Origin: a virus
Lineage: Duplodnaviria > Heunggongvirae > Uroviricota > Caudoviricetes
IMG/VR virus record: IMGVR_UViG_3300029610_000357
Span: 52,285 to 116,284 of that record
Length of the DNA: 64,000 nt
Reading direction: 5' to 3' (one strand)
Both the position numbers and the translations under genes were made by a program. Below are positions 1-64,000 of this stretch, one piece after another. The notes under the pieces are model-generated. The model saw only the letters and a program-made list of their open reading frames with translations, ran no database searches and was not told the DNA's origin. Numbering within the stretch: position 1 is the stretch's first letter; each line of letters opens with the position of its first letter.

Positions 1-623
1 TTCTTAGTTTCTTCATCCAAAAAGTTAACAAGCTGAGAGTAGAGTAGAGGCATGTCTTTTTCACTTGGGTATTCATCAAATGGATCATACCCAATGATTT
101 TAATGACATCCTTCCTATTTTGTTCATATGCTTCTTTAAGAGCTTCAGCATCGGTATAAATGGATTCTGTTTTCACCTTCGACACATGAGTCATATCTTT
201 AAAAATATCACTATCACGCCAACGCTTGCCATGATACTGATTCAAACCAAGACTTGTTAGATAAACACCCCATATAGTTTTATTTTCTTTCTTTTTACCT
301 CTTTCTGGAGGCTTGTTTGCACTGAATACAGCAGTTTCCCATAAATCTTCATAGAATGGCTTATCTAAATACTCTAAAGCATCTTGAACGCTTTCTCTTG
401 TCTCTCCAAGAAATTCTCCAGCATCAGTTTTTCTACGAGCAACAGCAGTAGAACAATCTTTACAGATTCTTGTAATACCTGTTAAAACTCTAGGATCTGA
501 ACTACTATAGAATTTTGTCTTTGGAAGATCTTTGTTGCAAAAAGGACAGCGAAATGTTTCTTCTTTTTGTGCTTGTACCTTTTTAGCAGAGGATTGTGTA
601 CGGCGCATTGCAGTTTTCGCCAT
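1..623 (-). CDS. hypothetical Cys-rich (Zn-finger-like) protein; start codon at 621-623, 3' end runs past window start
   Basis: The minus-strand ORF begins MAKTAMRRTQSSAKK and carries CPFC...CKDC cysteine pairs. A GGAG ribosome-binding site precedes the ATG, and the gene is co-directional with the downstream genes. Confidence 0.4.
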   Translation of the reverse strand, partial: MAKTAMRRTQSSAKKVQAQKEETFRCPFCNKDLPKTKFYSSSDPRVLTGITRICKDCSTAVARRKTDAGEFLGETRESVQDALEYLDKPFYEDLWETAVFSANKPPERGKKKENKTIWGVYLTSLGLNQYHGKRWRDSDIFKDMTHVSKVKTESIYTDAEALKEAYEQNRKDVIKIIGYDPFDEYPSEKDMPLLYSQLVNFLDEETK

Positions 624-632
624 ATCTTACTC

Positions 633-1835
633 CTAACTTAAATATATTTTTTCAGAAGCGGTTCTACCCTTACCTTCTTCAAAGATCGTAAAGTAGGCAG
701 CAGAATCGCTTGATTGTAAAATTTTCTCAGCGAATGGATCAACACCCATTACACTTGGAACATTAATAACTTCAGCATGACGACCAACATCAGAGCTTTC
801 TAGATGATGTATGTGACCTGCAACCAAGTAGTCTAACTTTACACCATAGAAGTTCTGAAATTTACCATACGCATCTTTAATGTTCTTTTTATCACCATGA
901 AAAGCCAGAACATTGAAACCACAGATGTTTTCATAGATCAATCCAGTGGGATTCTCAATTACCTCAATGTTCGGGTTATTCTCTAATAATATTTTTAACA
1001 TTGCTCTTACTACGATACCAAGATTTTCATGAGTGAAAGTACCCTTAGGCTGTCCAAGCATTCTCAATTCACTATGGTTGCCATCAGTCATGTGGAATTT
1101 GATTCGTGCGTATTGAGACAATTCATTTAACCAATTTGCAAGAAAATATCCATATCTTACAGAGCTATCAATAACTCCATATCGCAATATGAATAATTGT
1201 CCAACTCTCAGAAGACCATCAATAAAGTCTCCAAGAGAGAAGATGTGTAGCTCTGATAGATTATGTTCATCAATCAGGCCAATTGTGTAGCTTAAAAGTT
1301 TATACATTCGATCTTCAAAGATTTCTGGGTTATATGAATTGATAATCTCACCTGAAAGGCCTTTAATTTCAAATTCAACACCATAGTGTTCATCTCCGAA
1401 GAACAAACAACCAGCTTCTCTATTATGAGTTACCGGCAATAAATCTGGAATTATAAAAGGTTCAAGATCTTTCATTGCCGATCCAATCTTTTCAAAGATC
1501 AGATCATCTCGACCAATCTCACGTTTCCATCTGTTTAATTCAAGTTTTTCTGTTTGAACCTGTGTCTTCAAAAGCTCTAACTCTCTAGTTTTAGCTTTCA
1601 CGGCAATAAGTTCACTGCTCTGAGTCATATCAGAAAATACATTTTCATAATATTTCTGAGCGTTTTGATATTCTTTACGATACTTAGACTCCCCATAGTT
1701 GTAACCAAGTTCTTTATTAAGATGTTTGGCTAATTCTTCCCAACTATTGCCTATAATACCGTTACTCTTCATGTCACACAGTCTCCATATGTACTGTTTT
1801 TCGTTTTCGTTTTCCTGTCTGTTTAAATCTACCAA
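633..1835 (-). CDS. calcineurin-like metallophosphoesterase (SbcD/Mre11-like nuclease or phosphatase)
   Basis: The translation has the ordered motifs GDEHYG, GDFIDG, GNHSE, FHGD and GHIHH, which are typical of the metallophosphoesterase fold. Confidence 0.6.
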   Translation of the reverse strand: MVDLNRQENENEKQYIWRLCDMKSNGIIGNSWEELAKHLNKELGYNYGESKYRKEYQNAQKYYENVFSDMTQSSELIAVKAKTRELELLKTQVQTEKLELNRWKREIGRDDLIFEKIGSAMKDLEPFIIPDLLPVTHNREAGCLFFGDEHYGVEFEIKGLSGEIINSYNPEIFEDRMYKLLSYTIGLIDEHNLSELHIFSLGDFIDGLLRVGQLFILRYGVIDSSVRYGYFLANWLNELSQYARIKFHMTDGNHSELRMLGQPKGTFTHENLGIVVRAMLKILLENNPNIEVIENPTGLIYENICGFNVLAFHGDKKNIKDAYGKFQNFYGVKLDYLVAGHIHHLESSDVGRHAEVINVPSVMGVDPFAEKILQSSDSAAYFTIFEEGKGRTASEKIYLS

Positions 1836-1841
1836 TGTGTC

Positions 1842-2252
1842 TTAACCCTCCCAATCTTCGTTTACCAGTTCCTTAAATCTATCAGTGAATTTACCATATG
1901 GTTGTAGTTTTGCAGGAACTGTAATAGGTTCTCTGTTCCTTGGATCAACCAATTCCTTTTCAGGAATATACCGAGATCCCAGTACAATACCAGAAGCGAG
2001 AGAAATCTCAGTGTCTTCAGCATCATTAGTTTCTTTCATAATCTTCATAACACAATCAGGAATAGCATCTAACACGATTTTACAATCACCCTTAGTGAAA
2101 CCTGTTGCATCAGAGACCATTGAAACAAGATCACGTTGTTTGTGTTTAAAATAATCTCTTTTTTTCTTTTTCAATTTTCCAGCACCATCCTTTTTATCAT
2201 TTCTCCGAGTTACAGTCCGTGCTTGCTGCTCATAATGAGTCAGCGTACACAT
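1842..2252 (-). CDS. HU/IHF-family DNA-binding protein with basic N-terminal extension (start uncertain)
   Basis: The C-terminal half (RNREPITVPAKLQPYGKFTDRFKEL) matches the HU arm pattern RNPxTGE...IPA...FKxGKxL. The listed start abuts tRNA-Thr and has no Shine-Dalgarno sequence. Confidence 0.45.
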   Translation of the reverse strand: MCTLTHYEQQARTVTRRNDKKDGAGKLKKKKRDYFKHKQRDLVSMVSDATGFTKGDCKIVLDAIPDCVMKIMKETNDAEDTEISLASGIVLGSRYIPEKELVDPRNREPITVPAKLQPYGKFTDRFKELVNEDWEG

Positions 2253-2258
2253 TTGGAC

Positions 2259-2333
<75 letters not shown>

Positions 2334-2519
2334 GCACAAAAAGAGTACATTGTAACTACCAACAATGTACTCAAACTTAGAAAAGAGGTATAAATTATGA
2401 TTCCTACAAGAAATCTTAATAGCTTTGTAAATCTTTCTGAGGTATGAAACAACAGTAGAAAAGCGCAATAATCAAAACTTCACAAGAAAGGAGATAATAT
2501 GATTCCTCAGAAAGATTAA

Positions 2520-2591
2520 CAGGGATAACTGGATTTGAACCAGTGAATACAGCAGTCAAAGTGCTGTGCCTTACCGCTTGGCGATATCCCT
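2520..2591 (-). tRNA. tRNA-Gln (anticodon UUG)
   Basis: The acceptor AGGGATA/TATCCCT is perfect. The anticodon stem is CAGCA/TGCTG with loop CTTTGAC, and the T-arm is ACTGG-TTCAAAT-CCAGT. Confidence 0.8.
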
Positions 2592-3204
2592 ATATGTATT
2601 TTAATTTTAAAGCAGGTCTTCACCTTACAGTCATTTGTGGAATAGTTTGTTCTGCAACATAGTAGATAAGTCTGAGCTTCGAGGAGCGACCTCTAACTTC
2701 TTACCTAAGTCTAAAAGACCAGTTCTATGACATGATCAATACATGCAATGTCAACCCACCATTCAGAATTAAGTTTTATTGTTATATACTCTATTAGCAT
2801 ATATATTCATTTTGAATTTGAACTTGCCCTTAACTGACTTGAGCGACATACCAGCGACTTTTCTTATACACTGTCTTTTGAACAGCTTCACATCAAACTA
2901 CATTATTTGGCTTTTCCACCTTTTACGTACCTGCCAGAGTACGCATTGAAGTGGATTATTCTCCACAGGAGCGTCTATTGTTGTAGCGAAAAGTTCTGTG
3001 CGTTAACCAGACCAAAATGCTGCACAATATCCATTTGCTTGAGAGTTTCTCTCTTGTCCATATCAGATCACTCCGACATAAAAAGAGACACAAAGAACGT
3101 ATCCGTACAATGTATCTCTCCAATTCGACATATGTGCCTAGAATATCTCTCGGACTCATGGCATTGAGTTTTATAACCGAGTTGCTTATGTTTTAAAATA
3201 CAAA

Positions 3205-3276
3205 CACCCTAAGCTGGATTTGAACCAGCACGAACGGTTTTGGAGACCGTCATTCTACCAACTAAATTATTAGGGC
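3205..3276 (-). tRNA. tRNA-Trp (anticodon CCA)
   Basis: The acceptor is GCCCTAA/TTAGGGT with a G1-U72 pair. The anticodon stem is ACGGT/ACCGT with loop CTCCAAA, and the T-arm is GCTGG-TTCAAAT-CCAGC. Confidence 0.7.
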
Positions 3277-3283
3277 GATATTA

Positions 3284-3357
3284 CTGACATGACAGGACTC
3301 GAACCTGCAACACCAACGTCCGTAGCGTTGTGCTCTGTCCAGTTGAGCTACATGTCA
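3284..3357 (-). tRNA. tRNA-Arg (anticodon ACG)
   Basis: The acceptor is TGACATG/CATGTCA. The D-arm reads GCTC-AACTGGACA-GAGC, the anticodon stem is CAACG/CGTTG with loop CTACGGA, and the T-arm is GCAGG-TTCGAGT-CCTGT. Confidence 0.75.
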
Positions 3358-3571
3358 ATAACGAATATGTATTTACCTCTCATACGTACACACTGGCGAG
3401 ACAATACATATTTCTAAAAAGCAACAGTGTGTAAGTATTGCTTTTCTAGGGCGAACTGAAGTGATGAACTCCATCAGAATATCAGAAGAGGTATACATTC
3501 CAATATCCACCAACCATCAGGGTGTTCGCATATTTTTTGGTTAATCTATCGTATAGTTACTAACCTAATCA

Positions 3572-3655
3572 TCCCTGTTGAGGGAATCGAACCCACTCGT
3601 GACCGAAGCCGCAAAATTTACAGTTTTGCCTGTCTCCTTAGCAGTATAAACAGGG
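3572..3655 (-). tRNA. tRNA-Tyr (anticodon GUA), long variable arm
   Basis: The anticodon stem is CAAAA/TTTTG with loop CTGTAAA, and the T-arm is GTGGG-TTCGATT-CCCTC. The acceptor is CCCTGTT/AACAGGG. The D-arm pairing is irregular, so the exact ends are approximate. Confidence 0.55.
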
Positions 3656-3694
3656 ATATTAGCCCACAAGTCCGAAGAACATTGTAGGACAAAC

Positions 3695-3769
3695 ATCACA
3701 CCAACGAGAGTCGAACTCGTATTGCATCCGTGAAAGGGATGTGTCCTAAAACCATTTAGACGATGGTGC
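3695..3769 (-). tRNA. tRNA-Glu (anticodon UUC)
   Basis: The layout CGCACCA-TC-GTC-TAAATGGTTTTAG-GAC-A-CATCC-CTTTCAC-GGATG-CAAT-ACGAG-TTCGACT-CTCGT-TGGTGTG-A mirrors a canonical bacterial tRNA-Glu. Confidence 0.85.
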
Positions 3770-3775
3770 GATTTA

Positions 3776-3869
3776 GCGTACGGACTGGGCTACGACCCCA
3801 GGATACACATGTTCGTATGTATACAGGATTAGCAATCCTGCGCATTAAACCAGCTCTGCCACCCGTACA
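3776..3869 (-). tRNA. tRNA-Ser (anticodon GCU), long variable arm
   Basis: The acceptor is GTACGGG/TCCGTAC. The D-stem is a 3-bp GCA/TGC stem, the anticodon stem is CAGGA/TCCTG with loop TTGCTAA, and a 22-nt variable hairpin (TATACAT...ATGTGTAT) precedes the T-arm CTGGG-GTCGTAG-CCCAG. Confidence 0.8.
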
Positions 3870-4201
3870 TAATTTTTTGTAGACCACTTTTAATCAAAGA
3901 TTCACTTCCAAACCACATGAGTCAAATTATCGTTAAGCTTCTACACGTCTTGTCTCTTGTACTTCGAAACAAGCATTCTCCGATTTATGGTTTCTTTTGC
4001 TGTTCAGTAGCTAATCTACTGCAAACAATTGACTCACCAACAACTTCCGCAGAAGCATTGGATCTTCTTTTTGTTGGGCACGCAAGGTGCAATGTTTTGC
4101 CTGTTGTCAGCAGACACTACTACATATGTGTCTATGAGTTGCTGACAATATTTAATGACCTATAGGCGATATTTCTTACGTGTGATAACATTAGCTTTTT
4201 G

Positions 4202-4591
4202 TTATTTTACCACATATACTTTACTGTACTTTTTGCCGAATCTCTTGACCTGTGAGTGAGAAGAGAAGTACATGTCGATATGTTTTCCTCTTACTCCGCC
4301 ACCAACGTCTTCCGCTGTATACAGATGTCCATTGATTCTGACCTTAGTACCTAATTTAATTTTTCTCCTATCAACAGAAATGGTTCTGCCTTGTTTTGCT
4401 CTGCGACCTGAAGCAGTTCGGGTTCCCCAACCACCAGAACATGACCGACAACCGCAGTATGCAGTAATCTTGTATGTTCCCAAACATTTAACTTTTTTAT
4501 TTTTCGCAGAGACAGCAGTAGAAGTAGTGAACCCTCCAACTGCCAATAGCATTGCCATTAACAGTGCGATCATTGAAATTTTCTTTTTCAT
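4202..4591 (-). CDS. secreted 3D-domain protein (MltA/YocH-like cell-wall-binding or lytic domain)
   Basis: There is an N-terminal signal peptide (MKKKISMIALLMAMLLAV). The translation then carries ITAYCGCRSCSG, GRTISVD, KLGTKV and AEDVGGGVRGKHIDMYF, which match the 3D-domain signature. Confidence 0.65.
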   Translation of the reverse strand: MKKKISMIALLMAMLLAVGGFTTSTAVSAKNKKVKCLGTYKITAYCGCRSCSGGWGTRTASGRRAKQGRTISVDRRKIKLGTKVRINGHLYTAEDVGGGVRGKHIDMYFSSHSQVKRFGKKYSKVYVVK

Positions 4592-4798
4592 GTTTATCTC
4601 CTTTGGTTGCTTTTACAAGTTTCCTCTGGAGGTCTATATATGTTATGGACAGTTGCAAGTCTCGGATGTCATCTCTGATTTTTGTTTTTAGCATAGACCT
4701 CGGAACCTACGAAGCGAATATTCTTTGTTGAAACAGCGTAGGCGTGAATCTTTGATCCACTGGCATTTTGAGATTTTATCTGTCCGAATAACCAATTA

Positions 4799-4918
4799 TT
4801 TATTCTTGGAATCTTTTTTGATCTGCTGGCGTTTCTTGAATGGAACTGGTTTCAATCCCCATGCAGTTCTTAAATCTTCCAGTGAGTTGTAATGTTCAGT
4901 TACTGTATTCCTTTTCAT
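4799..4918 (-). CDS. small hypothetical protein (39 aa)
   Basis: A minus-strand ATG is preceded by AAGGAAGG. It lies directly downstream (in minus sense) of repeat module A, which contains a TGgTAAAAT extended -10 element. It is not in the ORF track because it is under 60 aa. Confidence 0.25.
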
Positions 4919-4920
4919 TG

Positions 4921-5015
4921 CTTATATCCTTCCTTTCATATATCACTATTTTACCACCCCTTCAAAACACTAGGTTTTACCTAGGTTTCTGAGGGGTATT
5001 TAATGTGGTAATTCT
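4921..5015 (-). repeat. copy A of a roughly 95-nt repeated module (hairpin + extended -10-like TGGTAAAAT + SD in minus sense)
   Basis: Copy A is about 80% identical to copy B. The two hairpin arms differ by compensatory changes (CCCCT...AGGGG in A, CCCTGAA...TTCAGGG in B). Confidence 0.6.
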
Positions 5016-5108
5016 GCTCACCACTCAAAATTTTACCTTGAAATACACTTTTTAGTATATATAATTAACTCTTATTTCCTTTTCGAAAATCTGATCTTTT
5101 GAGCATTT

Positions 5109-5203
5109 CCTTATCCTTCCTTCCATATATCACTATTTTACCACCCCCTGAAGAACGTAGGCAGAACCTAGCGTTTTCAGGGTCAATTAATGTGGTAATT
5201 CTT
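5109..5203 (-). repeat. copy B of the roughly 95-nt repeated module
   Basis: Copy B shares CATATATCACTATTTTACCACCCC at the 5' end and ATTAATGTGGTAATTCT at the 3' end with copy A, and the central hairpin co-varies. Confidence 0.6.
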
Positions 5204-5213
5204 TTTGCTGGCC

Positions 5214-6068
5214 TTATTTTTTGTCAGAATTATAGTATTTGGTATATCTATTTAACTGCATTTCACTCTTACAAGAAGTACAATACTGTCTAAGCCGTCC
5301 TTTACGATGCTTTTTCTTTTTTGAGATGTCTCTAAAAGGTTCTCCACAACAGGAGCATACAGAAATCTCAGGATATCCAATAAAGTGAAGGTATCTGTTC
5401 CCAAGATTCTTGAAGTCTGTAATCTCAAGAGCAACATCTCCTGAATCGACAAGAATATCTACAGAGAAGTTTAAGCTATTAACTTTCTTGCTCATTGTTA
5501 TACAATCGCTTCTGAACAGCCTGCCGATTATTTGGCATCTACGTTCTCTTGTACCTACTGTATTACCCAATGAGAATAAATATTTGTAGTCTGTATTCAC
5601 CCAATTATTGTTTTGAGGATTCAGAGCATTATAATACTTGGCCAAGCAAAGAGCAGTGAAGAGAATCTTTTGATCTCTAAGATTCTCTAACCCATTTATG
5701 GTTTCCATTTCAGACTCATAGATCGGCAGTGAATCAATTTCCACAAGAGGATACTTTTTAGCTTTGTGAATGATCTCATCAATGCATGAATACCATTTAG
5801 CTTCTCTGTAGCTCTCACAGGACTCTTTTAAGAACTCATTGATAGTTTTATATACCTGTGCAGGTTCTAAGCCTTTCTCGTGGATGTAATACTTTGCAAG
5901 CAGGGTAGCAGTATATGGGATACTGCTTTCCAACTCTTTTGTTTCTAAAATTTTTTCTACCAGTGTTTTTTCATTCAGTACGATATTAATAACAATCAGC
6001 CTCCTCAAACATAGATGATTCAATTTGTTTAATAGTTTCAATGACGAAAGAATCTCCGTCATATTCAA
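5214..6068 (-). CDS. hypothetical protein
   Basis: A 284-aa ORF with Cys pairs (CSCCGEP, CTSC) near the N-terminus. It overlaps the end of the upstream gene, which is consistent with an operon. Confidence 0.45.
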   Translation of the reverse strand: MNMTEILSSLKLLNKLNHLCLRRLIVINIVLNEKTLVEKILETKELESSIPYTATLLAKYYIHEKGLEPAQVYKTINEFLKESCESYREAKWYSCIDEIIHKAKKYPLVEIDSLPIYESEMETINGLENLRDQKILFTALCLAKYYNALNPQNNNWVNTDYKYLFSLGNTVGTRERRCQIIGRLFRSDCITMSKKVNSLNFSVDILVDSGDVALEITDFKNLGNRYLHFIGYPEISVCSCCGEPFRDISKKKKHRKGRLRQYCTSCKSEMQLNRYTKYYNSDKK

Positions 6069-7128
6069 AATCTCCTGATTCAGCTCTTACAGGATAAGAG
6101 ATCTGGTGATAGTTTCTCTCTAAGAGTCTTTGGACAAGGATGTCTCCAAACATGTCCCATACAAACTGCTTACTCTTGCCATTGGTATAGCAGAGGTCAA
6201 GAAGAATGTCACAAGCTTTCTCAGGATCAGGAACAGCAGTGGCAACAGCTTCTCTGAACAACATGACTCGGTTATTGATGATGTCTGTTACATTTAGTCC
6301 AAAGACACCCCGGCCATTGATTAGAGCATTCAGGGTTTTCATTTTCTTTGAATACTCGCTGTATAACTTCTTAAGAGCATAATAATCATTCTTGTTGTAC
6401 TCATGATCTCTTTTGAGAATGGAGTAATCAAAATCTGTTTGTGTATTCAACTTCTTTAAGTAGCCATCAAACTCATCCTCAAAGAGCTTACAGATTCGAT
6501 TCATTACACAAGGCCCTGTACCTACAGGTAAGAACTTATAGTAGTGATCTAAGAATTCTGCTTCATCCTCTGTGATAGGTTCTGTATCAGCTTTCTTGAG
6601 CAATTCATCAATCGTGCATCCAAACCAGATAATACATTTATCGTTTGAAGCTTTCACATAATTTGTGTAATCCTTTCTCAGGTGAGAGTAAATGTAGATC
6701 ATGAAGTATGGTTTCTTGTCAGCTACGATTCTCTGATTGAATTCTTTTCGCTTACGATCCTTTGATGAGTCTTCAGGATGGATGTTGTTGTCTTTTCTGT
6801 TATACCAGTAAGATGGGATAGGTTTACACACAATGCCCTTCAATTTGTCAATCGAATTTTGTTGGTATAGCTGACCGCAAATGATTCTGTAATCCAGTTC
6901 TTTAAACTCATCACTGTCAGGAGAGTAATGAGACTGTACTTCAAACTGAGAAGTGATGATGTTTGTTGTGAAGCCAATTTCGTCTCCAAAGGCATCCTTG
7001 TAAGCTTTTAAAATGTCTTTTCGTTTAGGGACAATCTTGTTAGCTTTGCGTTGAGCACAAATGATTGATGGAAGAGGACGATTGTTTTCAACAAGTATTC
7101 TATTGTTAGTTGTGAAGAAGAGGTCTCC
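5986..7128 (-). CDS. exon 2 of an intron-split large protein; the junction rebuilds a DFDGD motif (possible YonO/beta-prime-like RNA polymerase)
   Basis: The frame stays open upstream of the listed Met, back to 7128. Exon 2 begins GDLFFTTNN directly after the intron's terminal G. Confidence 0.5.
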   Translation of the reverse strand, partial: GDLFFTTNNRILVENNRPLPSIICAQRKANKIVPKRKDILKAYKDAFGDEIGFTTNIITSQFEVQSHYSPDSDEFKELDYRIICGQLYQQNSIDKLKGIVCKPIPSYWYNRKDNNIHPEDSSKDRKRKEFNQRIVADKKPYFMIYIYSHLRKDYTNYVKASNDKCIIWFGCTIDELLKKADTEPITEDEAEFLDHYYKFLPVGTGPCVMNRICKLFEDEFDGYLKKLNTQTDFDYSILKRDHEYNKNDYYALKKLYSEYSKKMKTLNALINGRGVFGLNVTDIINNRVMLFREAVATAVPDPEKACDILLDLCYTNGKSKQFVWDMFGDILVQRLLERNYHQISYPVRAESGDFEYDGDSFVIETIKQIESSMFEEADCY

Positions 7129-7464
7129 CGATGTACCCTCGGTTTCCCGATATTTATGGAGAAAGGGGACTAGACTATATCATTACACAGCATAGGTCTT
7201 ACACTGTGATGCTCGGCACTTCCCTTGGGGAGTTTCACCCTTTTGGTACTCTACTTGCTACCGATACCGTATTCCTCGAATATCAGTGCTTTGGATAGTC
7301 GTTTGACTTTCAATTTCTGCTTAGCACAGGATTACCACCGGCATTACCCGCTGAGGCTCCCCTGTTAGCATATGCGTTAACTTCCATTTCCTGAAGCTAC
7401 TGTACGTCACATATACACCTTACATTTGTAAGTTCACCGAGTTTTACTTCGACCAAGTAAACTA
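7129..7464 (-). ncRNA. group I self-splicing intron (336 nt, no ORF)
   Basis: P1 pairs the exon end CTTCGAT with the internal guide GTCGAAG 11 nt into the intron. P7-like elements are present (AACGACTAT and GATATAGTCTAGTCC). The 3' end, AAATATC + 16 nt + ATCG, is shared with the dnaE intron. GC content is raised and all three frames carry stops. Confidence 0.7.
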
Positions 7465-9114
7465 ATCGAAGTCGCAACCGTTAAGTGATTCACATGTATT
7501 ATCCCAATCATTGATCACACAAATGGATGGGAGATACTGGAACCAGTATGAAAGCTGCTCATTGTTCTTCACTTTAAGATTGACGATGTTATAATGGCTT
7601 GTCATTGGAGCTCTGAAGCAAGCTACTTCATCAACCTGTCTATCGATCCAATGCTTGTGATACATTTCTCCTGCTTTAAGCAATCCTGTAACTTCAAGTC
7701 CAAACATGGATTGCATGAGAGCATATGGATCACCAGCAACGATTGAATAATTACCTTTCACTTTGATGCGTCCGATCTTAGCATCTTGGATTCGTTTCTT
7801 GATGAGAGAATGAATCTTAGATCGAATGAAAGGATCTTTGATCATCTCAGGTTCAGCTATGAGTGCCTGAATGTATGTAAAAGCATCTGACTGTAAGATG
7901 TTCTTCTCAGTCATATTCTTACCTCGCAGGAAGAGCAGAGTCTTTCTGTAATCCATCCCAAGAATGTCTTTGATCTCTTTTATGGTTGGCTCACAAAGCT
8001 CTCTTATTTGGTCGTCTGTAAGATAATAGCTCTGTAAGAACTGATAGTTAAGATTCCTTTCAGTATCACATTCTTGTTCGGCTGTTTTGGCAAGAGCAAA
8101 GTGATAATCATACTTCTCAATGTTCTCTAAGTAGTCTTCCATAGAGTCATATGCATCCCATAGCTTAAACATAGATGTTGTAAGTATCACCTGAGCGTCT
8201 CTAACGTCCCTAGGATGGCCCCAAGCATCAATAATGGTATAAGTCTTAGCTACGTCCTCTGCAAAGGCTCTAAAGTCCATACAGTGAAGCATACCTTTAC
8301 AGAATGGCCATCCTCTCATGTTGCCAGATGGAAGAGGAGTATCATAATCTCCATTCAGTTCACCATTCCATTGTCTTGCAAGTTCTGGAAGAACTAATCC
8401 TTCTCCATCAGACCCATTGTGTACAAACTCTTGATCATCAAGAAGAGTTACTTCTGGTTCATCTGAGTTTGTATCATCCACATAAAGAGCTTGTCCCTTA
8501 AAGATCGTCTCACAGTCTTGTACAACAATCACTCCTGATGGTGGAGTAACAACTGTAGAAGAAGAGCAGAAGAGTGCTTTGTACGCTCCGAGCTTGTTTG
8601 GTATGATCGGAACTTCTTTATTCCTCCCGGCATCTACTTTCTCACAGAGAGCATCGTATACATTGTCACTGACAAAGATTACAACACTGTTCTTTAAGCC
8701 TCCTGTGGTTCCTAAGAAGAGATTGTAGTGGAGATCATTTACAATGAATCCATGCTTGCTGCAGTAGTCATAATCTTTCTTTGTGTCGAAGACCACTGTG
8801 AGGTAGTCTGTTTGGAATCGACATTTGTACAGATCATTGTAGAGTAGTGAGATAAGTTCTTTGCTTCCTCTGTTGGCTGAAAGCTCTTTGATCTTCTTTC
8901 GGATTCTTTTTGCTCTTATGTCTGAATCATAGTCATGGATCAATGAGTCAATTGTTCTTAATGCTTCAGAACTTGAAAGAGTAATAATGTCGTCTCCATT
9001 CTCCCTCGCTTCATTGAGTGGTAGAGAAAGTTTCCACTTCGCCTTTCTTAATCGGCTGCTGTGTAGTTTGTAAATATATTTCTGACTCGTTTTTTGCTTA
9101 GAAATAATGATCAC
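7465..9114 (-). CDS. exon 1 of the intron-split large protein (550 aa); the in-frame stop lies at the first intron nucleotides
   Basis: The ORF ends ...ESLNGCDFD. The TAG that follows the splice site is the start of the intron. The spliced product would read ...NGCDFDGDLFF, about 930 aa in total. Confidence 0.5.
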
Positions 9115-9347
9115 TCCTTTTTTGATTTTTTATGTGTTGAGTGGAGAGAAGTTTTTGTAATTTTTAGCCTCTCCAAAACTTAACCTCTTAGTATAAAAAT
9201 TTCGGCGTCCATAATTTAAGTAATATTCTTAATGTTACTACGTAACATTAAAAATATTATTAAATCATTTAATTTCTTTTTAATGTTAATTACTATTTAA
9301 TATTTAATTAATACATATCCTTATATTTATATACGGTTTTAAAAAAG

Positions 9348-9374
9348 ACACGCTTTTATGCGGGTTTAAGATCC
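9348..9374. repeat. 27-nt motif ACACGCTTTTATGCGGGTTTAAGATCC (copy 1)
   Basis: A near-identical copy sits at 11330-11356, and both follow an A-run. The pair flanks the strand-switch region. Confidence 0.5.
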
Positions 9375-10502
9375 AATTCGGGGGATAAAACTGGGACCCA
9401 TGATCCAGTGCTTTTTGCCTCCTTGAAAGAGCATATCAACGACTTTTCGAACATCTGTTCCATAGCGAGCATATCTTTTTGACCAAAATTCTGTAGTAGA
9501 TAATTCATATACAGAAGTTAATGAATCGATTACGTCTTGAGGAGTTCCTTCTGGGAATTCTTTTAGACAACTGTAATAAGCTGTAAGATTTTTAATCAAC
9601 TCTTCCTTCTTTGACTGAGCATTTTTTAAAACTTTTGGTTTAAAAATTTGTTGAATTCTTTTCTGATAAGTATAGAATTCGTACTCTCTTAAGTAGCTGT
9701 GCTCATCTGGATAAAGATACTCAGGCTCGATCACATACTTAAAATAAAGTTTGGAAAACTCCTTATGAGATTTAAGTGCCTTTAGGAATTTTGGATAAAC
9801 TTCTGGATATAATCTCACAGTTGTAATGTCAAGATCGTGTTTTGGTATGCGGAGACTATCACATAAAGTATCTTCATAAATCTTACGTTCTTTTTCTGTG
9901 AGATCTCTGAGTGGTTCGAATGGACTGCTGCCACATACGATTCGTTTTTTCTGTCTGATGATTCCTCTATTTTCCATACTTACAAGCAGATTATAAAATC
10001 GTCCATGTGCTAAATTCTGCATACTCTCATAAGCTGTGTCGAAGTATGTACCAGGATATTTATCAAACTTATCAAGGTCGTAATCTTTCTTCTTTGCTGG
10101 AATGAGTCCAAGCACTTCACACCATTTGTTCTTATCCCAATTTTCATTGATGTGGTTGTCTAAGATATGGATGATCATCATTTCCATCATATAGTTGATT
10201 CCCATGAAAGGACTTCTAAGTTCCCAAGAGAATGGGTTCTCAATATATTCACCTTTGATCTTTGTGATTTTAATCTGACCATCTTTCTGCTTCTTTGTAC
10301 ATATGAAGTGATCAAGATTTGCTTTGTGGACTGCATAGTGACTCTTTCTGCCTTCTTTATCGATTCCAACTAATTGAAGAATGTCTGAGTACTTGTTGTA
10401 CTTGTGGCCTTCTTTCAGATTGGATAAATCGAAGAGATGTTGTTTTTCTTTCATGAACCAGAATTGTTCAGCTAAGTAATCGTTTCTTTCTTGTATCGTC
10501 AT
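9366..10502 (-). CDS. hypothetical protein
   Basis: A 378-aa ORF. AGGAGG-like bases (rc of 10503-10510) precede the start. No motif I recognise. Confidence 0.5.
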   Translation of the reverse strand: MTIQERNDYLAEQFWFMKEKQHLFDLSNLKEGHKYNKYSDILQLVGIDKEGRKSHYAVHKANLDHFICTKKQKDGQIKITKIKGEYIENPFSWELRSPFMGINYMMEMMIIHILDNHINENWDKNKWCEVLGLIPAKKKDYDLDKFDKYPGTYFDTAYESMQNLAHGRFYNLLVSMENRGIIRQKKRIVCGSSPFEPLRDLTEKERKIYEDTLCDSLRIPKHDLDITTVRLYPEVYPKFLKALKSHKEFSKLYFKYVIEPEYLYPDEHSYLREYEFYTYQKRIQQIFKPKVLKNAQSKKEELIKNLTAYYSCLKEFPEGTPQDVIDSLTSVYELSTTEFWSKRYARYGTDVRKVVDMLFQGGKKHWIMGPSFIPRIGS

Positions 10503-11329
10503 TTTTGACCTCCTTTTTGCTGTTTCTTTTTGTTAATTCAATGAAAAAATGCATTTGTCTGAGTAATGACACTTTTCTTTCGATAAATTCACATTACCAC
10601 AGATGTAGAGTAAAATCAATAGTTTTCTGAAGAAAAAATAAAATTGTGCGAGCAATGACACTTTTTATTTCATTTAAGTACGTTTAAGGAGGCTTAGACT
10701 GGGATTTTTATGTCAAGTGTTTTTTGGAAATTTCTTAAAATAGTGCTTTCTTTGGCTGTTTTACTTGGTTTGTTCTGGATTTTTCTTTGACTTGTTGTAC
10801 TTAGATGGGTAGAAATATGGCTGTTTTATGCGATTGTACAAAAATAAAATAAATTAATTCTTTATATGCTAAAGTATTGACTTTTGAAAAATCAAGTGTT
10901 TTTTGAAAGAAATTTAAAAAAATTTTTACCGTGTGGAATTCTCAGAGAAGGGGTTTGCATTTATATAAGAAGAGCTTGGTTTTTGAAAAAATTTCAGAGA
11001 GATGGGTTTATAGCAGAACAGGTGTTCTATATTTTAGAGTGTGTTAAGAGGTGCGTTTCTGGGGAAAGTTTTTATGAGGGGGAGGGGTGTATGTGGGGGT
11101 GTTTGGAAAGAAATGTTGGGGATGTTTTTAGGGGGTTTTGAGGGGGTTAAATGGCGTAGATGTGGGGTGGAGAAACGTCTGGCTGAACTTGTGGTATAGA
11201 ATTACCAGCTATACAAATATCAGCAAAACTGCGATTTAAAAATAGTTTTAAGTAGCCCCCTAAACACTTGTAAAAGTCCGTAAATAACTATTTACTTGCG
11301 TTTTTGATCAGAAATAGATAGTCAAAAAA

Positions 11330-11356
11330 GCACGTATTTATGCGGGTTTGAGACCG
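11330..11356. repeat. 27-nt motif GCACGTATTTATGCGGGTTTGAGACCG (copy 2)
   Basis: It matches copy 1 at about 22 of 27 positions. Confidence 0.5.
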
Positions 11357-12232
11357 TTTGAAAAGATTTTTAAAAATAATTTTTTTAGGGTATTGCAATA
11401 TTTTCGTGGGCATGGTCTTATACAGTTGTTCAAACGAACAGGGAACTTGATAAAACAACAACCGGCAAGGGTTGTAAAACGTGCTTGCCAATATTTCAAC
11501 ATAAAAAGGGGGTAGCCCTACCCCTGTATAAAAATTGGGCGTGTACCTTGATAACTGAATAAGTCTGAATCCGTTCGGCAAGTCTCCGAACAGGTTCAAA
11601 AAATCAGTTTCTTTGGAAACTGAACGACAGGCTAAAACTCTGCCCTGTTACTCATTCGTGACAGGCAGACAAGTAAACCTTTGACTTATTGCCTGTACCC
11701 AATGTCACACGAACGTGGTACAGGATTTATAAGAAGTCGTTGCAAGTCCAAAGAAGTGTAGCAGATTTTTTGAATCGGTTCGCAAAAATACAGGTAGTGA
11801 CAGCCTGTAGACAAACTACCAAACAGACGAAAGACTTCCTAAACGATATATTTTATATTGCTTAGTATAGTCGATATGACAGGGTGTCAAACATTGACGG
11901 TTGACCCAAAACACGTTCACATACTATAAGTCCCTGTGGTGGTGGGGTCCTGTCTTTCAAGTGTTTGAGAAGCGTTGTTGTTGACACTATAACAGAGTAC
12001 CGCCCACGGTAGAAAGTTCTAACAGGCACGACAACGGCTCTCATTCGAGCTGGGTATATTGTGCATTGAATACTACTACTTATCTAGTTCAACGGTAGGA
12101 GACTAGACTCTGTGAAATAATAGGCTATGACAGGTGCAACCCCTGTATAGTATCGAGTGAGTGCATGAACACTTGCGAGCGGTCAAAAGTCCCTTTAGGG
12201 ATAATATTAGAACTCTGTGAGTTCATTAGAAT

Positions 12233-12247
12233 ACACCTAACAGGTGT
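12233..12247. promoter_or_regulatory. perfect palindrome ACACCTAACAGGTGT, an operator-like site upstream of the first plus-strand gene
   Basis: The palindrome is flanked by direct repeats TGAGTTCATTAG (12218) and TGAGTTCATAGG (12255). It sits 80 nt upstream of the ATG at 12328. Confidence 0.35.
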
Positions 12248-12327
12248 GGTCTAATGAGTTCATAGGAACTCAATGCAACAAATACATATTTTTTAGGGTA
12301 CGACTGTATCCGGAATAGGAGTTTATC

Positions 12328-13305
12328 ATGAGTAGAAAATCAACAAAAACAACAACAGTAGCAAACATTACACTACCAGTCCGTAAAATGGACTTCACAG
12401 AAGCAACTAAAGAATTCCGTACTCTTTGTCGCAATTTCTACACAGATTTTGAGAAAGTCGCAGAGAACAGGGAAGCTCTACGAGCAGAGAAAACAGAGTG
12501 TGAAGAACACTTTGACACTCGAGTAAACAATGCTTTTGACGTATCCGAACCTGTGGATACAGACAAAGAATTACCAGCGGAGTATGCAGACCTTAGGAAT
12601 ATTCTAGAAAAATATTCTGTAATACAGGCTACAGGTCTGCTTTCTAAGGAAGATAATGACTATCTTTCTGCACTTTGCGATAAGTGGAAAAAAGCTGACG
12701 CAAAGATTAGAAACTTAAAAAATCCAGTGCCTGAGAAGTCTCTAGTTGTAGATGCAATCTATGACCTATACAAGGGATGCTCTACAGATATGAGTGAAAA
12801 CCGTGACGGCTACGCTCGTAAAGTCAAGGGGTTCTTTGAATCTAAAGGCATGACACTAACTTCTTATGGTTGGGATGTGTTCAATGCTTCCATTGGGTTC
12901 AATGTGAATAATGACAAAAACTTCTTAGAGACAGGTAAGTTCTTCAACCCTATCAAAAAGAGCAAGTTTGTAGAAAGATTCTATATGTTCTTCTGTGAGG
13001 GGTTTGTAAGTGCAGATTGCTTCCCTAAGACTAAGAAAGCACGTCATGTAGATGCAGAAGAACAGGCACCAGTGGCACCTCAGAAAGTTGAAACACCTGA
13101 GGAAGTACATGAAAAGTGTGCAGACGCTCGTGCTGAAATCTCAGCTCAGAAACTGGGTACAACTGAGTCCAAACCAATGGACAAAATGACAGTGGCAGAG
13201 TTACGTACTTTCATTAAGAAACATGATACAACTGCCAAAGTATCTAAGTTGAAAAAAGCTGACTTAGTAGCTATGGCTACAAAGTTCACAAATGTAGCAG
13301 CTTAA
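12328..13305 (+). CDS. hypothetical Lys/Glu-rich protein with C-terminal SAP/Rho-N-like helix-hairpin (AELRTFIKKHDTTAKVSKLKKADLVAMA)
   Basis: The start is preceded by AGGAG. The C-terminal 35 aa resemble a SAP/Rho_N DNA or RNA-binding motif. Confidence 0.5.
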   Translation: MSRKSTKTTTVANITLPVRKMDFTEATKEFRTLCRNFYTDFEKVAENREALRAEKTECEEHFDTRVNNAFDVSEPVDTDKELPAEYADLRNILEKYSVIQATGLLSKEDNDYLSALCDKWKKADAKIRNLKNPVPEKSLVVDAIYDLYKGCSTDMSENRDGYARKVKGFFESKGMTLTSYGWDVFNASIGFNVNNDKNFLETGKFFNPIKKSKFVERFYMFFCEGFVSADCFPKTKKARHVDAEEQAPVAPQKVETPEEVHEKCADARAEISAQKLGTTESKPMDKMTVAELRTFIKKHDTTAKVSKLKKADLVAMATKFTNVAA

Positions 13306-13466
13306 TCTTACACAAATAAATACCCATAGTGGGTATTTGTATAAGCCTGAGTGGGTACTCACTTCCAACACCTCCGAAGTGAGTACGTCACAGGGTTCGA
13401 CTCCCTGTACAGGTTATAACTATCAATTTTGAATTGGGTACGATTGTGCCCAGAAAGGGGTATACC

Positions 13467-13763
13467 ATGATGTATACAAACAATTCAACAAATGACACGA
13501 TGCACGAAAACTACGTCAACAGCTTACAGGCAGATATTGACAAGCTCAAAGCAACTCTGCCAACAATTACAGACACCTATAAAAAAGACCAATGTATTAA
13601 ATACATTAAGGCTTTACAGGAAGAGAAACAGGAATGTAAATACGAAACCTGTGCACTCTGTGGTGGAATCTGTGACCGTTGTTACTACACAGAAGCCTGT
13701 GAACGCTACAATGGAACAGGAACGGAAACACCAGTAGTCCGCAATGGGTTTGTAATTGGATAA
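13467..13763 (+). CDS. small Cys-rich protein
   Basis: The translation contains CKYETCALCGGICDRCYYTEAC. AAAGGGG precedes the ATG. Confidence 0.4.
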   Translation: MMYTNNSTNDTMHENYVNSLQADIDKLKATLPTITDTYKKDQCIKYIKALQEEKQECKYETCALCGGICDRCYYTEACERYNGTGTETPVVRNGFVIG

Positions 13764-13775
13764 GGGGGTATAACC

Positions 13776-14078
13776 ATGAGTAAGAAAGTTAAAGTAGCTG
13801 TCTGTAAAGGCAGACACGAAATCCCACAGGCAATAGATGGGGCAATCTTTGAACAGACAATAACGGAAATGGATCCATTTAGTCTGTTATTAGAAGCATC
13901 AAAGAGATTGTTCTCTGACTTTGCTTTACGTAGTGGAGATAGAGTAGACCTGTATGTAACAGGTCTAACAATGGCGACTCTAGCCATAGTAAATGCTTGT
14001 CTTTCGACAGGCATAAGGATTGTATGCTATCACTATGATAGAGAAACAGGGAAATATATCCCACAGCCTATGCTGTAA
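13776..14078 (+). CDS. hypothetical protein
   Basis: A 100-aa ORF with an AAGGGGG ribosome-binding site, followed by a terminator. Confidence 0.45.
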   Translation: MSKKVKVAVCKGRHEIPQAIDGAIFEQTITEMDPFSLLLEASKRLFSDFALRSGDRVDLYVTGLTMATLAIVNACLSTGIRIVCYHYDRETGKYIPQPML

Positions 14079-14103
14079 GACAAACTAAAACAGAAACCAA
14101 AAA

Positions 14104-14138
14104 AGCACGGAAGATAAAATAATTCCGTGCTTTTTCTA
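14104..14138 (+). terminator. rho-independent terminator
   Basis: The stem AGCACGGAA/TTCCGTGCT is followed by TTTTTCT. Confidence 0.6.
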
Positions 14139-14160
14139 TGCTTAAAGAAAGGAAATCAAA

Positions 14161-14448
14161 ATGAAAAAAATCAAAGCATTTTTAAAAGACAGAACAATAG
14201 AAATCATTGGATGCTCTCTAATGATTGTAGCAGTAGTTGGTTGTTATTTAATTGGGCCAAACACTCGCACAATCACAGGCACATACAACAACGGAACCAT
14301 CACGACCAAAGATGGAAACGTATGGAAAGTGTCTAATCACAACGGAATCAGCACAAACAAATCTGTTAAAGTATCTGTCAAGTTTGATACAAAAGGAACT
14401 GACAGCGTACTTGATGACGAAATTGTAGAAATCACAGAAATCAGATAG
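14161..14448 (+). CDS. small membrane-anchored protein
   Basis: A single N-terminal transmembrane helix (IIGCSLMIVAVVGCYLIG). AGGAAA precedes the start. Confidence 0.45.
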   Translation: MKKIKAFLKDRTIEIIGCSLMIVAVVGCYLIGPNTRTITGTYNNGTITTKDGNVWKVSNHNGISTNKSVKVSVKFDTKGTDSVLDDEIVEITEIR

Positions 14449-14468
14449 AAAAGAAAGGAAAAACAATC

Positions 14469-14948
14469 ATGAAAAAATATACAGCAACATCACAGGCAAT
14501 TAACTATGCAACAAAACACTTGTTAGACAGACCAGGGACATGGGCATCTGCGGAAACTGGAAAGATGGTAACTCGTTGGGATGATGAGCTTAAGTTTGAA
14601 TGTGAGTCAGATAAAGGAGTATTCTACACCGACAATATCATGGAAGCTGTAGGTTGGCTGTACGCAGAGCAAGACCCATATAAAGAAGAAAGCAAACCAG
14701 AATCAGAAGTAAAATTCACAACAGAAGCGAGTGTACAGGTTACAGATGAGTACATTGAGAAAGCGAAAAGGGAAGCCAAAAGAGAAATCTTGGAACATTT
14801 ACAGGCTCATTTAGATGTAATGGCACAGCAGTCTTGGGAACTTTACATAGACGAAGGTGTAGAACAAGGGAATGATATGCACTTAGGAGAGCAGAGAGCC
14901 TTTGCAATGACGCTCGCACAGGTAAACACAATTCTTAAAAACTTATAG
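14469..14948 (+). CDS. hypothetical protein
   Basis: A 159-aa ORF preceded by AAAGGAAA. Confidence 0.45.
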   Translation: MKKYTATSQAINYATKHLLDRPGTWASAETGKMVTRWDDELKFECESDKGVFYTDNIMEAVGWLYAEQDPYKEESKPESEVKFTTEASVQVTDEYIEKAKREAKREILEHLQAHLDVMAQQSWELYIDEGVEQGNDMHLGEQRAFAMTLAQVNTILKNL

Positions 14949-14965
14949 GAAAGGAAACTAAGACC

Positions 14966-15517
14966 ATGAGAACAAAAAGAGAATTAATGACAGAAATTTT
15001 AGAAACAGCTGTAATCGAATCTGTAAAATCAGATTGTGAAGTTGTCCATTACGATGTAGAAGTACACGGGGAGATGCACAGATTACAAGTAATTACAGGT
15101 CAATTTTTTGTTGAGTTTCATCATCTGGAAGATGGAGAGTATAACTACAATTGTCCACACTTAGTCTATACTTTCGATCCATGGGAAATCGAAGAAGCGT
15201 TGGATACTTTCTTTATGATGGATGGAGAAACAGGAGAACTTCATGTTGACGAAAGCAAAATCGAACTTGGTATTGACTCTGATTTTACACCAGAAGCGAA
15301 ACCAGAAATCACACGAGAAGATATCGAGGAAGCGAAAAGAGAAGCACAAATTGAGATGCTTCATCGTATTAAAACCTATAGCCTTTCTGTAAGTTTTGAA
15401 AACGCAAAGAACCTCAACAAAACAGGGAACTGCTTTTATGATGGTAAAATAGAAGCATATAAAGACATTAATGAAATGTGTGAAGCTTTGCTATACCGAT
15501 TAGGAGAAGAAGATTAA
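14966..15517 (+). CDS. hypothetical acidic protein
   Basis: A 183-aa ORF preceded by AGGAAA. Confidence 0.45.
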   Translation: MRTKRELMTEILETAVIESVKSDCEVVHYDVEVHGEMHRLQVITGQFFVEFHHLEDGEYNYNCPHLVYTFDPWEIEEALDTFFMMDGETGELHVDESKIELGIDSDFTPEAKPEITREDIEEAKREAQIEMLHRIKTYSLSVSFENAKNLNKTGNCFYDGKIEAYKDINEMCEALLYRLGEED

Positions 15518-15593
15518 AGCAAATCAATACATAGAGGGGTAGTGATTTGATATATATCTAGTACAAATTATATATATTTGTAGCTAGAAAATC

Positions 15594-15634
15594 AGCCTTA
15601 GATAGCCAGTAAAGGAAATCTAAGGCTTTTTTTG
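15594..15634 (+). terminator. rho-independent terminator
   Basis: The 10-bp stem AGCCTTAGAT/ATCTAAGGCT is followed by TTTTTTT. Confidence 0.7.
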
Positions 15635-15685
15635 TATCTATAAATATATTAATTCTTGTGGATGCACAAGAGAAAGGAAGAGCCT

Positions 15686-15958
15686 ATGGGATTAACAAAA
15701 AAAGAAATCTGTGAACGCTCAGAAACCATTGCATATTACAGTGGTTTATGTGGCGTAGAAGTGAAACAAATTACTTATGGAATTGAAGACTACATGTACT
15801 GTGAGTCTGGAGCTTGGGGTGGTGGTAAGAGCTATCACAAACTGAAAATCCAGACAGACATCAAAGGAAATATGTTCGTTAAATTACACGGGTATAGACT
15901 ATTCTTAGATGAATTCATTCGTACAGGAAAGGAACAGACAAAGCTATGGGAACAATAA
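15686..15958 (+). CDS. hypothetical protein
   Basis: The internal Met, preceded by AAAGGAAGAG, is a better start than the listed 15656. Confidence 0.4.
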   Translation: MGLTKKEICERSETIAYYSGLCGVEVKQITYGIEDYMYCESGAWGGGKSYHKLKIQTDIKGNMFVKLHGYRLFLDEFIRTGKEQTKLWEQ

Positions 15959-16233
15959 CATCTTTAACATTGTTTGAACAACAATGTATGGAACAAAAGA
16001 TATTCAAACTGAAAACACTAAAAGATTTTGGTCATGCAACTTACAAAGGATTTACACTTCGCAATGGTTATAGATACGGAATCACAGAGGAAGACGGAAT
16101 CCATGTTGCGACTTCAAACTGGCAGCAAGGGAATTTCATTTACATGTACTTCTACAATGAATTAACAAACCAGTGGGAAGGATTGTGGATTGACTTAGAA
16201 GACGTAGAAATTGTGGAAGAGAAAGGAAATTAA
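15946..16233 (+). CDS. hypothetical protein
   Basis: A 95-aa ORF that overlaps both neighbours (translational coupling). Confidence 0.4.
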   Translation: MGTITSLTLFEQQCMEQKIFKLKTLKDFGHATYKGFTLRNGYRYGITEEDGIHVATSNWQQGNFIYMYFYNELTNQWEGLWIDLEDVEIVEEKGN

Positions 16234-16234
16234 G

Positions 16235-16675
16235 ATGGAAATTATAATTATTGCAAGTGCACTTTTTGGGATTATGACCGGATGGGTGTTAGGATACTCA
16301 ATTAAAGAAGCTGAGGTAAAAGATACAAAGAACTTAGTCGATAATCTGAACAAGTTAACCAGCAAAATAACCGAAGTCGAAAAGGAACTGGCAGAAACCA
16401 AAAAGGAAAGAGATTACGAAAAAAGCATGAACATTCATTGGTTCAATGAATATGAAAGAATACGAGAAAAACATTATAGAGAAATGTCAAAACTCCGCCA
16501 GCAAACGGACTTTTTCGCAGCTGATGGAATAGACAAGTTTGTGGAAATGCGAAAACTAAAAAGCAAATGTTCAGAAGCTGTCAAGTATGCTATGAAAATG
16601 TCTCATCCAGACAACAATGGAAACGCCGAAGACTTTATGAAGTTCAGAAAGCTTTATAAAGAAATAACAGAATAG
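16235..16675 (+). CDS. membrane-anchored J-domain (HPD motif) protein
   Basis: There is an N-terminal transmembrane helix, then a coiled coil. The C-terminus AVKYAMKMSHPDNNGNAEDFMKFRKLYKEI matches J-domain helix II, the HPD loop and helix III. A paralog lies at 40360. Confidence 0.55.
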   Translation: MEIIIIASALFGIMTGWVLGYSIKEAEVKDTKNLVDNLNKLTSKITEVEKELAETKKERDYEKSMNIHWFNEYERIREKHYREMSKLRQQTDFFAADGIDKFVEMRKLKSKCSEAVKYAMKMSHPDNNGNAEDFMKFRKLYKEITE

Positions 16676-16678
16676 GAA

Positions 16679-16984
16679 GTGAAACATATGTGGGAAATTG
16701 GAGATAGAGTGGTTGTTACTAAAGCCCCAGGTAGAACAATTGTAGCTAAGCTAGGCTACAAGGGAACAGTTATTGATGTAGTAGATACAAGCGTACTTGT
16801 TGAATTTGATAAATACATTGGTGGACATAGTGGAAGTTGGAGTTCTCGTAACGGAAAGTTCGGACATTGTTATTGGCTACATCAGCTTGACGATGCAGAC
16901 ACAATTGGGGCTTATGTAGACTTTGCTTTAAGAGAAGAAGACTGTGTGTGTAAGAAAATCAAAAGAAAAAACAACTTCTACTAA
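16679..16984 (+). CDS. tail-family member 1 (SH3/KOW-like MWEIGDRV N-terminus; ends KRKNNFY-stop)
   Basis: Part of the array whose members share a C-terminal [KR][KR]KNNY[YWF] tail. Confidence 0.6.
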   Translation: MKHMWEIGDRVVVTKAPGRTIVAKLGYKGTVIDVVDTSVLVEFDKYIGGHSGSWSSRNGKFGHCYWLHQLDDADTIGAYVDFALREEDCVCKKIKRKNNFY

Positions 16985-17002
16985 AAGAAAGGCAAGGTAA
17001 AC

Positions 17003-17302
17003 ATGAGAGAACTTAAACTTGAAGATTGTAAAGTTGGGATGACTCTTAAGCTAAAGGAAGATTGTCCTTTTAGAAAGTATTGGGAAATAGATCCTAAGGA
17101 ACCGGTAAAGTGCATTGTCGTAGCAATGAACAGGAGTCGAAAAGATAACATTTTTGTAGATATCTACTATGAACATGAGCGAAAATGTACCCCAAAGAAT
17201 TGGTATTTCTATACAGAGGATTCATTAATAGACACTAACGATGATGAACTAATCTCAAAAAACTTAGAGTATCCGAACAAGCGAAAGAACAATTATTACT
17301 AA
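17003..17302 (+). CDS. tail-family member 2 (EDCKVG type; ends KRKNNYY)
   Basis: Carries the conserved tail. Its stop overlaps the next gene's ribosome-binding site. Confidence 0.6.
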   Translation: MRELKLEDCKVGMTLKLKEDCPFRKYWEIDPKEPVKCIVVAMNRSRKDNIFVDIYYEHERKCTPKNWYFYTEDSLIDTNDDELISKNLEYPNKRKNNYY

Positions 17303-17312
17303 GAGGTGTAAT

Positions 17313-17639
17313 ATGCAGAAAGAAAGAGAAATTCAATTTGAAGATTGTCATATTGGCGATGTTTTTAAGTTAGATAGACGCTCGCCATGGGTTATGGAAT
17401 GGATAATGGAATCAAATGGATACATCCCTAGAGAAGAAATCACAGCAGAGATTGTACATATGATAAATAATGGTGACATCAAAGAAGTTGGAATAAATGT
17501 TTATATAGGTAAAGCTTCATATGATCATTATGATACTTCTTATCTCCGAGAGGGAAGTAGGTATAAGGAAGACAATCTTGAAATGAATCTTAAAATGAAA
17601 AATCGTATCAAAGCAGGAAGAAAGAACAATTATTATTAG
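17313..17639 (+). CDS. tail-family member 3 (EDCHIGDVF type; ends GRKNNYY)
   Basis: Carries the conserved tail. Confidence 0.6.
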   Translation: MQKEREIQFEDCHIGDVFKLDRRSPWVMEWIMESNGYIPREEITAEIVHMINNGDIKEVGINVYIGKASYDHYDTSYLREGSRYKEDNLEMNLKMKNRIKAGRKNNYY

Positions 17640-17649
17640 GAGTGGTTAT

Positions 17650-17958
17650 ATGAAGACAAAAGAAAGGGGAATTCGATTCGAAGATTGCCATGTTGGAGAT
17701 GTACTTAGGTTAAAAACAAGATGTCCTTTTGTGGACTTTTACCTTACATCTGAAGGAATTCCTGTGGCAAAAGAAGATAAGGTCACCGCAACAGTAGTTC
17801 ATAAAGGAAAAAATATTCTTGATGTAATAGTACATGTAAATGGAAAAAGATGTGCACTATATTGGGATTGTTGGCTTGCAAGTCCTACGGCTTATCGTGA
17901 ACATAATCTTCACATTAATGTCGATTCAAAGATTAATCGAAAGAACAACTATTATTAG
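17650..17958 (+). CDS. tail-family member 4 (EDCHVGDVL type; ends NRKNNYY)
   Basis: Carries the conserved tail. Confidence 0.6.
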   Translation: MKTKERGIRFEDCHVGDVLRLKTRCPFVDFYLTSEGIPVAKEDKVTATVVHKGKNILDVIVHVNGKRCALYWDCWLASPTAYREHNLHINVDSKINRKNNYY

Positions 17959-17983
17959 ATATAAGAGAAAGGAAAATAAGGCT

Positions 17984-18277
17984 ATGGGATATTTTAAAGT
18001 AGGAGATAGAGTAGAAGTTATTAAAAGCCATACCGAGGATTCATGTATTGATCACTATGCTCCTGTAGGGCTTAAAGGAACTGTAGTTTATACAGAACCG
18101 AGACATTTGACAAAGCAAATAGCTGTTGAGTTTGATAAGTCTTTTAAAGAAGGACACGGTTGTGATGGAAAAGTAAGAGGTAAGCGAGGGCAGTGGTATG
18201 AATATGATCCACATTCCAATATATATTGGAAAAATTGCTTAAAAATCTTATCCAAAAAGAAAAACAACTATTACTAA
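17984..18277 (+). CDS. tail-family member 5 (YFKVGDRVEV type; ends KKKNNYY)
   Basis: The start was moved to the Met preceded by GAAAGGAAA. Carries the conserved tail. Confidence 0.55.
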   Translation: MGYFKVGDRVEVIKSHTEDSCIDHYAPVGLKGTVVYTEPRHLTKQIAVEFDKSFKEGHGCDGKVRGKRGQWYEYDPHSNIYWKNCLKILSKKKNNYY

Positions 18278-18324
18278 AGGTATTTCAAAATCAGTGGAGT
18301 GATTTTTGTTAATACATGAAGAAA

Positions 18325-18350
18325 GGCGGGATTTATTCCCGTCTTTTTTC
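18325..18350 (+). terminator. rho-independent terminator
   Basis: The stem GGCGGGA/TCCCGTC is followed by TTTTTT. Confidence 0.5.
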
Positions 18351-18370
18351 AAAACAGAAAGGAAATTAAG

Positions 18371-18766
18371 ATGAGCAAATTTAGATATTTAAATGAAGAA
18401 GAAACAAAAGTGTTATTACAGGTAACAGAATGGTTAGATAATCATTTCTTTAGTCCAGAAAATAAATTCGATGAAGAATATTTTGAGAAATACATGAGAG
18501 CAATCATTGACAACACAAGAGAAATGTACGAAGCGGTATACATTTGTGTGAACACAAAACCTGTAACTGTAATGATTTATGACTATGTGCTTGACATTAT
18601 TATTGCTGATGCACGAGTTGACAAAGAAGATAGAGAGATTGTAGAGATTGCCTTTACAACTTGGTTAATAAACATGACAGATAAACCATTTGAAAAGATT
18701 TTTGAATGGATGATTGAAGAAAGTTACAGGGGAAGAAAAGGAAGAGAGGATGAAGATAATGAATAG
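18371..18766 (+). CDS. hypothetical protein (no tail)
   Basis: A 131-aa ORF preceded by GAAAGGAAA. It interrupts the array. Confidence 0.45.
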   Translation: MSKFRYLNEEETKVLLQVTEWLDNHFFSPENKFDEEYFEKYMRAIIDNTREMYEAVYICVNTKPVTVMIYDYVLDIIIADARVDKEDREIVEIAFTTWLINMTDKPFEKIFEWMIEESYRGRKGREDEDNE

Positions 18767-18902
18767 ATTTGAAACAGTAATGAAGTTAATTTGTTGGATT
18801 GCAGCAGTGACATTGGCATGGATGCACGTTTCAATTGTTGCAGTGATTGCACTTGCATTGGTTGGAACTTTTGGAAGCGAGGTTGATTTGAGTGCAAAGT
18901 AG
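18714..18902 (+). CDS. small membrane protein (start possibly an internal Met)
   Basis: A hydrophobic helix, ICWIAAVTLAWMHVSIVAVIALALVG. Confidence 0.35.
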   Translation: MKKVTGEEKEERMKIMNRFETVMKLICWIAAVTLAWMHVSIVAVIALALVGTFGSEVDLSAK

Positions 18903-19212
18903 AGAAACGAGAAGAAAAGTACACTTTGGAGATTGTCATGTAGGCGATATTTTTAAGATAAGTTTGGATAGTCCTTGGTATGAGAAAGTAGGTCAATACC
19001 AATTTGAATTTAGTAGCGTTACTCTGTTCACCACACTAACAGTCAAAGTAGAAAAAATAAAACCAAGAGATGGAACCGTTTTAACACGCTTTTATATTGG
19101 TAATACACCAACAGAGTATAAATGGTGGTTTTTTAGAACTCCAGGGTCTGATATAGAAGCACTATCAGATAATCTTGAGTTTCTACCAAAGAGAAAGAAT
19201 AACTACTGGTAA
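18892..19212 (+). CDS. tail-family member 6 (GDCHVGDIF type; GTG start; ends KRKNNYW)
   Basis: Its N-terminus aligns with members 3 and 4. Carries the conserved tail. Confidence 0.55.
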   Translation: MQSRETRRKVHFGDCHVGDIFKISLDSPWYEKVGQYQFEFSSVTLFTTLTVKVEKIKPRDGTVLTRFYIGNTPTEYKWWFFRTPGSDIEALSDNLEFLPKRKNNYW

Positions 19213-19220
19213 AGAGAGGT

Positions 19221-19544
19221 GTGAGGATGGAAGAGAAAAGAGAAGTATGCTTCGATGATTGCGAAGTTGGCATGTTTTTTAGGATTGATAAAGACTGTCC
19301 ATGGATGTATGACAATGAGTGGATGGATGGTTTTGATACATTGACAAACGCAGATGAGTTAAAAGTTAAAATTATCGATAAAGATGCTGATGATAGCAGT
19401 GTTGAGATAGAATTTTGGGCAGATGGTCAAAAGACAGATATAACAGATTGGCTCTATCAGTTTGAAGACGATCCAGAAGACAGAATTGGAAATAACCTTG
19501 AGTTTATATTAAAGAGGAAAAATAGAAAAAATAACTATTGGTGA
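19221..19544 (+). CDS. tail-family member 7 (DDCEVGMFF type; ends NRKNNYW)
   Basis: Carries the conserved tail. Confidence 0.6.
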   Translation: MRMEEKREVCFDDCEVGMFFRIDKDCPWMYDNEWMDGFDTLTNADELKVKIIDKDADDSSVEIEFWADGQKTDITDWLYQFEDDPEDRIGNNLEFILKRKNRKNNYW

Positions 19545-19554
19545 GGTGGTGTAA

Positions 19555-19815
19555 ATGGATAATGAATTAAAAATTGGAATGAAGTTCTTAGAAGTAAAAA
19601 CCGGAATTGTCTGGAAGCTTACAGATATGAATTTTATACAAGAAGGGTTTTATATAATAGACAAATCATTGTGTTTTCAAGCTGTACGTATAAATACAGA
19701 CGAGGATGATGTATGGAGAAGTACATCGTCAATGATACCTAAGACAATGCTCGAAAGAAGATTGAAAAAAGGCGAATGGAAACAAATAAACAATAGAAAA
19801 AACAATTACTATTGA
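19555..19815 (+). CDS. tail-family member 8 (ends NNRKNNYY)
   Basis: Carries the conserved tail. Confidence 0.6.
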   Translation: MDNELKIGMKFLEVKTGIVWKLTDMNFIQEGFYIIDKSLCFQAVRINTDEDDVWRSTSSMIPKTMLERRLKKGEWKQINNRKNNYY

Positions 19816-19837
19816 TTAATAGTAGAAAGGACATATT

Positions 19838-20977
19838 ATGGAGGATTTAAGATTAGTAACAACAGAAGAATTTAATGGAGTTGATTGCAACTTTTACAAG
19901 GCAGATAGTAACATGTGGATGACCAGAGGGCAGATTGGTAAAGCTTTAGGATATCACAACCCAAGGATTGCAATCGGGAAAATACATACTGCACATAGAG
20001 ATAGACTTGATCCACTTTCAGTTGATACCAATTTAGGGTCTACTGATGGAAAAGAATATTCTACTTATATATATAATGAAAGAGGCATCTTTGAAATCTG
20101 TAGATGGTCGAGACAGCCAAAAGCAAATGAATTTATGGATTGGGTATGGGACATTATAGAAGCTTACAGACATGGAGAATTCCAGAGAAAGCCTAGGGAA
20201 ACAGCCATTACACCTGTTGAGAAATTCTTAGATGGAATGCAGAATATGTTCTTAGAAATGAGAGAAGAGAACAAAATATTCAAAGATACTGTGTTGAAGA
20301 TTTTAGAATCTCAGCAAGGACAGGAAGTACAAAAACCTGTTGAAAAACTTGAAGCTCAAGAGAAAACTGTTAATCAAGTAAAAACAAAAGCAGCTGTTAA
20401 GCCAGTTGTTAAGATTGAAAACCCTAGATTAGACACTTGGAAGTTCGAAATTGGTACTAAAGCAGCTTATATTGTTTTTAATGGAAATGAATATAAAACA
20501 AAAGGAAAAGTATTCTCAGCATGTTATTCAAAAATGAAGAATGTGTATGGAATTTGTTGGTCACAGGAAAATAAAGAATACAGAAGAGCTTTCGGATTAG
20601 AATCTCAGAGAGGTAGATTAAGTACTTTAGATGTTGTATTCAATGATGAAAATTTGAAAGACCTGTTTGACAGTATTCTTGATGGAATATATGAAAACAC
20701 AAAAAGAAAAGCTATAAAGAAAAATACGGGAACCAATCCAGAAAAAGATTGGCAATATTATAAAGAAAAGATTCAAAAACTTTGTGAGCAAACAGGCAAC
20801 AAAAGTTTAGGCGGAAGCTCTATTTACTCAGGAATCATTAGAAAGATGGATGTAGACTGGAGCAAGTATGAAACAAACAAAAAGAAAACTGAATTAGTTA
20901 GAAAGTATCCAGAGTTATTTGCAGAGTTCTCTAAGACAGCGGATAAATATTTAGAGGAGAAGTTAAATGAGTATTAA
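19838..20977 (+). CDS. Bro-N domain antirepressor-like protein
   Basis: The N-terminus EEFNGVDCNFYKADSNMWMTRGQIGKALGY is the Bro-N / ORF6N signature. The gene has no tail and sits inside the array. Confidence 0.6.
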   Translation: MEDLRLVTTEEFNGVDCNFYKADSNMWMTRGQIGKALGYHNPRIAIGKIHTAHRDRLDPLSVDTNLGSTDGKEYSTYIYNERGIFEICRWSRQPKANEFMDWVWDIIEAYRHGEFQRKPRETAITPVEKFLDGMQNMFLEMREENKIFKDTVLKILESQQGQEVQKPVEKLEAQEKTVNQVKTKAAVKPVVKIENPRLDTWKFEIGTKAAYIVFNGNEYKTKGKVFSACYSKMKNVYGICWSQENKEYRRAFGLESQRGRLSTLDVVFNDENLKDLFDSILDGIYENTKRKAIKKNTGTNPEKDWQYYKEKIQKLCEQTGNKSLGGSSIYSGIIRKMDVDWSKYETNKKKTELVRKYPELFAEFSKTADKYLEEKLNEY

Positions 20978-21086
20978 AATTTTAGGGCTTCGTCAAGATT
21001 GCTACAAAGTAATCATTGATGGAGTCCTTTTTAAATTCCCAACAGAACAAGAGTTTTTGGAATTCTTAGAGGAGATTGAGATATGA
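20967..21086 (+). CDS. small hypothetical protein (39 aa)
   Basis: GGAGGAG precedes the start. Its start overlaps the upstream stop and its stop overlaps the next start (ATGA). Confidence 0.3.
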   Translation: MSIKILGLRQDCYKVIIDGVLFKFPTEQEFLEFLEEIEI

Positions 21087-21361
21087 GTTTTAGATTTGAA
21101 GTAGGTCAAGAGTTGGAATTACACAATAACTTGACGGATATGAAAGTTTACATGAGATCGGGAACGGTTGTTCGTATCTTAAGTAGAAAAACAAGAATGG
21201 ATCATACACAAGAGGTTGAGAGAAATCGTTACAAGATTGCATATGAATTTCATACAAATTTTTTGAAAATTGGAGATGGTTGTTGCCACTCTGGAAAAGA
21301 CTTTGTCTGGGAAGAAGATTTAATTAGAGCTGTCGGTCAACGGAAAAATAATTATTATTGA
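21083..21361 (+). CDS. tail-family member 9 (ends GQRKNNYY)
   Basis: Carries the conserved tail. Confidence 0.6.
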   Translation: MSFRFEVGQELELHNNLTDMKVYMRSGTVVRILSRKTRMDHTQEVERNRYKIAYEFHTNFLKIGDGCCHSGKDFVWEEDLIRAVGQRKNNYY

Positions 21362-21364
21362 GAG

Positions 21365-21643
21365 GTGATTAAAATGTGGAAAGTTGGAGATAGAGTCGTA
21401 ATTATTCAAGATACTAGGAGACCTTTAAAATCCTTTGTAGGCTTTAAAGGAACTGTTAACTTTGTAGAAGAGGATGGGATAGGTGTAGCTTTTGACAAAT
21501 ATGTAAACGGTCATATGTTAGGAGGGAGTTGCCAAGACGGTCATGGATGGTATTTGTCCACAGACGGAGAGAACGAAAACGAAGCCGAAGCAAATGGAGT
21601 AAGAGTCAAGAAAATTAACAACAGAAAAAATAATTATTGGTAG
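21365..21643 (+). CDS. tail-family member 10 (MWKVGDRVVII; ends NNRKNNYW)
   Basis: Carries the conserved tail. Confidence 0.6.
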   Translation: MIKMWKVGDRVVIIQDTRRPLKSFVGFKGTVNFVEEDGIGVAFDKYVNGHMLGGSCQDGHGWYLSTDGENENEAEANGVRVKKINNRKNNYW

Positions 21644-21925
21644 GTGATAGGAATGTGGGAAAAAGGTACAAGGGTTAGAATTATAAAATCAAATAGATCT
21701 ACAACACCAGTTGGTATCATAGGTACTGTGGTTTACATACGTAAGGATAAAAACGATCGTTTTATAGTAGAGTTTGACGAACCCATGGATGGGAATACCT
21801 TAACTGTTCTTTGTGATTGCAAACCGAACTGCTGGTGGTGGTTTGATAATGTTCCGGGGAGAGTTGTTGAAACAGATGGTATAACAATTGAAAAAATAGG
21901 AAAAAGAAAAAACAATTATTACTAA
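21644..21925 (+). CDS. tail-family member 11 (MWEKGTRVRII; ends GKRKNNYY)
   Basis: Carries the conserved tail. Confidence 0.6.
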   Translation: MIGMWEKGTRVRIIKSNRSTTPVGIIGTVVYIRKDKNDRFIVEFDEPMDGNTLTVLCDCKPNCWWWFDNVPGRVVETDGITIEKIGKRKNNYY

Positions 21926-21936
21926 GGTGGTGAGAA

Positions 21937-22249
21937 TATGTGGGAGATTGGAGATAGAGTGGCTGTTACAGACTTGGGCAAAGCCTCACAAGAGGATTTT
22001 GGAGTTGAAATAAAGGTTGGATACAAAGGAACTATTATCAACTTTTTAAAGGTTGCTGCCCCATGAAGTCCTGATGAGATAATTAAATTCTTAGTAGAGT
22101 TTGACGAATCCATGGGTGGACATAGTGGAAATGGAGCTTATGAAGGAAAGCGGGGACATTGTTGGTGGTTTGATTATTGTTTAGAAAAGGTTACTATCAC
22201 AGATGGCATAAGCATTGAGCAAGTCAAAAGGAAAAATAATTTTTACTAA
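21937..22249 (+). pseudogene. decayed tail-family member 12 (MWEIGDRV...KRKNNFY) with a 1-nt frameshift and an in-frame TGA
   Basis: MWEIGDRV reads in frame 0. The paralog-like continuation AVTDLGKASQEDFGVEIKVGYKGT needs a +1 shift at the GTGGG run near 21960. That frame then hits TGA at 22064 before continuing to KRKNNFY-TAA at 22247. Confidence 0.55.
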
Positions 22250-22252
22250 GGG

Positions 22253-22495
22253 GTGATTAAAATGTGGGAAGTAGGTGACAGAGTAGTAGTTACTCGTGGA
22301 ATTAAAGCTAGTAGCGTATTTGAGACTAAAGCGAAAGGGACAGTCATTGCTATAGATGCGGAATTTACAATACCCGTATTGGTTGAAATAGATGGAACAG
22401 GAACAAGTATGTGGTTCTATGAAAATGGTGATGATTTAATCTGGGGCGGCATTACTTGCACACGAGCAAAAAAGAGAAAAAACAATTATTATTGA
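22253..22495 (+). CDS. tail-family member 13 (MWEVGDRVVVT; ends KKRKNNYY)
   Basis: Carries the conserved tail. Confidence 0.6.
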   Translation: MIKMWEVGDRVVVTRGIKASSVFETKAKGTVIAIDAEFTIPVLVEIDGTGTSMWFYENGDDLIWGGITCTRAKKRKNNYY

Positions 22496-22511
22496 GAAAG
22501 GATGATGACAG

Positions 22512-22799
22512 GTGTTTAAGGTTGGAGATAGGATCGTATTAACAGAAGAAAGCCGCCAACATTGCAATATATTTGATGAACATCCGGGAGATATCGCAAC
22601 GGTTATTAGAGTTTCGCAAGTAACGAATGAACATGGTTATGAATGTGTTTTAGAATTTGATAAACATATTGGTGGACATGATGGATTAATCGATGCTAGA
22701 GGCAAGAACGGTCATTGTGTTATCTATTATTTTTGTTCAACACAGTGGGATAAGTATTTTAGGAAAATCCAAACCAAACGTAAGAATAACTATTATTGA
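22512..22799 (+). CDS. tail-family member 14 (GTG start; FKVGDRIVL; ends TKRKNNYY)
   Basis: Carries the conserved tail. Confidence 0.55.
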   Translation: MFKVGDRIVLTEESRQHCNIFDEHPGDIATVIRVSQVTNEHGYECVLEFDKHIGGHDGLIDARGKNGHCVIYYFCSTQWDKYFRKIQTKRKNNYY

Positions 22800-22814
22800 G
22801 AAAGAGGTGATCGT

Positions 22815-23132
22815 ATGCCAGAGGATGTAAAGTACCGTCCAGTTCCTAAAGGATATAAAGGTGTTTTTAGACTAAGAAAAGATATAATATCCTTAAACAA
22901 TGAATTTTATGGGGCATGGGGCATTATAGACGACAAATTTTTAATCGATGAAGATTATTATAATGAAGAAAATGAATTTAAGGGAGATCCTAGTCATGTA
23001 ATTCGAGCAAGTTTTTACCCTAGCCTTTTAGATCTGCAAAGAGGTGAAAATCTTATTAGAGAAGTAGGAAGAGTGTCTGGGACAGAAAAGTGTTGTTATA
23101 TTCCTTTTAAAAGAAAAAATAATTACTATTAA
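22815..23132 (+). CDS. tail-family member 15 (KYRPVPKGYKG type; ends KRKNNYY)
   Basis: It is a paralog of member 16. Carries the conserved tail. Confidence 0.6.
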   Translation: MPEDVKYRPVPKGYKGVFRLRKDIISLNNEFYGAWGIIDDKFLIDEDYYNEENEFKGDPSHVIRASFYPSLLDLQRGENLIREVGRVSGTEKCCYIPFKRKNNYY

Positions 23133-23147
23133 GAAAGAGGTGATCAA

Positions 23148-23462
23148 ATGGAGAATGATGGTAAATATCCTCCAGTACCTAAAGGATACAAGGGTATTTT
23201 TAGAGTTAGACCTGATATGATAGAGTCAAATAATGTGTTCTATGGAGCATATGGTATTACAGGAAAAGGTATTATAGAAGACAGTGATTATTTAGAAGAC
23301 CAAGGAGAATTTACAGGAAATCCACATCATATAATTAAAGCCATTTTTTATCAAACCTATGAAGACTTAAAGAGCAGAGAATGTATGATACAGGGAAGGC
23401 CTGTTAAAATAAGAGAATGCTTGCTTTATCCAGTATCCAACAAGAAGAACAATTACTGGTAG
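23148..23462 (+). CDS. tail-family member 16 (KYPPVPKGYKG type; ends NKKNNYW)
   Basis: Carries the conserved tail. Confidence 0.6.
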   Translation: MENDGKYPPVPKGYKGIFRVRPDMIESNNVFYGAYGITGKGIIEDSDYLEDQGEFTGNPHHIIKAIFYQTYEDLKSRECMIQGRPVKIRECLLYPVSNKKNNYW

Positions 23463-23472
23463 GTGGTTTAAG

Positions 23473-23742
23473 ATGATAGAAGCAAAAGATATTAAAGAGG
23501 GTATGAAAATTAAGTATGAAGGCTGGGAATGGACTATAACAAAAGTGTTTGCAAAATATAATAATGTCTTGGATCTTCGGAATGGTTATACTAAAAAAAT
23601 CATTGATCAAGATAGTTCATTGATTTGGATTGAAGCATCGAAGAGACGCTTTGTGCCTGAATCAATGACTATGGAATGGTTCTTTAAAGAACTGAAATAT
23701 GGAACAATAAAGATTTTAAATCGTAAAAATAATTATTATTGA
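23473..23742 (+). CDS. tail-family member 17 (ends NRKNNYY)
   Basis: Carries the conserved tail. Confidence 0.6.
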   Translation: MIEAKDIKEGMKIKYEGWEWTITKVFAKYNNVLDLRNGYTKKIIDQDSSLIWIEASKRRFVPESMTMEWFFKELKYGTIKILNRKNNYY

Positions 23743-23748
23743 GGTGAT

Positions 23749-24039
23749 ATGATGTATTTAGAAGACATTAAAGTTGGTCAGAGAGTGAATTATCGAGGTC
23801 ATTCCTATACAATAACTAAAAATGTTGTAAAGCGATGGAAAACAATAAGCCCCCATTCCTTATATTCATACATTAAGATAAGTACAAATTATTATAGATC
23901 ACGAATGTATTTCCAAAGAGTGGAAGACAAAAGTGAATCAGTTGACGGATTTTGGTTATTATATGACGAGATTGAAGAAAAAATGGATCGAGGGCTTATT
24001 AAATTTTTGAACATGTCAAAGAAAAATAATTATTATTAA
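23749..24039 (+). CDS. tail-family member 18 (ends SKKNNYY)
   Basis: Carries the conserved tail. It is the last member, immediately before the RT. Confidence 0.6.
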   Translation: MMYLEDIKVGQRVNYRGHSYTITKNVVKRWKTISPHSLYSYIKISTNYYRSRMYFQRVEDKSESVDGFWLLYDEIEEKMDRGLIKFLNMSKKNNYY

Positions 24040-24054
24040 AGAGGGTGTTACAAA

Positions 24055-25347
24055 GTGAACGAGATCAATAAAAGGAAATTAGAACTGTTCATGGATGATC
24101 AGCTATGGAGACAAAATATCACACATCAGCAAAGCAAAGGTGTACATAGAGATGTATTAAGAATTGTATGTGATCCAGAATACAAAGCACGGCTTTTAGG
24201 AATGATCTGGGATGGTAATTACAAAATTGCACCTCCGTATGTAGTAGAAATTCCTAAAGACAATGGAAAAGTAAGAGAAGTGTATGTTAATCAGCCAATT
24301 GACAGATTTGTTATGACACAAATCAATTATGTTTATATGCAATTATATGGTCATATGATTCATCCAAGATGTGTGTCTTATCAGAAAGGAATTGGAGTTA
24401 AAAATATCGTAGATGATATTTGTATGGAGCTTAAGAAACATCAAGGAGCTGTTGGGTATAAGGTAGACATTAGTAAGTATTTTGACAGTGTAAGCCGTGA
24501 GGTACTTAATGAAATGATTGATAAAATTGATACAGGAAGTCCTATTGATCAGATTGTAAGAGATTATTATATGGATGATTGTATCATTGATCAGAAAAGA
24601 AATGTTATTGAGAAATACAAAAGTATGACTCAAGGTTGTGCAGTGTCTACATTCTTTGCCAATTGTGTTTTAAGAGATGTAGACGAAGAGTTAAGCAAGA
24701 TGGATATTATTTATTACAGATATTCAGATGATATCTTGATGGTTGGTAAGGATGCAGATAAGGCTTTGAAGATGTTAGGAGAGATGTTAGAAACAAAAGG
24801 ACTTACATTAAATCCCAAAAAGGTAGAAACAGTCAGTACAGATCAATGGTTTACATTCTTAGGAGTGCGAATTAATGGACAGAAGAGAAGTTTTTCTGAA
24901 AAGAGCTTAAAGGAATTTCAGAAACACATTAGAGAATATGTAAATAAGAAAGCAGGAATTGGTAGCGTAAAAGTTGCAATCAGACAAATTAATAAATATC
25001 TGTATTTGAATTTCTTAAGGAATCCGAATGAGTTTGGTTGGGCTGAGTATTTCTTTAGTATTGTGAATGTCGAAGATGATATTAAGACATTAGATATGTG
25101 GATTAAAGATACACTCAGAGGTTTGTATACTGGTAAGAGAAAGGTTGGTGGTCTTGGTGTAAATAAAGTAACTGATGAATGTGGAGTATTAAGAGGGAAA
25201 GGAAAAAACGTAAGTGCAAATCTTGGTAAAACAAGAAGCGATAAAGACATTTTAGAAGAAGCAGGATATATCAGCATGAATGAAATGTATCATCAGTTTA
25301 GATACAGTAAAGAATTGTACAGGGCTTCATTGACGGCTTTATCTTAA
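24055..25347 (+). CDS. reverse transcriptase (orphan RT domain plus a roughly 120-aa C-terminal extension; class unassigned)
   Basis: The RT motifs are readable in order. Motifs 1-2 read PKDNGKVREVYVNQPIDRFV. Motif A is YKVDISKYFDSV, B' is QGCAVSTFFANCVL and C is YYRYSDDILMVG. The region LTLNPKKVE then follows, and after it FLGVRI. GTG start with an AGAGGGTG Shine-Dalgarno sequence. Confidence 0.8.
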   Translation: MNEINKRKLELFMDDQLWRQNITHQQSKGVHRDVLRIVCDPEYKARLLGMIWDGNYKIAPPYVVEIPKDNGKVREVYVNQPIDRFVMTQINYVYMQLYGHMIHPRCVSYQKGIGVKNIVDDICMELKKHQGAVGYKVDISKYFDSVSREVLNEMIDKIDTGSPIDQIVRDYYMDDCIIDQKRNVIEKYKSMTQGCAVSTFFANCVLRDVDEELSKMDIIYYRYSDDILMVGKDADKALKMLGEMLETKGLTLNPKKVETVSTDQWFTFLGVRINGQKRSFSEKSLKEFQKHIREYVNKKAGIGSVKVAIRQINKYLYLNFLRNPNEFGWAEYFFSIVNVEDDIKTLDMWIKDTLRGLYTGKRKVGGLGVNKVTDECGVLRGKGKNVSANLGKTRSDKDILEEAGYISMNEMYHQFRYSKELYRASLTALS

Positions 25348-25472
25348 GTCAAACCTAACACGAGGTACTTATGTGAGATGTTATAAGTCAAATTAGATCA
25401 CTAGGAAGCTCTGGTGATTCCATGCATGGTTGATAACCAGCATTCCATCACCACTTCTTCCCAGATCTTATC

Positions 25473-25493
25473 ATCATAAAGGGAATTTAGAAA
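25473..25493 (+). promoter_or_regulatory. conserved motif instance 0 (ATCATAAAgggaATTTAGAAA)
   Basis: It follows the imperfect hairpin GGTGATTCCATGC...GCATTCCATCACC. Confidence 0.4.
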
Positions 25494-25632
25494 CGTGTTA
25501 TTAACATGAACATAAGAAAGTTACTATGGACGTTGTATGTGAGACAATGGAATTACATATAAGGCGCGTTGAAGCTGCAGGATGACTGGCAATACATTGA
25601 CCAAGTCATCCCTGCAGCTCAACCGCTTTATA

Positions 25633-25652
25633 ATCATAAAAGAATAAAGGAA
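25633..25652 (+). promoter_or_regulatory. conserved motif instance 1 (ATCATAAAagaATAAAGGAA)
   Basis: It follows the 56-nt near-perfect hairpin at 25568-25623. Confidence 0.45.
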
Positions 25653-25807
25653 CATAGCATTATTGTGAGCATACAAACAAGCTAACATGGGCTAAACATA
25701 CGAGACGTTGAATCATACATAATAAGGGCACAGCTGCCTTATGCAGCGGGAAATTAGTCTCCTCGACAATAATTTCACCGCTGCCACAGGCGTGCGTGCC
25801 CTTATTA

Positions 25808-25827
25808 ATCATAAACCAATAGAGAAA
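25808..25827 (+). promoter_or_regulatory. conserved motif instance 2 (ATCATAAAccaATAGAGAAA), 35 nt upstream of the gene at 25865
   Basis: It follows the hairpin at 25725-25800. Confidence 0.5.
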
Positions 25828-25864
25828 ACATGTCGCCAATGTAGAGTATGTAGAAAGGAAAATC

Positions 25865-26401
25865 ATGAAAAGTTTATTTAAAGTATTGTATGAGCTGTCA
25901 CAAGGAAATACCTTAATGATTAATAGTTGCATGTCTTTTAGAATGACAACTGATCTATACAAAAGACAAGTGAGATTTAAGAAGTATAAGGTTGTTGATC
26001 AAGGAAGCGTAGTAAGTGATGTGACATTGTGTAGTGGAGAAGTTATTGAGTATGATGACTTAATAAAGGAAGGAGATTTAGATTTTATATTGCCAACTGA
26101 ATTAAATGAAAAAGAAAATCCATATGAGGTTATTGAATACCTGTATGGATTATTTTATTGCTCAGTTCCTGATAGATCTGCTGTTCAAAAGAAACAAAAT
26201 TTTATAGCAAAAGGATTAAATGATTTTGGGGCAAATGATTTTACAGGAATGAGAAGAAGTGAAATTCAGCCATTGTTAGAGCTCTATGTGTTACTCGCTG
26301 GAATGAAAGGATGGATCACTTGGAAAGATGATAAGTTGTTCTTTTGGAAAGGTGGACATAAGAGTTTGTATATATATAGAAAATGGATTTTAGGTTATTA
26401 G
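25865..26401 (+). CDS. hypothetical protein
   Basis: A 178-aa ORF preceded by AAAGGAAAA. Confidence 0.5.
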   Translation: MKSLFKVLYELSQGNTLMINSCMSFRMTTDLYKRQVRFKKYKVVDQGSVVSDVTLCSGEVIEYDDLIKEGDLDFILPTELNEKENPYEVIEYLYGLFYCSVPDRSAVQKKQNFIAKGLNDFGANDFTGMRRSEIQPLLELYVLLAGMKGWITWKDDKLFFWKGGHKSLYIYRKWILGY

Positions 26402-27180
26402 GAAAGGAAGAATGTAAAATGAATGTAGAAAAGAGTTTAGAAAAAGCAGGAGTAGACACAAAGAAATATCCTTCATTAGCTATGCAGAATATTTTAGGAT
26501 ATCAAGGGAAAGCGTTTGCAGAAAATTCATACCTGTATAAAAAGATTATGGAAGATGGACATGTGTTTAATCCTTATATACACAGAAGATGGCTTCCATA
26601 TCAGTTTATGAATGCTGTCCATTGGACAAGACGGTATTATGTAGAGACTATTGGTTATGTAAAGATGCTTGAAAAAGAATTGATGCGTGGCAATAATGTA
26701 GATAATTGGAAATATATGTACGATAAATTTGGAAAAGAGCTTAATGCTTTATATACACTCTCAAAAAGAGATAAAAAAGCGTATAAAGAAAGATGGGCTG
26801 CTTTTGGAAGGTTAGAAATTTTGAATTATTTTTCTCAAGGGTTTGATTGTATAGGGATAAATCAGAATACATTCTTGGAAATGAAAAATTTATTAGCGGA
26901 TGAAAGATTTGAAGCTGAACGATATTGGCGATATACTAATTGTTTATTGTATAAACAGTCACAATTTAGAAAAGATTTGGTAACAACAACTTTCCATTCA
27001 GGAATTTATTTTACATTAAAACACATTATGATGTTTGATTATGACAAATTACATATGTCTTCATCCCAAAAAGAAAGCCTAAAACGAATTAGAGAAGACT
27101 TAATTAATGGAGATTTCAATTATGAGCAGGCTTTTACAATTATTGAAGATTACGTAGCAAGATATTACAATCCAAGATAG
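26383..27180 (+). CDS. hypothetical protein
   Basis: A 265-aa ORF that overlaps the upstream gene. Confidence 0.5.
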   Translation: MDFRLLGKEECKMNVEKSLEKAGVDTKKYPSLAMQNILGYQGKAFAENSYLYKKIMEDGHVFNPYIHRRWLPYQFMNAVHWTRRYYVETIGYVKMLEKELMRGNNVDNWKYMYDKFGKELNALYTLSKRDKKAYKERWAAFGRLEILNYFSQGFDCIGINQNTFLEMKNLLADERFEAERYWRYTNCLLYKQSQFRKDLVTTTFHSGIYFTLKHIMMFDYDKLHMSSSQKESLKRIREDLINGDFNYEQAFTIIEDYVARYYNPR

Positions 27181-27193
27181 AGAGGGGAATTAT

Positions 27194-27691
27194 ATGCCAG
27201 AAGAAGTAAAGAAATTAACTATTAAAGAAGCAGATGAGTTTATTAAAAAGAAAGTAATCGGAGTTCTCATAAAAGCAGATGTAACAATAATAGTAAATGA
27301 ATTAGAAGCTATTTATGGAGATTCGTTAGCAAATGGAACGGTTGGAGATTCGTTTTATATTTATAACTGTCCAGAAAATTATGATGAATCAGATTATGAA
27401 GAGCTTGAGTATATTGACTATGATGATATGTGTGAAGATGATATTCGTGAAGAGAGAGCTGAAGCAGGAGATTTCAATCTTAAAGTATATAAGTGGTTCA
27501 TTGTTGATCCAAGATTTACAGAATTATTAAAAGATTTAGGAGAGATAGTTGCTCCAGATATTAACCTTTGGGGATGTTGTGAAGACATTGAAGACGCAAG
27601 CGAAGCAACTGTAATTGAAGAATTTTTTGAGAGAATGCAGATTCTGTATGGACAAAAGAATGCAATTATTACAGAAAAATTGAGTGCCTAA
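27194..27691 (+). CDS. highly acidic hypothetical protein
   Basis: The translation is Asp/Glu-rich throughout. GAGGGGAA precedes the start. Confidence 0.5.
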   Translation: MPEEVKKLTIKEADEFIKKKVIGVLIKADVTIIVNELEAIYGDSLANGTVGDSFYIYNCPENYDESDYEELEYIDYDDMCEDDIREERAEAGDFNLKVYKWFIVDPRFTELLKDLGEIVAPDINLWGCCEDIEDASEATVIEEFFERMQILYGQKNAIITEKLSA

Positions 27692-27851
27692 ACCAACAAA
27701 AGGGAGATGTACCCTTTGTAGAAATACTTATCATCAACCATCAAAGAAGGAGGATCTTCAGAACCCTCCGCATTGATTACGCTAAACATCACTTCGTAAT
27801 GATTTAGCAGCATCAACTGCGAGAGGAGTTCATGAAGATCCTCCTTCTTGA

Positions 27852-27871
27852 ATCATAAATACATAGAGGAA
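27852..27871 (+). promoter_or_regulatory. conserved motif instance 3 (ATCATAAAtacATAGAGGAA)
   Basis: It follows the roughly 100-nt nested hairpin at 27746-27847. Confidence 0.45.
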
Positions 27872-28068
27872 TACATCGAAGATAAGTTGTTCTACATTTT
27901 TTTTGCAAGAGATATACTTGCTGATTTAATGAATTGTGTTTGAATCACTCACATAATCAGGAGAAAGGAGGCATAATCTCATCTCCTTCACTGGCAAGCC
28001 AGGAAGGACTTGATGAGATTACACTCCGCTGCGGCGTCATTGTGCCTCCATACTCCTGATCATGTTTG

Positions 28069-28088
28069 ATCATAAACCAATAGAGAAA
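28069..28088 (+). promoter_or_regulatory. conserved motif instance 4 (ATCATAAAccaATAGAGAAA), 62 nt upstream of the gene at 28150
   Basis: It follows the roughly 100-nt nested hairpin at 27958-28058. Confidence 0.5.
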
Positions 28089-28149
28089 TATATCACCTCA
28101 CAATGAGTTAAATCTGTAACTATTAATTTACATAGAAAAGGAGAAACAG

Positions 28150-28722
28150 ATGAAAGCGATTTTTAAAGGAGAAACGGTTGTAAGAACTAAATTAACATTA
28201 GATACTGGGCTTGAGAAATTAGATGGATCTGATGTTAGGTATTTTGTAAGAGAGCCTAAACTGATACATGAGTGTACGAATGAAGATTGGGGGATTGTGT
28301 TAGAAAAAGATCTTTCATTCAATAAGATTATGCTTATTAATTCTTATATCGATGAAGTAGTTTTAGATGGAATTACACTTGAGTTTCCAGATATTGTATA
28401 TCTTAATCTTGAAGAAGATAAAGTAATTTTTGAAGTTGGTGGTTCTTATACAATTAAAGATAAAGACGAGGAAGAGAAAATTGAAACATACCACAAGCTT
28501 ATGGAAGCTTACAATAAGCAAGTAAGAACTAGAGAAGAGAACGAAGATGATTGCTGTGGTTGTGGATTCTGCTCAAAAGAGGGTGACTTCTCTGGAGAGG
28601 AATATGATGAAATAAAAGGGTTCAATGAAGAGGACATTGAAAAGAAAGCAATGGATGATCTAGATGATCTAAATGAAATTCTTACAGCATTCTTTGGGGA
28701 TGTTCCGGGATTCAAGTGTTAG
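28150..28722 (+). CDS. acidic hypothetical protein with a C-terminal CCGCGFC cluster
   Basis: A 190-aa ORF preceded by AAAGGAGAAA. Confidence 0.5.
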   Translation: MKAIFKGETVVRTKLTLDTGLEKLDGSDVRYFVREPKLIHECTNEDWGIVLEKDLSFNKIMLINSYIDEVVLDGITLEFPDIVYLNLEEDKVIFEVGGSYTIKDKDEEEKIETYHKLMEAYNKQVRTREENEDDCCGCGFCSKEGDFSGEEYDEIKGFNEEDIEKKAMDDLDDLNEILTAFFGDVPGFKC

Positions 28723-28807
28723 TTAAAGATTGATATTGAGAGAGACACTTCGTATGAGGTGTCTCTTTTAGTATATAAATTTTTTAGAAAGGAGATGAAA
28801 AAGGAAG

Positions 28808-29596
28808 ATGGCAACAGAGTTTGACAAACGAATGAAAGCTTATGAATGTGTCTCAAGACAGTACTTAACAAGAAGAGTACCAGTTGCGATCAGAGTAGAT
28901 GGAAAGGCATTTCATACATTCACTAGAGGGTTTCAGAAACCGTTCGATGAAGTGCTTAGCAATGCAATGCAGGCCACAATGATGAAAATGTGTAGACAGA
29001 TTCAAGGTTGTGTGTTTGCTTACACACAGAGTGATGAAATTACATTTATTCTTATCGATTATCAGAAGCTAAATTCTGATGGCTGGTTTAACTACCGTAC
29101 TGATAAGATGTGTAGCATTGCAGCGAGTATGGCTACTATGGAGTTCAATAAGGTATTTAGTGCTTTTGTTTATGGATTTAAGGTAAACAAGGGAGAAGAC
29201 ATATCAAGTGAAGATATGGAAGTGCTTAAAGCCTATGAGAAATCTAAAGAACGTGGAGCTATGTTTGATGCTAGAGCATTTTCAATTCCAAAAGAAGAAG
29301 TTACGAATCTAATTTATTGGAGACAGCAAGACGCTATGAGGAATGCAGTTCAGATGGTTGGACAAGCATTTTATTCCCACAAAGAGCTTCAGGGTGTTAA
29401 TTGTGAGATGCTTAAAGAAATGTTACTGGCTGATAAGGGAATTGATTGGGATAAGATTCCTGTGAAATATCAGAGAGGTAGCTGTTGTGTCAAGGTTGAT
29501 GGTGAATGGACTATTGACAATAACATTTCTATCTTCAGAGGTAGTGACAGAGAGCAAATTGATAAGCTTGTGTTTGTTGAGAGTGAAGAGAACTGA
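28808..29596 (+). CDS. Thg1-like protein (tRNA-His guanylyltransferase family, 3'-5' nucleotidyltransferase)
   Basis: The N-terminus YLTRRVPVAIRVDGKAFHTFTRGFQKPFDEVLSNAMQATMMKM...AYTQSDEITFIL follows the Thg1 pattern (VRxDGxxFHxFS...KPND...GQSDE). Confidence 0.65.
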   Translation: MATEFDKRMKAYECVSRQYLTRRVPVAIRVDGKAFHTFTRGFQKPFDEVLSNAMQATMMKMCRQIQGCVFAYTQSDEITFILIDYQKLNSDGWFNYRTDKMCSIAASMATMEFNKVFSAFVYGFKVNKGEDISSEDMEVLKAYEKSKERGAMFDARAFSIPKEEVTNLIYWRQQDAMRNAVQMVGQAFYSHKELQGVNCEMLKEMLLADKGIDWDKIPVKYQRGSCCVKVDGEWTIDNNISIFRGSDREQIDKLVFVESEEN

Positions 29597-29665
29597 GCGT
29601 CTGATTAGACGTGCAGATATAGAAATGAACTGTCGCAGAGTTGCGACGGTTGGAAAGGAGAAGGG

Positions 29666-29827
29666 ATGGAAATAAAAGGTGACACTATAAAAACCGTAAA
29701 AGAAGTAAATCCAAGTAAGTTTGAAGAAGAAGTTTCTAATTTGATTAATAAAGGATACAAATTAGAAGCTTCTTCTTGTAATAGTACTTATTGGAAAGCT
29801 ATTTTAGTTTTAGAGAGAAAGGAGTAG
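29666..29827 (+). CDS. small hypothetical protein (53 aa)
   Basis: GGAAAGGAGAAGGG precedes the ATG. It is too short for the ORF track. Confidence 0.35.
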   Translation: MEIKGDTIKTVKEVNPSKFEEEVSNLINKGYKLEASSCNSTYWKAILVLERKE

Positions 29828-29829
29828 AG

Positions 29830-30573
29830 ATGAATGAAGTAGAAACAAAAGAGATCCCGTTTTATGGAGATACGCTTTTAGGTGTAAAAGATGAGGATGG
29901 AGAAGTTTGGTTGGCAATCAGAAGCACATGTATACAGCTAGGGTTTAATGAAAGACGAGCAAGGGCACAAAGAGAGAAAATTCAAGCTGACAAAGTCTTA
30001 TCCAAAGGTGGCCGAAATTTTGGCCTCCTTACAGCAGGGGGTAAACAAGAAACATTTTGCTTACATGAAACATATGTGCCACTTTGGTTAGCTAAAATTA
30101 CATTAACCAAAAAGATGGAAGAGGATATTCCCAATGTTGTTGAAAAGCTAGAAAGATATCAACTTGAAGCAAGAGATGTTTTACATAGGGAAATGTATGG
30201 CACAGAAGAACAGAAAGAAAAGCTTCACAATAACCTAGGTTTGCAAGGAGAGATTATACAACTAAAAGATGCTGTAGATTCTGTAACTGAACAGCTTAAA
30301 GATCAAACAGAGAGATTAGATTTAGTAATGAACAATATGACTATTGATACTAAAAAGCAGAGTCGTATTCAAAAGGCCGCAAAGGAAAGAGTAAGTGAAT
30401 TACTTGGTGGAGCTCATTCAGGACTGTATAAAGCTAAAGGTGCTTTGTATTTTGCAAATCTGTGGCATCAATTGAGATTAGAATTTGAATGTGGAACTTA
30501 TAAAGATCTTAGTCCAAACGATTTTGATGATGCTATGAGCTTTATTCAGAGTTGGACATATGTAGAAAGGTAG
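29830..30573 (+). CDS. antirepressor-like protein (N-terminal Ant/KilA-like domain + C-terminal ORF6C-like domain)
   Basis: The C-terminus KERVSELLGGAHSGLYKAKGALYFANLWHQLRLEFECG is paralogous to the C-terminus of the 36072 gene. Confidence 0.5.
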   Translation: MNEVETKEIPFYGDTLLGVKDEDGEVWLAIRSTCIQLGFNERRARAQREKIQADKVLSKGGRNFGLLTAGGKQETFCLHETYVPLWLAKITLTKKMEEDIPNVVEKLERYQLEARDVLHREMYGTEEQKEKLHNNLGLQGEIIQLKDAVDSVTEQLKDQTERLDLVMNNMTIDTKKQSRIQKAAKERVSELLGGAHSGLYKAKGALYFANLWHQLRLEFECGTYKDLSPNDFDDAMSFIQSWTYVER

Positions 30574-30584
30574 AGGGAAGAAAG

Positions 30585-31553
30585 ATGAGAACAATTACAA
30601 ATACACATACAGGAAAAATTATTTCTGATACAGATTTAACATTGGAATATCTTTATGTTGGAGATTATGGAAAAGAAAATAACATTAAAGCAGATTTTCT
30701 TGGATATAACAAACGTATTGAGAAAGTAGAACATAAACCTGTTAATGTAAAAGAAAAATTAGTTGTTACTGTTTCTTCCCAGAAAGGTTGTCCAATGCAT
30801 TGTAATTTCTGTGATTGTCCTAAGCTTGGATTTAAAGGAAATGCATCTTTAGCTGAGCTCATGGCTGAAATCACATCTGGAATCGCTTTATCTGGAGTAA
30901 AAGATGGAGAACGACTAAATGCGCATTATGCCAGAATGGGTGAACCTACATTTAATCCAAATGTAATTGTTTCTGCAAGACAGGTTGCTCTAATGTTGGC
31001 TGATCCTGATGGAGATATTCATTTTGATACATATCACCCTGTTGTTTCTACAATGATGCCAAAAGCAAATCAGAACTTGAAAGCGTTTTTATTCAAATGG
31101 ATAGCAACAGGTTTCCAATACGGTGGAGAAGATGGTTTCGGTCTTCAGTTTTCTATCAATACATTAGATGAAGAACAGCGAAATGAAATGTTTAGAGAAT
31201 GTTCTTTGTCGTTAGAAGAAATTGGAGCTATTATTGACGATCTTCCAATGCCAAAGAAACGCAAATATACATTAAATTTTGCAGTTACATCTGAAAGCAA
31301 CTTGGATGTTGATTTAATGAACAAGTATTTTGACAAAGAAAAGTGCATTGTTAAGATTACTCCAATTCATGAAACAGTTGAAGCTGTCGATGAAGGTTAT
31401 GAGATTGTTACAGATTTTGATGTTTATGAAAAATTTGAACAGCCTTTAGTAGAAGACGGTTGGGATGTAATTGTATTTGTTCCATCAAAAGAAGAAGATG
31501 CAGACAGAATTACATGTGGAAATTCATTGATTGCATTGAACAAAGATGAATAG
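30585..31553 (+). CDS. RlmN/Cfr-family radical SAM RNA methyltransferase
   Basis: LVVTVSSQKGCPMHCNFCDCPKLGFKGNASLAELMAEI aligns with the RlmN CxxxCxxC region, followed by MGEPTFNP. A C-terminal Cys sits in DADRITCGNSL (RlmN Cys355 equivalent). Confidence 0.65.
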   Translation: MRTITNTHTGKIISDTDLTLEYLYVGDYGKENNIKADFLGYNKRIEKVEHKPVNVKEKLVVTVSSQKGCPMHCNFCDCPKLGFKGNASLAELMAEITSGIALSGVKDGERLNAHYARMGEPTFNPNVIVSARQVALMLADPDGDIHFDTYHPVVSTMMPKANQNLKAFLFKWIATGFQYGGEDGFGLQFSINTLDEEQRNEMFRECSLSLEEIGAIIDDLPMPKKRKYTLNFAVTSESNLDVDLMNKYFDKEKCIVKITPIHETVEAVDEGYEIVTDFDVYEKFEQPLVEDGWDVIVFVPSKEEDADRITCGNSLIALNKDE

Positions 31554-31574
31554 AAAGGTAGAGGAAGTTTAGAA

Positions 31575-32450
31575 ATGTTAATGTTTTTTAGAGTGTTGTT
31601 AATTGTTGCAACCATTGTGTTAATTGTTGTTGGGTGTTTTGATTCCAATAAAGAGGAATCAAAGGAATCCAAGAAAGGTGCTTTATGGGCTTTAGTTCCT
31701 ATTGTGATTTTTGTACTTACATTGTGTGTTGTATATGTACCATCTAATAATGTAGGAATCCGTTGGTCAGCGTTCAGTGGAACTAGCAGCAAGACATTAA
31801 ACGAAGGAATTACATTCAAAAGTCCAATTGATAAGGTATTTCTTATTCCAACCACTGTAGAAGAGAGAACAATCAAAAACGTAAATGTGCAGACTAAAGA
31901 TGCACAGTTTGTCAGAGCTGAAGTGAATGTCAAGTTCCGTGTTAATCAGAAAGACGCCTTTAAGGTATACAAGAGATACACAACACTTGACAACCTAAAG
32001 CAGAATATCATTAGCAACTATGCACAGAAGAGTATTGAAACAGTTGTAACTCAGTACAATGTGATTGACACTCTTGGAGCTAAGAAAAATGAAATCTACG
32101 CCTTAGCTACAAAAGATTTACAGAACATGCTTAAAGATGAGGGTGTTGAGCTTGTGCAGCTGACTATCAAAGACATGAACGCAGGTAGTGAGATTGAAAA
32201 AGCGATCGCTGATGAGGCAGTTGCCAAGAAACGTGTAGAAACAGCAGAGCAGAATCGTCTTAAAGCTAAGAAAGATGCTGAGACTAAGGTAGTTAATGCT
32301 AAAGCAGAGGCAGATGCAAACAAAATCTTAGAGAAACAGTTGACAAATAAAATCTTAATTCAGCAGTGGATTGAGAAATGGAACGGAGAAGTTCCTAAAG
32401 TATCCGGAGATAGTAAATCTATGATTAATATTCAGGATCTCTTGAATTAG
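31575..32450 (+). CDS. SPFH/band-7 domain membrane protein
   Basis: An N-terminal transmembrane helix is followed by a band-7-like core and a Lys/Ala/Glu-rich coiled coil. Confidence 0.6.
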   Translation: MLMFFRVLLIVATIVLIVVGCFDSNKEESKESKKGALWALVPIVIFVLTLCVVYVPSNNVGIRWSAFSGTSSKTLNEGITFKSPIDKVFLIPTTVEERTIKNVNVQTKDAQFVRAEVNVKFRVNQKDAFKVYKRYTTLDNLKQNIISNYAQKSIETVVTQYNVIDTLGAKKNEIYALATKDLQNMLKDEGVELVQLTIKDMNAGSEIEKAIADEAVAKKRVETAEQNRLKAKKDAETKVVNAKAEADANKILEKQLTNKILIQQWIEKWNGEVPKVSGDSKSMINIQDLLN

Positions 32451-32481
32451 TATTAAGCCGGCTCGTAAGAGCTGGCATCTT

Positions 32482-32631
32482 GGGGACATAGCTTAATAGG
32501 TAAAGCAAAACTATATTTTTCCATAAAGAACTTAAAACTAAAATTTTCATATTAAATATAAACATTTTGTACCTCCCTATTGTAATAAAATAACACTTAT
32601 ATTTATGTGGGTTCGAGTCCCACTGTCCCCA
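32482..32631 (+). other. interrupted tRNA-like element: intact acceptor, D-arm and T-arm, separated by about 75 extra AT-rich nt
   Basis: The 5' end GGGGACA-TA-GCTTAATAGGTAAAGC and the 3' end GTGGG-TTCGAGT-CCCAC-TGTCCCC-A give a perfect 7-bp acceptor. About 100 nt sit where a roughly 22-nt anticodon arm is expected, and no anticodon stem is evident. Confidence 0.35.
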
Positions 32632-32672
32632 TTGTAGTTTTAAATAAGGAAGTAAAGAAAGGAAGTAGAAGT

Positions 32673-32912
32673 ATGTTAATTGTAAACCAGAAGAAATCTG
32701 AAGTCTATAATATACAGATGATGAAATGCTTGTATGTATCTCATTCTGGAGATTGGTTTTTTATCAACATGGATCTTTTAGGAGAAGAAAATGTAACCTT
32801 AGGGGATTTTAGTTCATATGAAAAAGCGAATGAGGTGTTACTTAAATTTGTAGATGAATATAAGAACCGTATTCCAGATCAGAATACGGTTTTTTACATA
32901 CCAGAAAAGTAA
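32673..32912 (+). CDS. hypothetical protein
   Basis: The internal Met, preceded by AAGGAAGTAGAAG, is a better start than the listed 32607. Confidence 0.4.
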   Translation: MLIVNQKKSEVYNIQMMKCLYVSHSGDWFFINMDLLGEENVTLGDFSSYEKANEVLLKFVDEYKNRIPDQNTVFYIPEK

Positions 32913-32922
32913 AGGTGAGGTT

Positions 32923-33390
32923 ATGAAGAAATTAGAATATAAAAAATATTATCATTTGATTTATAAAAGACGAAATGGAGACTTAACCTTGCAGCCATCA
33001 ACAATAGATTATGATGACTCAATGTGTCATGCAGAGGATATGTGCGAGTGTATGATATTCTGTGGGTTTTATGATAGTTGTCTAAATGTTGAAAAAGCAT
33101 GGAATACCATAAAGGAATTTGAAGGACAGAAGTTTACATGGAAAGATGTGGTAGAAATCAATGGAAAACACTATGCGGAGGAATTTCCAATTTCAGGGCT
33201 AATGGATAGTGAGGATGTTTATCAGATTGATGATTTCTTAGAGTCTGTTGGAAGGAAATATAATGTATATCCGGGAAACATTAAGACGTATATGATGGAC
33301 GGAATTGCTTTCGATCCTAAAGAAGTAGAGTTTGGTGCTGAAAGTTGCGGATGCTATATCAATGGAATTCCTGAAGAATGTTATGAGTAA
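32923..33390 (+). CDS. Cys-rich hypothetical protein
   Basis: The translation contains CHAEDMCECMIFCGFYDSC. AAAGGTGAGG precedes the start. Confidence 0.45.
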   Translation: MKKLEYKKYYHLIYKRRNGDLTLQPSTIDYDDSMCHAEDMCECMIFCGFYDSCLNVEKAWNTIKEFEGQKFTWKDVVEINGKHYAEEFPISGLMDSEDVYQIDDFLESVGRKYNVYPGNIKTYMMDGIAFDPKEVEFGAESCGCYINGIPEECYE

Positions 33391-33403
33391 AGGAGTGAAA
33401 GCA

Positions 33404-33460
33404 ATGGAAATGATTGAAATTGAGATTAAGCCAGAGACAAGAGAACAGTGCAATAATTAG
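33404..33460 (+). CDS. mini-ORF MEMIEIEIKPETREQCNN (18 aa) in the repeated leader
   Basis: A strong AAGGAG ribosome-binding site sits 7 nt upstream. A near-identical peptide (VIEIKSEIREQCNN, 33777-33821) precedes the radical SAM gene. Confidence 0.3.
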   Translation: MEMIEIEIKPETREQCNN

Positions 33461-33467
33461 AGAGGAG
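33414..33467 (+). repeat. leader repeat copy A (AGAGACAAGAGAACAGTGCAATAATTAGAGAGGAG)
   Basis: It is about 90% identical to 33783-33828. Both copies end at the ribosome-binding site of the next gene. Confidence 0.6.
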
Positions 33468-33472
33468 AATTT

Positions 33473-33772
33473 ATGAGCGTAAGGGAGCTTTTAGATAAAG
33501 TAATTGAGTTAAATGTAAAATTTTTAGAGAAACAGATAAAAGGGGAAATTGATCATAGCTTTAGAGATCCTGATACTATTTTAGCAGATCTTATGGATGA
33601 TCAAGACTTTGAAGTAAATGGAACAGCAATTGAATTGTTTTCAATTTACAGAGATCAAGAGAATGGACATGAGACTTTTAATGACATGTTCAGATTCTTT
33701 ACAGGAAAGGAATTCGAAGATTATTTGAAAGAGTGTAAAGAAGTTTTAGAGCATGAGATTGATCAAAACTAG
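33473..33772 (+). CDS. hypothetical acidic protein
   Basis: A 99-aa ORF. Confidence 0.45.
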   Translation: MSVRELLDKVIELNVKFLEKQIKGEIDHSFRDPDTILADLMDDQDFEVNGTAIELFSIYRDQENGHETFNDMFRFFTGKEFEDYLKECKEVLEHEIDQN

Positions 33773-33782
33773 AAGAGTGATC

Positions 33783-33828
33783 GAAATTAAATCAGAGATA
33801 AGAGAACAGTGTAATAATTAGAGAGGAG
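33783..33828 (+). repeat. leader repeat copy B
   Basis: See copy A. Confidence 0.6.
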
Positions 33829-33834
33829 GACACT

Positions 33835-34746
33835 ATGGATAGAACAGACCAAACAGCAATTATGGAATCCGATGCAGTAGATTTGAATCAGCTAAAACAC
33901 AAAATTTATCAAGAAGCAATTAGAGATATCGGCCAATCAGGATATGAAGCCCATATGCGTGATTTATTTGGTCGTCCAGTACTTGATTTTGCAAAAACAC
34001 TTGTTATAAATCTTCCGGGTTCCTGTTATGCAAATTGTCCTTATTGTATTGATAAAGGCTTACGCAAAAATGTTATGGACTATGATGATTTTCTCGAAAC
34101 ATGTGAGATTGTATTGAAAGAAAAACATGATTTTAATGAAGTTTCTATTACGGGAGGGAGTTTACCTTCTGACAAATTTAATGAGTTGATAGACATTATA
34201 CAGAAGTATTGTCCAGATGTAAAAATCACATGGAATACAAATGGGGCAAACATAAATAGTTCATACAACATATCGCACATTAAGTATATTAACCTACATA
34301 GAAATTCAGCAGATGATAAGACCAATAAAGAACTATTTTATACTGACACAGAAATCATATCCATTGAAGATTTTAAGCAGTTTGCTGAGAATAAGCTTTG
34401 TATAAGAGTAACTGTTGATAAGGATTTTGATATAGATGAGTATGTAAAATATAAAACCCCAATGTATCTTAATCGTTTGTTGCCAGGTAATACTGAGACA
34501 GAAAAGGTATTTAATAAGGTAAAAACAGCTATTAACATTACTGAAGATACCGATGTGCGTCGAAGAAATCATTACATAAATGGAATATATAAAGATATTC
34601 CTGTTAGATTATGTGTTGGAGATCATCTTGCAAAGCATGTACCCAATAAATATCCCGCATGGCTTAATGTAGTTATTATCCATCGTAGTGGAGTGGTTGC
34701 AGGGTCTTGGTATGAAGATGATAAGTTTTTATATAAAAGGAAGTAG
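33835..34746 (+). CDS. radical SAM protein (CxxxCxxC; subfamily unassigned)
   Basis: LPGSCYANCPYCIDKG contains the Cx3Cx2C cluster motif, and SITGGSLP is glycine-rich. Confidence 0.55.
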   Translation: MDRTDQTAIMESDAVDLNQLKHKIYQEAIRDIGQSGYEAHMRDLFGRPVLDFAKTLVINLPGSCYANCPYCIDKGLRKNVMDYDDFLETCEIVLKEKHDFNEVSITGGSLPSDKFNELIDIIQKYCPDVKITWNTNGANINSSYNISHIKYINLHRNSADDKTNKELFYTDTEIISIEDFKQFAENKLCIRVTVDKDFDIDEYVKYKTPMYLNRLLPGNTETEKVFNKVKTAINITEDTDVRRRNHYINGIYKDIPVRLCVGDHLAKHVPNKYPAWLNVVIIHRSGVVAGSWYEDDKFLYKRK

Positions 34747-34751
34747 TCAAA

Positions 34752-34988
34752 ATGAATAAATTACATGAACGTGCCTATTGTCAAGAATGTGGAAAGTTTG
34801 TTGAGTATGACATTCGTGATGAAATAGTAGAAGAGAACTTCCATGGAACTATAGTTCATTTCCCTTTTAAGGTTGGTCGCTGTAGAGAATGTGGAGCAGA
34901 GATTGCAACAGACAATGGATACAACTTTAGAAGAGGAGATGCAGTGTGGGAAGCTTATAAGAAACTGAAAGGAGAATTCATAAGATGA
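34752..34988 (+). CDS. zinc-ribbon protein
   Basis: The translation contains CQECG...CRECG. Confidence 0.45.
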   Translation: MNKLHERAYCQECGKFVEYDIRDEIVEENFHGTIVHFPFKVGRCRECGAEIATDNGYNFRRGDAVWEAYKKLKGEFIR

Positions 34989-35017
34989 GGTATCAGATGC
35001 GTACCTCATCTTTTTTC
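34985..35017 (+). terminator. rho-independent terminator
   Basis: The stem GATGAGGTA/TACCTCATC is followed by TTTTTTC. Confidence 0.7.
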
Positions 35018-35065
35018 TAACGTCGCAATTTGCGACTTTAGGCTATCAGAAAGGAAAATTTACAT

Positions 35066-35656
35066 ATGAGTAGAGTAAAAGAAATCAAAAAGCAGACAGA
35101 TAACAAGTTTTTGAATCTGTATGACTATACTGTGGTCGATAAGAATGGAAATGAGCATCCATATTATGTAGCTAGCAGACATAATGAAGAAGAGTTGGTA
35201 GCTAAAGTAGGAGAGCCTAAAGCAGACGCAGTGCTAATGTATGCTTATTATGGTGAGGAAAGAGATAAGTTGGTATTGATCAGACAGTTTAGATATCCAG
35301 TAAATGATTACATATATGAACTTCCTGCGGGTCTTGTAGATGAGGGAGAGACAGTTGTAGAAGCTGCAATTAGAGAAATGAAAGAAGAAACCGGTTTAGA
35401 CTTTAAGCCATGTGATGATATGTCTGGATTAAATAGACCGTGTTTTTCAAGTGCTGGTATGACAGATGAATGTGTTAGTACTGTGTATGGGATTGCAACT
35501 GGTGAGATTGATTTAAGTAAGTTAGAAGCGAATGAAGATTTGACAGTACAGATCGTAGATGTGGATGAAGCAGTGAGGATATTAGCAGAAGAGAAGTTGG
35601 GAATCAGGACTTATTATCTTCTATTGTTGTTTATTGCTGGGTCTAAGAATAGATAG
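35066..35656 (+). CDS. NUDIX hydrolase
   Basis: The Nudix box GLVDEGETVVEAAIREMKEETGL fits Gx5Ex7REUxEExGU. Confidence 0.7.
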   Translation: MSRVKEIKKQTDNKFLNLYDYTVVDKNGNEHPYYVASRHNEEELVAKVGEPKADAVLMYAYYGEERDKLVLIRQFRYPVNDYIYELPAGLVDEGETVVEAAIREMKEETGLDFKPCDDMSGLNRPCFSSAGMTDECVSTVYGIATGEIDLSKLEANEDLTVQIVDVDEAVRILAEEKLGIRTYYLLLLFIAGSKNR

Positions 35657-35669
35657 GAGCGAGTATATT

Positions 35670-36056
35670 ATGAGATGTTATGTAACAGGAAAAGCAAAAA
35701 CAACTGCAAATATGATAGCTATAGACTTTATTGAAGCTAGAAGAGGCGAGGAATTATTTGTCTTAGATTGGGATGAAACAGAATTAGGATTTGATACTGA
35801 TTGTGATGAACACGGATTTAAAAAGTTTTCAGGCAGACTAAAGGGAATTAAATTTAATGACCAGTATGCGAATGGTAAAATTGATGAAATTCGAGGAGCA
35901 CAATTATCTGATGTTCAGTTTTATATTCCAGATTGTACAAATACAGTAAAAGACATTAGCTTCGATAGTGTGCAGCTAGATGATGAAGGCGACTTATATG
36001 ATTTCTGCGTTGATAATCCGTATGAGAATATAATTTATACAATATGCCACGAATAG
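35670..36056 (+). CDS. hypothetical protein
   Basis: The internal Met, preceded by GGAGCGAG, was chosen as the start. Confidence 0.4.
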   Translation: MRCYVTGKAKTTANMIAIDFIEARRGEELFVLDWDETELGFDTDCDEHGFKKFSGRLKGIKFNDQYANGKIDEIRGAQLSDVQFYIPDCTNTVKDISFDSVQLDDEGDLYDFCVDNPYENIIYTICHE

Positions 36057-36071
36057 GAAGGAGATTTACAT

Positions 36072-36815
36072 ATGGCAGAGTTAGTTAAAGTAGAACAGAA
36101 ATCAGAATCAGATCAGTTACAACAGATGGTATTTGATAATGCTGATTTTGGAGAAGTGAGAACGGTTGTTATTGATGGTGATCCGTGGTTTGTTGGGAAA
36201 GATGTGGCCGAGTGTTTGGGTTATACGAATCCAAGTAAAGCATTGGCAGATCATGTTGATGACGATGATAAACTCAATAACAAAACGTTATCGAGTTTAG
36301 GACAACGTGGTGGCTGGCTTATCAACGAGTCAGGTATGTATGCATTGATCTTTGGAAGCAAGTTAGAGAAAGCGAGAGAATTCAAGAGATGGGTAACTTC
36401 AGAAGTGCTTCCAACATTAAGGAAAACAGGACATTATGAAGTTGCGGCGGATCAGAGTGTTAACCAACTTTTAGCAGAGTTTGGAGATTTTAAGGTTACA
36501 TATGTTCAGCAGATGGTCGAATTTAAAGACGCTTTAGAAAAGCAAACAAAGGCATTTGACAAGAGTATTTCAAACATGACTCTTTCAACAACTCAGCAAA
36601 ATAAAGTACATAGAGCAGTTAAAGATAGAGTGGGTTCACTGTTAGGTGGTGCCCACTCTGATTTATATAAAGAGAAAAGCAGAATGTATTTTGCTAATCT
36701 CTGGAATGATCTTAAGGCTGAGTTTGAGTGCGGTAGTAGATGGCAGGATCTGAATCCAGCTTATATGGAAGAAGCTATGAGTTGGATTAGATATTGGAAC
36801 TATGAAGGGAGATAA
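36072..36815 (+). CDS. Bro-N/ORF6N + ORF6C antirepressor-like protein
   Basis: The N-terminus is Bro-N-like: VIDGDPWFVGKDVAECLGY...SGMYALIF...KRWVTSEVLPTLRKTG. The C-terminus is paralogous to the 29830 gene. Confidence 0.6.
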   Translation: MAELVKVEQKSESDQLQQMVFDNADFGEVRTVVIDGDPWFVGKDVAECLGYTNPSKALADHVDDDDKLNNKTLSSLGQRGGWLINESGMYALIFGSKLEKAREFKRWVTSEVLPTLRKTGHYEVAADQSVNQLLAEFGDFKVTYVQQMVEFKDALEKQTKAFDKSISNMTLSTTQQNKVHRAVKDRVGSLLGGAHSDLYKEKSRMYFANLWNDLKAEFECGSRWQDLNPAYMEEAMSWIRYWNYEGR

Positions 36816-36818
36816 GTT

Positions 36819-37097
36819 ATGACCAATGAAATGAAAGAAATGAAAATCTGGATTTCACAGCGAGATAAGAAGTATAGATATATGTTGTTAGATCGTATGA
36901 GATCAGATTGTGAGTACTACTTAAACGGTCATAAATGTGTTAATCATTTGTGGAGCAAGACGGAAGAAGAACAGATTGATTATATGCTGTTCATTTGGGA
37001 TTTGTTCACAGAAAACGAAAAGCCTGAATGGTTAAGTAGAGAGCAGATCATTGAGTTTGGAAAAAGAATGGGAGTAGAGGTGAAAGAAAATGAGTGA
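36819..37097 (+). CDS. hypothetical protein
   Basis: A 92-aa ORF. Confidence 0.4.
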   Translation: MTNEMKEMKIWISQRDKKYRYMLLDRMRSDCEYYLNGHKCVNHLWSKTEEEQIDYMLFIWDLFTENEKPEWLSREQIIEFGKRMGVEVKENE

Positions 37098-37605
37098 GAA
37101 TATTACGATTAATCTTGAGGGGTTGAGTAAAGAAGAGAGAGAGCAATTGTTAGGACTGGTTGAGAAAGCTAAGAGGCCTAAAAAGATTTGGAAACCTGAA
37201 TACGGAGACTGGTATTGGTATATAAGTAGTGATGGACAAGTTTATAACTGTGAATGGGAAAATGATCGTATAGACCAGGGAAGATATTCTATGGGGAATT
37301 GCTTCAGAACTAAAGAAGAAGCAGAATTTGCAGGAGAAAAACAGAAAGTTAAGACCGAGCTTCAGAGATATGCTGACGAACACAATGATCCAAATCTTGA
37401 AGAATGGAATGTGAAAAATTGGCACTATTGTATTGAATATCTCCCAAAATGCGACGCACTAGAAATTGTGAGTATGTGTTCCAGAAGAATGGAATCCGTC
37501 ACATATTTCACATCTGAAAACATAGCAGAAGATGCAATGAAGGAAATTGGGAAAAAACGCATCATGAAATATCTATTTGATGTTGATTGTGAGGTGGATG
37601 AATGA
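37090..37605 (+). CDS. hypothetical protein
   Basis: A 171-aa ORF that overlaps its neighbours. Confidence 0.45.
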   Translation: MSENITINLEGLSKEEREQLLGLVEKAKRPKKIWKPEYGDWYWYISSDGQVYNCEWENDRIDQGRYSMGNCFRTKEEAEFAGEKQKVKTELQRYADEHNDPNLEEWNVKNWHYCIEYLPKCDALEIVSMCSRRMESVTYFTSENIAEDAMKEIGKKRIMKYLFDVDCEVDE

Positions 37606-37925
37606 GTACATATAAAATCGGAGAAATATTAGTATCACAAAGAGAAACAGAAGTTGAAACAATTTTTGGACGAAAAGAGGTAATCCCTAAAGGAAACAAA
37701 ATTATTATTACAGCTCATAAGCTTGGGCATCATATTAGGAACGGCATGAAACAGCCTTTGCAAAAGGATGCTGTTGTAAAAGGTTATGACACAGAAGGGC
37801 TTGCAGAGTATTTGTTTACGTGTATGAAAAGTCATCTTCCGATGGATGATATGATGTATGATTATGACTTAACAGAAGAGGATATCAAAGAAGTTATTGA
37901 AGAAGCATTGGATGAGATTTTTTAG
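37602..37925 (+). CDS. hypothetical protein
   Basis: A 107-aa ORF. Confidence 0.45.
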   Translation: MSTYKIGEILVSQRETEVETIFGRKEVIPKGNKIIITAHKLGHHIRNGMKQPLQKDAVVKGYDTEGLAEYLFTCMKSHLPMDDMMYDYDLTEEDIKEVIEEALDEIF

Positions 37926-37941
37926 AAGAGGTGGTTAGGAA

Positions 37942-38337
37942 ATGATAACTGTATTGATCATGTTTTCGATTGTGATAGTGTATGTAATTATTTATAAAAC
38001 AAATCATTATTTACTAACACATAAAGAATCACCATGGACATATCCAAGATTACATAAATGCAGATGTGGTGGAAAGCCACAAGTTAAATGGTCTTATAGT
38101 CCAGATTTTAATTATGAAACACATAAATTATGTGGGTTGAGAGGAATATATGAAGTTAAAATCAATTGCCCAAAATGTGGCTTTTCTGTAACAGTAAATA
38201 GGCATTACGATTTATCAACTAAGGGGAACAATTTTAAAACAATTCCCGATCCAGGAAGTATTAATAGGGCAAATATGAAAGCGATAAGAGCATGGAATGA
38301 AACAAGTCCAGAAAAATGTGAGGAGTGTGACCGATGA
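37942..38337 (+). CDS. membrane-anchored zinc-ribbon protein
   Basis: An N-terminal transmembrane helix, then CRCGG...CPKCG. Confidence 0.45.
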   Translation: MITVLIMFSIVIVYVIIYKTNHYLLTHKESPWTYPRLHKCRCGGKPQVKWSYSPDFNYETHKLCGLRGIYEVKINCPKCGFSVTVNRHYDLSTKGNNFKTIPDPGSINRANMKAIRAWNETSPEKCEECDR

Positions 38338-38612
38338 AAAAGAAATTGTTAGTTTGTTGTATGGCGACAATTATGGGATGTATGTTAGCAGGGTGTGACG
38401 ATGGCTCATCGTATTATGACGAAAATGGAATCAATAAGACATTTACAATGGAAGACATTAATGGAGAGTTAAAATATGATACTCAAACAAAGATTGTTTA
38501 CTACAGGTATGTAGGAGGGCATGTAGGTTATATGTGTCCATATATCAGTAAAGATGGCCAATATTGTAAGTATGAAGATGGTAAAGTTATTCCTTTAGAG
38601 AAAGGAGAGTAA
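38334..38612 (+). CDS. lipoprotein
   Basis: A signal peptide with the lipobox LAGC. Confidence 0.5.
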   Translation: MKKKLLVCCMATIMGCMLAGCDDGSSYYDENGINKTFTMEDINGELKYDTQTKIVYYRYVGGHVGYMCPYISKDGQYCKYEDGKVIPLEKGE

Positions 38613-38614
38613 TT

Positions 38615-38968
38615 GTGGAAAATAAGAAATTAGATAAGTTCAATATGAAATATCCAGTGATTGTATTTCACGATAAGACACCTAAAGAAATTCCATACAT
38701 AGCCTATATTCCGTATTTCCTATGTAATACACAGGGGAAAACTGAAAAAGAATTGGAGCTTATGGTAGATGATCTTATTAAGATGTGTTTAGAAGAAGAT
38801 CACTGGCAGTTACCAAATTATGCAGATCCTGATATTAGCGATTGGGAATTAAAACAAATTGCAGACAATTCCCTTAAGGATCAGGGAGTGACTGAGGAAG
38901 AAAGAAAACAAATTGAAGTATCTGTTTGGTGGTATGAAGTGAAAACAGAGCTTAGAAAGGAACGATGA
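38615..38968 (+). CDS. hypothetical protein
   Basis: A 117-aa ORF. Confidence 0.45.
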   Translation: MENKKLDKFNMKYPVIVFHDKTPKEIPYIAYIPYFLCNTQGKTEKELELMVDDLIKMCLEEDHWQLPNYADPDISDWELKQIADNSLKDQGVTEEERKQIEVSVWWYEVKTELRKER

Positions 38969-38978
38969 GATGGAAGTG

Positions 38979-39146
38979 ATGTTTTACATATTATGGGTTT
39001 TTGGATTGATCGCAGCTTTGTGTGTGATTATTGGAATCCCATACATGTTAATTTACAACTATAAGAGAATCAGAGCTATTGACAAGAAACTTGATGGGAT
39101 GCTTAGGGGATTAAGCATTATGTTTGGTGAAGGAGATGATGAATAA
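38979..39146 (+). CDS. small membrane protein (55 aa)
   Basis: A hydrophobic helix, FYILWVFGLIAALCVIIGIPYML. It is under 60 aa, so it is not in the ORF track. Confidence 0.3.
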   Translation: MFYILWVFGLIAALCVIIGIPYMLIYNYKRIRAIDKKLDGMLRGLSIMFGEGDDE

Positions 39147-39373
39147 TGGAAGAAAAATTATTATGTTCTCATTGTCGTGAAAGAGTGCCTTATGAGACTT
39201 TTTCCAAAGAAACAACTGAAGTAATAAAGGGAATAGAAGTTACTTACACAGAAAACTATGGTGTTTGTAAAATTTGTGGACATCGAATCTTTGTTCCAGA
39301 GTTTGAGGATGACAACATGGAAAGATTAGATGAAGCTTATTGGAGAGAAGCAAAAAAGAAAAGGAGTGAATAA
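39146..39373 (+). CDS. zinc-ribbon protein
   Basis: The translation contains CSHCRE...CKICGH. Confidence 0.45.
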   Translation: MEEKLLCSHCRERVPYETFSKETTEVIKGIEVTYTENYGVCKICGHRIFVPEFEDDNMERLDEAYWREAKKKRSE

Positions 39374-39375
39374 TA

Positions 39376-39942
39376 ATGAAACCATATGATACAGGACTTG
39401 TTTGCGGAAGATTCCAGACATTTCATAAAGGACATGAGAGACTGGTTGATACCGGTCTTTTATTATGTGACCGTTTATTAATTTTAATTGGATCAGCACA
39501 AGAGTGTGGGACAGAAAGGAATCCATTCAACATTAACACAAGAACAAAAATTCTAAAGGAGATCTATGGAGACCGACCAGAAGTAATGATCTATGGATTA
39601 GCTGATATGACAGATGAAAATGATATCTGTCCTGAGTGGGGTAAATATTTATTAAACAATGTAGATCGTTATATCCACAAGAACCCCGAGATTATGATTT
39701 ATGGGAACGATGAAAGTCGAAGTGGTTGGTTTGACAAGAAAGACTTAGCTAATACGGCAGAGCTGATCGTAAATAGACAGGACTTGCCAATCAGTGCAAC
39801 TATGGTAAGAGAAGCTATGGCAAAAGATGATCGCAAGAAATGGATGAGTTTAGTGAATCCAAGATTACATAAAATGTATGATGAGCTGCGAGCAGAACTT
39901 ATGAGTGTGCCATTTTATCAGGAGTTGAATAAAGGAGAGTGA
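39376..39942 (+). CDS. nicotinamide-nucleotide adenylyltransferase-like nucleotidyltransferase
   Basis: GRFQTFHKGH matches the NMNAT/cytidylyltransferase motif (GRFQPFHxGH). ISATMVRE matches the C-terminal ISxTxIR motif. Confidence 0.6.
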   Translation: MKPYDTGLVCGRFQTFHKGHERLVDTGLLLCDRLLILIGSAQECGTERNPFNINTRTKILKEIYGDRPEVMIYGLADMTDENDICPEWGKYLLNNVDRYIHKNPEIMIYGNDESRSGWFDKKDLANTAELIVNRQDLPISATMVREAMAKDDRKKWMSLVNPRLHKMYDELRAELMSVPFYQELNKGE

Positions 39943-39946
39943 TATA

Positions 39947-40354
39947 ATGAATGATTTTAGAATAGGAGATAAGGTATATTTTCATCCATACTGTTATGAT
40001 GATTATAGCATTAAATATGGCACGATTTCTAGATTTGAACAATCGTTAGACCCAGAAAGGCAATATGCAATTATATCATGTAAAAGAGGAGAGGGCCAGG
40101 ATAAGTATCATATGTTTCCTGAGGATTTATATCGTACAAAGGGAAAAGTAGAAGAAATTCTAAAACAGGAGTTTCGCACCAGAGTAGATGAAGTTAAAAA
40201 AGATATTCACACATTAGAGGATCTTTTGAATTTTTTATATGACAATGATGTTGCTATTGACATAGATGAGGACGATGATTATACAGATTGGGTAGATCGT
40301 GTTGCTGTTCAAGAATTAGCAAAAGAAATCTGTGGGATTGAATTAGGAGAGTAG
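39947..40354 (+). CDS. hypothetical protein
   Basis: A 135-aa ORF. Confidence 0.45.
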   Translation: MNDFRIGDKVYFHPYCYDDYSIKYGTISRFEQSLDPERQYAIISCKRGEGQDKYHMFPEDLYRTKGKVEEILKQEFRTRVDEVKKDIHTLEDLLNFLYDNDVAIDIDEDDDYTDWVDRVAVQELAKEICGIELGE

Positions 40355-40359
40355 TACTT

Positions 40360-40794
40360 ATGAGCTCATTAGATGTTATTTATTTCCTAGTACTGCTCGG
40401 TACGGGATTTGTCTTAGGTTGGGGTTTTCATCTTATTAAAACAGAAAATGAGATGGAAGCAGATATAGGAGATATAGAAGATATAGAAGAACAATACGAA
40501 AGAAAACTTGAATATGCAGAGTATGAAATATCCACATTAAGACGAGAAAATCATAAATTACAAATTCGTGTAAGTGTTTTAAGGGATGATATCATAGCGC
40601 TTAAAACAGAAAGACTCGCAGATATCCAACGACATAAAACATTTGTGGAGGAAACAAAGAAATGGAAGTCTAAACAAATGTCGCCAGAAGTTAAAGAAGT
40701 GGTTAAATATGCTATGAAATCAGCGCATCCTGACAATGGTGGAGATGTAAAAGATTTTATGAAGTTTAGAGAGCTGTATAACAAGATTAAGTAA
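40360..40794 (+). CDS. membrane-anchored J-domain (HPD) protein, paralog of the 16235 gene
   Basis: An N-terminal transmembrane helix, a coiled coil, and the C-terminus VKYAMKSAHPDNGGDVKDFMKFRELYNKI. Confidence 0.55.
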   Translation: MSSLDVIYFLVLLGTGFVLGWGFHLIKTENEMEADIGDIEDIEEQYERKLEYAEYEISTLRRENHKLQIRVSVLRDDIIALKTERLADIQRHKTFVEETKKWKSKQMSPEVKEVVKYAMKSAHPDNGGDVKDFMKFRELYNKIK

Positions 40795-40928
40795 ATACAT
40801 AAAGAAACTAATCGAGTATCAGATTTAGGATACAAGGCAGTATTAATCACATAGAGATACGAAGACCCCGGCGACTGGAATCTACCACAGGAAACATTCC
40901 AAGTCGCCAGTCTTCGTATGGCTCTAAG

Positions 40929-40949
40929 ATCATAAATGAAATAAAGCAA
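40929..40949 (+). promoter_or_regulatory. conserved motif instance 5 (ATCATAAAtgaaATAAAGCAA)
   Basis: It follows the 63-nt GC-rich hairpin at 40857-40919, and a compressed motif-like copy (ATTAATCACATAGAGATAC) sits just before that hairpin. It lies about 50 nt upstream of the AAA+ gene. Confidence 0.45.
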
Positions 40950-40997
40950 GATACTATACTGATGAGTATTCTATTTAAAAGAAAAGGAGATTACATA

Positions 40998-42167
40998 ATG
41001 AGAGTAGTAGAATCAGGAAGAAAATACAAATTTTACAATAACGCAATTACAACATATGAGCAGTTGCCAGCAAAAACATATAGGGTAGCTTTTAATGATC
41101 AGGAAGGTTTTTCATTGGTTGAAACACATGACTTAGAAATGACAGAAACAAAAGTTTATGGTCAACATTTAGAAAAAGTAGATAAGGTTCTAAATGCATT
41201 AGATAAGATGAAACGTAATTTAGGAGTGATCTTAAGTGGTGACAAAGGAATTGGTAAGTCATTGTTCTCTAAGATGTTAGGAATCAAAGCGAAAGAAAGT
41301 GGAGTGCCAGTTATCTTAGTAGACGAGTATATTCCAGGAATTGCAAATTTCTTAGACGATATTGAACAGACTGTAATGGTATTGTTTGATGAATACGACA
41401 AGACTTTTGATGAAAACAAATATAATTGTCAGGCAGAAATGCTGTCATTGTTTGATGGGATGAGTGCAGGCAAAAAGCTATTTGTTATTACTTGTAATAA
41501 GATTGATGAGCTAAGTTCCTTCTTATTAAATAGACCAGGAAGATTTCATTATCATTTTAGATTTGCTTACCCTACAGTAGATGAGATTCAAGCATATATG
41601 GAAGACAAACTTGAAGAACAGTACTATGGAGAAATTGAAAATGTAATTGCCTTTAGTCTACGAATGAAATTGAATTATGATTGTCTTAGAGCAATTGCAT
41701 TTGAGCTAAATACTGGGTCAAGCTTTAAAGAGGCGATTGAGGATCTTAATATTTTAAGAATGTATAGTACCGAATATATAGATATCGTTGTTGAATTTGA
41801 AAATGGGAAAATATTAGAAGGAAGTGTACCAGAAAATGAACTATATGACGGTTCAGGATATGATATGGATTTGCATATTCCTTTGACTATTTCTAAATTA
41901 TACAATGATAGAGACATTGGAGAAATGAGATTAAATTTCACAGACAATTACGTAGATCCTGAGGAAAAATTAATTATGTTTAATTTTGAAGGTAATGAAG
42001 TCAAATTTTATGATACTTATACACCACATAAAATGCCAGATGAGGCCAAGTCTGAGGTTGCTAGAGAAATTACTAAAATTATTGAGGAAAATTATTCAGA
42101 ACAGCAGGTTAAACGTATTTTTATGGCACCAAAAGAAAACAAAGATGAATATAGATTTTTTGGTTAG
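40998..42167 (+). CDS. AAA+ ATPase (classic clade)
   Basis: Walker A reads GDKGIGKS, Walker B reads MVLFDEYD, and the sensor motif is LLNRPGRFHYHFRF. The start was set at the Met preceded by AAAAGGAGA. Confidence 0.6.
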   Translation: MRVVESGRKYKFYNNAITTYEQLPAKTYRVAFNDQEGFSLVETHDLEMTETKVYGQHLEKVDKVLNALDKMKRNLGVILSGDKGIGKSLFSKMLGIKAKESGVPVILVDEYIPGIANFLDDIEQTVMVLFDEYDKTFDENKYNCQAEMLSLFDGMSAGKKLFVITCNKIDELSSFLLNRPGRFHYHFRFAYPTVDEIQAYMEDKLEEQYYGEIENVIAFSLRMKLNYDCLRAIAFELNTGSSFKEAIEDLNILRMYSTEYIDIVVEFENGKILEGSVPENELYDGSGYDMDLHIPLTISKLYNDRDIGEMRLNFTDNYVDPEEKLIMFNFEGNEVKFYDTYTPHKMPDEAKSEVAREITKIIEENYSEQQVKRIFMAPKENKDEYRFFG

Positions 42168-42181
42168 AGAGGAGTGATTGA

Positions 42182-43096
42182 ATGAAGTGTTTTTATCATT
42201 TAGATTTAGATGGGAAGTGTGCGGGCTATTTAGTATGGCATTATGCTTGTTTAGGAGAGGAAGATGAAAACCCAGAGAATTTTATTAAGATTAATTATGG
42301 CATGGAGTTTCCATTAGACAAAATTAAAAGAGATGAAAGAGTGTTTATTGTTGATTTTAGCATTGAACCGGAAGATATGAAAGAACTCTTAAAAATTACA
42401 AAAAATGTAGTTTGGATTGATCATCATAAAACGACTATTGAAAAATATAAGGATTTTGAAAGCTATATTCCAGGGATAAGAATGACAGGGCCTGGAATAT
42501 CAGGGGCTTCATTGACATGGTGGTATTTCAATAATAATGCTCTCTTCGATGGAATGGAAAGGGTACAAGGGTTACAGCCAAAAGAAGATGAAGATTGGGA
42601 TGAAGATATGCCCCTTGCTCTTTTATTAGTAGCTGACTGGGATACATGGACATTCAATTATAGAGAGGAAACTAAATACTTTCATACAGCATTTGAAATG
42701 TTGGAATATGAGCCTTGGCAATTTGGCGAATGGTTCGAGCTTATAAAAGATCCTTATGTTCTTATTGAGCAAGGACGACTTCTTTATAAGTACAAACAGA
42801 AACAGGCAGAAGAATATATCAGTTCAAAGGGATTCGCTGTAGAGTTTGAGGGATATAAGTGTTTCGCTGTGAATCATGGATTGATTAATTCAGATTTCTT
42901 CGAGTCAGTTGATGATAAGTATGATATCTATATTGGATTTGCTTATAATGGTGGAAGCAAGAGATGGAGCTATAGCTTGAGAGCTGCGAATGATGATGTG
43001 GACGTAAGTGAGATCGCTATTAAGTACGGTGGTGGCGGACACAAAGGAGCTGCAGGATTCGCAAGTGATAAGTATGTTTTAGGAGAGATGAGCTAA
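42182..43096 (+). CDS. DHH-DHHA1 phosphoesterase (NrnA/RecJ-like nanoRNase family)
   Basis: The DHH motifs are HLDLDGKCAG and IDHHK. The DHHA1 motif is GGGGHKGAAGF. Confidence 0.65.
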   Translation: MKCFYHLDLDGKCAGYLVWHYACLGEEDENPENFIKINYGMEFPLDKIKRDERVFIVDFSIEPEDMKELLKITKNVVWIDHHKTTIEKYKDFESYIPGIRMTGPGISGASLTWWYFNNNALFDGMERVQGLQPKEDEDWDEDMPLALLLVADWDTWTFNYREETKYFHTAFEMLEYEPWQFGEWFELIKDPYVLIEQGRLLYKYKQKQAEEYISSKGFAVEFEGYKCFAVNHGLINSDFFESVDDKYDIYIGFAYNGGSKRWSYSLRAANDDVDVSEIAIKYGGGGHKGAAGFASDKYVLGEMS

Positions 43097-43626
43097 TGAA
43101 AAAGTTAAATGATGAACAGAGGAAGTTGATTGAAGATAACTACAAGTTGATTAGGTTCCTATATAGAAGAAGTTATACTAGAGTGTGCTCTTGGGAGGTC
43201 TTTCAAGGGTTAGGACATGAAGCAATATGTAAAGCTGCTTTAGGATATGATCCTTCAAAAGGCAAGTTTACTACATATTTTACTTGGAAAATTAAACAAG
43301 CAATTGAACATTATTTTCGCTGTAACAACTATGATGTTCGAAAAGCCAATGATGGAGCAATGTCACTATATACACCACTTGAAGATTGTAAGAAGAAGGA
43401 AATAACCATATTAGATACATTACAAGCAAGCGATAATATCGCAGATACGGTAACAGAAGAAATTTATTGGAAAGAAAAGATAAGTAAATTACCCGATAAA
43501 ATTAAAAAGATGATCCAATTGACTTATGAAGGATACGGGCGAGAAGAGGTTGCCAAGAAGTTAAATGTCAGTAGATCTCTTGTTAGTGTGCGTATCATTG
43601 AATTTAAAAAGTCCATGGGGTATTAG
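43096..43626 (+). CDS. sigma-70 family sigma factor (compact, phage-type)
   Basis: It is region 2-like (TYFTWKIKQAIEHYFR) and region 4-like (LPDKIKKMIQLTYEGYGREEVAKKLNVSRSLVSVRI). Confidence 0.55.
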   Translation: MKKLNDEQRKLIEDNYKLIRFLYRRSYTRVCSWEVFQGLGHEAICKAALGYDPSKGKFTTYFTWKIKQAIEHYFRCNNYDVRKANDGAMSLYTPLEDCKKKEITILDTLQASDNIADTVTEEIYWKEKISKLPDKIKKMIQLTYEGYGREEVAKKLNVSRSLVSVRIIEFKKSMGY

Positions 43627-43644
43627 AAAGGGGAGATGTGAAGA

Positions 43645-44109
43645 ATGGGTTTTTATCAGTATGGTCGTTATTGGGAGAACACGGAAGATGCTCACAATAG
43701 TGACTATTGGAAACACGAGGCAGCAAAAGATTTAAGAAGAAAGGGGATTGAGTGTATCTGGTTTGGTGTAGACAATAGAACACCTGAGATGTGGGCAGAA
43801 ATACAGGAAGACATTGCCAGAGAAGAAAGAGAAAAAGAAGAAGACCGCAAATATATGGAAGAGCATATTGGAGAATATATATGGGCTTTTATTAAAGGAA
43901 TTGTTATAGTCTGTACGTTCCCTTGTTTGTGCTGGCTATACTTAGGTGTTAGGTATGGCCATATGAACTACCAACAAAAAAATGCGTATAAGCTGGCTTG
44001 GGTGTTTAGTTTATTAGCATTAATATTTGGCCCTGTAGGATTTATGATGGTGTTTACACTGTTTGGATTGTATATCATCTTTGATGCAGGGCATGGGATG
44101 ATGCCATAG
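43645..44109 (+). CDS. membrane protein
   Basis: The C-terminal half has three hydrophobic helices. Confidence 0.45.
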   Translation: MGFYQYGRYWENTEDAHNSDYWKHEAAKDLRRKGIECIWFGVDNRTPEMWAEIQEDIAREEREKEEDRKYMEEHIGEYIWAFIKGIVIVCTFPCLCWLYLGVRYGHMNYQQKNAYKLAWVFSLLALIFGPVGFMMVFTLFGLYIIFDAGHGMMP

Positions 44110-44124
44110 AAAGGAGACGATTAA

Positions 44125-45114
44125 GTGAGCAATAGGGAAGGACACGAACAAGAAATTGAAGCAAAGACCAGAGAAAAACTTAAGGATTTGCCAGACTATT
44201 TGAACCAGTTCTATTATAGAATGACAGCAAATGGAATGCAGGCAACTACGAAAAGAAGTTACATTGGTTATTGTGTAAATTTCTTAAAGTATTTTTCTCC
44301 TGATTTGAGCATAGATCCAAACGATATAACAGATAGTGATATTGACAAATATATGGATTCAATCACTTATATAAATGGTAAGAAAGCTTCGGTGTCTAGT
44401 AGGGCAACGAAGCTTTCTGCTTTAAAAACATTCTTTGGATTTATGAAAGAAAGGGGAATTATAGAAAGAGATCCAACTAAAAGTATTAGGCCACCTAAGA
44501 ATAAAGGACTTAATCCTGTTGTATACTTAACAGAAACAGAAATTAAGATGGTTGAGCACACAATTCGTACTGGAGCAGGATCTCATAAAGCAAAAGCCAA
44601 ACAAAAGAAATGGCGGAATAGAGATTTAGCCATTTACTTTTTATTCTTATCAACCGGGATAAGGGTAGAAGCCTTGTCTGAGATTGATGTCGAAGACATT
44701 GACTTTCACGATAAAAAACTAATTGTTATAGACAAAGGTGAGAAAGAAATAATACATTTTTTGTCTGACCAGTTGATAGAATATATACAGATTTGGCTCG
44801 AAGATAGAGAAAAGTTTTTAACAGAAAAAGATAAAGAAGAAAAAGCGTTATTTCTTAACACTTCTTTAAACAGGTTGGGAGCAACAGGTATAAGAAGAAT
44901 GATAAAGAAATATACAGCAAATTTAGATAAAAAAATCACTCCACATAAATTGAGAAGTACATTTGCAACTATGATTTATCAAAAGACAGGGGACATTTAT
45001 TTAGCTTCTCAGATGATAGCTCATGAAAATATTAACACAACAAAGCGATATGCGGCTTGTGTCGAAGAGAGCAAGAGAGAAGCATCAGATATGATAGGAG
45101 ATGTCCTTTTTTAA
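44125..45114 (+). CDS. int: tyrosine recombinase / integrase
   Basis: The catalytic region has R (GIRVEALSEI), HKLRSTFAT and HENINTTKRYA, which fits the R-H-R-Y signature. GTG start with an AAAGGAGA Shine-Dalgarno sequence. Confidence 0.7.
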   Translation: MSNREGHEQEIEAKTREKLKDLPDYLNQFYYRMTANGMQATTKRSYIGYCVNFLKYFSPDLSIDPNDITDSDIDKYMDSITYINGKKASVSSRATKLSALKTFFGFMKERGIIERDPTKSIRPPKNKGLNPVVYLTETEIKMVEHTIRTGAGSHKAKAKQKKWRNRDLAIYFLFLSTGIRVEALSEIDVEDIDFHDKKLIVIDKGEKEIIHFLSDQLIEYIQIWLEDREKFLTEKDKEEKALFLNTSLNRLGATGIRRMIKKYTANLDKKITPHKLRSTFATMIYQKTGDIYLASQMIAHENINTTKRYAACVEESKREASDMIGDVLF

Positions 45115-45130
45115 TAAGGAGGAGTGCTTT

Positions 45131-45472
45131 ATGTGCATGAGGGGAGATATTTATTGTGTTGAATTAAAGAGTTATGAAAAACACGTACAAAAAGGAAAGC
45201 GACCAGTATTGGTCATAAGTAATAACAAAAACAACTTTAATAGTCCAGTAGTTACCGTGGTGCCTTTTACATCTGTAACAAAGAAAATGGATTTGGATAC
45301 ACATGTAGTTATTTATAAGAGCTTTGGATTACGATTGGATTCTATGGCTCTTGGTGAACAGATTATGCCTATCGATAAAAGCAGGCTTACAGAAGATAAT
45401 TTGATAGGTCACATAGACGACAAAAGGCTTTTAGAGAAAATAAAAGAAGCATGTATTTGCCAGATTTCATAG
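45131..45472 (+). CDS. MazF/PemK-family endoribonuclease toxin-like protein
   Basis: MRGDIYCVELKSYEKHVQKGKRPVLVISNNKNNFNSPVVTVVPFTS follows the MazF pattern (RGDIYxVDL...GxRPVLVVS...VVxPxTS). A strong AAGGAGG ribosome-binding site precedes the start. No MazE-like antitoxin ORF is obvious upstream. Confidence 0.6.
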   Translation: MCMRGDIYCVELKSYEKHVQKGKRPVLVISNNKNNFNSPVVTVVPFTSVTKKMDLDTHVVIYKSFGLRLDSMALGEQIMPIDKSRLTEDNLIGHIDDKRLLEKIKEACICQIS

Positions 45473-45528
45473 AATCATTATAAATTATATGGTAAGATAA
45501 GAAAAGATATATAGAAAGTTGGTGGAAC

Positions 45529-46323
45529 ATGATTATTACAGAGACCAATAATGAAACAATTGTAGAAAATTTGAAAAAGCTTCTTGAATACAGGGTTGGG
45601 TTGACAAAGTATTTAAGAAAAATAGTTAGTAATTTTGATATAGACTTGGTTAGATTGTCACAAATTGTATCAGGTCAGGTTAAGCTAAATGAAATAACAT
45701 TATATGAATATTATGCAATTTGTTGGGGATTCATAGCTTTTAATAAAGAAAGACATAACTTTTTTAAGACTATTGATCTAAAAGAAGCGACTATTGATTT
45801 AAGTTCAAAAACAATAAAGATTTCTCACCATGTAGAAAAGAATAGAATATTAGAGGTTGTGCCTCAAAAGTATTACACAATCAGATCTTCTATTAAAGAA
45901 TTAAATATGTTGACTCATAATGGACTGATAAAAGAAACAGATGTTATAAAACAAACATTGATATCTCATGATGGTAGATCAGGGTCTTTAGGTTATGGAA
46001 GCAAACGTAGCATAGATGAAATCAGGAATATGATACTAAAGGGAACATATTGGAGTGTTCCAATCACCATAGGCACAATTAAGAATGACATCAAAATAGA
46101 AAATGGTGATTTGGTAATTGCCGGAACCTATGAAATAATAGATGGATACCATACTTTCATGGCATTTAAGGGAATCAGCGAAGAAAAGGATTTTCCAGTA
46201 ATATTAAATGTAGTAAAGCTAGAAGATCAGAATGAAATGGAAAGCATCATTCTTCAAATGGATCATAAAAATACTGTTTGGAAAAATAGTTATGCAAAGA
46301 AAGGGGATTCCTATGGAGAATAA
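45529..46323 (+). CDS. hypothetical protein (possible DGQHR/ParB-like motif IIDGYHTF)
   Basis: The family hint is weak. Confidence 0.4.
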   Translation: MIITETNNETIVENLKKLLEYRVGLTKYLRKIVSNFDIDLVRLSQIVSGQVKLNEITLYEYYAICWGFIAFNKERHNFFKTIDLKEATIDLSSKTIKISHHVEKNRILEVVPQKYYTIRSSIKELNMLTHNGLIKETDVIKQTLISHDGRSGSLGYGSKRSIDEIRNMILKGTYWSVPITIGTIKNDIKIENGDLVIAGTYEIIDGYHTFMAFKGISEEKDFPVILNVVKLEDQNEMESIILQMDHKNTVWKNSYAKKGDSYGE

Positions 46324-47179
46324 GACTTTTATTGATCAGATGGGAGAGAATGGATACACAATTAATGATGTAACATTCTTTTTAGATATGGTTAAATTAT
46401 ACGAAGAACATTACCAGATGTCTATTGCAGAGTTTGATATAAATAAAATCAACAGTATGCTTAATATTTTAAGTCCTAAAAATTCATTAGAAATCAATGG
46501 TCTAAAAGGCTTGTTGGAGTGCTATTTTAAATATCTAAACGCAAGTATGAAATTCAATCCAAAGGATATAAAGATTCAAATTCCTTACTATCTTATGTGT
46601 GAAGATAAAATACAAAGCGAAGAAGAGATTTTAAGCCAGATTCGCAAGTTGGATAATCCAATAGATAAAGTTATCTTGGCATGTCCTTATTATGGGATAG
46701 GTGGGACAGGTATGAGTGAGCTTTTAGGAATAATGAGCTATGATATGGACTATGAAAATAATCAGGTTGCTGTGTATAAACAAAAAATTGATCCAAACAA
46801 AAGAGTGGTTATTGATTTACCAAAGGAAACAATTTTATGGATGAAAGAGGCTATAGAATGTGTTGAATGTAATGGAGAAATGTTTATACAAGATGATCAT
46901 CTCATTAAGAAAAGAGCTACAAGCAAAGGAGATGATCGAAAAAAATGGGTTGATCAAAGAATGAAGCGAATCAATGAAGAGTTAGGCACTCAGTATTCAT
47001 TTGCGTTATTGAGGAGAACAGGATTGATCAATTCTTTTAGAGCTGCGGCAGAACAATATCATATCAACTTGGATGCGATACTTAATTCAGAAATTGGTGT
47101 GAAGATTATGACACAATACTCGTATCAGACTCGAAGAAAGGCAGTGTTGTTAAATAAATACAAAGAATATGTTGATTAA
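46313..47179 (+). CDS. hypothetical protein
   Basis: The start was set at the Met preceded by AAAGGGGA, and it overlaps the upstream gene. Confidence 0.45.
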   Translation: MENKTFIDQMGENGYTINDVTFFLDMVKLYEEHYQMSIAEFDINKINSMLNILSPKNSLEINGLKGLLECYFKYLNASMKFNPKDIKIQIPYYLMCEDKIQSEEEILSQIRKLDNPIDKVILACPYYGIGGTGMSELLGIMSYDMDYENNQVAVYKQKIDPNKRVVIDLPKETILWMKEAIECVECNGEMFIQDDHLIKKRATSKGDDRKKWVDQRMKRINEELGTQYSFALLRRTGLINSFRAAAEQYHINLDAILNSEIGVKIMTQYSYQTRRKAVLLNKYKEYVD

Positions 47180-47182
47180 CTT

Positions 47183-47214
47183 GGAAGTGGTAAATATTAC
47201 CACTTCCTTTTTTT
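47183..47214 (+). terminator. rho-independent terminator
   Basis: The stem GGAAGTGGTAA/TTACCACTTCC is followed by TTTTTTT. Confidence 0.7.
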
Positions 47215-47291
47215 ATGCAAAATGCTTCACAATATGAATGGAACATGGTAATATATAAAAAGAACATACGTTCGATAGGAGGTGCTACGAT

Positions 47292-47672
47292 ATGAAAGAA
47301 GCAAAAATAAACATCAGAGTGGTAACAGAAGAGGGGGACTACATTGTCGCTGGAAATGTTAGCACAGATTTTAAATTAGCTGCACAAATAAAACGATTAT
47401 ATAATGAAGTTTTATCTGAAAGCGAATTGGTCAAAGTTAAATATAAAAGTGAGGATGATAGTGTTCTAGTTGAACAGGATTATTATTATCCAACTATTAA
47501 TATAGAAGAGAACATTGTAAGTATATTTGATTCAAGAGGCGGAAAAGATATGTCAATCCAATTGCCCGCAATAACAGATATGATTTTTAAAGAAGGAAAT
47601 GGGCGTTTTGATTATACTATAACATTAAAATTACATAGTGGTAAGATTATTTTTAGTGGAATTTTAGAATAG
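47292..47672 (+). CDS. hypothetical protein
   Basis: A 126-aa ORF preceded by GGAGG. Confidence 0.5.
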   Translation: MKEAKINIRVVTEEGDYIVAGNVSTDFKLAAQIKRLYNEVLSESELVKVKYKSEDDSVLVEQDYYYPTINIEENIVSIFDSRGGKDMSIQLPAITDMIFKEGNGRFDYTITLKLHSGKIIFSGILE

Positions 47673-47884
47673 TCGAGCAGACTTCCCACATTAATTGAAG
47701 CTGAATATCGTAGGCACAGCCTAGTGTTTTATGGGGGTAGTAAAATACTCATATATGCATAGAAGGATAAGGCAACAACAAGCAGTCATGAATTGTTCAT
47801 GGCTGCTTTTGTTATATAAAAATTTATTTTAAAGAAAGGAGACAAAAGAAATGAAAAGGAACAAAGCAAGAGGTTCAGTCCCAA

Positions 47885-48136
47885 TTGGAGACTAAGCAGA
47901 AGGAAATTCTTAATGGTAACCAATCGGGGATTGGAACAATGATGGATAGCACAAGAGTAATTAAACCAAGTGTAAATTATCGATACAAAAAGAAATGGCA
48001 GTGCAAAAAATGTGGTCATATCTTTAGAGCTGGAGAAGCTCATAAAAAGTATCGTAATTATGCAGGTATTCAATTATTTGATATGTGCTGCCCAGAGTGC
48101 GAATCAAATAATTTGTACTCAATGATTCATAACTAA
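47885..48136 (+). CDS. zinc-ribbon protein
   Basis: The translation contains CKKCGH...CPEC. Confidence 0.4.
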   Translation: METKQKEILNGNQSGIGTMMDSTRVIKPSVNYRYKKKWQCKKCGHIFRAGEAHKKYRNYAGIQLFDMCCPECESNNLYSMIHN

Positions 48137-48167
48137 AAACTATTTAAGAAACAAGGAGAAAAAATTA

Positions 48168-49079
48168 ATGGAACAAACAACAATCTTTTTAAGTCAGGCA
48201 ACAGCAAAAGCTTACACAGAAGGAATTCTATCTGAAATCAAACTTGAAATTGTGAAAGATGAGAAAGATGGAGGAAATAAAGTAGAAGGATACATCACAA
48301 TTAAGACAGATGATATCAATTATACTACTTACAATATTACTGCAAAAGCTACAACAAAAGCAGGTAAGCCAAGTAAATCTTATGAAAATCTGGTTGCATT
48401 TATGGAAAGAGCTCACTCTATCGCTGAAGTTGGAGAAGAGGAAGCTACAAAAGTAAGAGTTAATGGACAGGTAAATCCATGGACATCTTTTAACCAGATG
48501 GGTGCAAAAACTCATAAAGTAGGATACAAAACGGGATTTGTTTCAATTATCTCAGAACTAAAAGATCCACGTAGCACATTTGAAGTTGAGTGTTTCGTTC
48601 AGAGTGTTGATGATGAGTTTGATAAAGAAACTCAGGTTCCAACAGGAAGAGCAATTTTACATACGTTATTACCTATTTACAACAATGGAATTGAGCCATT
48701 AGATATTGTGGTACCTCAGGAATATGCAATGGCTTGTAAGCAGCTGTTTACTCAGCCAGGATGTCAGAGTGCCCATATTATGGGGAATATTGGCAATACA
48801 AAAGAAGAAAAGAAAACTACAGTTGAATATCAGATTGGAGGAGCTGTAACAAAAACTCAGACAAAAAATGTTAATGAGCTTATCTTAACACATGCGGGAA
48901 CAATGGAACAGCAGTATGAGTTGGAAACAATCCAGAGAGCAATTGCTGAATATGATCTTGTCCTTGAATCCAAAAAGAAACGTGCAATGGAAAGCAATAA
49001 AGCAGGTGGCAATAAGACTGTTGGTGGAACAACAATTGGTGCTAGTGCAGCCGCTGGACATAGAAACTTTGGATTTTAG
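48168..49079 (+). CDS. hypothetical protein (replication-module neighbour)
   Basis: A 303-aa ORF preceded by AAGGAGAA. Confidence 0.5.
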   Translation: MEQTTIFLSQATAKAYTEGILSEIKLEIVKDEKDGGNKVEGYITIKTDDINYTTYNITAKATTKAGKPSKSYENLVAFMERAHSIAEVGEEEATKVRVNGQVNPWTSFNQMGAKTHKVGYKTGFVSIISELKDPRSTFEVECFVQSVDDEFDKETQVPTGRAILHTLLPIYNNGIEPLDIVVPQEYAMACKQLFTQPGCQSAHIMGNIGNTKEEKKTTVEYQIGGAVTKTQTKNVNELILTHAGTMEQQYELETIQRAIAEYDLVLESKKKRAMESNKAGGNKTVGGTTIGASAAAGHRNFGF

Positions 49080-49098
49080 TCAGTAGGAGGATAAGTGA

Positions 49099-50091
49099 AT
49101 GCAGATTTTAGATATTTTTAACCCACAGGTAAGTCAGGTAGCTCATGGTTTAGAAGGAAAAATTATTATGCTTTATGGTGGTAACTCAACTGGTAAAACA
49201 TATCAGTCAGTTAGGATGGACAAACCATTTGTACTGGCGTGTGAATCTGGATTGAATGCTCAGAATGGAGTACCCTATGCAAACATTCATACATGGGCAG
49301 ATTTCTTGAATGTTATCAATCAGCTGACAAACCCAACAACAATTGATAAAGCAAAAGAATTATACTCAACCATTATTATAGATGAAGTTTATGCATCAGC
49401 TCAGTTCTGTCAGACTTACATCTGTAATAAACACAACTCTCCAAGCATTGGAGAAGGAAATGGTGGGTATGGGCTTTGGCAGTACTATGAAACTGAGTAC
49501 TGGAAAGCAGTAAACTCAATTGTATCTTCTGGTTACACAGTAGTATTCATTGCTCATGCATCTGAAAATAAAGATGGAAAGATTATTCCTAAAGGAGATA
49601 AGAGATCTATCACACCAATCATGGATAACTGTGATATTATCGCTTTCTTAAACTCCAATGGAGTAGATGAACATGGTAAAGTTGTTCATTCTTCTGCTTA
49701 CTTTGCAGAGACAGATGCTTACTTTGCAAGAAGCAGATTTGATTACATTGTGCCTTACATTGAAGATTTTACAGCTGAAAATCTAAGCAAAGCTATTCAA
49801 GATGCGATTGAAGCTCAGGAAGAAGCTGAAGGATTCGAAAGTGTATCATATGAAGTTCAGACACAGAATAAAACAATTGATAAGATTCCTTTTGATAAAT
49901 TAAAAGAAGATGTAGTTGCTTTAGGAATGAATTTCTGTGAGGCGGGTCATCAAGAACGTCTACAGGAATTAATTGCTGATTGTCTAGGTGAAGGAAATTC
50001 AGTACAGGAAGCGACAGAGAGACAGTATGAATCATTAGAAATCTTACTGGCTAAATTAGAAGAACAGAAACAGAAGTTAGGTGTAGCTTAG
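49099..50091 (+). CDS. RecA-fold P-loop ATPase (Sak4/AAA_24-like)
   Basis: Walker A reads LYGGNSTGKT and Walker B reads IIIDEV. Confidence 0.5.
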   Translation: MQILDIFNPQVSQVAHGLEGKIIMLYGGNSTGKTYQSVRMDKPFVLACESGLNAQNGVPYANIHTWADFLNVINQLTNPTTIDKAKELYSTIIIDEVYASAQFCQTYICNKHNSPSIGEGNGGYGLWQYYETEYWKAVNSIVSSGYTVVFIAHASENKDGKIIPKGDKRSITPIMDNCDIIAFLNSNGVDEHGKVVHSSAYFAETDAYFARSRFDYIVPYIEDFTAENLSKAIQDAIEAQEEAEGFESVSYEVQTQNKTIDKIPFDKLKEDVVALGMNFCEAGHQERLQELIADCLGEGNSVQEATERQYESLEILLAKLEEQKQKLGVA

Positions 50092-50122
50092 GCTACGCTT
50101 TTTTAGTTTGGAGGCAAATAGC

Positions 50123-50710
50123 TTGAGTAAAAGGAAATGTGTTATTTGCTCTAACTGGATAGAAAAAGGAGATGAGACGGTTCCTTATAAGAATCGTCTC
50201 GCCCATGTCCAGTGCTTTAATTCGATGATGAAAATGGCTGTAAAAAGCAATTCTGAGAAGAAAGCAGCTAAGAGTAAAAAGACTAAGAAAATTAATCCTA
50301 AGTCTACGGTCTTGGGAGATTGTTTGACAGAAGAAGAAAGCAAGCAAAAAAGATCCTTGATCAGTTATATTGAAGAGCTGTTTGGTGAAAAAGCAAACGC
50401 TAAGACATATACACAGATCAAAAATCTTATGAGAGATTATCCCTATTTTACTTATGTGGGATTGGAACAATCGATAAGGTTTTTCTATGAGATTAAAGAG
50501 AATCCGATCACTAATCAAGGTTTGGGAATAGTTCCCTATGTCTATGATCAGGCTCAGGAATACTTTAAGAATCTCGGCGAAGTACAGTCCCACAATGCTT
50601 CCATATCAAATGTAAATGAGTTATACACTCATAAAAAAGTGAGAATAGCACCACCTAAGATAGTGGAAGAAGAAAGTATAGAAAGAACTGGAGGTGGTTA
50701 CGATTGGTAG
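50123..50710 (+). CDS. hypothetical Zn-binding protein
   Basis: The translation contains CVICSN...HVQC. TTG start with a GGAGG Shine-Dalgarno sequence. Confidence 0.4.
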   Translation: MSKRKCVICSNWIEKGDETVPYKNRLAHVQCFNSMMKMAVKSNSEKKAAKSKKTKKINPKSTVLGDCLTEEESKQKRSLISYIEELFGEKANAKTYTQIKNLMRDYPYFTYVGLEQSIRFFYEIKENPITNQGLGIVPYVYDQAQEYFKNLGEVQSHNASISNVNELYTHKKVRIAPPKIVEEESIERTGGGYDW

Positions 50711-52302
50711 GATTAATTAATAAGCGAGCCATTGTACAGGTGTTAGGCTGCTTATTAAATAAACCAGACCTGTTAGATACCTATTATATAGAAGAAATAG
50801 ATGTTGACGAAGACTTTTATGTGTATATTTTGAATACAATTAAAGTTTTACATAAGCAAAATGTACCAGTGATTGATGCATTTGCAATTGATTCTTATCT
50901 ATCGTCTTATGATGCTCAGTATAAGATCTTTTCGATGAATAATGGTGTGGATTACATAGAGAACGCTAAGAAAATAGCTGTTCTTGAGAACTTTGAGTAC
51001 AACTACAAGACTCTTAAGAAGTTCACATTATTGAGATATTACGACTATAAGGGAACTGATATTAAATTCATTTATGATCCAACAAAGTTGAATCCTGAGG
51101 ATCAGGAGAGAGAGACAAGGAAATTAGATGAATATACAGTAGATGAGATTATCGAGCTTGTTGAGCTGGAAATGGTTACAAAGCCTAAGTTACATTTTAA
51201 TACAGTTCAATCAGAACAGGGACAGTTAGCTGGATCTGGACTGAAAGAATTAAAAGAGAAATGGAAACAAGAGCCAGAGTTCGGTATTTCATTACAAAGT
51301 CCAACAATGAACACAATTGCCAGAGGAGCTCGATTGAAAAAGTTTTATTTGAGATCAGGTGGAACAGCCTCAGGTAAAACAAGAATGGCTGTTGGAGATG
51401 TTTGTACGTATTCTGTACCATGGTTTTATGATACTTTCGAGTGCGAATGGAAATTTACAGGTTTCTCAGAGCCAGCTTTGTTTATCTCAACAGAATTAGA
51501 GGCAGATGAGATTCAGAGTATGATCATAGCTTTTGTAAGTGGTGTAAACGAATCTAAAATCTTGGATGGTAAATATTCAGGAGATGAAGAAGAACGTGTA
51601 GATAAAGCTATTCAGTTTATTGAGAGCGCCCCTTTATATATTGAACACATTGATGATTTTGATATTAATGATATTGAGAATCTAATCAAGAGATATAAAA
51701 AAGAAAAGGGTGTGCTGTATGTAAGCTTTGACTACATTCATACATCAGTAAAGTTGATCATGCAAATTGCCAGTATGTCAAAGGGAATGAAATTACAAGA
51801 ACATCAGATCTTATATATGTTTGCTATAAAACTAAAAGAACTCTGCAATAAGTTAGGAGTACATATTGATTCAAGTACACAGCTTAATGGAGAGTATAAA
51901 AATGCAAGAGATAAGGATGAGACTCTCTTGCGAGGCGCAAAAAGTATAGCAGATAAGATAGATATAGGTATTATATCAATGCCTCCGACAAGAGAGGAAC
52001 TCAAAGCAGTAGAACCGATCTTAGAAGACAGAGGCGTAACGATGAATCCAAACTTAATTTACCATATATATAAGGTAAGAAGAGGAAAGATTTCACGAGT
52101 TCGATTGTGGCTTCATGCAGATCTAGGTACATGTAGATCATATGATCTGTTTGTAACAAACAATGACAATGAGCTTATACCAGTCGAACAAATAACAATT
52201 GAAAATGTAGAACAGATTCTTGAAGATAACTCAGTAGAGCATGACGACATTCCATTAAATGAAGAAGAACACGATGAAGCTATTAAGCAGTTTTTCTTTT
52301 AG
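50704..52302 (+). CDS. DnaB-like replicative DNA helicase
   Basis: Walker A reads GGTASGKT. The layout, an N-terminal domain followed by a RecA-like C-terminal domain with IDYIH, matches DnaB. Confidence 0.55.
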   Translation: MVGLINKRAIVQVLGCLLNKPDLLDTYYIEEIDVDEDFYVYILNTIKVLHKQNVPVIDAFAIDSYLSSYDAQYKIFSMNNGVDYIENAKKIAVLENFEYNYKTLKKFTLLRYYDYKGTDIKFIYDPTKLNPEDQERETRKLDEYTVDEIIELVELEMVTKPKLHFNTVQSEQGQLAGSGLKELKEKWKQEPEFGISLQSPTMNTIARGARLKKFYLRSGGTASGKTRMAVGDVCTYSVPWFYDTFECEWKFTGFSEPALFISTELEADEIQSMIIAFVSGVNESKILDGKYSGDEEERVDKAIQFIESAPLYIEHIDDFDINDIENLIKRYKKEKGVLYVSFDYIHTSVKLIMQIASMSKGMKLQEHQILYMFAIKLKELCNKLGVHIDSSTQLNGEYKNARDKDETLLRGAKSIADKIDIGIISMPPTREELKAVEPILEDRGVTMNPNLIYHIYKVRRGKISRVRLWLHADLGTCRSYDLFVTNNDNELIPVEQITIENVEQILEDNSVEHDDIPLNEEEHDEAIKQFFF

Positions 52303-52305
52303 GAG

Positions 52306-53421
52306 GTGTTTAAAATGCAGAGTTTAGATAAGGATTTGATCAAGGAGAGCTTAACTCTTGATGATATTAGAGTAATCCTAAGGGATTTAGGATCGGAAGA
52401 ACCGATCTTAGATGATAAAGGGAATTTAATTGCTCAGACAATATGTCATCATGGAAGCAAATTTAAGCTGTATTATTATCCAGATTCTCGAATGTTTCAT
52501 TGCTACACAGATTGTGGTGACTCATTTGACATTTATGAACTGGTAATTAGAAGCAAAAGAAGTGTAGGTATTACAATATCTTTTCCTCAAGCAGTGAGAT
52601 ACGTAGCAAATATATCTAATTTATTATTGTTTGAGAATGATGAGTTGGAACAATTCAAGGAACAGAAAATAGATGATTGGGGCTGGTTATCTAAGTTTAC
52701 TCAGAAAGAAAAGAAATTTAGAAATCCAGGAGCAATCAGTGAGAATATACTTGAAATGTTTTGTTACAGACCTCATGAATTATGGATTAAAGACAATATT
52801 AGTCCAGAATCCATGAAGAAATTTGAAATTAGCTATTGGGGCAAAGAGAATAAAATAATCATTCCTCATAGAGATATTTGTGGAAATCTAATAGGTATCA
52901 GAGGAAGAAACTTAAATGAAGAAGAATTAGCAGCTGGACGAAAATATATGCCAATTACAGTGGAAGGAAAGACTTTGAAGCATAATTTGGGAGATACATT
53001 ATATGGATTGTATCAAAACAAAGATGCGATTGTTCGGTCTGGAAGATTGTTTTTGGTTGAAAGTGAAAAGTCTGTGTTGCAAATTGAAACAATGTATCCA
53101 GATTATAATTATGCATTGGCGGTATGTGGATCAAATCTGACAGATCATCAATGTGAGATTATAAAAAGCTTAGGTGTTGATCGATGTTATATTGCTTTTG
53201 ATAAGGAATATATCGATCACAAAAGCAAAAGAGCATTGCTGTACTATGAAAAATTGTGCAAGCTTGCTGAGAAACTAAATCCATATATGTCAGTTTACCT
53301 GATTATGGATCGACAGAATTTACTTCAAGAAAAAGATAGTCCTTCTGATAGAGGGAAAGAAATCTTTGAAAAGCTCTTAGATGATAAGATTGAAGTAAAG
53401 CCAAAAGAGAGAAAGGAGTAA
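52306..53421 (+). CDS. dnaG: DNA primase (DnaG-like: CHC2 zinc finger + TOPRIM)
   Basis: CHHGSKFKLYYYPDSRMFHCYTDCGDSFDIYELV is a CHC2 zinc finger. LFLVESEKSVLQ and YIAFDKE belong to the TOPRIM domain. Confidence 0.7.
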   Translation: MFKMQSLDKDLIKESLTLDDIRVILRDLGSEEPILDDKGNLIAQTICHHGSKFKLYYYPDSRMFHCYTDCGDSFDIYELVIRSKRSVGITISFPQAVRYVANISNLLLFENDELEQFKEQKIDDWGWLSKFTQKEKKFRNPGAISENILEMFCYRPHELWIKDNISPESMKKFEISYWGKENKIIIPHRDICGNLIGIRGRNLNEEELAAGRKYMPITVEGKTLKHNLGDTLYGLYQNKDAIVRSGRLFLVESEKSVLQIETMYPDYNYALAVCGSNLTDHQCEIIKSLGVDRCYIAFDKEYIDHKSKRALLYYEKLCKLAEKLNPYMSVYLIMDRQNLLQEKDSPSDRGKEIFEKLLDDKIEVKPKERKE

Positions 53422-53423
53422 CC

Positions 53424-53639
53424 ATGAGAAGATTAGCATTTCTTGATTATGGTACAAAGGTAGTAGATACAGTTACTGGTTATTGCGGTATTGTGACTGC
53501 TGCTGCGCATTATTACGACAAGTGCCCGAATCGGTATTACATTGAAGGTATCGACAGTACAGGGAGACCTTGTGGAGATTGGTTTGATGCAGAAAGATTA
53601 GAAGTAGAAGAGGAAGTAAACAATGATAGTCCAAAATGA
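53424..53639 (+). CDS. small hypothetical protein
   Basis: A 71-aa ORF, translationally coupled to its neighbours. Confidence 0.4.
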   Translation: MRRLAFLDYGTKVVDTVTGYCGIVTAAAHYYDKCPNRYYIEGIDSTGRPCGDWFDAERLEVEEEVNNDSPK

Positions 53640-54621
53640 TTTAATTGAATTGATCAAAGACTCTGTAGTGAATATGACCAAAGATGAGGCAAAAGAGTCT
53701 GGGCTACCGCAGTTCAGTTATTCCAAACTTGATGTATTACACCAATGTAACAGAAGATATAAACTGAAATACGTAGACAAAAACTATTCAAAAAGTTCAA
53801 CAATTCCTTTGGAATTTGGTAGTTTATTACATAGAGTTTTAGAAGAAAAAGGAAATATGATTCTCTCTGGGGAAGAAGTTGATTATGGAAAGCTTAGAGA
53901 GATGCTTAATGATGGGGTTCCAGATGAAGAACTCCTTGGAGTTAAGGGTCTTGCAGGTAAATATTTAATGGACTTCTATGAGGGAGATAATGCAACTGGA
54001 AGGAACTATCCTGAAAAGGCATACTTGTTTGAGACACAGGTATTGCTAAGTAGAATGGAATCAGAAGAATGGCATCCGATTTGTACGGAACAGCCATTCT
54101 TTTTTAGTTTCGATGGGAAAATCGTTTTACATGGATTCATTGATAGAGTGGATCAGGATGCAGACGGGAATCTAAAAGTTATTGATTATAAGACATCCAA
54201 GAAGGTGTTTTCAGAAGACAAATTGAAGACTCCATTACAGATGTTTATATATGATCTGGCCTGTTATGCATTGTTTGGTAAGATTCCAGTTGCTCACGAG
54301 TATGACTTTATTTGTATTGATCAACAGGTAACAGAAGAAGATGGTGTGTGTACAAAAGGCTATTTCAAGAGAGGACTTAAGAAATTGAGAAACCTTCTTG
54401 AACATGAGGAACAGATTACAAAAGATAATGATTTTGCTCCAAATGCAACTCCATTATGTTACTGGTGTGATTTTGCAGGTCATACACCGAACGCTGATCC
54501 GACATTGAAAGGTATGTGTCCTTATTATTCTTTATGGACACCCACCCAGAAGACGTTTAAGGTTAATGCTCGGTATGAAGAGAAGCAAGATATTAGTTCA
54601 AATAGAAAGTTTATTTTCTAG
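53623..54621 (+). CDS. PD-(D/E)xK nuclease, Cas4/RecB-like with C-terminal Cys cluster
   Basis: IDRVDQDADGNLKVIDYKTSKK is the nuclease motif. CYWCDF...CPYY resembles a Cas4-type Fe-S cluster. Confidence 0.65.
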   Translation: MIVQNDLIELIKDSVVNMTKDEAKESGLPQFSYSKLDVLHQCNRRYKLKYVDKNYSKSSTIPLEFGSLLHRVLEEKGNMILSGEEVDYGKLREMLNDGVPDEELLGVKGLAGKYLMDFYEGDNATGRNYPEKAYLFETQVLLSRMESEEWHPICTEQPFFFSFDGKIVLHGFIDRVDQDADGNLKVIDYKTSKKVFSEDKLKTPLQMFIYDLACYALFGKIPVAHEYDFICIDQQVTEEDGVCTKGYFKRGLKKLRNLLEHEEQITKDNDFAPNATPLCYWCDFAGHTPNADPTLKGMCPYYSLWTPTQKTFKVNARYEEKQDISSNRKFIF

Positions 54622-54629
54622 GAGATAGC

Positions 54630-56039
54630 ATGACAGATTTAGAATTTTATTCATTACACAATCATACTGAATATTCAAATATAAGGTTAATTGATTGTAT
54701 CAATAAGATTCCTATGTTAATCAAAAGAGCGGTTAAATTGGGCATGAAAGGAATTGCGATCACTGATCATGAAACATTAAGTGGTCATATTCAGGCAATG
54801 ATTTATGTCCGTGATGAGAAAAAGAAAGGTAACATTCCCAAGGATTTTAAATTGATTCTTGGGAATGAAATCTATCTAGTCAATGGAACCGCAGATTACA
54901 TAAAGGAAAATTTTAAAGCTGGAGATGGGAAGTTGTTTTATCATTACATTCTTTTAGCAAAGGATGAAATTGGTCATAGACAGCTTAGAGAATTGAGTTC
55001 AAATGCATGGGACAGATCTTTTCAAACAGGAAAAATGACAAGAGTTCCAACTGAGAAATCAGACCTTGAGAAGATCATAAGAAAAGAACCGGGTCATTTG
55101 ATTGCATCGACAGCTTGCTTAGGCGGAGAGCTTCCTACTTTGATTATGCAGATGGAAGAAGCTCAAAGTGAACTGGAAGTATATGAAGCCAAATGTAAAA
55201 TTGATGATTTCGTTCGATGGAACATTGATTTGTTTGGTGAAGATTTCTTTTTTGAAATGCAACCGGGAGCATCTGAAGAACAAGAAAAGGTTAATAAATG
55301 GTTACTTAAATTGTCAAAAGTTTATGGTGTTAAGTGTATCATAACAACCGATTCACATTATTTATCTAAGAATTCTCAGATGATTCATAAAGCGTATTTG
55401 CAAAGTAAAGAGGAAGAAAGAGAAGTAGATGATTTCTATCAGACTACATATTTAATGGAAATTCCAGAAATGTACGATTACATGAAGTACTTTGACGAAG
55501 AAACTATAGCAGAAGCTATCAACAATACAGCGATCATTGGAAACAAGATTAAAGAGTATTCATTAAGTTGTTCTACGATCGTCCCTGAAGCAGAAGTACC
55601 AAAATTTGAAGTAGAAAATTATTTTGAAAAATATTATCAGAGATTTACAACACTGCAGGAATACGCAAATAGCAGCAACATCTATGACAGATATCTGTTG
55701 TACTTAATTGAAAAGGGATATCAGAAGAAAGAAATTCATGCAAAAGTTCGCAGGAATGACTTTACCGAAGAGCAAAAAGTGGAACGAATAGCTATTGAAT
55801 TACAAGAGATGGCATTGGTTACAGAGAAGATTAAGTCAAGTATTTCTTCCTATTATATATCAACCTTAGAACTAATCAATATCATGTGGAAAGAGGGAGA
55901 TAGCTTGGTAGGGGTAGCCAGAGGATCAGTTACTGGTATGTATACAATGTATTTAATTGATTTAATACAAATGAATCCTTTAGATTGGGGATTGCCTCAT
56001 TGGAGACATATTTCCCATGAGAAAGCAGAGTTATCGGAT
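54630..56039 (+). CDS. dnaE: DNA polymerase III alpha (DnaE-type) exon 1 (PHP domain)
   Basis: The N-terminus YSLHNHTEYSNIRLID...GMKGIAITDHETLSG is a PHP domain. ARGSVTGMYTMYLIDLIQMNP aligns with the DnaE GRGSAAGSLV region. The exon ends at a U (codon GAT), which fits a group I 5' splice site. Confidence 0.7.
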
Positions 56040-56387
56040 TTGAAAAAGTCCGCTTATATAGTGATATATATGACAAAATGTGGTGAACCCATAAATATGG
56101 GGTGTGCGTAAGTGCTAACGGTATCAGTTAAATAAGGCAAGGCTCGAATACGCTGACTAAGAGAACCTACGGTCTTGAAAGAGATAGCAGGCAATACCGT
56201 GCTAAGTAAAGAAGTGTAACGACTAAATTGGACAAACTTATAAAACTGTCCTAAGAGGAATAAGGTGAAAGTCCTTATCTGTAGTGCCACACACGAGAAA
56301 TCCTTGTATAAGCAAGCCAATGGATTAACATTGGGTGATGAGATAGTCTAGTCCGTACAGAAATATCACGAAAGTGACGGTAGATCG
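56040..56387 (+). ncRNA. group I intron in dnaE (348 nt, no ORF)
   Basis: P1 pairs the exon end CGGAU with GUCCG 9 nt into the intron. P7-like elements are AACGACTAAAT and GATAGTCTAGTCC. The 3' end AAATATC + 16 nt + ATCG-G matches the first intron. Splicing gives ...HEKAELSD|VDIDSQKNRREQ, which has the same length and pattern as DnaE [20 protein letters not shown]. Confidence 0.7.

Positions 56388-64000: not shown

What the first reader, a model, noticed from the sequence alone, without database searches (positions are those of the whole stretch)
5986..9114. Group I intron splits a roughly 930-aa gene exactly inside a DFDGD motif (candidate YonO/beta-prime-like RNA polymerase)
The minus-strand ORF 7465-9114 ends NGCDFD and is followed by TAG. 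A 336-nt ORF-less intron follows, with a P1 pairing (exon CUUCGAU with intron GUCGAAG) and P7 elements. The next exon begins GDLFFTTNN, so the spliced product reads NGCDFDGDLFF.

This matches the universally conserved NADFDGD metal-binding motif of double-psi beta-barrel RNA polymerases (beta-prime, YonO, QDE-1-like). Group I introns often target such sites.

I cannot place the rest of the protein by eye, so the RNA polymerase assignment is inference.
Basis: partly seen in the sequence, partly recalled or inferred. Interest (0 to 1): 0.75.

Follow-up and report, generated by a model that had tools for sequence, protein, structure and literature searches.

The report
Self-splicing intron inside phage RNA polymerase gene
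A 336-base self-splicing (group I) intron with no gene of its own cuts a phage RNA polymerase gene in the middle of its metal-binding DFDGD motif; this is a well-supported but fairly ordinary case of a mobile intron sitting in an essential, conserved phage gene.

Summary
On the minus strand, exon 1 (9114-7465) ends NGCDFD and is followed by TAG. A 336-nt insert follows (7464-7129), with stop codons in all three frames. Exon 2 (7128-5986) begins GDLFFTTNN.

Three near-identical phage contigs carry the same 930-aa gene uninterrupted, which fixes the junction.

The spliced protein belongs to the YonO family. BLASTP against SPbeta YonO gives E 3e-29, with DFDGD aligned to YonO's DNDGD. The AlphaFold model (pLDDT 88.5) best matches the two-barrel polymerases QDE-1 and RDR2.

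The insert is an IA-type group I intron:
- P1 has a U·G pair at the splice site, and the last base is G.
- P7 is formed by the conserved R and S elements, and P7.1 and P7.2 are present.
- Across 11 same-site introns, 93.5% of cells pair and 52 of 86 pairs show compensatory changes.
- It scores only 22 bits against Rfam RF00028 (cut-off 50).

Relatives carry an HNH homing endonuclease in the P6 loop; the window copy lacks it. Intron presence is linked to a 450-nt exon tract that is 16-18% divergent, against 2% elsewhere, which looks like co-conversion during homing.

Verdict: new member of a known kind, moderate interest. Splicing itself has not been tested.

The parts
7465..9114 (-). Exon 1 of the YonO-like RNA polymerase gene (codons 1-550; ends ...NGCDFD)
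   Evidence: ORF list and translation. PHROG phrog_25339 covers residues 4-550 at E 4e-175. 97% identical to the intron-less P0001.
7129..7464 (-). Group I intron, 336 nt, IA type, with no ORF. It begins UAG (an in-frame stop) and ends with the terminal G at 7129.
   Evidence: Stops in all frames. Rfam RF00028 full-length alignment, 22.2 bits. Absent from L008, L133 and L134. Covariation-supported fold.
5986..7128 (-). Exon 2 (codons 551-930, begins GDLFFTTNN; stop at 5988-5986)
   Evidence: Translation. phrog_35857 covers residues 572-913 at E 1e-62. No in-frame start codon before codon 96 of the exon, yet the sequence is under purifying selection.
7465..7473 (-). Codons D548-F549-D550: the first two catalytic aspartates, on the exon 1 side of the junction
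   Evidence: Aligned to YonO D-N-D of DNDGD. D548 and D550 are invariant in 60 homologues.
7123..7128 (-). Codons G551-D552: the third catalytic aspartate, on the exon 2 side
   Evidence: D552 is invariant. The motif is contiguous DHDGD or DFDGD in intron-less homologues.
7606..7614 (-). Codons R501-A502-P503 (the RxP motif of two-barrel polymerases)
   Evidence: Invariant in alignment A2. [quoted passage not shown]
7446..7472 (-). P1: exon ACUUCGAU (7472-7465) pairs with the internal guide GUCGAAGU (7453-7446), with U7465·G7453 at the 5' splice site
   Evidence: Read from the sequence. Exon and guide change together in relatives: CUAUGAU/GUCAUAG in L021 and AAGGAU/GUCCUU in L034. Helix 1 has 4 of 8 pairs with compensatory change.
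7436..7441 (-). P3, 5' strand (CUCGGU)
   Evidence: Pairs with 7217-7212. RNAalifold and pair counts give 100% paired and 4 of 6 pairs compensatory. Other family members have UUGUGU/ACACAA, GUGCGU/GCGCAC and ACUGGU/GCCAGU.
7212..7217 (-). P3, 3' strand (GCCGAG)
   Evidence: As for the 5' strand.
7368..7432 (-). Two hairpins between P3 and P4: 7432-7419 and 7416-7368. They lie in P3.1/P3.2-like positions, and there is no P2.
   Evidence: Helices 3-6: 91-100% paired, 15 of 20 pairs compensatory. P3.1 is listed as an optional group I element in PMC3873408; the names used here are my assignment.
7306..7365 (-). P4-P5-P6 domain. The P6 loop, around 7321/7320, is where relatives carry the HNH endonuclease ORF.
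   Evidence: Helices 7-11. Alignment with L063 and L013 shows a 565-nt insertion exactly here.
7296..7300 (-). P7, 5' strand (GACUA, inside the R element AACGACUA)
   Evidence: Pairs with UAGUC at 7177-7173. Helix 12 is 96% paired and essentially invariant. The R and S elements are as defined in PMC3984707.
7173..7177 (-). P7, 3' strand (UAGUC, inside the S element GAUAUAGUCUAGUCCC at 7181-7166)
   Evidence: Exact pattern match at 7166-7181. The same motif occurs in at least 118 IMG/VR loci.
7223..7289 (-). P7.1 (7289-7257) and P7.2 (7246-7223), the peripheral hairpins typical of subgroup IA
   Evidence: Helices 13-17: 80-100% paired, 13 of 17 pairs compensatory.
7186..7208 (-). P8 hairpin
   Evidence: Helices 18-19: all 6 pairs show compensatory change.
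7136..7168 (-). P9 (CCC/GGG) enclosing a hairpin capped by a GAAA tetraloop (UCGG-GAAA-CCGA)
   Evidence: Helices 20-21: 100% paired. Phage c-st has CAUG-GAAA-CAUG at the same place.
5214..6068 (-). Conserved downstream partner ORF (longest ORF 284 aa; probable start near 6023). It overlaps the polymerase stop codon and has CxxC...CxxC at its C-terminus.
   Evidence: BLASTP to c-st CST177 at E 3e-22, and to the equivalent genes of BUCT082 and PMBT24. The same gene order is seen in L008, L009 and L012. phrog_30716. Whether it is part of the enzyme is not shown.

Best explanation
The region encodes one 930-aa YonO-family single-chain, two-barrel RNA polymerase. Its gene is interrupted by a 336-nt IA-type group I intron that has no ORF. 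The intron sits between the second aspartate codon and the glycine codon of the catalytic DFDGD motif.

Inferred mechanism:
1. The pre-mRNA folds into the P1-P9 ribozyme.
2. A free guanosine bound in P7 attacks after U7465, which is held in a U·G pair in P1.
3. The terminal G7129 then takes the guanosine site, and the exons are ligated.
4. This recreates GAU|GGA and an mRNA that encodes the intact metal-binding triad.

Unspliced RNA would be translated only to the UAG that opens the intron. That would give a 550-aa fragment lacking the third aspartate.

The intron is a mobile element. Sister copies at the same site carry an HNH (HNH_3 + NUMOD4) homing endonuclease in the P6 loop. The window copy is the endonuclease-free form.

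Shown here: the gene structure, the protein family and fold, the conserved RNA structure, and the population pattern. Inferred: splicing itself, the polymerase activity, and the homing mechanism.
For: Junction and gene:
- Intron-less alleles L008, L133 and L134 (97-98% protein identity) read straight through the junction.
- PMBT24 also has the motif uninterrupted.
- Exon 2 has no start codon for 95 codons, yet shows 48 changed codons and only 9 amino-acid changes.

Protein:
- YonO BLASTP at E 3e-29, with DFDGD aligned to DNDGD.
- PF05183 in homologues.
- AlphaFold model with pLDDT 88.5. Foldseek finds RDR2 and QDE-1 at E down to 8e-17.
- R501/A502/P503 and D548/D550/D552 are invariant.
- The YonO aspartate triad is essential for catalysis (PMC5467207).

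RNA:
- The full-length RF00028 alignment places P1, P4-P6, P8 and P9.
- RNAalifold recovers P1, P3, P4-P6, P8 and P9; 39 of 73 pairs are compensatory.
- My P1-P9 model on 11 same-site introns gives 93.5% of cells paired and 52 of 86 pairs compensatory, with a covariation score of 0.467. Structures slid by 1-3 columns score 0.08-0.09, and none of 500 shuffles reaches the observed values.
- The P1 guide sequence changes together with the exon codon: F/UUC, Y/UAU, K/AAG.

Mobility:
- HNH_3 ORFs lie in the introns of L009-L011 and L013.
- L063 is a 99% identical phage whose intron equals the window intron plus a 565-nt insertion carrying an HNH_3/NUMOD4 ORF.
- All intron-containing alleles differ from all three intron-less alleles by 16-18% in a 450-nt tract (-50 to +400 from the junction), against about 2% elsewhere.
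Against: - No RNA data: splicing is inferred only.
- Rfam RF00028 gives 22.2 bits, below the gathering score of 50. The E-value is 0.0027 for an 801-nt search and 0.22 for the whole window.
- The single-sequence minimum-free-energy z-score is only -1.71.
- Pfam finds nothing in the window protein itself.
- A profile of the family finds no PDB sequence, so the link to QDE-1 and RDR2 rests on a predicted structure.
- P10 is weak, 3 bp at best by eye.
- The intron has no endonuclease, and no homologue of it is present in the window, so it may now be immobile.
- The covariation alignment contains several close relatives. The shuffle control therefore overstates significance; the slide control is the fairer comparison.
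Confidence: 0.9

Rival explanations
1. The gene really is split into two separately translated polypeptides (N-terminal 550 aa and a C-terminal fragment) that assemble into the enzyme. The spacer is not removed from the RNA.
For: Public annotations treat the halves as separate genes (c-st CST179 and CST178; CB473 phages). PHROGs has separate families for each half. Split polymerase subunits are known in jumbo phages (PMC2919709).
Against: Exon 2 has no in-frame ATG/GTG/TTG for 95 codons, yet those codons are under purifying selection. The break falls inside the five-residue metal-binding loop. Intron-less alleles exist at 97-98% identity. The spacer has a conserved group I fold with compensatory changes.
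Confidence: 0.03
2. The insert is a decayed group I intron that no longer splices, so the polymerase gene is a pseudogene in this phage.
For: It has lost, or never had, the homing endonuclease. Its Rfam score is below threshold. The classical homing cycle predicts decay after fixation (my own knowledge: Goddard and Burt 1999).
Against: The ribozyme core is almost base-for-base identical to that of the endonuclease-bearing L063 copy. All core helices are intact, and substitutions among relatives are compensatory. Both exons keep open frames with mostly synonymous change. At least seven other near-identical contigs carry the same ORF-less intron. A YonO-type polymerase transcribes late genes in SPbeta (PMC5467207), so it is probably essential here too.
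Confidence: 0.05
3. The insert is some other kind of intervening element: a group II intron, an intein, translational bypassing, or an assembly artefact.
For: None specific. These are the other generic ways to interrupt a phage gene.
Against: It cannot be an intein, because all frames contain stops. It is too short for a group II intron and no group II match appeared in Rfam. At 336 nt it is far beyond known bypass gaps (T4 gene 60 skips 50 nt; my own knowledge). The same insert is found in many independent assemblies.
Confidence: 0.01

Closest known systems
YonO of Bacillus phage SPbeta, a single-chain two-barrel DNA-dependent RNA polymerase (Forrest et al. 2017, PMC5467207)
   Same: Homologous by sequence (BLASTP E 3e-29). 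Shares the DxDGD triad, which is essential for YonO catalysis. Both are encoded in large phages of Firmicutes, about 130 kb.
   Different: Only 28% identical over residues 122-609. The window protein is 930 aa against 839 aa. It is followed by a conserved partner ORF of about 270 aa that c-st annotators call a YonO C-terminal homologue. yonO itself is uninterrupted. Activity of the window protein has not been tested.
PhiPA3 gp210 intron in the virion RNAP beta-like subunit gene (Birkholz et al. 2024, PMC11620839)
   Same: A group I intron with an HNH endonuclease, in a phage two-barrel RNA polymerase gene, inserted right next to conserved catalytic-site aspartates.
   Different: That intron is in the beta-like subunit of a multisubunit polymerase of a Pseudomonas jumbo phage. 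This one is in the beta'-like DxDGD loop of a single-chain YonO-type enzyme, and the window copy has no endonuclease. No competition phenotype has been tested here.
Classical phage IA-type introns (T4 td/nrdB/sunY; SPO1/SP82 DNA polymerase introns with I-HmuI/II; Bastillevirinae introns, PMC11878797)
   Same: R and S core elements, P7.1 and P7.2, the ORF in a peripheral loop, an HNH nicking-type endonuclease family, insertion in conserved codons of essential genes, and co-conversion of flanking exon sequence (SPO1 and T4 details are from my own knowledge).
   Different: There is no P2. Instead, two hairpins lie between P3 and P4. The intron scores below Rfam's gathering threshold. The host gene family is new for introns as far as the searchable literature shows.
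Clostridium phage c-st CST179/CST178 and Enterocloster phage CB473P3 genes 00001-00005
   Same: A homologous intron at exactly the same codon position (DMD|GD and DFD|GD) in a homologous polymerase.
   Different: In those records the halves are annotated as separate hypothetical proteins and no intron is annotated. Protein identity to the window is only 38%. CB473P3 has a second insertion after QQNELD.
QDE-1 / RDR2 eukaryotic RNA-dependent RNA polymerases (PDB 2J7N, 7W82, 7ROZ)
   Same: Best structural matches of the predicted model, over about 900 aligned columns, TM about 0.45-0.5. Same Pfam family in homologues (PF05183).
   Different: 11-14% sequence identity. No sequence-level match to PDB chains, even with a profile. 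By analogy with YonO the template is expected to be DNA.

Membership tests
Group I intron | P1 helix between the end of the 5' exon and an internal guide sequence, with U·G at the 5' splice site | tested here: met
   ACUUCGAU pairs with GUCGAAGU, with U7465·G7453. The guide changes together with the exon in L021 and L034. Helix 1 is 94% paired.
Group I intron | The intron ends with a guanosine (omega-G) immediately before the 3' exon | tested here: met
   G7129 precedes GGAGAC. All 12 same-site introns end in G. The reading frame and the intron-less alleles allow only this junction.
Group I intron | Conserved core: P3-P8 and P4-P6 domains, with P7 formed by the R and S elements and pseudoknotted with P3 | tested here: met
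   R is AACGACUA and S is GAUAUAGUCUAGUCC. P3, P4, P5, P6, P7, P8 and P9 are all supported: 93.5% of cells paired and 52 of 86 pairs compensatory, against about 37% paired in the slide controls. P3 covaries across the wider family.
Group I intron | Score at or above the Rfam RF00028 gathering cut-off (an operational criterion, not a structural definition) | tested here: not met
   22.2 bits against 50. The E-value is 0.0027 for a local search and 0.22 for the whole window. Large insertions (the P3.1/P3.2-like hairpins, P7.1 and P7.2) fall outside the model. PMC11878797 states that Rfam and GISSD models under-detect phage introns.
Group I intron | Guanosine-dependent self-splicing | not testable with these tools
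   Needs in-vitro transcription with GTP, or RNA from infected cells.
Group I intron, subgroup IA | Peripheral P7.1 and P7.2 between P7 and the 3' strand of P3 | tested here: met
   Hairpins at 7289-7257 and 7246-7223, with 13 of 17 pairs compensatory. Assignment to IA1, IA2 or IA3 was not attempted.
Mobile (homing) group I intron | Intron-encoded homing endonuclease | tested here: not met
   The window intron has no ORF, and there is no homologue of the relatives' HNH protein anywhere in the window. Same-site relatives L063, L013, L009, L034 and L007 do encode HNH_3/NUMOD4 proteins.
Mobile (homing) group I intron | Both intron-containing and intron-less alleles exist, with co-converted flanking exon sequence | tested here: met
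   Three intron-less and at least eight intron-containing alleles occur at 97-99% protein identity. A 450-nt tract at the junction is 16-18% divergent, against 2% elsewhere.
YonO-family / two-barrel RNA polymerase | Significant sequence similarity to YonO | tested here: met
   BLASTP E 3e-29; tblastn to 26 Bacillus SPbeta-like phage records.
YonO-family / two-barrel RNA polymerase | DxDGD metal-binding aspartate triad in the beta'-like barrel | tested here: met
   D548-F-D550-G-D552 only after joining the exons. Aligned to YonO DNDGD. Invariant in 60 homologues.
YonO-family / two-barrel RNA polymerase | The other invariant two-barrel residues (RxP upstream of the triad; Asp and Lys residues of the beta-like barrel) | tested here: inconclusive
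   R501-A-P503, D236, R267 and K273-G274 are invariant or nearly so, and K273 aligns with a YonO lysine. Their equivalence to Rpb1 R446/P448 and Rpb2 D837/K979/K987 (PMC2919709) is inferred, not shown by structural superposition.
YonO-family / two-barrel RNA polymerase | Two double-psi beta-barrel fold | tested here: met
   AlphaFold model with pLDDT 88.5. The top 21 PDB matches are RDR2 and QDE-1 at probability 1.0, followed weakly by beta' chains. Prediction only.
YonO-family / two-barrel RNA polymerase | Pfam PF05183 (RdRP) match | tested here: inconclusive
   The window protein has no Pfam hit at E<=1. Homologue P0008 (50% identical) scores 52.5 bits against a cut-off of 23.8, and many homologues carry PF05183.
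YonO-family / two-barrel RNA polymerase | Template-dependent RNA synthesis | not testable with these tools
   Needs purified protein.

The most novel reading that the evidence does not exclude
This is one member of a large, so far undescribed lineage of IA-type group I introns. The lineage lacks P2, has two hairpins between P3 and P4, and is invisible to Rfam at its curated threshold. It has repeatedly colonised catalytic-site codons of the YonO-type RNA polymerase and of the replicative DNA polymerase in phages of gut Clostridia. Its HNH-bearing forms would act as weapons between co-infecting phages, as shown for PhiPA3 gp210. Splicing would also set the timing of phage-polymerase-dependent late transcription.
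Probability: 0.25. Interest if true: 0.6.

Novelty: new member of a known kind. Interest (0 to 1): 0.4.

Why it matters
1. Annotation. The two halves of this polymerase are filed as separate proteins of unknown function in public phage records (c-st, the CB473 phages) and in two PHROG families. Recognising the intron restores one 930-aa enzyme and shows that these phages encode their own YonO-type RNA polymerase.

2. A natural series for studying homing. Near-identical phages from the same metagenome study carry the intron-less allele, the intron with endonuclease, and the intron without endonuclease. A sharp co-conversion tract marks the boundary. This gives ready material for testing homing and inter-phage competition at a polymerase active site.

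3. Detection. The intron family is common in viral contigs (at least 118 IMG/VR loci with one exact core motif) but falls below Rfam's threshold. A dedicated covariance model would recover many split phage genes.

None of this changes how group I introns or two-barrel polymerases are understood.

Tried and rejected
- Rfam alone was not decisive: 22 bits, with E 0.22 for the whole window.
- Pfam on the window protein found nothing. phmmer and a family profile against PDB sequences found nothing useful.
- Megablast of the region against GenBank phages found no match.
- The single-sequence fold gave a weak z-score of -1.71.
- I first assigned P3 to AUGCU/AGCAU next to P4 and P8, and tried several other pairings by eye. 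These were not conserved in L021, L034 or L007. RNAalifold and the wider family showed that the real P3 is CUCGGU/GCCGAG.
- I looked for the donor of the co-converted tract among L012, L013 and L009. All are about 73-74% identical to both allele types, so the donor was not identified.
- I searched IMG/VR for an intron-less allele carrying the intron-type flanks, which would indicate precise intron loss. None was found.
- I looked for a free-standing copy of the HNH endonuclease in the window. None was found.
- The one genome-contig scan gave only a 45% identical relative in a Roseburia MAG, so the host is only loosely indicated.
- I did not build a covariance model, because a model of about 340 positions would exceed the calibration limit.
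- The paper on SPO1/SP82 homing (PMC421625) is not held in the library.

Full report
**1. Observation**

On the minus strand, the ORF 9114-7465 ends ...CESLNGCDFD. The next triplet is TAG. The following 336 nt (7464-7129) have stop codons in all three frames. From 7128 the frame GGA GAC CTC... (GDLFFTTNN...) stays open to the stop at 5988-5986. Joining 7465 to 7128 gives a 930-aa product that reads ...NGCDFDGDLFFTTNN....

**2. The junction is fixed by intron-less alleles**

A protein search returned P0001: 930 aa, 97% identical, covering 100% of the query, and uninterrupted.
- Its contig L008 is collinear with the window on both sides and simply lacks the 336 nt.
- Two further intron-less contigs, L133 and L134, were found in IMG/VR.
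- The more distant Enterocloster phage PMBT24 also reads NGCDFDGDAIYSTNN without interruption.
- Exon 2 has no in-frame ATG/GTG/TTG before its codon 96. Yet in those 95 codons, 48 codons differ from L008 and only 9 amino acids change. This stretch is therefore translated in that frame, which requires joining to exon 1.

**3. What the protein is**

Sequence searches:
- Pfam gives no hit for the window protein, and phmmer against PDB sequences gives nothing meaningful.
- PHROGs has one family for each half (phrog_25339 for residues 4-550; phrog_35857 for residues 572-913) and one for the whole protein (phrog_8308). There is also a weak hit to an 'RNA-dependent RNA polymerase' family across the motif.
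- tblastn against GenBank phages finds Clostridium phage c-st, six Enterocloster phages, Bacillus phage BUCT082 and 26 Bacillus SPbeta-like phage records.
- BLASTP against SPbeta YonO gives E 3e-29 over residues 122-609. CDFDGD aligns to YonO FDNDGD.

What is known about YonO: it is a characterised single-chain DNA-dependent RNA polymerase. Its aspartate triad is required for catalysis, and it transcribes the late genes of SPbeta (PMC5467207).

Further support:
- Many homologues carry Pfam PF05183 (RdRP, the QDE-1 family). P0008, 50% identical, scores 52.5 bits against a cut-off of 23.8.
- In a 60-sequence alignment, R501-A-P503, N545, G546, D548, D550 and D552 are invariant.
- An AlphaFold model built on that alignment has mean pLDDT 88.5 and pTM 0.85.
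- Its 21 best Foldseek matches in the PDB are all RDR2 or QDE-1 (E 8e-17 to 3e-12, probability 1.0, TM about 0.45-0.5). Bacterial RNAP beta' chains follow weakly.

**4. What the insert is**

Rfam's group I model aligns end to end (7474-7150) but scores only 22.2 bits against a gathering score of 50. The E-value is 0.0027 in an 801-nt search and 0.22 for the whole window. On its own this is not proof. The comparative evidence is.

Homologous inserts sit at exactly the same codon position (after DxD, before GD) in the following sequences:

| Sequence | Insert length |
|---|---|
| L012 | 354 nt, no ORF |
| L070 | 343 nt |
| L097 | 337 nt |
| L021 | 409 nt |
| c-st | 317 nt |
| CB473P3 | 433 nt |
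| L013, L009, L063, L034, L007 | about 900-950 nt, with an ORF |

RNAalifold on 11 of them recovers P1, P3, P4-P6, P8 and P9, with 39 of 73 pairs showing compensatory change.

I then wrote a full model and counted pairs on the same alignment.
- The model contains: P1; P3; two hairpins between P3 and P4; P4, P5, P5a, P6 and P6a; P7 as a pseudoknot; P7.1; P7.2; P8; and P9 plus a GAAA-capped hairpin.
- 93.5% of cells are paired, and 52 of 86 pairs have changes on both sides.
- The covariation score is 0.467, against 0.08-0.09 for structures slid by 1-3 columns. None of 500 shuffles reaches the observed values.

Three details matter:
- **P1.** Exon ACUUCGAU pairs with GUCGAAGU, with U·G at the splice site. 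The guide sequence tracks the variable middle codon of DxD: UUC with GAA here, UAU with AUA in L021, and AAG with CUU in L034.
- **P3.** It is CUCGGU (7441-7436) with GCCGAG (7217-7212). In more distant family members in other genes the same two positions read UUGUGU/ACACAA, GUGCGU/GCGCAC, ACUGGU/GCCAGU and CACGGU/GCCGUG.
- **P7.** It is formed by the classical R (AACGACUA) and S (GAUAUAGUCUAGUCC) elements. The intron ends with G7129.

P7.1 and P7.2 place the intron in subgroup IA. It has no P2. The two hairpins between P3 and P4 correspond to the optional 'P3.1'-type elements mentioned in PMC3873408; that naming is my assignment. P10 is weak, about 3 bp by eye. The single-sequence minimum-free-energy z-score is unremarkable at -1.71.

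**5. Mobility**

In L009-L011 and L013 the intron contains a 157-171-aa ORF with Pfam HNH_3.

L063 comes from a phage whose polymerase exons are 99.6% and 97.6% identical to the window. Its intron is virtually base-for-base the window intron plus a 565-nt insertion in the P6 loop. That insertion encodes a 171-aa HNH_3 + NUMOD4 protein. The window intron is thus the endonuclease-free form. No homologue of the endonuclease lies elsewhere in the window.

Exon comparison gives a sharp picture:
- Outside a 450-nt tract, all alleles, with or without the intron, differ by about 2%.
- Inside the tract (about -50 to +400 nt from the junction), the three intron-less alleles differ from every intron-containing allele by 16-18%, while differing from each other by only 1-3%.
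- Within the tract the intron-containing alleles fall into two types that are 9-10% apart.

This is the signature of exon co-conversion accompanying homing, probably more than once. The donor was not found. The upstream part of the tract includes the codons that form P1. This explains why the x of DxD is F in intron-bearing alleles and H in intron-less ones.

An intron-less allele with intron-type flanks was not found in IMG/VR.

**6. Distribution**

- 22 of them contain a YonO-like gene, with insertions at the DxD|GD site and at other sites around residues 564-648.
- The rest of these loci show no YonO-like match, so the motif there lies outside such a gene.
- The window itself has a second member in its DNA polymerase gene (see section 10).
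- The closest cultured relatives infect Clostridium botulinum and Enterocloster bolteae.
- The only hit in the bacterial genome collection is a Roseburia MAG. The host is therefore probably a gut member of the Clostridia; this is an inference.

**7. Mechanism (inferred)**

Transcription gives a pre-mRNA in which a ribosome would stop at the UAG that opens the intron. The ribozyme folds. Exogenous guanosine bound at P7 attacks the phosphodiester bond after U7465. G7129 then occupies the guanosine site, and the freed 3'-OH of exon 1 attacks after G7129. This ligates GAU to GGA. Only the ligated mRNA encodes D548-F-D550-G-D552 on one chain.

By analogy with YonO, the enzyme would transcribe phage late genes. 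It may work together with the conserved ORF immediately downstream (5214-6068).

Not shown here: splicing, enzyme activity, any role for the partner ORF, and whether the ORF-less intron can still move, for example with an endonuclease supplied by a co-infecting relative.

**8. Rival explanations**

- **A truly split, two-polypeptide enzyme.** Contradicted by the missing start codon with purifying selection, by the break lying inside the metal-binding loop, and by the conserved ribozyme fold.
- **A dead intron and a pseudogene.** Contradicted by the intact core with compensatory substitutions, by near-identity to the endonuclease-bearing copy, by open exons under selection, and by several independent contigs with the same arrangement.
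- **Intein, group II intron, translational bypass or assembly artefact.** Excluded by stop codons in all frames, by size, by the absence of other Rfam matches, and by recurrence in independent assemblies.

**9. Comparison with what is known, and novelty**

- Group I introns in conserved codons of essential phage genes are classical (PMC3984707).
- Introns in phage two-barrel polymerase genes are already known: 201phi2-1 gp273/274 (PMC2919709) and PhiPA3 gp210/211. In PhiPA3 an HNH-bearing intron lies right after two conserved aspartates of the beta-like subunit and serves in inter-phage competition (PMC11620839).
- A recent survey stresses that phage IA introns are diverse and under-detected by the Rfam and GISSD models (PMC11878797).
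- A full-text search for YonO together with 'intron' found no relevant paper.
- The public records of c-st and the CB473 phages annotate the halves as separate proteins.

What is new is the host gene family, the exact site, and the recognition that this intron lineage is common but sub-threshold. I file it as a new member of a known kind, with moderate interest.

**10. Seen in passing**

- A second ORF-less intron of the same family splits the DNA polymerase gene at 56040-56387.
- A ROOL RNA lies inside the tRNA cluster.
- An odd 150-nt tRNA-like element lies at 32482-32631.
- There is a reverse-transcriptase-like ORF at 24055-25347.
- A repeat of about 90-120 nt is present in three copies.

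Details are in the list of things noticed in passing.

Noticed in passing
window 54630-58961 (+); intron 56040-56387: A second ORF-less group I intron of the same family splits the DNA polymerase gene (phrog_405). Exon 1 is 54630-56039 (ends ...AELSD), the intron is 348 nt, and exon 2 is 56388-58961 (begins VDIDSQ). P1 is CGGAU/GUCCG, P3 is UGUGGU/GCCACA, R is GUAACGACUA, S is GAGAUAGUCUAGUCC, and the last base G is at 56387. Rfam RF00028 scores 18.1 bits, E 0.039 in a local search.
   Followed up: partly
window 5214-6068 (-): The ORF overlapping the polymerase stop codon is a conserved partner of YonO-like genes. It matches c-st CST177 (28% identity, E 3e-22), BUCT082 and PMBT24, belongs to phrog_30716, and keeps the same position in L008, L009 and L012. 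It ends in a CxxC...CxxC motif and matches YonO residues 782-819 only weakly (E 0.036). It may be a separate C-terminal module or subunit of the polymerase.
   Followed up: partly
window 2594-3205 (-), within 2262-3868: A ROOL RNA (RF03087, 306 bits) is embedded in a cluster of seven tRNA genes: Thr, Gln, Trp, Arg, Tyr, Glu and Ser.
   Followed up: no
window 32482-32631 (+): Rfam tRNA match (42.5 bits, above the cut-off) that spans 150 nt. The acceptor, D and T arms are canonical, but a 93-nt AU-rich stretch replaces the 15-nt anticodon arm. ARAGORN does not call it. It could be an interrupted tRNA or a tRNA-like element; unexplained.
   Followed up: partly
window 24055-25347 (+): A 430-aa ORF matches a PHROG reverse-transcriptase family (phrog_1423, E 9e-30). 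Its type (DGR, retron, group II intron or other) was not determined.
   Followed up: no
window 4925-5015 and 5112-5202 (-), 47648-47769 (+): Three copies of an intergenic repeat of about 90-120 nt. All match L008 13577-13854 at 75-81% identity. Function unknown.
   Followed up: no
window 9105-9125 (-): The Shine-Dalgarno GGAG directly abuts the annotated GTG start at 9114, with zero spacing. Translation may really start at ATT 9108 or 9105. Relatives are annotated with different N-termini.
   Followed up: no
L003 2027-3121; L004 3060-3494; L032, L075, L046, L093: Other YonO-like genes carry insertions at further sites. One lies after QQNELD (residue 644 of the window protein), with a 250-aa ORF in CB473P1. 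Others lie around residues 564-632. At least some belong to the same intron family. The window gene is uninterrupted at these sites.
   Followed up: partly
window 4202-4591 (-): A small secreted-looking protein with a Pfam 3D domain (E 5e-13). It is conserved downstream of the polymerase module in L008 and L009.
   Followed up: no

What the first reader, a model, noticed from the sequence alone, without database searches (positions are those of the whole stretch)
16679..24039. Array of 18 small genes with unrelated N-terminal domains but an invariant C-terminal tail [KR][KR]KNNY[YWF]-COOH, running straight into a reverse transcriptase
Between 16.7 and 24.0 kb there are 18 consecutive plus-strand genes of 80-108 aa each, translationally coupled. 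They fall into at least four unrelated N-terminal families:
- MW(E/K)(I/V)GDRVVV, an SH3/KOW-like start;
- EDCHVGDxF;
- KY(R/P)PVPKGYKG;
- DIKxGxxxxYxGxxxTITK.
Every copy ends in the same 6-7 residues (for example KRKNNYY, NRKNNYW, KRKNNFY) immediately before the stop codon. The stop then overlaps the ribosome-binding site of the next copy.

The codons of the tail vary synonymously between copies (aac/aat, tat/tac, aaa/aag/aga/cga). That means selection acts on the peptide, not on a DNA repeat.

The array is interrupted only by three small no-tail ORFs, a Bro-N antirepressor and a small ORF. It ends 15 nt before the GTG start of an orphan RT.

I know of no described family with a C-terminal basic-NNY-aromatic tag. 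Candidate roles, all inference:
- a shared targeting or packaging/ejection signal for a host-takeover protein set;
- a common recognition handle for a modifying enzyme (two radical SAM genes lie 7-10 kb downstream);
- a terminal-Tyr acceptor for protein-primed DNA synthesis by the adjacent RT (AbiK-like chemistry);
- a shared binding motif for one host target.
Basis: seen in the sequence. Interest (0 to 1): 0.9.

Follow-up and report, generated by a model that had tools for sequence, protein, structure and literature searches.

The report
Phage gene array sharing invariant C-terminal tag
A gut phage related to Bacillus phage SPbeta carries 18 neighbouring small, fast-evolving genes whose products all end in the same seven amino acids, a tag kept by selection on the peptide, found in no database or paper, and probably a shared handle for one still unknown partner.

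Summary
Eighteen plus-strand ORFs between 16.7 and 24.0 kb end in [KN][RK]KNN[YF][YW]-stop (0.013 expected by chance). Seventeen are intact. One (T12) is a recombinant with an in-frame TGA.

Selection acts on the peptide. Synonymous sites in the tail vary as much as in the gene bodies (16% vs 18%). The tail residues almost never change (1/95 columns, against 32% in the bodies).

With the tail removed, the bodies form 6-7 families with no detectable sequence similarity. Families A and B, and weakly D, are SH3/Tudor/KOW-like small barrels. Their pN/pS is about 0.48, against 0.03-0.25 for neighbouring genes.

The tag occurs only in one narrow clade of roughly 130-kb SPbeta-like human-gut phages.

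The RT is not orphan. It belongs to a complete, published UG27 system (RT, three-hairpin ncRNA, two accessory proteins) that needs no tail proteins.

The first radical SAM gene is missing from many relatives that keep full arrays.

In nearly all relatives a ThiF/E1-JAMM cassette sits inside the array. This window has deleted it.

My best reading, which is inference, is a set of varied binding proteins carrying one constant C-terminal docking handle. The partner is unknown.

The parts
16688..16984 (+). T01, family A (SH3-like), tail KRKNNFY. The ORF tool starts it at GTG 16679.
   Evidence: SH3_12 E=2e-4. Orthologue P0013 starts MWEIGD.
17003..17302 (+). T02, family B (EDCxVG), tail KRKNNYY
17313..17639 (+). 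T03, family B, tail GRKNNYY. This is the protein modelled with AlphaFold2.
17650..17958 (+). T04, family B, tail NRKNNYY
17984..18277 (+). T05, family A, tail KKKNNYY
   Evidence: (SH3_12 2e-7, above the Pfam cut-off)
18371..18902 (+). Two conserved ORFs without the tail inside the array: 131 aa (18371-18766) and 62 aa (18714-18902, with a hydrophobic stretch)
18892..19212 (+). T06, family B, tail KRKNNYW
19221..19544 (+). T07, family B, very acidic body (net charge -16), tail NRKNNYW
19555..19815 (+). T08, family E, tail NRKNNYY
19838..20977 (+). Bro-N antirepressor-like gene interrupting the array, without the tail
   Evidence: Bro-N 1e-7
21083..21361 (+). T09, family F, tail QRKNNYY
21374..21643 (+). 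T10, family A, tail NRKNNYW
21653..21925 (+). T11, family A, tail KRKNNYY
21938..22249 (+). T12, a disrupted family A gene. It is a chimera of two paralogues at the scar of a 5.3-kb deletion, with an in-frame TGA (TGG in relatives). Tail KRKNNFY.
22262..22495 (+). T13, family A (short), tail KRKNNYY
22512..22799 (+). T14, family A, tail KRKNNYY
22815..23132 (+). T15, family C (KYRPVPKGYKG), tail KRKNNYY
   Evidence: The AlphaFold2 model was unusable.
23148..23462 (+). T16, family C, tail NKKNNYW
23473..23742 (+). T17, family D, tail NRKNNYY
   Evidence: EFP_N KOW-like, E=0.018
23752..24039 (+). T18, family D, tail SKKNNYY. Last gene of the array.
   Evidence: D17-D18 hhalign probability 85%
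24055..27180 (+). Adjacent but separate UG27 system: RT 24055-25347, structured ncRNA 25348-25864, sORF 25865-26401, bORF 26383-27180
   Evidence: RT_UG27 3e-168, RTas346, RTas337; three hairpins, z=-9.6; literature

Best explanation
**What it is (shown).** This is a clade-specific multigene family of small early or accessory phage proteins of 77-108 aa. They sit in tandem in one co-directional, tightly packed block. The bodies have diverged into 6-7 families that can no longer be aligned with one another. At least families A and B are SH3/Tudor/KOW-like small beta-barrels. The bodies evolve 3-5 times faster at non-synonymous sites than neighbouring genes. Every member keeps the same sharply bounded C-terminal heptapeptide [KN][RK]-K-N-N-[YF]-[YW]-COOH. 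The tail starts directly after the last hydrophobic strand and is predicted to be flexible.

**How it most likely works (inferred).** The tail is a short linear motif. It is read together with its free carboxylate by one shared partner: two aromatic residues and two Asn fit a pocket, and the basic residues sit on an acidic rim. Each diversified barrel binds a different target. The array would then be a library of variable binders with one constant handle. Each member would deliver a target to, or be recruited by, one machine during host takeover or counter-defence.

**The partner is not identified.** Candidates are a host hub, such as an AAA+ unfoldase or protease, or the phage's own E1-JAMM cassette, which lies inside the array in almost all relatives.

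**How the array evolves.** It grows, shrinks and reshuffles by recombination between paralogues and at the junctions formed by tail, Shine-Dalgarno site and start codon.
For: - **Peptide-level constraint limited to 6-7 terminal residues.** Information content is 2.4, 3.5, 4.2, 4.3, 4.3, 3.8 and 3.5 bits at positions -7 to -1. It falls to about 1 bit from -8 upstream, across 378 distinct C-termini.
- **Tail against body.** One of 95 tail columns varies in amino acid, against 530 of 1675 body columns. Synonymous variability is equal (14/88 vs 193/1084) and so is codon usage.
- **Conservative replacements only.** The tail shows Y/F/W and R/K exchanges, including the two-nucleotide change Y to W.
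- **Strictly terminal.** There are 18 terminal occurrences and 1 internal one in six frames.
- **Flexible tail.** Residues 97-108 have pLDDT below 50 in the family B model.
- **Bodies.** Sequence families are distinct. The fold is a peptide- or nucleic-acid-binding small barrel. Net charge ranges from -16 to +4. Median pN/pS is 0.48, against 0.03-0.25 for the RT, E1, Thg1, Band7, JAMM and 574-aa genes.
- **Genome position.** The array lies in the accessory region between the strand switch and the replication module.
- **Turnover between near-identical phages.** Copy number changes, the order of T10 and T11 is swapped, and chimeras occur.
- **Stability of the tail.** It is unchanged in three sublineages in which the 574-aa neighbour has fallen to 48% identity.
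Against: - No partner is identified and no interaction was tested.
- The tail follows the last strand with almost no linker, unlike classical tethering tails such as SspB XB (a comparison from my own knowledge). It could instead contribute to oligomerisation or to the fold in some families.
- A pN/pS of 0.5 fits relaxed constraint as well as an arms race.
- The clade is narrow (RT at least 85% identical), so all co-occurrence arguments rest on few independent lineages.
Confidence: 0.42

Rival explanations
1. The tail is a site of covalent chemistry by the phage ThiF/E1-JAMM cassette. Either the E1-like enzyme adenylates the terminal carboxylate, so that the tail proteins act as ubiquitin-like modifiers (as Cap2 does with the CD-NTase C-terminus). 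Or the invariant Lys at -5 is the acceptor for the 79-aa candidate ubiquitin-like proteins.
For: - In all three sublineages the array encloses the same cassette: 121+79 aa, 114+79 aa, 574 aa, a 321-aa protein with an exact HxHx7Sx2D JAMM motif, and a 227-aa ThiF/E1 (Pfam 1e-21, UBA5/MccB-like).
- The 574-aa protein is found only in this clade.
- A strictly C-terminal, invariant, flexible tail after the last strand is the anatomy of a ubiquitin tail (my own knowledge).
- The 79-aa proteins also keep an invariant C-terminus ending in bulky M or F.
Against: - The window and at least two other samples lack the cassette yet keep intact arrays.
- The bodies are SH3-like, not beta-grasp, and end in Tyr or Trp, not Gly. 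I know of no E1 that activates an aromatic C-terminus.
- The cassette has its own candidate modifiers.
- Eighteen modifiers would be unprecedented.
- Co-location in a narrow clade may be plain synteny.
Confidence: 0.15
2. The tail is a C-terminal degron read by a host AAA+ protease. It resembles the MuA-type ClpX C-motif 2, a basic cluster followed by terminal hydrophobic residues. It would give all array proteins a short, synchronised lifetime, or would saturate the protease.
For: - The position is strictly terminal and the carboxylate is needed.
- A basic cluster is followed by two hydrophobic aromatic residues.
- The tail is flexible.
- The genes lie in an early or accessory region.
- The resemblance to RRKKAI-COOH is recalled from the literature and was not tested.
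Against: - Degrons for conserved host proteases are usually degenerate and widespread. This one is invariant over 7 residues, includes two Asn, and is confined to one phage clade.
- It does not explain why only these small barrels carry it.
Confidence: 0.12
3. All members descend from one small barrel gene by tandem duplication. The tail is simply the part of the fold or of an oligomer interface that cannot change, for example a contact between subunits in homo- or hetero-oligomeric rings. No external partner is involved.
For: - The genes have similar sizes and lie in tandem.
- Families A, B, D, E and F share an N-terminal hGDxhxh strand, and families A, B and D share an aromatic strand about 22 residues before the end.
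- Families A and B show the SH3-like fold class.
- Recombination between paralogues was observed.
Against: - The tail has low confidence and is unpacked in the only usable model.
- Conservation drops abruptly at -8 and does not grade into the domain.
- Family C shows no barrel signal.
- A polar and basic tail with a free end is atypical for a core element.
Confidence: 0.1
4. The tail is an address label. It would be a packaging or ejection signal that loads the proteins into the capsid, or that sends them to one cellular location or complex. This is analogous to shared trafficking motifs on otherwise unrelated effector families.
For: - The same short motif sits on fast-evolving proteins that are unrelated in sequence.
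- It is specific to one clade.
Against: - The array lies in the accessory and replication arm, far from any recognisable structural genes.
- A strictly terminal position is not required for known capsid-targeting sequences (T4 uses N-terminal ones; my own knowledge).
- There is no signal peptide or transmembrane segment.
Confidence: 0.08
5. The tail acts in cis as a nascent peptide at the stop codon. It would tune termination or pausing so that the ribosome re-initiates on the Shine-Dalgarno site that starts 0-3 nt after the stop.
For: - The conserved length matches the part of the chain in the upper exit tunnel.
- The tail always lies immediately before the stop.
- The stop abuts the next Shine-Dalgarno site.
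Against: - The tail is kept on genes followed by gaps of 93 nt (T05) and 187 nt (L001 3841 to 4029).
- ORFs without the tail in the same block are equally tightly coupled.
- All three stop codons are used.
- No Pro or other known arrest signature is present.
Confidence: 0.05
6. These are the first reader's enzymatic ideas. Either the terminal Tyr primes DNA synthesis by the adjacent RT, or the downstream radical SAM enzymes modify the tail.
For: - The array is adjacent to the RT in every member of the clade.
- Two radical SAM genes lie in the window.
Against: - The RT is a complete UG27 system. UG27 occurs in over a thousand dereplicated gut phage genomes, and later in 14,000 loci. RT, sORF and bORF together support cDNA synthesis in E. 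coli. Tails exist in only about 12 IMG/VR contigs.
- The first radical SAM gene (rSAM1) is absent from 7 of 13 relatives with arrays, and it is RlmN/Cfr-like. The second has only weak MoaA-like similarity and no matches below an E-value of about 1e-5 in either library.
Confidence: 0.03
7. The conservation is at nucleotide level. The tail-coding DNA or RNA would be a recombination joint, an A/U-rich translational enhancer, or an RNA pairing site.
For: - Homology blocks between relatives begin and end in the tail/SD/start junctions, and cassettes are reshuffled.
- K, N and Y codons are A/U-rich.
Against: - Synonymous sites in the tail are as variable as in the bodies, and codon usage is the same.
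- Arg uses AGA, AGG, CGA, CGT and CGG, the stop codons vary, and replacements are conservative in amino-acid chemistry, not in nucleotides.
- DNA repeats across tails are only 60-88% identical.
- Order-specific invariance (K-N-N-Y-Y) is not needed for A/U richness.
Confidence: 0.03

Closest known systems
Small SH3/Tudor/KOW-like beta-barrel domains (Pfam PF18129 SH3_12, EF-P domain I, FeoA, Tudor)
   Different: None of these families carries the basic-NNY-aromatic terminus. The more distant SH3-like homologues recovered (P0109-P0120) lack it. Families C, E and F have no fold assignment.
UG27 reverse transcriptase system (Mestre et al. 2022, PMC9226505; bioRxiv 10.64898/2026.09.22.753630)
   Same: The adjacent RT, sORF and bORF match the three UG27 profiles. 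The gap between them folds into three long hairpins, as published.
   Different: The tail array is not a described UG27 component. UG27 is widespread in gut phages, while the tails are confined to one clade. In E. coli the three UG27 proteins together support cDNA synthesis.
C-terminal recognition tails: ubiquitin/Ubl tails read by E1, the SspB XB tail and MuA-type C-motif 2 read by ClpX, HbYX tails of proteasome activators (from my own knowledge)
   Same: All are short, strictly C-terminal and flexible. They have a basic and/or aromatic character, use the free carboxylate as part of the signal, and one reader serves many carriers.
   Different: The sequences differ (no GG, no LRVVK, no Hb-Y-X). 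No reader is identified here. In the known cases the tail marks one protein family, not 6-7 families that cannot be aligned and sit in a tandem array.
Bacterial E1-JAB-Ubl conjugation operons (Bil/Bub, CBASS Cap2/Cap3)
   Same: Relatives carry a ThiF/E1 with weak hits to BubCD and Cap2, a protein with the JAMM motif, and small proteins with invariant C-termini, all inside the array.
   Different: The cassette is encoded by a phage. No E2 was recognised. The candidate Ubls end in M or F, not G. The cassette is absent from this window. Only the ThiF protein matches any library profile (ThiF in Pfam, E1-E2 models in PADLOC); the other four cassette proteins match nothing in PADLOC, Pfam or NCBIfam.
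Effector families that share a short motif, and polymorphic cassette arrays (RxLR/PEXEL effectors, polymorphic toxins; analogy from my own knowledge)
   Same: Fast-evolving bodies that are unrelated in sequence share one short invariant motif. The genes are clustered and are shuffled by recombination.
   Different: Those motifs are N-terminal trafficking or processing signals in secreted proteins. Here the motif is C-terminal, on cytoplasmic phage proteins with no export signal.

Membership tests
Pfam SH3_12 (PF18129, Xrn1 SH3-like) | Score above the Pfam gathering cut-off (26.2 bits) | tested here: inconclusive
   T05 scores 31.3 bits (met). T01 scores 21.7 bits (below). The other eight proteins tested had no hit. 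Some database orthologues carry a precomputed PF18129 annotation.
UG27 RT system (as a possible home for the array) | RT matching the UG27 profile, plus cluster 346 (sORF) and cluster 337 (bORF) | tested here: met
   RT_UG27 3.2e-168 over the full length, RTas346 2.4e-13, RTas337 5.1e-10. This applies to 24055-27180, not to the tail genes.
UG27 RT system (as a possible home for the array) | Structured ncRNA array between the RT and the accessory genes | tested here: met
   The 517-nt gap folds into three long hairpins, z=-9.6. The published covariance model was not available.
UG27 RT system (as a possible home for the array) | Tail proteins are a conserved or required component | tested here: not met
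   Literature: the system has three proteins, which together support cDNA synthesis in E. coli, and it occurs in thousands of loci. DNA scans find tails in only one clade.
AbiK/Abi-P2-type protein-primed RT | RT belongs to the Abi groups | tested here: not met
   The best PADLOC model is UG27. No Abi model appears among the 25 best of 72 listed.
Diversity-generating retroelement | A template/variable repeat pair near the RT that differs at adenines | tested here: not met
   No such repeat occurs in 16000-27500. The longest direct repeat is the T15/T16 paralogue pair at 73% identity.
RiPP precursor with radical SAM maturase | A maturase that is co-conserved with the precursors | tested here: not met
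   rSAM1 is absent from L003, L026, L030, L044, L051, L053 and L054, all of which keep arrays. It is RlmN/Cfr-like. rSAM2 has only weak MoaA-like hits.
Ubiquitin-like modifiers (E1 substrates) | Beta-grasp fold and C-terminal Gly | tested here: not met
Ubiquitin-like modifiers (E1 substrates) | Genomic association with an E1-like enzyme | tested here: inconclusive
   The E1 lies inside the array in all three sublineages. It is deleted in the window and in L202 and L203, which keep their arrays.
ClpX C-motif 2 / AAA+ C-degron | Tail-dependent recognition and degradation by the protease | not testable with these tools
   Only a compositional resemblance exists: a basic cluster followed by terminal hydrophobic residues.
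Arbitrium/RRNPP pro-peptides (C-terminal mature peptide) | A short secreted precursor with a signal peptide and an adjacent TPR receptor | tested here: not met
   The proteins are 77-108 aa and lack an obvious hydrophobic N-terminal stretch (by eye; no predictor was run). Two families are assigned to a barrel fold class. No TPR or AimR-like hit occurs in the window.

The most novel reading that the evidence does not exclude
The array is a phage-encoded library of substrate receptors or modifiers for a phage-encoded ubiquitin-like conjugation machine. That machine is the ThiF/E1-JAMM-574-aa cassette, which lies inside the array in almost all relatives. Each fast-evolving SH3/Tudor-like barrel would pick a different host protein. 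The invariant KNNY[YW]-COOH tail would be the common plug into the machine, comparable to F-box receptors on one ligase core. Alternatively the tail itself would be activated at its carboxylate.
Probability: 0.15. Interest if true: 0.95.

Novelty: categorically new. Interest (0 to 1): 0.74.

Why it matters
**If the tail is a common handle.** These phages carry about 15-20 interchangeable, rapidly evolving small binders wired to one machine. That would be a compact, modular way of attacking many host targets at once, and it has not been described for phages.

**Experimental value.** The tag gives direct access.

**Possible application.** A 7-residue portable tag with a dedicated reader could also become a tool for tethering, degradation or conjugation.

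**The neighbouring cassette.** The link to a phage-borne E1-JAMM cassette would, if real, extend ubiquitin-like signalling from bacterial defence to the phage side of the conflict.

**A conservative reading.** Even then, this is a clean natural example of a short linear motif frozen by selection while its carrier domains diverge beyond recognition.

Tried and rejected
- **Similar DNA.** Megablast of 16-26 kb against INPHARED phages found no match.
- **Protein family libraries.** Pfam, PHROGs, NCBIfam and PADLOC gave only weak SH3-like hits for family A and nothing for the other families.
- **Literature.** Full-text search for the motif strings returned only chance strings. Searches for comparable phage arrays or phage E1-JAB systems found nothing relevant.
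- **Failed call.** The search for related loci with the family A alignment failed because no stretch was conserved enough.
- **Remote homology between families.** After tail removal, hhalign gave probabilities of 5% or less for every family pair except D17/D18. Iterated HMM searches never crossed family borders.
- **Structure models.** The AlphaFold2 model of family C was unusable (pLDDT 38.6). Foldseek of the family B model against viral structures gave nothing below E=0.017.
- **Tail-centred HMM.** Searched against 1.84 billion representatives, it gave three clade members and one spurious repeat protein. A 7-residue motif cannot reach significance alone.
- **Genome scan.** The two-tail pattern in GTDB genomes gave one stretch, in Companilactobacillus, in which only one ORF ends in the tail. 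So no prophage or host was found.
- **Cassette proteins.** PDB sequence searches with the JAMM, 574-aa, 79-aa and 121-aa proteins gave no hits.
- **Promoters and terminators.** The scan gave counts at chance level.
- **More distant UG27 loci.** A search with the single RT protein returned only the same clade.
- **Ideas rejected:** a DGR, recoded stop codons or a polyprotein (all three stops are used and each is followed by a Shine-Dalgarno site and ATG), and an arbitrium-like peptide (no obvious N-terminal hydrophobic stretch by eye, and no receptor).

Full report
**1. The observation**

A six-frame scan of the window finds exactly 18 ORFs that end in KNN[YF][YWF]-stop. All lie on the + strand between 16679 and 24039. 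Shuffling the window in 1-kb blocks gives a mean of 0.013 such ends (maximum 1 in 300 trials). The motif occurs only once internally in any frame.

At the DNA level the tail codons differ between copies: AAC/AAT, TAT/TAC, AAA/AAG, and five different Arg codons. TAA, TAG and TGA all occur as stops. In most copies a GAGG/GGTG Shine-Dalgarno-like site begins 0-3 nt after the stop. The last stop lies 15 nt before the GTG of the RT.

One copy is not intact. T12 (21938-22249) has an in-frame TGA where relatives have TGG.

**2. Selection is on the peptide**

I collected 223 distinct nucleotide sequences of tail genes from the window and from related loci. Codon usage in the tail equals that in the bodies:

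| Residue | Preferred codon | Tail | Body |
|---|---|---|---|
| Asn | AAT | 68% | 71% |
| Tyr | TAT | 72% | 77% |
| Lys | AAA | 65% | 66% |

Within 19 orthologue groups, 14 of 88 tail codon columns show more than one synonymous codon, against 193 of 1084 body columns. Only 1 of 95 tail columns changes its amino acid, against 530 of 1675 body columns.

Over 378 distinct C-termini the motif is:
- position -7: K, N, S or Q
- position -6: R (298) or K (78)
- position -5: K (373)
- positions -4 and -3: N, N (fixed by the selection pattern NN[YF][YWF] used to collect these termini, so their information values are not independent measurements)
- position -2: Y (329) or F (49)
- position -1: Y (285) or W (93)

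Information content falls to about 1 bit at -8 and beyond. Replacements are conservative in amino-acid chemistry, not in nucleotides. DNA repeats spanning the tails are only 60-88% identical.

**3. What the proteins are**

With the last 9 residues removed, BLAST clustering, hhalign and iterated HMM searches split the proteins into 6-7 families. No similarity is detectable between them except between the two D subgroups.

Fold evidence points to small barrels:
- Family A matches Pfam SH3_12. T05 scores above the curated cut-off.
- Family D has a weak EF-P KOW hit.
- Families A, B, D, E and F share an N-terminal hGDxhxh strand, and families A, B and D an aromatic strand about 22 residues before the end.

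One ancient barrel that diverged beyond recognition is therefore plausible but not shown. Family C gave no usable model.

In the family B model the last 12 residues have pLDDT below 50. Body net charge ranges from -16 to +4.

The bodies evolve fast. Median pN/pS is 0.48 (range 0.15-0.89). The neighbours score much lower: RT 0.05, E1 0.06, Thg1 0.03-0.05, Band7 0.03-0.08, JAMM 0.15, the 574-aa protein 0.21.

**4. Distribution**

- Profile searches of 5.8 billion proteins returned only small proteins from metagenomic contigs of up to 270 kb. About 95 of the 120 listed hits for family A, and nearly all hits for the other families, end in the tail. The more distant SH3-like hits do not.
- A DNA pattern requiring two tails 255-285 nt apart hit 22 stretches in IMG/VR. 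All came from 12 contigs of one dataset. In metagenomes it hit 22 stretches: about 17 contain several tail-ending ORFs and belong to the clade, and the rest are single or chance matches. One of the records is titled human gut metagenome.
- In 185,579 species genomes the same pattern hit a single stretch, in which only one ORF ends in the tail.
Only matches from the same clade terminate an ORF of 60 or more codons.
- The clade has three sublineages, defined by RT identity to the window: 97-100%, 94% (L199) and 85-86% (L051, L201). All have the tail.
- The phage is SPbeta-like. Its split Pol III alpha is 43% identical to yorL, and contigs are about 130 kb. One tail protein is deposited as a hypothetical protein of a Lachnospiraceae MAG.

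**5. Surroundings**

*The RT.* It is not orphan. It matches PADLOC RT_UG27 at 3e-168 over its full length, and the next two genes match RTas346 and RTas337. The 517-nt gap between them folds into three long hairpins (z=-9.6). This is the published UG27 architecture. A 2026 preprint reports that UG27 makes short ssDNA hairpins, that deleting either accessory ORF or mutating the RT active site abolishes them, and that RT, sORF and bORF together support synthesis in E. coli. UG27 occurs in thousands of gut phages, while the tails occur in one clade. Adjacency is therefore best read as synteny.

*The radical SAM genes.* The nearer gene is RlmN/Cfr-like. It is missing from 7 of 13 related loci that keep full arrays.

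*The genome arm.* The array lies in the accessory arm that runs from the strand switch near 11-12 kb into the replication module. That arm holds antirepressors, NUDIX, Thg1, SPFH, a sigma factor, a recombinase, DnaB, Pol III alpha and RecD2.

**6. An unexpected neighbour**

In nearly all relatives the array is split by a 5.3-kb cassette (L001 4029-9167). It contains:
- two pairs of a 121- or 114-aa protein with a 79-aa protein
- a 574-aa protein
- a 321-aa protein with an exact and conserved HxHx7Sx2D JAMM motif
- a 227-aa ThiF/E1 (Pfam 1e-21, closest solved relatives UBA5, MccB and MoeB)

. The 79-aa proteins keep an invariant C-terminus, MLSAVVKADSA[MF]. The 574-aa protein exists only in this clade.

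The window has lost the cassette by recombination between two family A paralogues, and T12 is the scar. The same deletion, with an intact chimeric gene, occurs in two other samples. The cassette is therefore dispensable, at least in the short term.

Close relatives also differ in copy number and in the order of T10 and T11. Homology blocks begin and end at the tail/SD/start junctions.

**7. Interpretation**

Several facts point the same way:
- a strictly terminal position and a sharp 7-residue boundary
- invariant polar and aromatic residues
- a flexible conformation
- fast-evolving bodies of a binding-module fold
- turnover of members
- restriction to one clade

Together they are best explained by a short linear motif that one reader recognises together with the free carboxylate, while the bodies provide diversity: variable binders on a constant handle. 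This step is inference, and no partner was tested.

The main rival is covalent chemistry by the embedded E1-JAMM cassette. It fits the tail anatomy and the gene neighbourhood. It conflicts with the fold, with the aromatic terminus, and with the existence of cassette-less phages.

The other rivals are less likely, and the Rival explanations section gives the reasons for each. They are a C-degron, a purely structural tail, a packaging label, a cis-acting nascent peptide, RT priming, radical SAM modification and a DNA-level element.

**8. Novelty**

No library, solved structure or paper carries this tag. The closest known things are analogies (Ubl tails, ClpX tethering and degron tails, effector families with shared motifs), not families it can be filed under.

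The feature is real, sharply defined and experimentally tractable. Its narrow distribution and unknown function temper the score.

Noticed in passing
L001 4029-9167 (also L051, L199, L201 and others); scar in the window at 21938-22249: A phage-borne cassette sits inside the tail array in almost all relatives. It holds a ThiF/E1-like enzyme, a protein with an exact JAMM motif, a clade-specific 574-aa protein, and two pairs of 121/114-aa plus 79-aa proteins. The 79-aa proteins have an invariant C-terminus, ...VVKADSA[MF]. The window has deleted the cassette by recombination between two paralogues, leaving the chimeric, TGA-interrupted T12.
   Followed up: partly
window 24055-27180: A complete UG27 reverse transcriptase system: the RT, a 517-nt gap that folds into three long hairpins (z=-9.6), a 178-aa sORF and a 265-aa bORF.
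   Followed up: yes
window 2594-3205 (-): A full-length ROOL RNA (Rfam RF03087, 306 bits) lies inside a cluster of seven tRNA genes (2262-3868, minus strand).
   Followed up: no
window 32482-32631 (+): Rfam reports a tRNA match spread over 150 nt (42.5 bits) that ARAGORN did not call. It may be a tRNA with a long insertion or intron, or a tRNA-like element. It lies just after the SPFH gene.
   Followed up: no
window 10500-12330: An ORF-poor stretch of about 1.8 kb lies at the point where gene orientation and GC skew switch. It may be a control region or origin, or may encode RNA.
   Followed up: no
window 28808-29596: A Thg1-like tRNA-His guanylyltransferase gene (Pfam 8e-32) occurs in a phage that also carries tRNAs. 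It is conserved in all relatives.
   Followed up: no
window 30552-31553, compared with L003, L026, L030, L044, L051, L053, L054: The RlmN/Cfr-like radical SAM gene is a variable accessory gene. It is present in the window and in 6 related loci and absent, between the antirepressor and the SPFH gene, in 7 others. Two of the loci that lack it (L053, L054) carry a Lar-like restriction alleviation gene just upstream of the antirepressor.
   Followed up: partly
window 21365-21925, compared with L001 2334-2897: The order of the T10 and T11 orthologues is swapped between phages whose flanks are 93-98% identical, and extra tail genes are inserted. Homology blocks start and end in the tail/Shine-Dalgarno/start junctions.
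   Followed up: partly
window 54630-58961: Pol III alpha is split into two genes, a PHP part and a finger/HhH part. The larger part (56559-58961), the one searched, is 43% identical to yorL of Bacillus phage SPbeta. This places the phage among SPbeta-like viruses.
   Followed up: partly

What the first reader, a model, noticed from the sequence alone, without database searches (positions are those of the whole stretch)
24055..25860. Orphan RT at the 3' end of the array, followed by three tandem hairpin-plus-motif modules
The RT has canonical motifs 1-7 (YKVDISKYFDSV, QGCAVSTFFANCVL, YYRYSDDILMVG) plus a roughly 120-aa C-terminal extension. It has no endonuclease or maturase domain and no obvious template/variable repeat pair. 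By eye it is not clearly a retron, group II intron, DGR or Abi type.

Immediately downstream, 500 nt of non-coding DNA hold three units. Each unit is a different long inverted repeat, followed 5-10 nt later by the conserved motif ATCATAAA, 3-4 nt, ATAGAGAAA. The hairpins are:
- 25440-25470 (imperfect);
- 25568-25623, with about 22 bp of near-perfect stem;
- 25725-25800.

These could be RT-associated structured RNAs (template or primer RNAs, like retron msr-msd). They could also be a tandem promoter/terminator set. In both cases the tandem arrangement right after an RT is unusual.
Basis: partly seen in the sequence, partly recalled or inferred. Interest (0 to 1): 0.8.

Follow-up and report, generated by a model that had tools for sequence, protein, structure and literature searches.

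The report
Phage UG27 reverse transcriptase with template-RNA array
This is a phage copy of the recently described UG27 system: a reverse transcriptase, two helper proteins and a set of folded RNA units whose hairpins are copied into short DNA hairpins, so it is a rediscovery, not a new kind of element.

Summary
The ORF at 24055-25347 is an intact reverse transcriptase (RT), and three hairpin-plus-motif modules follow it.

The RT is neither orphan nor unclassifiable. It matches the UG27 profile (UG/Abi class 2) over its full length, E=3e-168. The next two genes match the curated UG27 partner families: 25865-26401 hits RTas346 and 26383-27180 hits RTas337. Both co-occur with UG27 RTs in about 88 other loci.

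Each "module" is the core of a 155-204-nt ncRNA unit. The order of elements is pseudoknot arm, two closing helices, AAUYA, a long variable hairpin, AUCAUAAA..UANAG, then the matching 3' arms. This is the architecture published for UG27 arrays (Mestre 2022; Li et al., bioRxiv, Sept 2026). In that work the hairpin is reverse transcribed from the AUC into a 50-100-nt ssDNA hairpin, and all three proteins are required.

The window holds six, arranged 3+2+1, with the extras at 27706-27895, 27911-28114 and 40815-40973.

Promoter/terminator, retron, DGR and group II intron readings are not supported.

Among 96-99% identical phages, the unit-1 hairpin is the variation hotspot but stays paired.

The biological role is still unknown. 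Verdict: a new member of a known kind, of moderate-to-low interest.

The parts
24055..25347 (+). UG27 reverse transcriptase (430 aa, YSDD active site)
   Evidence: PADLOC RT_UG27 E=3.2e-168, profile positions 2-419 of 420. Pfam RVT_1. It carries all invariant residues of a 24-sequence UG27 alignment. There are 1481 homologs at E<=1e-20.
25356..25516 (+). ncRNA unit U1. Elements: PK5' 25356-62; P1 25368-74/25510-16; P2 25378-83/25502-07; AAUUA 25391-95; central hairpin 25395-25468; AUC motif 25473-90; PK3' 25494-25500.
   Evidence: Its hairpin has 9 alleles among 11 near-identical phages, and all keep 21-28 bp.
25524..25678 (+). ncRNA unit U2. Elements: PK 25524-28/25653-57; P1 25532-39/25670-78; P2 25544-48/25662-66; AAUUA 25551-55; hairpin 25558-25632; AUC motif 25633-49.
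   Evidence: The hairpin is almost invariant among relatives, 1.3% variable columns.
25685..25851 (+). ncRNA unit U3. Elements: PK 25685-89/25829-33; P1 25696-701/25846-51; P2 25705-10/25837-42; AAUCA 25711-15; hairpin 25720-25807; AUC motif 25808-24.
25865..26401 (+). Small accessory protein (sORF; Mestre cluster 346), 178 aa
   Evidence: PADLOC RTas346 E=2.4e-13. Homologs lie in 88 loci, on the RT strand and next to the large accessory gene; none lies in the 33 non-UG27 RT loci. No Pfam or PHROG family.
26383..27180 (+). Large accessory protein (bORF; Mestre cluster 337), 265 aa, all-alpha from about residue 70
   Evidence: PADLOC RTas337 E=5.1e-10. Homologs in 87 loci. 269 family representatives in the 1.8-billion-protein library. 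AF2 pLDDT 75. No fold relative found.
Elements: PK 27706-11/27872-77; P1 27718-23/27890-95; P2 27727-32/27881-86; hairpin 27741-27851; AUC motif 27852-68.
   Evidence: (z=-11.1). Conserved in relatives.
Elements: PK 27911-16/28089-94; P1 27923-29/28108-14; P2 27933-38/28099-104; hairpin 27951-28065; AUC motif 28069-85.
   Evidence: Compensatory changes are seen in relatives.
40815..40973 (+). Solitary ncRNA unit U6, about 15.5 kb downstream of the RT stop codon. Elements: PK 40815-20/40950-55; P1 40826-33/40966-73; P2 40838-43/40956-61; AAUCA 40845-49; 75-nt hairpin; AUC motif 40929-46.
   Evidence: Identical in three other IMG/VR contigs.

Best explanation
The locus is a phage-borne UG27 reverse-transcriptase system. 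It consists of the RT (24055-25347), a small accessory protein (25865-26401), a large accessory protein (26383-27180) and six ncRNA units on the same strand. Three units lie between the RT and the small accessory gene, two lie after the next gene, and one lies about 15.5 kb downstream of the RT.

Each unit folds into two closing helices plus a pseudoknot. These present a long, sequence-variable central hairpin between two short conserved motifs: AAUYA on the 5' side and AUCAUAAA-N3-5-UANAG on the 3' side.

By homology with five UG27 systems tested in E. coli, the three proteins act together. The RT starts cDNA synthesis at the AUC, copies the central hairpin and stops at the 5' motif. This should release one short single-stranded DNA hairpin per unit (about 84-125 nt here).

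Status of each step:
- Shown here: family membership of all three proteins, and the number, strand, architecture and conservation of the units.
- Shown elsewhere for homologs: cDNA synthesis, its start and stop sites, and the requirement for all three proteins.
- Inferred: that this locus does the same, and that the units are co-transcribed with the flanking genes.
- Unknown: what the DNA hairpins do. My best guess, at low confidence, is that they are protein-binding ligands or decoys used by the phage against a host factor. Hairpin sequence or shape would set specificity. I base this on two observations. The hairpins have no complementary target in the window. One hairpin is the local variation hotspot yet stays paired.
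For: - RT: PADLOC RT_UG27 E=3.2e-168 over the full length. The next best hits are UG26 at 6e-51 and retron RTs at about 1e-16. The YSDD motif is intact.
- Accessory genes: RTas346 at 2.4e-13 and RTas337 at 5.1e-10. These are the two clusters that Mestre 2022 associates with UG27. Iterated HMMs find both, adjacent and co-oriented, in 86-88 of the loci examined. They are absent from the 33 loci with other RTs.
- Units: six motif hits against 0.17 expected, all on the + strand. A profile search finds only these six at E<0.01. Folding z-scores are -9.6 and -11.1.
- Closing helices: cognate 5'/3' flanks pair at -15.9 kcal/mol against -9.3 for non-cognate flanks, permutation p<1e-4.
- Pseudoknot: -6.06 against -3.97 kcal/mol, p<5e-5.
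- Same helix topology in distant loci: 52 units from Bacteroidota-type UG27 loci show covariation for it. Paired cells are 86.6% against 64% in shuffles, the covariation score is 0.60 against 0.21, and slid controls give 29-48%.
- Motif arrays in other loci: AUC-N7-9-UANAG copies spaced 150-190 nt fill the RT-to-accessory-gene gap on the RT strand. For example, Bacteroides phage BS-TP1 has 8 copies.
- Published mechanism.
- Close relatives keep the structures while the U1 hairpin sequence changes.
Against: - No expression or cDNA data exist for this phage.
- The 3' motif spacer is 9-10 nt here against the published N7. The 5' motif reads AAUYA, not UUYA.
- A covariance model I built from Bacteroidota-type units did not detect the window's units (best 4.3 bits, E about 5). 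The RNA homology therefore rests on shared topology, short motifs and genomic position, not on a significant model score. The published models were not available to me.
- Units U4-U6 lie outside the canonical RT-accessory gap, and their use by the RT in trans is untested.
- The proposed biological role is speculation.
Confidence: 0.9

Rival explanations
1. The hairpins are transcription signals (a tandem set of intrinsic terminators, attenuators or promoters) separating the RT from downstream genes, and not RT templates.
For: They are long stable stem-loops in intergenic DNA between co-directional genes.
Against: The consensus scan finds no + strand terminator-like site in 20800-28200. Promoter-like sites are at chance level, 39 against 35.7+/-6. 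No U-tract follows any hairpin; each is followed by AUCAUAAA. The stems are 21-45 bp, far longer than terminators. The outer helices and pseudoknot, and the linkage to UG27 RTs across dozens of loci, are unexplained by this reading.
Confidence: 0.03
2. It is a retron: the RT makes branched msDNA from an msr-msd RNA, primed from a 2'-OH of a conserved guanosine.
For: The output is functionally similar, a short ssDNA hairpin copied from a structured ncRNA next to the RT. There are weak RT similarities to retron RTs: NCBIfam retron_St85 at 72.9 bits, and PDB retron Ec86 RT at E about 5e-6.
Against: The retron profiles score far below UG27 (1e-16 against 3e-168) and below NCBIfam's cut-off (72.9 against 235). 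The RNA lies downstream of the RT and comes as six units, not one msr-msd upstream. The partner proteins are the UG27-specific clusters, not retron effectors. Rfam retron or other families give no match in the region.
Confidence: 0.03
3. It is a diversity-generating retroelement or a group II intron remnant.
For: The closest solved structures and the best NCBIfam hit are group II intron RT/maturases (E=1e-29; TIGR04416 at 121.5 bits). The U1 hairpin is hypervariable.
Against: TIGR04416 scores well below its cut-off of 300. Rfam finds no group II intron RNA in the window. There is no template/variable repeat pair; the only long direct repeats are paralogous small genes. The U1 substitutions are not adenine-specific and are compensatory within a stem.
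Confidence: 0.01
4. It is a UG27 locus that is decayed or inactive in this phage, with the units persisting as relics.
For: No direct activity data. The motif spacing differs from the published consensus.
Against: All three ORFs are intact and conserved. The RT keeps every family-invariant residue. The unit scaffolds are more conserved than the neighbouring coding DNA among relatives (3-8% variable columns against 11.6% for the RT gene). The hairpins retain pairing through compensatory change.
Confidence: 0.04

Closest known systems
UG27 reverse-transcriptase systems. First described as a class 2 UG/Abi RT of gut phages with clusters 337/346 and a downstream ncRNA (Mestre et al., NAR 2022, PMC9226505). 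The ncRNA arrays templating cDNA hairpins are from Li et al., bioRxiv 10.64898/2026.09.22.753630, Sept 2026.
   Same: - Full-length RT profile match.
- Both accessory protein families.
- Gene order RT, RNA array, small ORF, large ORF.
- Units of about 155-200 nt on the RT strand.
- A central variable hairpin bracketed by an AUC...UANAG motif and a UYA-type motif.
- A closing helix plus a pseudoknot.
- Extra units in neighbouring intergenic regions.
- Location in a phage.
   Different: - The spacer between AUC and UANAG is 9-10 nt, not 7.
- The 5' motif is AAUYA, not UUYA.
- The unit sequences are too diverged for a model built from Bacteroidota-type units to find them.
- Only three units lie in the canonical gap. 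Two more sit behind an unrelated gene, and one is solitary about 15.5 kb downstream of the RT.
Retrons (msr-msd ncRNA and msDNA)
   Same: An RT copies a hairpin-forming part of an adjacent structured ncRNA into a short ssDNA hairpin. The ends of the RNA unit pair with each other.
   Different: The RT clade and the partner proteins are different. There are several template units per RT, placed downstream. There is no evidence for 2'-5' branch priming. The system is phage-encoded and is not a host defence island gene.
DRT2 (UG2) and DRT9 (UG28), class 2 UG/Abi RTs with ncRNA templates
   Same: The same RT superfamily, and dependence on a dedicated structured ncRNA encoded beside the RT.
   Different: Those RTs make long concatemeric or homopolymeric cDNA from one upstream ncRNA, and they defend bacteria against phage. 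UG27 makes short discrete hairpins from many units, needs two extra proteins and is carried by phages. The profile scores here are much weaker: Drt9 at 1.5e-28 and Drt2 at 1.2e-16.
Group II intron RT/maturases
   Same: They are the closest solved structures by sequence (7uim, E=1e-29). They share the fingers-palm region plus a thumb/X-like region.
   Different: There is no intron RNA and no DNA-binding or endonuclease domain. The score is far below the family cut-off.

Membership tests
UG27 RT system | RT belongs to the UG27 group of UG/Abi RTs | tested here: met
   PADLOC RT_UG27 at 558 bits, E=3.2e-168, profile positions 2-419 of 420. The runner-up is UG26 at 171 bits.
UG27 RT system | Catalytic YSDD motif (the mutated site in the published inactive controls) | tested here: met
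   YYRYSDDILMVG at aa 220-231. Y223, S224, D225 and D226 are invariant in alignment A1.
UG27 RT system | Small accessory protein (cluster 346 / sORF) encoded with the RT | tested here: met
   The ORF at 25865-26401 matches PADLOC RTas346, E=2.4e-13. Homologs are present in 88 loci.
UG27 RT system | Large accessory protein (cluster 337 / bORF) encoded with the RT | tested here: met
   The ORF at 26383-27180 matches PADLOC RTas337, E=5.1e-10. Homologs are present in 87 loci, directly after the small ORF.
UG27 RT system | Long intergenic region holding an array of roughly 135-170-nt structured units on the RT strand | tested here: met
   Three units of 155-167 nt fill 25348-25864. Two more (190 and 204 nt) fill 27692-28149, and one of 159 nt lies at 40815-40973.
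UG27 RT system | Conserved AUC...UANAG motif directly 3' of the central hairpin (published consensus AUC-N7-UANAG) | tested here: met
   The AUC and a UANAG-type pentamer are present in all six units (UUUAG in U1). The spacer is 9-10 nt, not 7. The same longer form occurs in the nearest relatives L024, L025, L028 and L093.
UG27 RT system | UUYA motif on the 5' side of the central hairpin (cDNA stop site) | tested here: inconclusive
   The window has AAUUA (U1, U2), AAUCA (U3, U5, U6) and CAUCA (U4) at the equivalent place. The UYA core is kept, but the first U is replaced by A.
UG27 RT system | Helix closing the base of each unit, plus a pseudoknot | tested here: met
   Cognate against non-cognate flank pairing gives p<1e-4 for P1+P2 and p<5e-5 for the pseudoknot. 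The same topology covaries in 52 Bacteroidota-type units.
UG27 RT system | Units detected by a UG27 ncRNA covariance model | tested here: not met
   This was tested only with my own model R1, built from Bacteroidota-type units. The best window unit scored 4.3 bits, E about 5. The published models, including the second clade-specific one, were not available. The authors themselves report clades beyond their model's reach.
UG27 RT system | Encoded in a phage or prophage | tested here: met
   Near-identical loci lie on 70-134-kb IMG/VR viral contigs. The window carries Bro-N and P22-antirepressor-like genes and a tRNA cluster.
UG27 RT system | RT-dependent 50-100-nt ssDNA hairpins copied from the central hairpins; all three proteins required | not testable with these tools
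   This needs strand-specific DNA sequencing. The predicted products of U1-U4 and U6 are about 84-118 nt and fold as DNA hairpins of -17 to -36 kcal/mol. For U5 I set the template start too far upstream (142 nt as computed, about 125 nt expected).
Retron | RT of the retron clade | tested here: not met
   Best retron profile E=1e-16, against 3e-168 for UG27. NCBIfam retron_St85 scores 72.9 bits against a cut-off of 235.
Retron | Single msr-msd ncRNA upstream of the RT, with a branching guanosine | tested here: not met
   The RNA units are downstream and multiple. Branch priming itself cannot be tested here.
Diversity-generating retroelement | Template repeat / variable repeat pair with adenine-specific differences | tested here: not met
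   No such repeat pair exists in 64 kb. The U1 variation is not A-specific.
Group II intron | RT/maturase above the family cut-off, inside a ribozyme with domains I-VI | tested here: not met
   TIGR04416 scores 121.5 bits against a cut-off of 300. There is no intron RNA family in the Rfam scan.

The most novel reading that the evidence does not exclude
The central hairpins are exchangeable specificity cassettes under diversifying selection. Near-identical phages carry different unit-1 hairpin alleles while the scaffold and the other units stay fixed. The units are also spread over three separate intergenic sites, so different DNA hairpins could be made from different transcripts at different times of infection. 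On this reading the cDNA hairpins would be phage counter-defence or regulatory ligands whose shape or sequence tracks a variable host target.
Probability: 0.2. Interest if true: 0.7.

Novelty: new member of a known kind. Interest (0 to 1): 0.35.

Why it matters
UG27 is one of the few reverse transcriptases carried by phages, as opposed to RTs used by bacteria against them. What its DNA hairpins do is still unknown.

This locus adds a well-delimited example from a Clostridia-type gut phage lineage, with several useful properties:
- A variant motif spacing.
- Units dispersed beyond the canonical gap, including a solitary unit about 15.5 kb downstream of the RT.
- A set of near-identical natural variants in which one hairpin changes rapidly while staying paired.

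That natural allele series is a ready-made handle for asking whether hairpin sequence or hairpin shape matters.

It does not reveal a new class.

Tried and rejected
1. Covariance model R1, built from 52 Bacteroidota-type units and run over the window with filters off, found none of the six units. The best was U1 at 4.3 bits. It gave only local-end artefacts, such as 62015-62089 at 20 bits, which lacks both hairpin and AUC motif.
2. MAFFT could not put the window's units into structural register, so no clade-specific model was built. I used cognate/non-cognate duplex tests in its place.
3. An nhmmer profile of the window's 3' motif gave no significant hit in 1.13 Mb of other loci. It gave only sub-threshold hits, about 50-60-fold enriched in RT-to-accessory gaps.
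4. Rfam has no family in the unit regions.
5. Megablast of 23000-27000 against GenBank phages gave no match.
6. The AlphaFold2 model of the small accessory protein was unusable, pLDDT 38.6.
8. Searching the six template hairpins against the rest of the window gave only 12-13-nt matches at E=0.1-0.4, which is chance level.
9. A search for DGR-type repeats found only paralogous small genes.
10. The promoter/terminator scan was at chance level.
11. The ORF at 27194-27691 and the ..RKNNYY gene array were considered as system components. Both were rejected because they occur only in this phage lineage.
12. Thg1-like gene linkage was seen in only one other locus, L093.
Full report
**Observation**

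Pfam places RVT_1 at aa 66-273 and gives a weak maturase/thumb-like match at aa 286-359.

The 517-nt stretch that follows (25348-25864) folds much better than shuffled sequence: MFE -162.6 kcal/mol, z=-9.6. It contains three long hairpins. Their true extents are 25395-25468, 25558-25632 and 25720-25807. Each is followed within 0-5 nt by ATCATAAA-N3-4-(A)T(A/T)NAG(A/G)AA.

**Classification of the RT**

Against PADLOC the protein matches RT_UG27 over its whole length (558 bits, E=3.2e-168). The next best models are far weaker: UG26 at 171 bits, Drt9 at 98 bits and retron RTs at about 59 bits. NCBIfam's group II intron, retron, Drt2, Drt3a and Drt4 models all score far below their cut-offs. The nearest solved structures are group II intron RTs and the DRT9 RT; no UG27 structure exists. 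The family is large, with 1481 homologs at E<=1e-20. The window's protein carries every invariant residue of a 24-sequence alignment.

**What is known about UG27**

Mestre et al. 2022 (PMC9226505) defined UG27 as a class 2 UG/Abi RT.
- It is not enriched in defence islands.
- It is encoded mainly in gut phages of Bacteroidetes and Firmicutes.
- It is associated with two domain-less protein clusters (337 and 346).
- It is followed by an intergenic region with a predicted ncRNA.

Li et al. (bioRxiv 10.64898/2026.09.22.753630, dated 2026-09-24) showed several further points.
- This region is a variable array of roughly 150-nt units.
- The units are structurally conserved but diverse in sequence, with a basal helix, a pseudoknot and short motifs bracketing a central hairpin.
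- In five systems expressed in E. coli, the RT makes 50-100-nt ssDNA hairpins.
- Synthesis starts at the AUC of AUCNNNNNNNUANAG and ends after a UUYA motif.
- It requires the RT active site and both accessory proteins.
- The biological role is unknown, and no complementary targets were found.

**Partner genes**

The two ORFs after the array have no Pfam or PHROG family. They do match PADLOC's RT-associated models. The ORF at 25865-26401 hits RTas346 (E=2.4e-13), and the ORF at 26383-27180 hits RTas337 (E=5.1e-10).

I fetched 79 IMG/VR loci and 40 genome loci with an RT alignment and iterated HMMs of the two ORFs over all six-frame ORFs. Both proteins occur, adjacent and on the RT strand, in 86-88 loci.
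- These include Bacteroides phage BS-TP1, where the RT is mis-annotated as a tail protein.
- They are absent from all 33 loci that hold other kinds of RT.
- In a few loci the pair lies upstream of the RT, as the preprint also notes.
- The third downstream ORF (27194-27691) occurs only in this phage's close relatives and is not part of the system.

**RNA units**

They lie at 25473, 25633, 25808, 27852, 28069 and 40929, all on the + strand, against 0.17 expected by chance. The gap 27692-28149 folds with z=-11.1. A profile of the motif region finds only these six at E<0.01 in the window.

All six share one layout. From 5' to 3' the elements are:
- a 5-7-nt pseudoknot arm;
- helix P1 (6-9 bp);
- a 2-4-nt internal loop;
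- helix P2 (5-6 bp);
- AAUYA;
- a central hairpin of 74-115 nt;
- AUCAUAAA..UANAG;
- 3-4 nt;
- the other pseudoknot arm;
- P2';
- P1'.

The helix sequences differ between units but stay complementary within each unit. The pseudoknot pairs, for example, are UAACACG/CGUGUUA, CUAUG/CAUAG, ACAUG/CAUGU, GAUGUA/UACAUC, GAUAUA/UAUAUC and AGUAUC/GAUACU.

To guard against picking complementarity by eye in AU-rich sequence, I compared cognate with non-cognate flank pairings. I used automatically cut flanks of 17 (or 15) units from the window and its nearest relatives.
- P1+P2: -15.9 against -9.3 kcal/mol, permutation p<1e-4.
- Pseudoknot: -6.06 against -3.97 kcal/mol, p<5e-5.

In 52 units from distant, Bacteroidota-type UG27 loci, the same topology is supported by covariation. 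This covers the pseudoknot GCACA/UGUGC, P1, P2 and the hairpin base. Paired cells are 86.6% against 64% in shuffles and 29-48% when partners are slid.

Arrays of AUC-N7-9-UANAG spaced 150-190 nt fill the RT-to-accessory gap on the RT strand in most loci. They are essentially absent from the opposite strand.

**Differences from the published consensus**

In this clade the AUC-to-UANAG spacer is 9-10 nt, not 7, and the 5' motif is AAUYA, not UUYA. A covariance model that I built from the Bacteroidota-type units did not detect the window's units. The authors report that some clades escape their model as well. The RNA-level assignment thus rests on topology, short motifs, strand, position and the protein context, not on a significant model score.

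**Variation among relatives**

Ten IMG/VR contigs are 96-99.6% identical over the locus. Fractions of variable alignment columns:

| Region | Variable columns |
|---|---|
| RT gene | 11.6% |
| Unit scaffolds | 3-10% |
| U2 hairpin | 1.3% |
| U3 hairpin | 11% |
| U1 hairpin | 32.5% |

The U1 hairpin has nine alleles in eleven genomes, and all keep 21-28 base pairs through compensatory changes. U4 and U5 are conserved, with a few compensatory changes. U6 is identical in three other contigs. The substitutions are not adenine-specific.

**Rivals**

- Promoter/terminator set: no + strand terminator-like site, no U-tracts, and promoters at chance level.
- Retron, DGR and group II intron: each fails a defining feature.
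- Targets: the template hairpins have no complementary site elsewhere in the 64-kb window beyond chance 12-13-mers. This agrees with the preprint.

**Accessory protein structure**

The small protein could not be modelled (pLDDT 38.6). The large one is an all-alpha protein from about residue 70 (pLDDT 75). It has a strongly conserved but low-confidence N-terminal segment, DG.VFNPY.HRRWLP.QF. It has no informative fold match.

**Mechanism**

The mechanism I commit to is as follows. The units are transcribed with the flanking + strand genes. Each folds into the closed, pseudoknotted scaffold. The RT with its two partners docks on the conserved internal-loop motifs, initiates at the AUC, copies the central hairpin and stops at the AAUYA side. 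This gives six different ssDNA hairpins. The products of U1-U4 and U6 are predicted at 84-118 nt and fold at -17 to -36 kcal/mol. For U5 I placed the template start too far upstream, so the computed 142 nt should be about 125 nt.

cDNA synthesis is shown only for homologs, and its occurrence here is inferred. The downstream role is unknown. I favour, at low confidence, a protein-binding or decoy function in phage-host conflict.

**Verdict**

This is a genuine and correctly noticed feature, but it belongs to a system already described: a new member of a known kind. The points of residual interest are the variant motif spacing, the 3+2+1 dispersal of units including a solitary distant one, and the hypervariable yet paired unit-1 hairpin.

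Noticed in passing
window 2594-3205 (-), within tRNA cluster 2262-3868 (-): A full-length ROOL RNA (Rfam RF03087, 306 bits) sits inside a cluster of seven phage tRNA genes (Thr, Gln, Trp, Arg, Tyr, Glu, Ser).
   Followed up: no
window 19221-19815 and 21083-24039 (+); junction repeats also at 17283 and 17620: At least 13 small tandem ORFs have products that all end in ..[KR][KR]NN[YF][YW]. Conserved junction DNA (AGAAAAAATAATTATTA.. plus RBS and start codon) joins them. The array occurs only in this phage lineage, not in other UG27 loci. It is the most variable stretch among 96-99% identical relatives, with 49% variable columns.
   Followed up: partly
window 28808-29596 (+): A Thg1-like (tRNA-His guanylyltransferase family, 3'-5' polymerase) gene lies about 700 nt downstream of unit U5 (Pfam E=7.8e-32). 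A homolog also lies about 1 kb after the UG27 genes in locus L093 (a Christensenella MAG), but not in other loci.
   Followed up: partly
window 32482-32631 (+): Rfam calls a tRNA spanning 150 nt (42.5 bits) that ARAGORN does not report. It may be an intron-containing or otherwise interrupted tRNA.
   Followed up: no
window 4925-5015 and 5112-5202: A 91-nt direct repeat (80% identity) lies in a gene-poor stretch near the tRNA/ROOL region (family D4).
   Followed up: no
window 16573-16659 and 40695-40781 (+): Two paralogous ORF segments encode an HPD-containing stretch that looks J-domain-like by eye (75% DNA identity; Pfam found no family for the second ORF). That second ORF (40360-40794) ends 21 nt before the solitary UG27 unit U6.
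   Followed up: no
L012 5986-7248 (GenBank PQ571274.1, Bacteroides phage BS-TP1 gp79): The deposited annotation 'tail protein' is wrong. The gene is a UG27 RT (38% identical to the window's RT). It is followed by a 1349-nt gap with eight motif copies and then by the two accessory genes, gp80 and gp82.
   Followed up: yes
window 45473-46231 and 61259-61665: Two further long ORF-free gaps (759 and 407 nt) contain no UG27 unit by motif, profile or hairpin scan. They were not examined otherwise.
   Followed up: partly

What the first reader, a model, noticed from the sequence alone, without database searches (positions are those of the whole stretch)
35066..39942. NUDIX hydrolase plus NMN adenylyltransferase-like gene: possible NAD+ salvage or anti-defence pair
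A NUDIX gene with a canonical Nudix box sits at 35066. A GRFQTFHKGH nucleotidyltransferase (NMNAT signature) sits at 39376. They lie 4 kb apart within one accessory block.

Phage NMNAT and Nudix combinations rebuild NAD+ and can offset NAD-depleting defences. No NAMPT-like gene is seen in this window.
Basis: partly seen in the sequence, partly recalled or inferred. Interest (0 to 1): 0.55.

Follow-up and report, generated by a model that had tools for sequence, protein, structure and literature searches.

The report
Orphan phage NMNAT plus captured ADP-ribose hydrolase
A ~131-kb SPβ-like gut prophage carries a real NAD-forming adenylyltransferase and a real ADP-ribose-type Nudix hydrolase, but they were acquired independently and the phage lacks the remaining genes of every known phage NAD⁺-rebuilding pathway, so at most it boosts the host's own NAD⁺ salvage.

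Summary
Both ORFs exist exactly as described. 35066-35656 encodes a 196-aa Nudix with a canonical box; its confident model matches NUDT5/NudF ADP-ribose pyrophosphatases. 39376-39942 encodes a 188-aa NadM/archaeal-type NMNAT with all catalytic motifs. Both are under purifying selection.

The "pair" reading is only partly supported. The NMNAT is a conserved cassette (72-99% identity) in hundreds of gut SPβ-like phage contigs, with different neighbours in each clade. The Nudix was captured from Lachnospiraceae (50-57% identity to chromosomal genes). It accompanies the NMNAT in only two lineages; in the second it lies 19 kb away, in the other order, truncated behind an IS element.

I tiled the complete ~131-kb genome from near-identical relatives; the circle closes. 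It holds no NAMPT/Namat, Adps, NadE, PnuC/RNK, LigA or Tpt1 (tblastn and profile HMMs, with a positive control). It therefore is not NARP1, NARP2 or NARP3.

A sister clade places the same NMNAT in an island with NARP1-like Adps and Namat, NadE and Tpt1, and an NMNAT-NadE fusion exists. This anchors the enzyme in NAD⁺ synthesis.

Most likely this is a host-dependent, partial salvage aid. An anti-defence role is untested. Interest is modest.

The parts
35066..35656 (+). Nudix hydrolase, 196 aa, of the NUDT5/NudF ADP-ribose (ADP-sugar) pyrophosphatase type; Nudix box at residues 89-111
   Evidence: PF00293 at 5.8e-14. Best NCBIfam matches are NudE and ADP-ribose diphosphatase, below the equivalog cut-offs. 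PDB sequence hits to NUDT5 at 1.5e-10 and to bacterial ADPRases. AF2 model pLDDT 92.8; Foldseek top hit human NUDT5, TM 0.79 over the full length. dN/dS 0.05-0.17.
39376..39942 (+). Stand-alone NadM/archaeal-type nicotinamide-mononucleotide adenylyltransferase (NMNAT), 188 aa
   Evidence: PF01467 at 1.4e-9. NCBIfam: NadM-Nudix N-terminal half 1.2e-16, archaeal NMNAT 8e-15, PPAT only 6e-5. phrog_3462 NMNAT 1.9e-16. PDB sequence hits are exclusively NMNATs. Motifs GRFQTFHKGH, R48, W88 and ISATMVR are present. Orthologues sit beside NadE and NARP1-like genes, and an NMNAT-NadE fusion, P0338, exists. dN/dS 0.06, with synonymous sites saturated even at 94% aa identity.
34982..35012 (+). Terminator-like hairpin (12-bp stem plus T-run) between the upstream zinc-ribbon ORF and the Nudix gene
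   Evidence: sequence read. No comparable + strand terminator lies between the Nudix and the NMNAT.
34752..34988 (+). Small zinc-ribbon ORF (78 aa, phrog_18167) immediately upstream of the Nudix; function unknown
   Evidence: phrog_18167 at 1.2e-7. Weak paralogue of 39146-39373 (27% identity, E 1e-5). Found only in the window's own clade.
39146..39373 (+). Small zinc-ribbon ORF (75 aa, phrog_18167) ending 2 nt before the NMNAT start; the NMNAT ribosome-binding site lies inside its 3' end
   Evidence: phrog_18167 at 5.7e-13; sequence. It is not a conserved partner: the upstream neighbour of the NMNAT differs in every other clade.

Best explanation
These are two independently acquired accessory genes of a temperate, SPβ-like phage of gut Clostridia, with a genome of about 131 kb. 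The 188-aa protein is a NadM-type adenylyltransferase. It joins AMP from ATP to a pyridine mononucleotide to make NAD+; the substrate is NMN, and possibly also NaMN, which would give NaAD for the host NadE to finish. The 196-aa protein is a NUDT5/NudF-type Nudix captured from a Lachnospiraceae chromosome. It splits ADP-ribose, or a related ADP-sugar, into AMP and ribose-5-phosphate. The phage encodes no phosphoribosyltransferase, no Adps, no NadE and no NR uptake or kinase. It therefore cannot rebuild NAD+ on its own. At most the two enzymes bracket a host-dependent salvage loop: ADPR to R5P (phage Nudix), R5P to PRPP (host Prs), PRPP to N(a)MN (host PncB or NadV), and N(a)MN to NAD+ (phage NMNAT). 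Shown here: family assignments, catalytic motifs, purifying selection, genome-wide absence of partner genes, separate evolutionary histories, and NAD-gene neighbourhoods of the NMNAT in relatives. Inferred: the actual substrates, the loop through host enzymes, the timing of expression, and any benefit against NAD+-depleting defence.
For: NMNAT identity. Link of this NMNAT subfamily to NAD synthesis: NadE sits beside it in 33 of the 84 relative loci analysed (L003-L086); Namat-like, Adps-like and Tpt1 genes sit beside it in 20-26. The Namat-like protein matches SpβL1 Namat (PDB 9W5X) at 5e-117 (PDB id identified in PMC12774641). The Adps-like protein is 41% identical to the SPbetaL1 gene. NadE is also adjacent to NMNAT relatives of 37-41% identity in bacterial MAGs, and an NMNAT-NadE fusion exists. 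Nudix identity. Host origin of the Nudix. Independent histories. Complete-genome tiling and closure. Absence of NAMPT/Namat, Adps, NadE, Tpt1 and LigA: and 95 (HMMs, no hit at E<=10, with a positive control). Absence of PnuC/RNK. Purifying selection.
Against: No biochemical data exist for either protein. Both score far below the NCBIfam equivalog cut-offs. The NMNAT model is only moderately confident (pLDDT 74), and its structural matches are weak (TM about 0.5) and include PPATs. Nudix substrate range cannot be read from sequence. The genome tiling uses relatives 97-100% identical to the window, not the source contig. That contig is 216 kb, and about 88 kb beyond its right-hand phage end was not seen; it is probably host flank but is unverified. 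Co-retention of both genes in two lineages could reflect some functional link that I am under-weighting.
Confidence: 0.55

Rival explanations
1. One reading: the two genes are the NMNAT and Nudix halves of a NARP2/NatV-type NAD+ reconstitution pathway that counters NAD+-depleting defence, with a NAMPT encoded elsewhere in the genome.
For: Both enzyme families match the two domains of NadM-Nudix/NatV. NARP2 is experimentally validated (bioRxiv 10.1101/2024.02.11.579819). Both genes are retained in two lineages.
Against: No NAMPT or Namat was found anywhere in the closed ~131-kb genome by tblastn or profile HMM. The Nudix shares only a 44-residue local match with a NadM-fused Nudix and derives from a host chromosome. 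Linkage is not conserved.
Confidence: 0.07
2. The two genes are functionally unrelated. The NMNAT serves phage or lysogen NAD+ supply. The Nudix acts on something else: it clears ADP-ribose or ADP-sugars as housecleaning, or it degrades ADPR-derived immune signals or toxic ADPR derivatives.
For: The genes have separate histories and positions. A terminator precedes the Nudix. The Nudix-Bro-N adjacency is conserved while the NMNAT moves. The 2022 survey argues that stand-alone phage Nudix proteins mainly counter soluble ADPr derivatives (PMC9503650). In one lineage the Nudix is truncated behind an IS200/IS605 insertion while the NMNAT stays intact.
Against: There is no direct evidence for signal degradation. 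The closest structural relatives are plain ADPR/ADP-sugar pyrophosphatases. ADPR hydrolysis is in any case the activity coupled to NMNAT in NadM-Nudix enzymes.
Confidence: 0.2
3. The genes are lysogenic-conversion cargo. They are expressed from the prophage to improve the host's NAD+ homeostasis, not to serve lytic growth or counter-defence.
For: The phage is temperate and SPβ-like, with integrases and Yon/Yor genes. The cassette lies in prophage-sized regions of cultured Clostridia genomes, E. plexicaudatum ASF492 and Flintibacter muris. Source contigs exceed the ~131-kb phage length, consistent with host flanks.
Against: Both genes sit co-oriented within the early/replication-side gene block. 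No dedicated promoter stands out: promoter-like matches are fewer than in shuffled sequence. No expression data exist.
Confidence: 0.12
4. The NMNAT mainly recycles the NMN released by NAD+-dependent DNA ligase during phage DNA replication.
For: LigA lies within 10 kb of the NMNAT in several relatives: L003, L004, L005, L039, L041, L320 and L329.
Against: This phage's genome has no LigA. Most NMNAT loci lack one nearby. My own rough estimate, not a computation, is that ligation events are few compared with the cellular NAD+ pool.
Confidence: 0.06

Closest known systems
NadM-Nudix / KVP40 NatV with NadV (NARP2)
   Same: It has the same two enzymatic activities: a NadM-type NMNAT and an ADP-ribose-type Nudix. 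The best NCBIfam match of the NMNAT is the N-terminal half of NadM-Nudix (1.2e-16). Vibrio phage VspSw_1 shows the classical fused gene followed by NAMPT.
   Different: Here the two are separate genes 3.7 kb apart with separate origins. The Nudix is of the NUDT5/NudF type rather than the NadM-fused clade. The defining NAMPT is absent from the whole genome. The 2022 survey found NadV in every NadM-containing phage (PMC9503650), so this phage is an exception to that rule.
NARP1 (Adps + Namat; SpβL1, Bas63)
   Same: The phage backbone is of the same type (SPβ-like). A sister clade carries Adps-like and Namat-like genes a few kb upstream of the orthologous NMNAT.
   Different: The window's phage has neither Adps nor Namat. 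Its ADPR-hydrolysing Nudix would destroy the NARP1 substrate. Within +-10 kb, Nudix and NARP1-like genes are mutually exclusive.
NARP3 (PnuC-like transporter + NadR-like RNK-NMNAT; phage Bas30)
   Same: The NMNAT domain is homologous. The best PDB sequence hit, 9x6f (1.8e-8), is a 357-aa NMNAT that is probably Bas30_86; I did not verify that identification.
   Different: The genome has no RNK domain and no PnuC-like membrane protein.
Bacterial NudF/AspP and human NUDT5 ADP-ribose/ADP-sugar pyrophosphatases
   Same: The full-length fold, including the N-terminal beta-domain, matches (TM 0.79). The Nudix box is canonical. Identity to chromosomal Lachnospiraceae homologues, some annotated as ADPR pyrophosphatase, is 50-57%.
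   Different: It is phage-borne and about 7 residues shorter than its bacterial relatives. Its substrate is untested.
COG1058-PncC fusion (ADPR pyrophosphatase + NMN deamidase) in bacterial NAD recycling
   Same: It is another case where an ADPR pyrophosphatase is paired with an NMN-consuming enzyme (PMC3680494, title and abstract seen).
   Different: The protein families are unrelated, and that case is a fusion with conserved linkage; here there is none.

Membership tests
NadM/archaeal-type NMNAT (HIGH-superfamily nucleotidyltransferase) | (H/T)xGH motif in the context GRxQPFHxGH | tested here: met
   GRFQTFHKGH at residues 11-20. It aligns with GRMQPFHRGH of M. thermautotrophicum NMNAT.
NadM/archaeal-type NMNAT (HIGH-superfamily nucleotidyltransferase) | C-terminal ISxTxxR motif and conserved Arg residues equivalent to R11 and R47 of the archaeal enzyme | tested here: met
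   ISATMVR at residues 139-145; R12 and R48 align with R11 and R47. All are invariant in the family alignment.
NadM/archaeal-type NMNAT (HIGH-superfamily nucleotidyltransferase) | Profile match to NMNAT models better than to other nucleotidyltransferases, and above the curated cut-off | tested here: inconclusive
   Best matches are NadM-Nudix at 1.2e-16 and archaeal NMNAT at 8e-15, against PPAT at 6e-5. All scores (55-61 bits) are well below the equivalog cut-offs of 127-397 bits. Fold search puts NadM first but with weak TM and PPATs close behind.
NadM/archaeal-type NMNAT (HIGH-superfamily nucleotidyltransferase) | Catalyses NMN + ATP -> NAD+ + PPi | not testable with these tools
   Only contextual support is available: NadE, Namat-like and Adps-like neighbours and an NMNAT-NadE fusion in relatives.
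NARP2 (Nampt + Nmnat) | A NAMPT (NadV) gene in the same phage genome | tested here: not met
   No hit by tblastn at E<=0.01 or by profile HMM at E<=10 with a positive control, across the closed ~131-kb tiling.
NARP2 (Nampt + Nmnat) | An NMNAT gene | tested here: met
NadM-Nudix bifunctional enzyme (NatV type) | NMNAT and Nudix domains in one polypeptide, with a Nudix of the NadM-associated clade | tested here: not met
   The genes are separate and 3.7 kb apart. The Nudix shares only a 44-residue local match (E 7e-4) with the VspSw_1 fusion, and its nearest relatives are NUDT5/NudF.
NARP1 (Adps + Namat) | Adjacent Prs-like Adps and Nampt-like Namat genes | tested here: not met
   Absent from this genome. 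Present in the sister clade.
NARP3 (PnuC + NadR-like) | A PnuC-like transporter and an RNK kinase domain | tested here: not met
   No multi-pass membrane protein of PnuC size exists. The only nearby P-loop kinase has the guanylate-kinase signature. This was a hydropathy and motif screen, not a PnuC profile search.
ADP-ribose/ADP-sugar pyrophosphatase subfamily of Nudix hydrolases | Canonical catalytic Nudix box GX5EX7REUXEEXGU | tested here: met
   GLVDEGETVVEAAIREMKEETGL at residues 89-111. The box residues are invariant in 22 homologues.
ADP-ribose/ADP-sugar pyrophosphatase subfamily of Nudix hydrolases | N-terminal beta-domain plus Nudix fold, as in NUDT5 and NudF | tested here: met
   AF2 model pLDDT 92.8. 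Full-length match to NUDT5, TM 0.79, then to Klebsiella and E. coli ADPRases.
ADP-ribose/ADP-sugar pyrophosphatase subfamily of Nudix hydrolases | Proline about 15-16 residues downstream of the Nudix box (ADPRase signature; recalled from memory, Dunn et al. 1999) | tested here: inconclusive
   A family-invariant proline (P125) lies 14 residues after the box. The spacing rule is from memory and was not verified.
ADP-ribose/ADP-sugar pyrophosphatase subfamily of Nudix hydrolases | Hydrolyses ADP-ribose to AMP + ribose-5-phosphate | not testable with these tools

The most novel reading that the evidence does not exclude
A stand-alone NMNAT plus a captured host ADP-ribose pyrophosphatase could be a minimal, host-dependent fourth route of phage NAD+ restoration. 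The Nudix would turn the ADPR produced by NADase defences into ribose-5-phosphate for host PRPP synthesis, and the NMNAT would pull the last step. This would replace the NARP1 island that sister phages carry at the syntenic position. More broadly, the highly conserved orphan NMNAT cassette, present in hundreds of gut SPβ-like phages and mostly without any phosphoribosyltransferase nearby, might by itself protect against NAD+ depletion.
Probability: 0.15. Interest if true: 0.55.

Novelty: new variant of a known kind. Interest (0 to 1): 0.3.

Why it matters
Phage NAD⁺ reconstitution (NARP1, NARP2, NARP3) is an active topic in phage–bacterium conflict. This locus shows that part of the toolkit, a NadM-type NMNAT, circulates as a strongly conserved stand-alone cassette in uncultured gut Clostridia phages. 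It often occurs without the phosphoribosyltransferase that published surveys say always accompanies NadM. If such orphan NMNATs, with or without an ADPR hydrolase, measurably raise NAD⁺ during infection, then current counts of phages with NAD⁺ counter-defence, which rely on complete pathways, are underestimates. If they do not, this is an ordinary auxiliary metabolic gene plus a host-derived housekeeping Nudix.

Tried and rejected
- **Close cultured relatives.** Megablast of the 9-kb block against INPHARED phages found nothing. Protein-level hits were only NadM or NadM-Nudix genes at about 30% identity.
- **NAMPT by contig name.** I scanned IMG/VR with the sister-clade NAMPT/Namat alignment and compared contig names. 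I replaced it with a genome walk.
- **Conserved zinc-ribbon partner.** Both enzymes are preceded by phrog_18167 ORFs, but the NMNAT's upstream neighbour differs in every other clade. Rejected.
- **NARP3-like split (PnuC + RNK).** No candidate was found.
- **LigA-NMN recycling as the main role.** LigA is near the NMNAT in some relatives, but this genome has none.
- **DGR around the reverse transcriptase.** The 154-nt repeat pair shows no adenine-specific mismatches; these are tandem paralogous small genes.
- **Structure-based confirmation of the NMNAT.** The model reached only pLDDT 74 and the Foldseek matches were weak, so this evidence is supportive only.
- **Unused resources.** I did not use the third large homology search. 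It could have extended the source contig by one more 10-kb step, which I judged not worth the cost after the circle closed.

Full report
**Observation.** Both ORFs are present exactly where stated, on the + strand.
- ORF 35066-35656 (196 aa) matches PF00293 at 5.8e-14. It has a textbook Nudix box, GLVDEGETVVEAAIREMKEETGL, at residues 89-111.
- ORF 39376-39942 (188 aa) matches PF01467 at 1.4e-9. It carries GRFQTFHKGH (residues 11-20) and ISATMVR (residues 139-145).
- Both have good Shine-Dalgarno sequences.
- The two genes are 3.7 kb apart, with about ten small ORFs between them. These include a Bro-N/ORF6C protein and an LPD11-domain protein.
- Against diverged phage copies, dN/dS is 0.06 for the NMNAT and 0.05-0.17 for the Nudix. 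NMNAT synonymous sites are saturated even at 94% amino-acid identity. Both are therefore functional, selected genes.

**What the two proteins are: the NMNAT.**
- The transferase scores best against the N-terminal half of NadM-Nudix (1.2e-16) and archaeal NMNAT (8e-15). PPAT scores only 6e-5. All scores are far below the equivalog cut-offs.
- PHROGs gives NMNAT/'cytidyltransferase' families.
- Its PDB sequence hits are exclusively NMNATs: a 357-aa phage or NadR-type enzyme (9x6f), Francisella NadM-Nudix, and archaeal NMNATs. In these alignments R12, H17, H20 and R48 align with the catalytic R11, H16, H19 and R47 of the M. thermautotrophicum enzyme.
- The AF2 model is only moderate (pLDDT 74). 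Foldseek ranks NadM-Nudix and archaeal NMNATs first, but with TM about 0.5 and PPATs close behind. I treat this as supportive only.
- An exhaustive search shows a distinct subfamily of mostly stand-alone proteins of 175-230 aa: 81 representatives below 1e-30 and 2,176 below 1e-3.
- One member of that subfamily, P0338, is fused to NAD synthase.

**What the two proteins are: the Nudix.**
- It scores best against NudE, ADP-ribose diphosphatase and YffH models.
- Its PDB sequence hits are NUDT5 and bacterial ADPRases.
- A confident model (pLDDT 92.8) superposes over its full length, including the N-terminal β-domain, on human NUDT5 (TM 0.79). Klebsiella and E. coli NudF come next.

**Genome context.**
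- The window comes from a 215,938-bp human-gut metagenome contig.
- YonJ, YonG, YonD, YonB and YorF domains, tyrosine recombinases, a split PolIII-α, DnaB and RecD2 mark an SPβ-like temperate phage of Firmicutes.
- I walked the genome in IMG/VR relatives that are 97-100% identical to the window. The window overlaps the first tile at 99.2% identity.
- The right-hand extension from the source contig joins the far end of the left arm through contig _120075 at 98.7% identity. The circle therefore closes at about 131 kb. This matches the 128-134-kb IMG/VR contigs, one of which is permuted.
- The longer metagenome contigs (177-216 kb) are best explained as prophage plus host flanks. That is an inference.

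**Partner genes are absent.** Across the whole tiling I found no NAMPT/Namat, Adps-like, NadE, Tpt1, AdSS-like or LigA gene.
- tblastn at E≤0.01 used three clade-specific queries per family plus a Vibrio-phage NAMPT.
- Profile HMMs searched all six frames at E≤10. The same HMMs scored 1e-126 to 1e-304 on a positive-control locus.
- No PnuC-sized membrane protein or RNK kinase exists.
- The phage therefore encodes none of the three described NAD⁺ reconstitution pathways:

| Pathway | Components | Source |
|---|---|---|
| NARP1 | Adps + Namat | bioRxiv 10.1101/2024.02.11.579819, |
| NARP2 | Nampt + Nmnat | bioRxiv 10.1101/2024.02.11.579819, |
| NARP3 | PnuC + NadR-like enzyme | PMC13464706, |

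**History of the NMNAT.**
- It has more than 1,200 close homologues (77-93% identity), all stand-alone. IMG/VR holds 101 relatives on large viral contigs.
- It also occurs in cultured Clostridia: E. plexicaudatum ASF492 at 81% and Flintibacter muris at 68%.
- Its immediate neighbours differ from clade to clade.
- In a sister clade (L039-L073, NMNAT 72-77% identical) it closes an island of AdSS-like, Adps-like, Namat-like, Tpt1 and NadE genes. NadE is found in 33 loci, the Namat-like gene in 26, the Adps-like gene in 22 and Tpt1 in 20.
- The NAMPT-like protein of that island matches SpβL1 Namat (PDB 9W5X/9W5W) at 5e-117, against 5e-60 for human NAMPT (PDB ids identified in PMC12774641).
- The Prs-like protein is 41% identical to a gene of Bacillus phage SPbetaL1. 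Its best match to a solved Prs is only 6.6e-13. The island is therefore NARP1-like.
- NadE also sits next to NMNAT relatives of 37-41% identity in Ruminococcus and Clostridiales MAGs.
- LigA, which releases NMN, lies within 10 kb in several lineages.
- Taken together, the subfamily is firmly tied to NAD⁺ metabolism. NadE is its most consistent partner, which leaves open whether NMN or NaMN is the preferred substrate.

**History of the Nudix.**
- It has only a few phage-side relatives (96-98% and about 70% identity). Identity then drops to 50-57% against chromosomal Lachnospiraceae proteins. Those sit in housekeeping context beside a divergently oriented Rrf2 gene.
- It shares only a 44-residue local match with a NadM-fused Nudix.
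- Within ±10 kb of the NMNAT it occurs only in the window's own clade, where the NMNAT is at least 96% identical. No ORF with a canonical Nudix box occurs within ±10 kb of the NMNAT in the NARP1-bearing clade.
- In a second lineage (NMNAT 89% identical, Nudix 71%) both genes lie on one 26.5-kb contig, but 19 kb apart and in the opposite order. There the Nudix is N-terminally truncated, directly behind an IS200/IS605 insertion.
- A sibling contig keeps a full-length Nudix at the same syntenic site after Band_7.
- A strong terminator-like hairpin (34982-35012) separates the Nudix from the genes upstream of it.

**Interpretation.**
- The 'pair' is a juxtaposition of two independently acquired cargo genes. 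It is not a conserved module, and the phage cannot rebuild NAD⁺ by itself.
- The most likely role is a partial aid to host salvage. The Nudix converts ADP-ribose to AMP and ribose-5-phosphate. The NMNAT accelerates the final adenylylation. Host Prs, a host phosphoribosyltransferase and, if NaMN is the substrate, host NadE supply the steps in between. These middle steps, and any effect on NAD⁺-depleting defences, are inferred.
[quoted passage not shown] This phage, and the roughly 50 of the 84 relative loci analysed (L003-L086) that have no phosphoribosyltransferase within 10 kb, are exceptions to that rule, at least at neighbourhood scale.

**Verdict.**
- This is a variant arrangement of known enzyme families rather than a member of NARP1, NARP2 or NARP3.
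- Interest is modest (0.3). The more notable by-product is the sister-clade island that combines NARP1-like genes with NadE, Tpt1 and this NMNAT.

Noticed in passing
L039-L073 (IMG/VR), e.g. L055:588-10528; L324: A sister clade of gut SPβ-like phages carries an NAD island upstream of the orthologous NMNAT. It holds an AdSS-like gene, an Adps-like gene (41% identical to an SPbetaL1 gene), a Namat-like gene (5e-117 to PDB 9W5X), Tpt1/KptA and NadE. The original NARP paper reported no phage with both NARP1 and NARP2. This NARP1-like set combined with NMNAT and NadE may be an undescribed extended module.
   Followed up: partly
P0338 (431 aa): This protein is a fusion of the NMNAT subfamily with an NAD synthase (NadE) domain. 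It links the two enzymes as consecutive steps.
   Followed up: partly
L003:7518-9467, L005:5570-7489, L320, L329: An NAD+-dependent DNA ligase (LigA) lies 0.5-2.5 kb from the NMNAT in several related phages or prophages, including E. plexicaudatum ASF492, where it appears split in two. The window's phage has no LigA.
   Followed up: partly
window 33835-34746 and 30552-31553: Two radical-SAM-like ORFs (303 and 333 aa; the 303-aa ORF carries a canonical CX3CX2C motif) have only weak MoaA-like matches, below the Pfam threshold. The first sits just upstream of the zinc-ribbon ORF and the Nudix, but only 6 related loci carry it.
   Followed up: no
window 24055-25347: A reverse transcriptase (RVT_1, 6.9e-21) is conserved in relatives, downstream of a ThiF-like gene. 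The nearby 154-nt repeat pair (22776-22929 and 23109-23262) shows no adenine-specific mismatches, so I found no evidence of a DGR.
   Followed up: partly
window 21339-23262: A tandem array of small paralogous genes. Four units of about 280-320 bp share the ribosome-binding site and an N-terminus beginning MW(K/E)xG; a further pair of units lies at 22776 and 23109.
   Followed up: no
window 40962-43096: An AAA/nSTAND3-like ATPase (401 aa) is followed by a DHH/DHHA1 phosphoesterase (304 aa). The latter is NrnA- or GdpP-like and could degrade oligonucleotides or cyclic nucleotides. A PemK-family toxin gene lies at about 45131-45472, next to a tyrosine recombinase (44125-45114).
   Followed up: no
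window 28808-29596: A Thg1-like 3'-5' nucleotidyltransferase (tRNA-His guanylyltransferase family), conserved in relatives. It suggests a tRNA-repair function.
   Followed up: no
L315:8277-10459: An IS200/IS605 element (Y1 transposase plus TnpB) is inserted immediately upstream of the Nudix in a related phage, leaving a 152-aa N-terminally truncated Nudix.
   Followed up: partly
window 54630-58961; L090:1066-5648: The PolIII-α-like polymerase is split into two ORFs in the window (493 + 800 aa) and into three in a close relative (493 + 353 + 464 aa). This suggests mobile insertions (an intron, an intein or a homing endonuclease) or frameshifts.
   Followed up: no
window 40360-40794: The 144-aa ORF ends with an ...HPDNGGD... 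motif that resembles a J-domain HPD loop. This is my reading of the translation only; no profile hit supports it.
   Followed up: no
source contig ENA ERZ918360 k127_111100: The phage genome closes at about 131 kb in relatives, but the source contig is 216 kb. About 88 kb beyond the right phage end was not seen. This is consistent with an integrated prophage plus host flank.
   Followed up: partly
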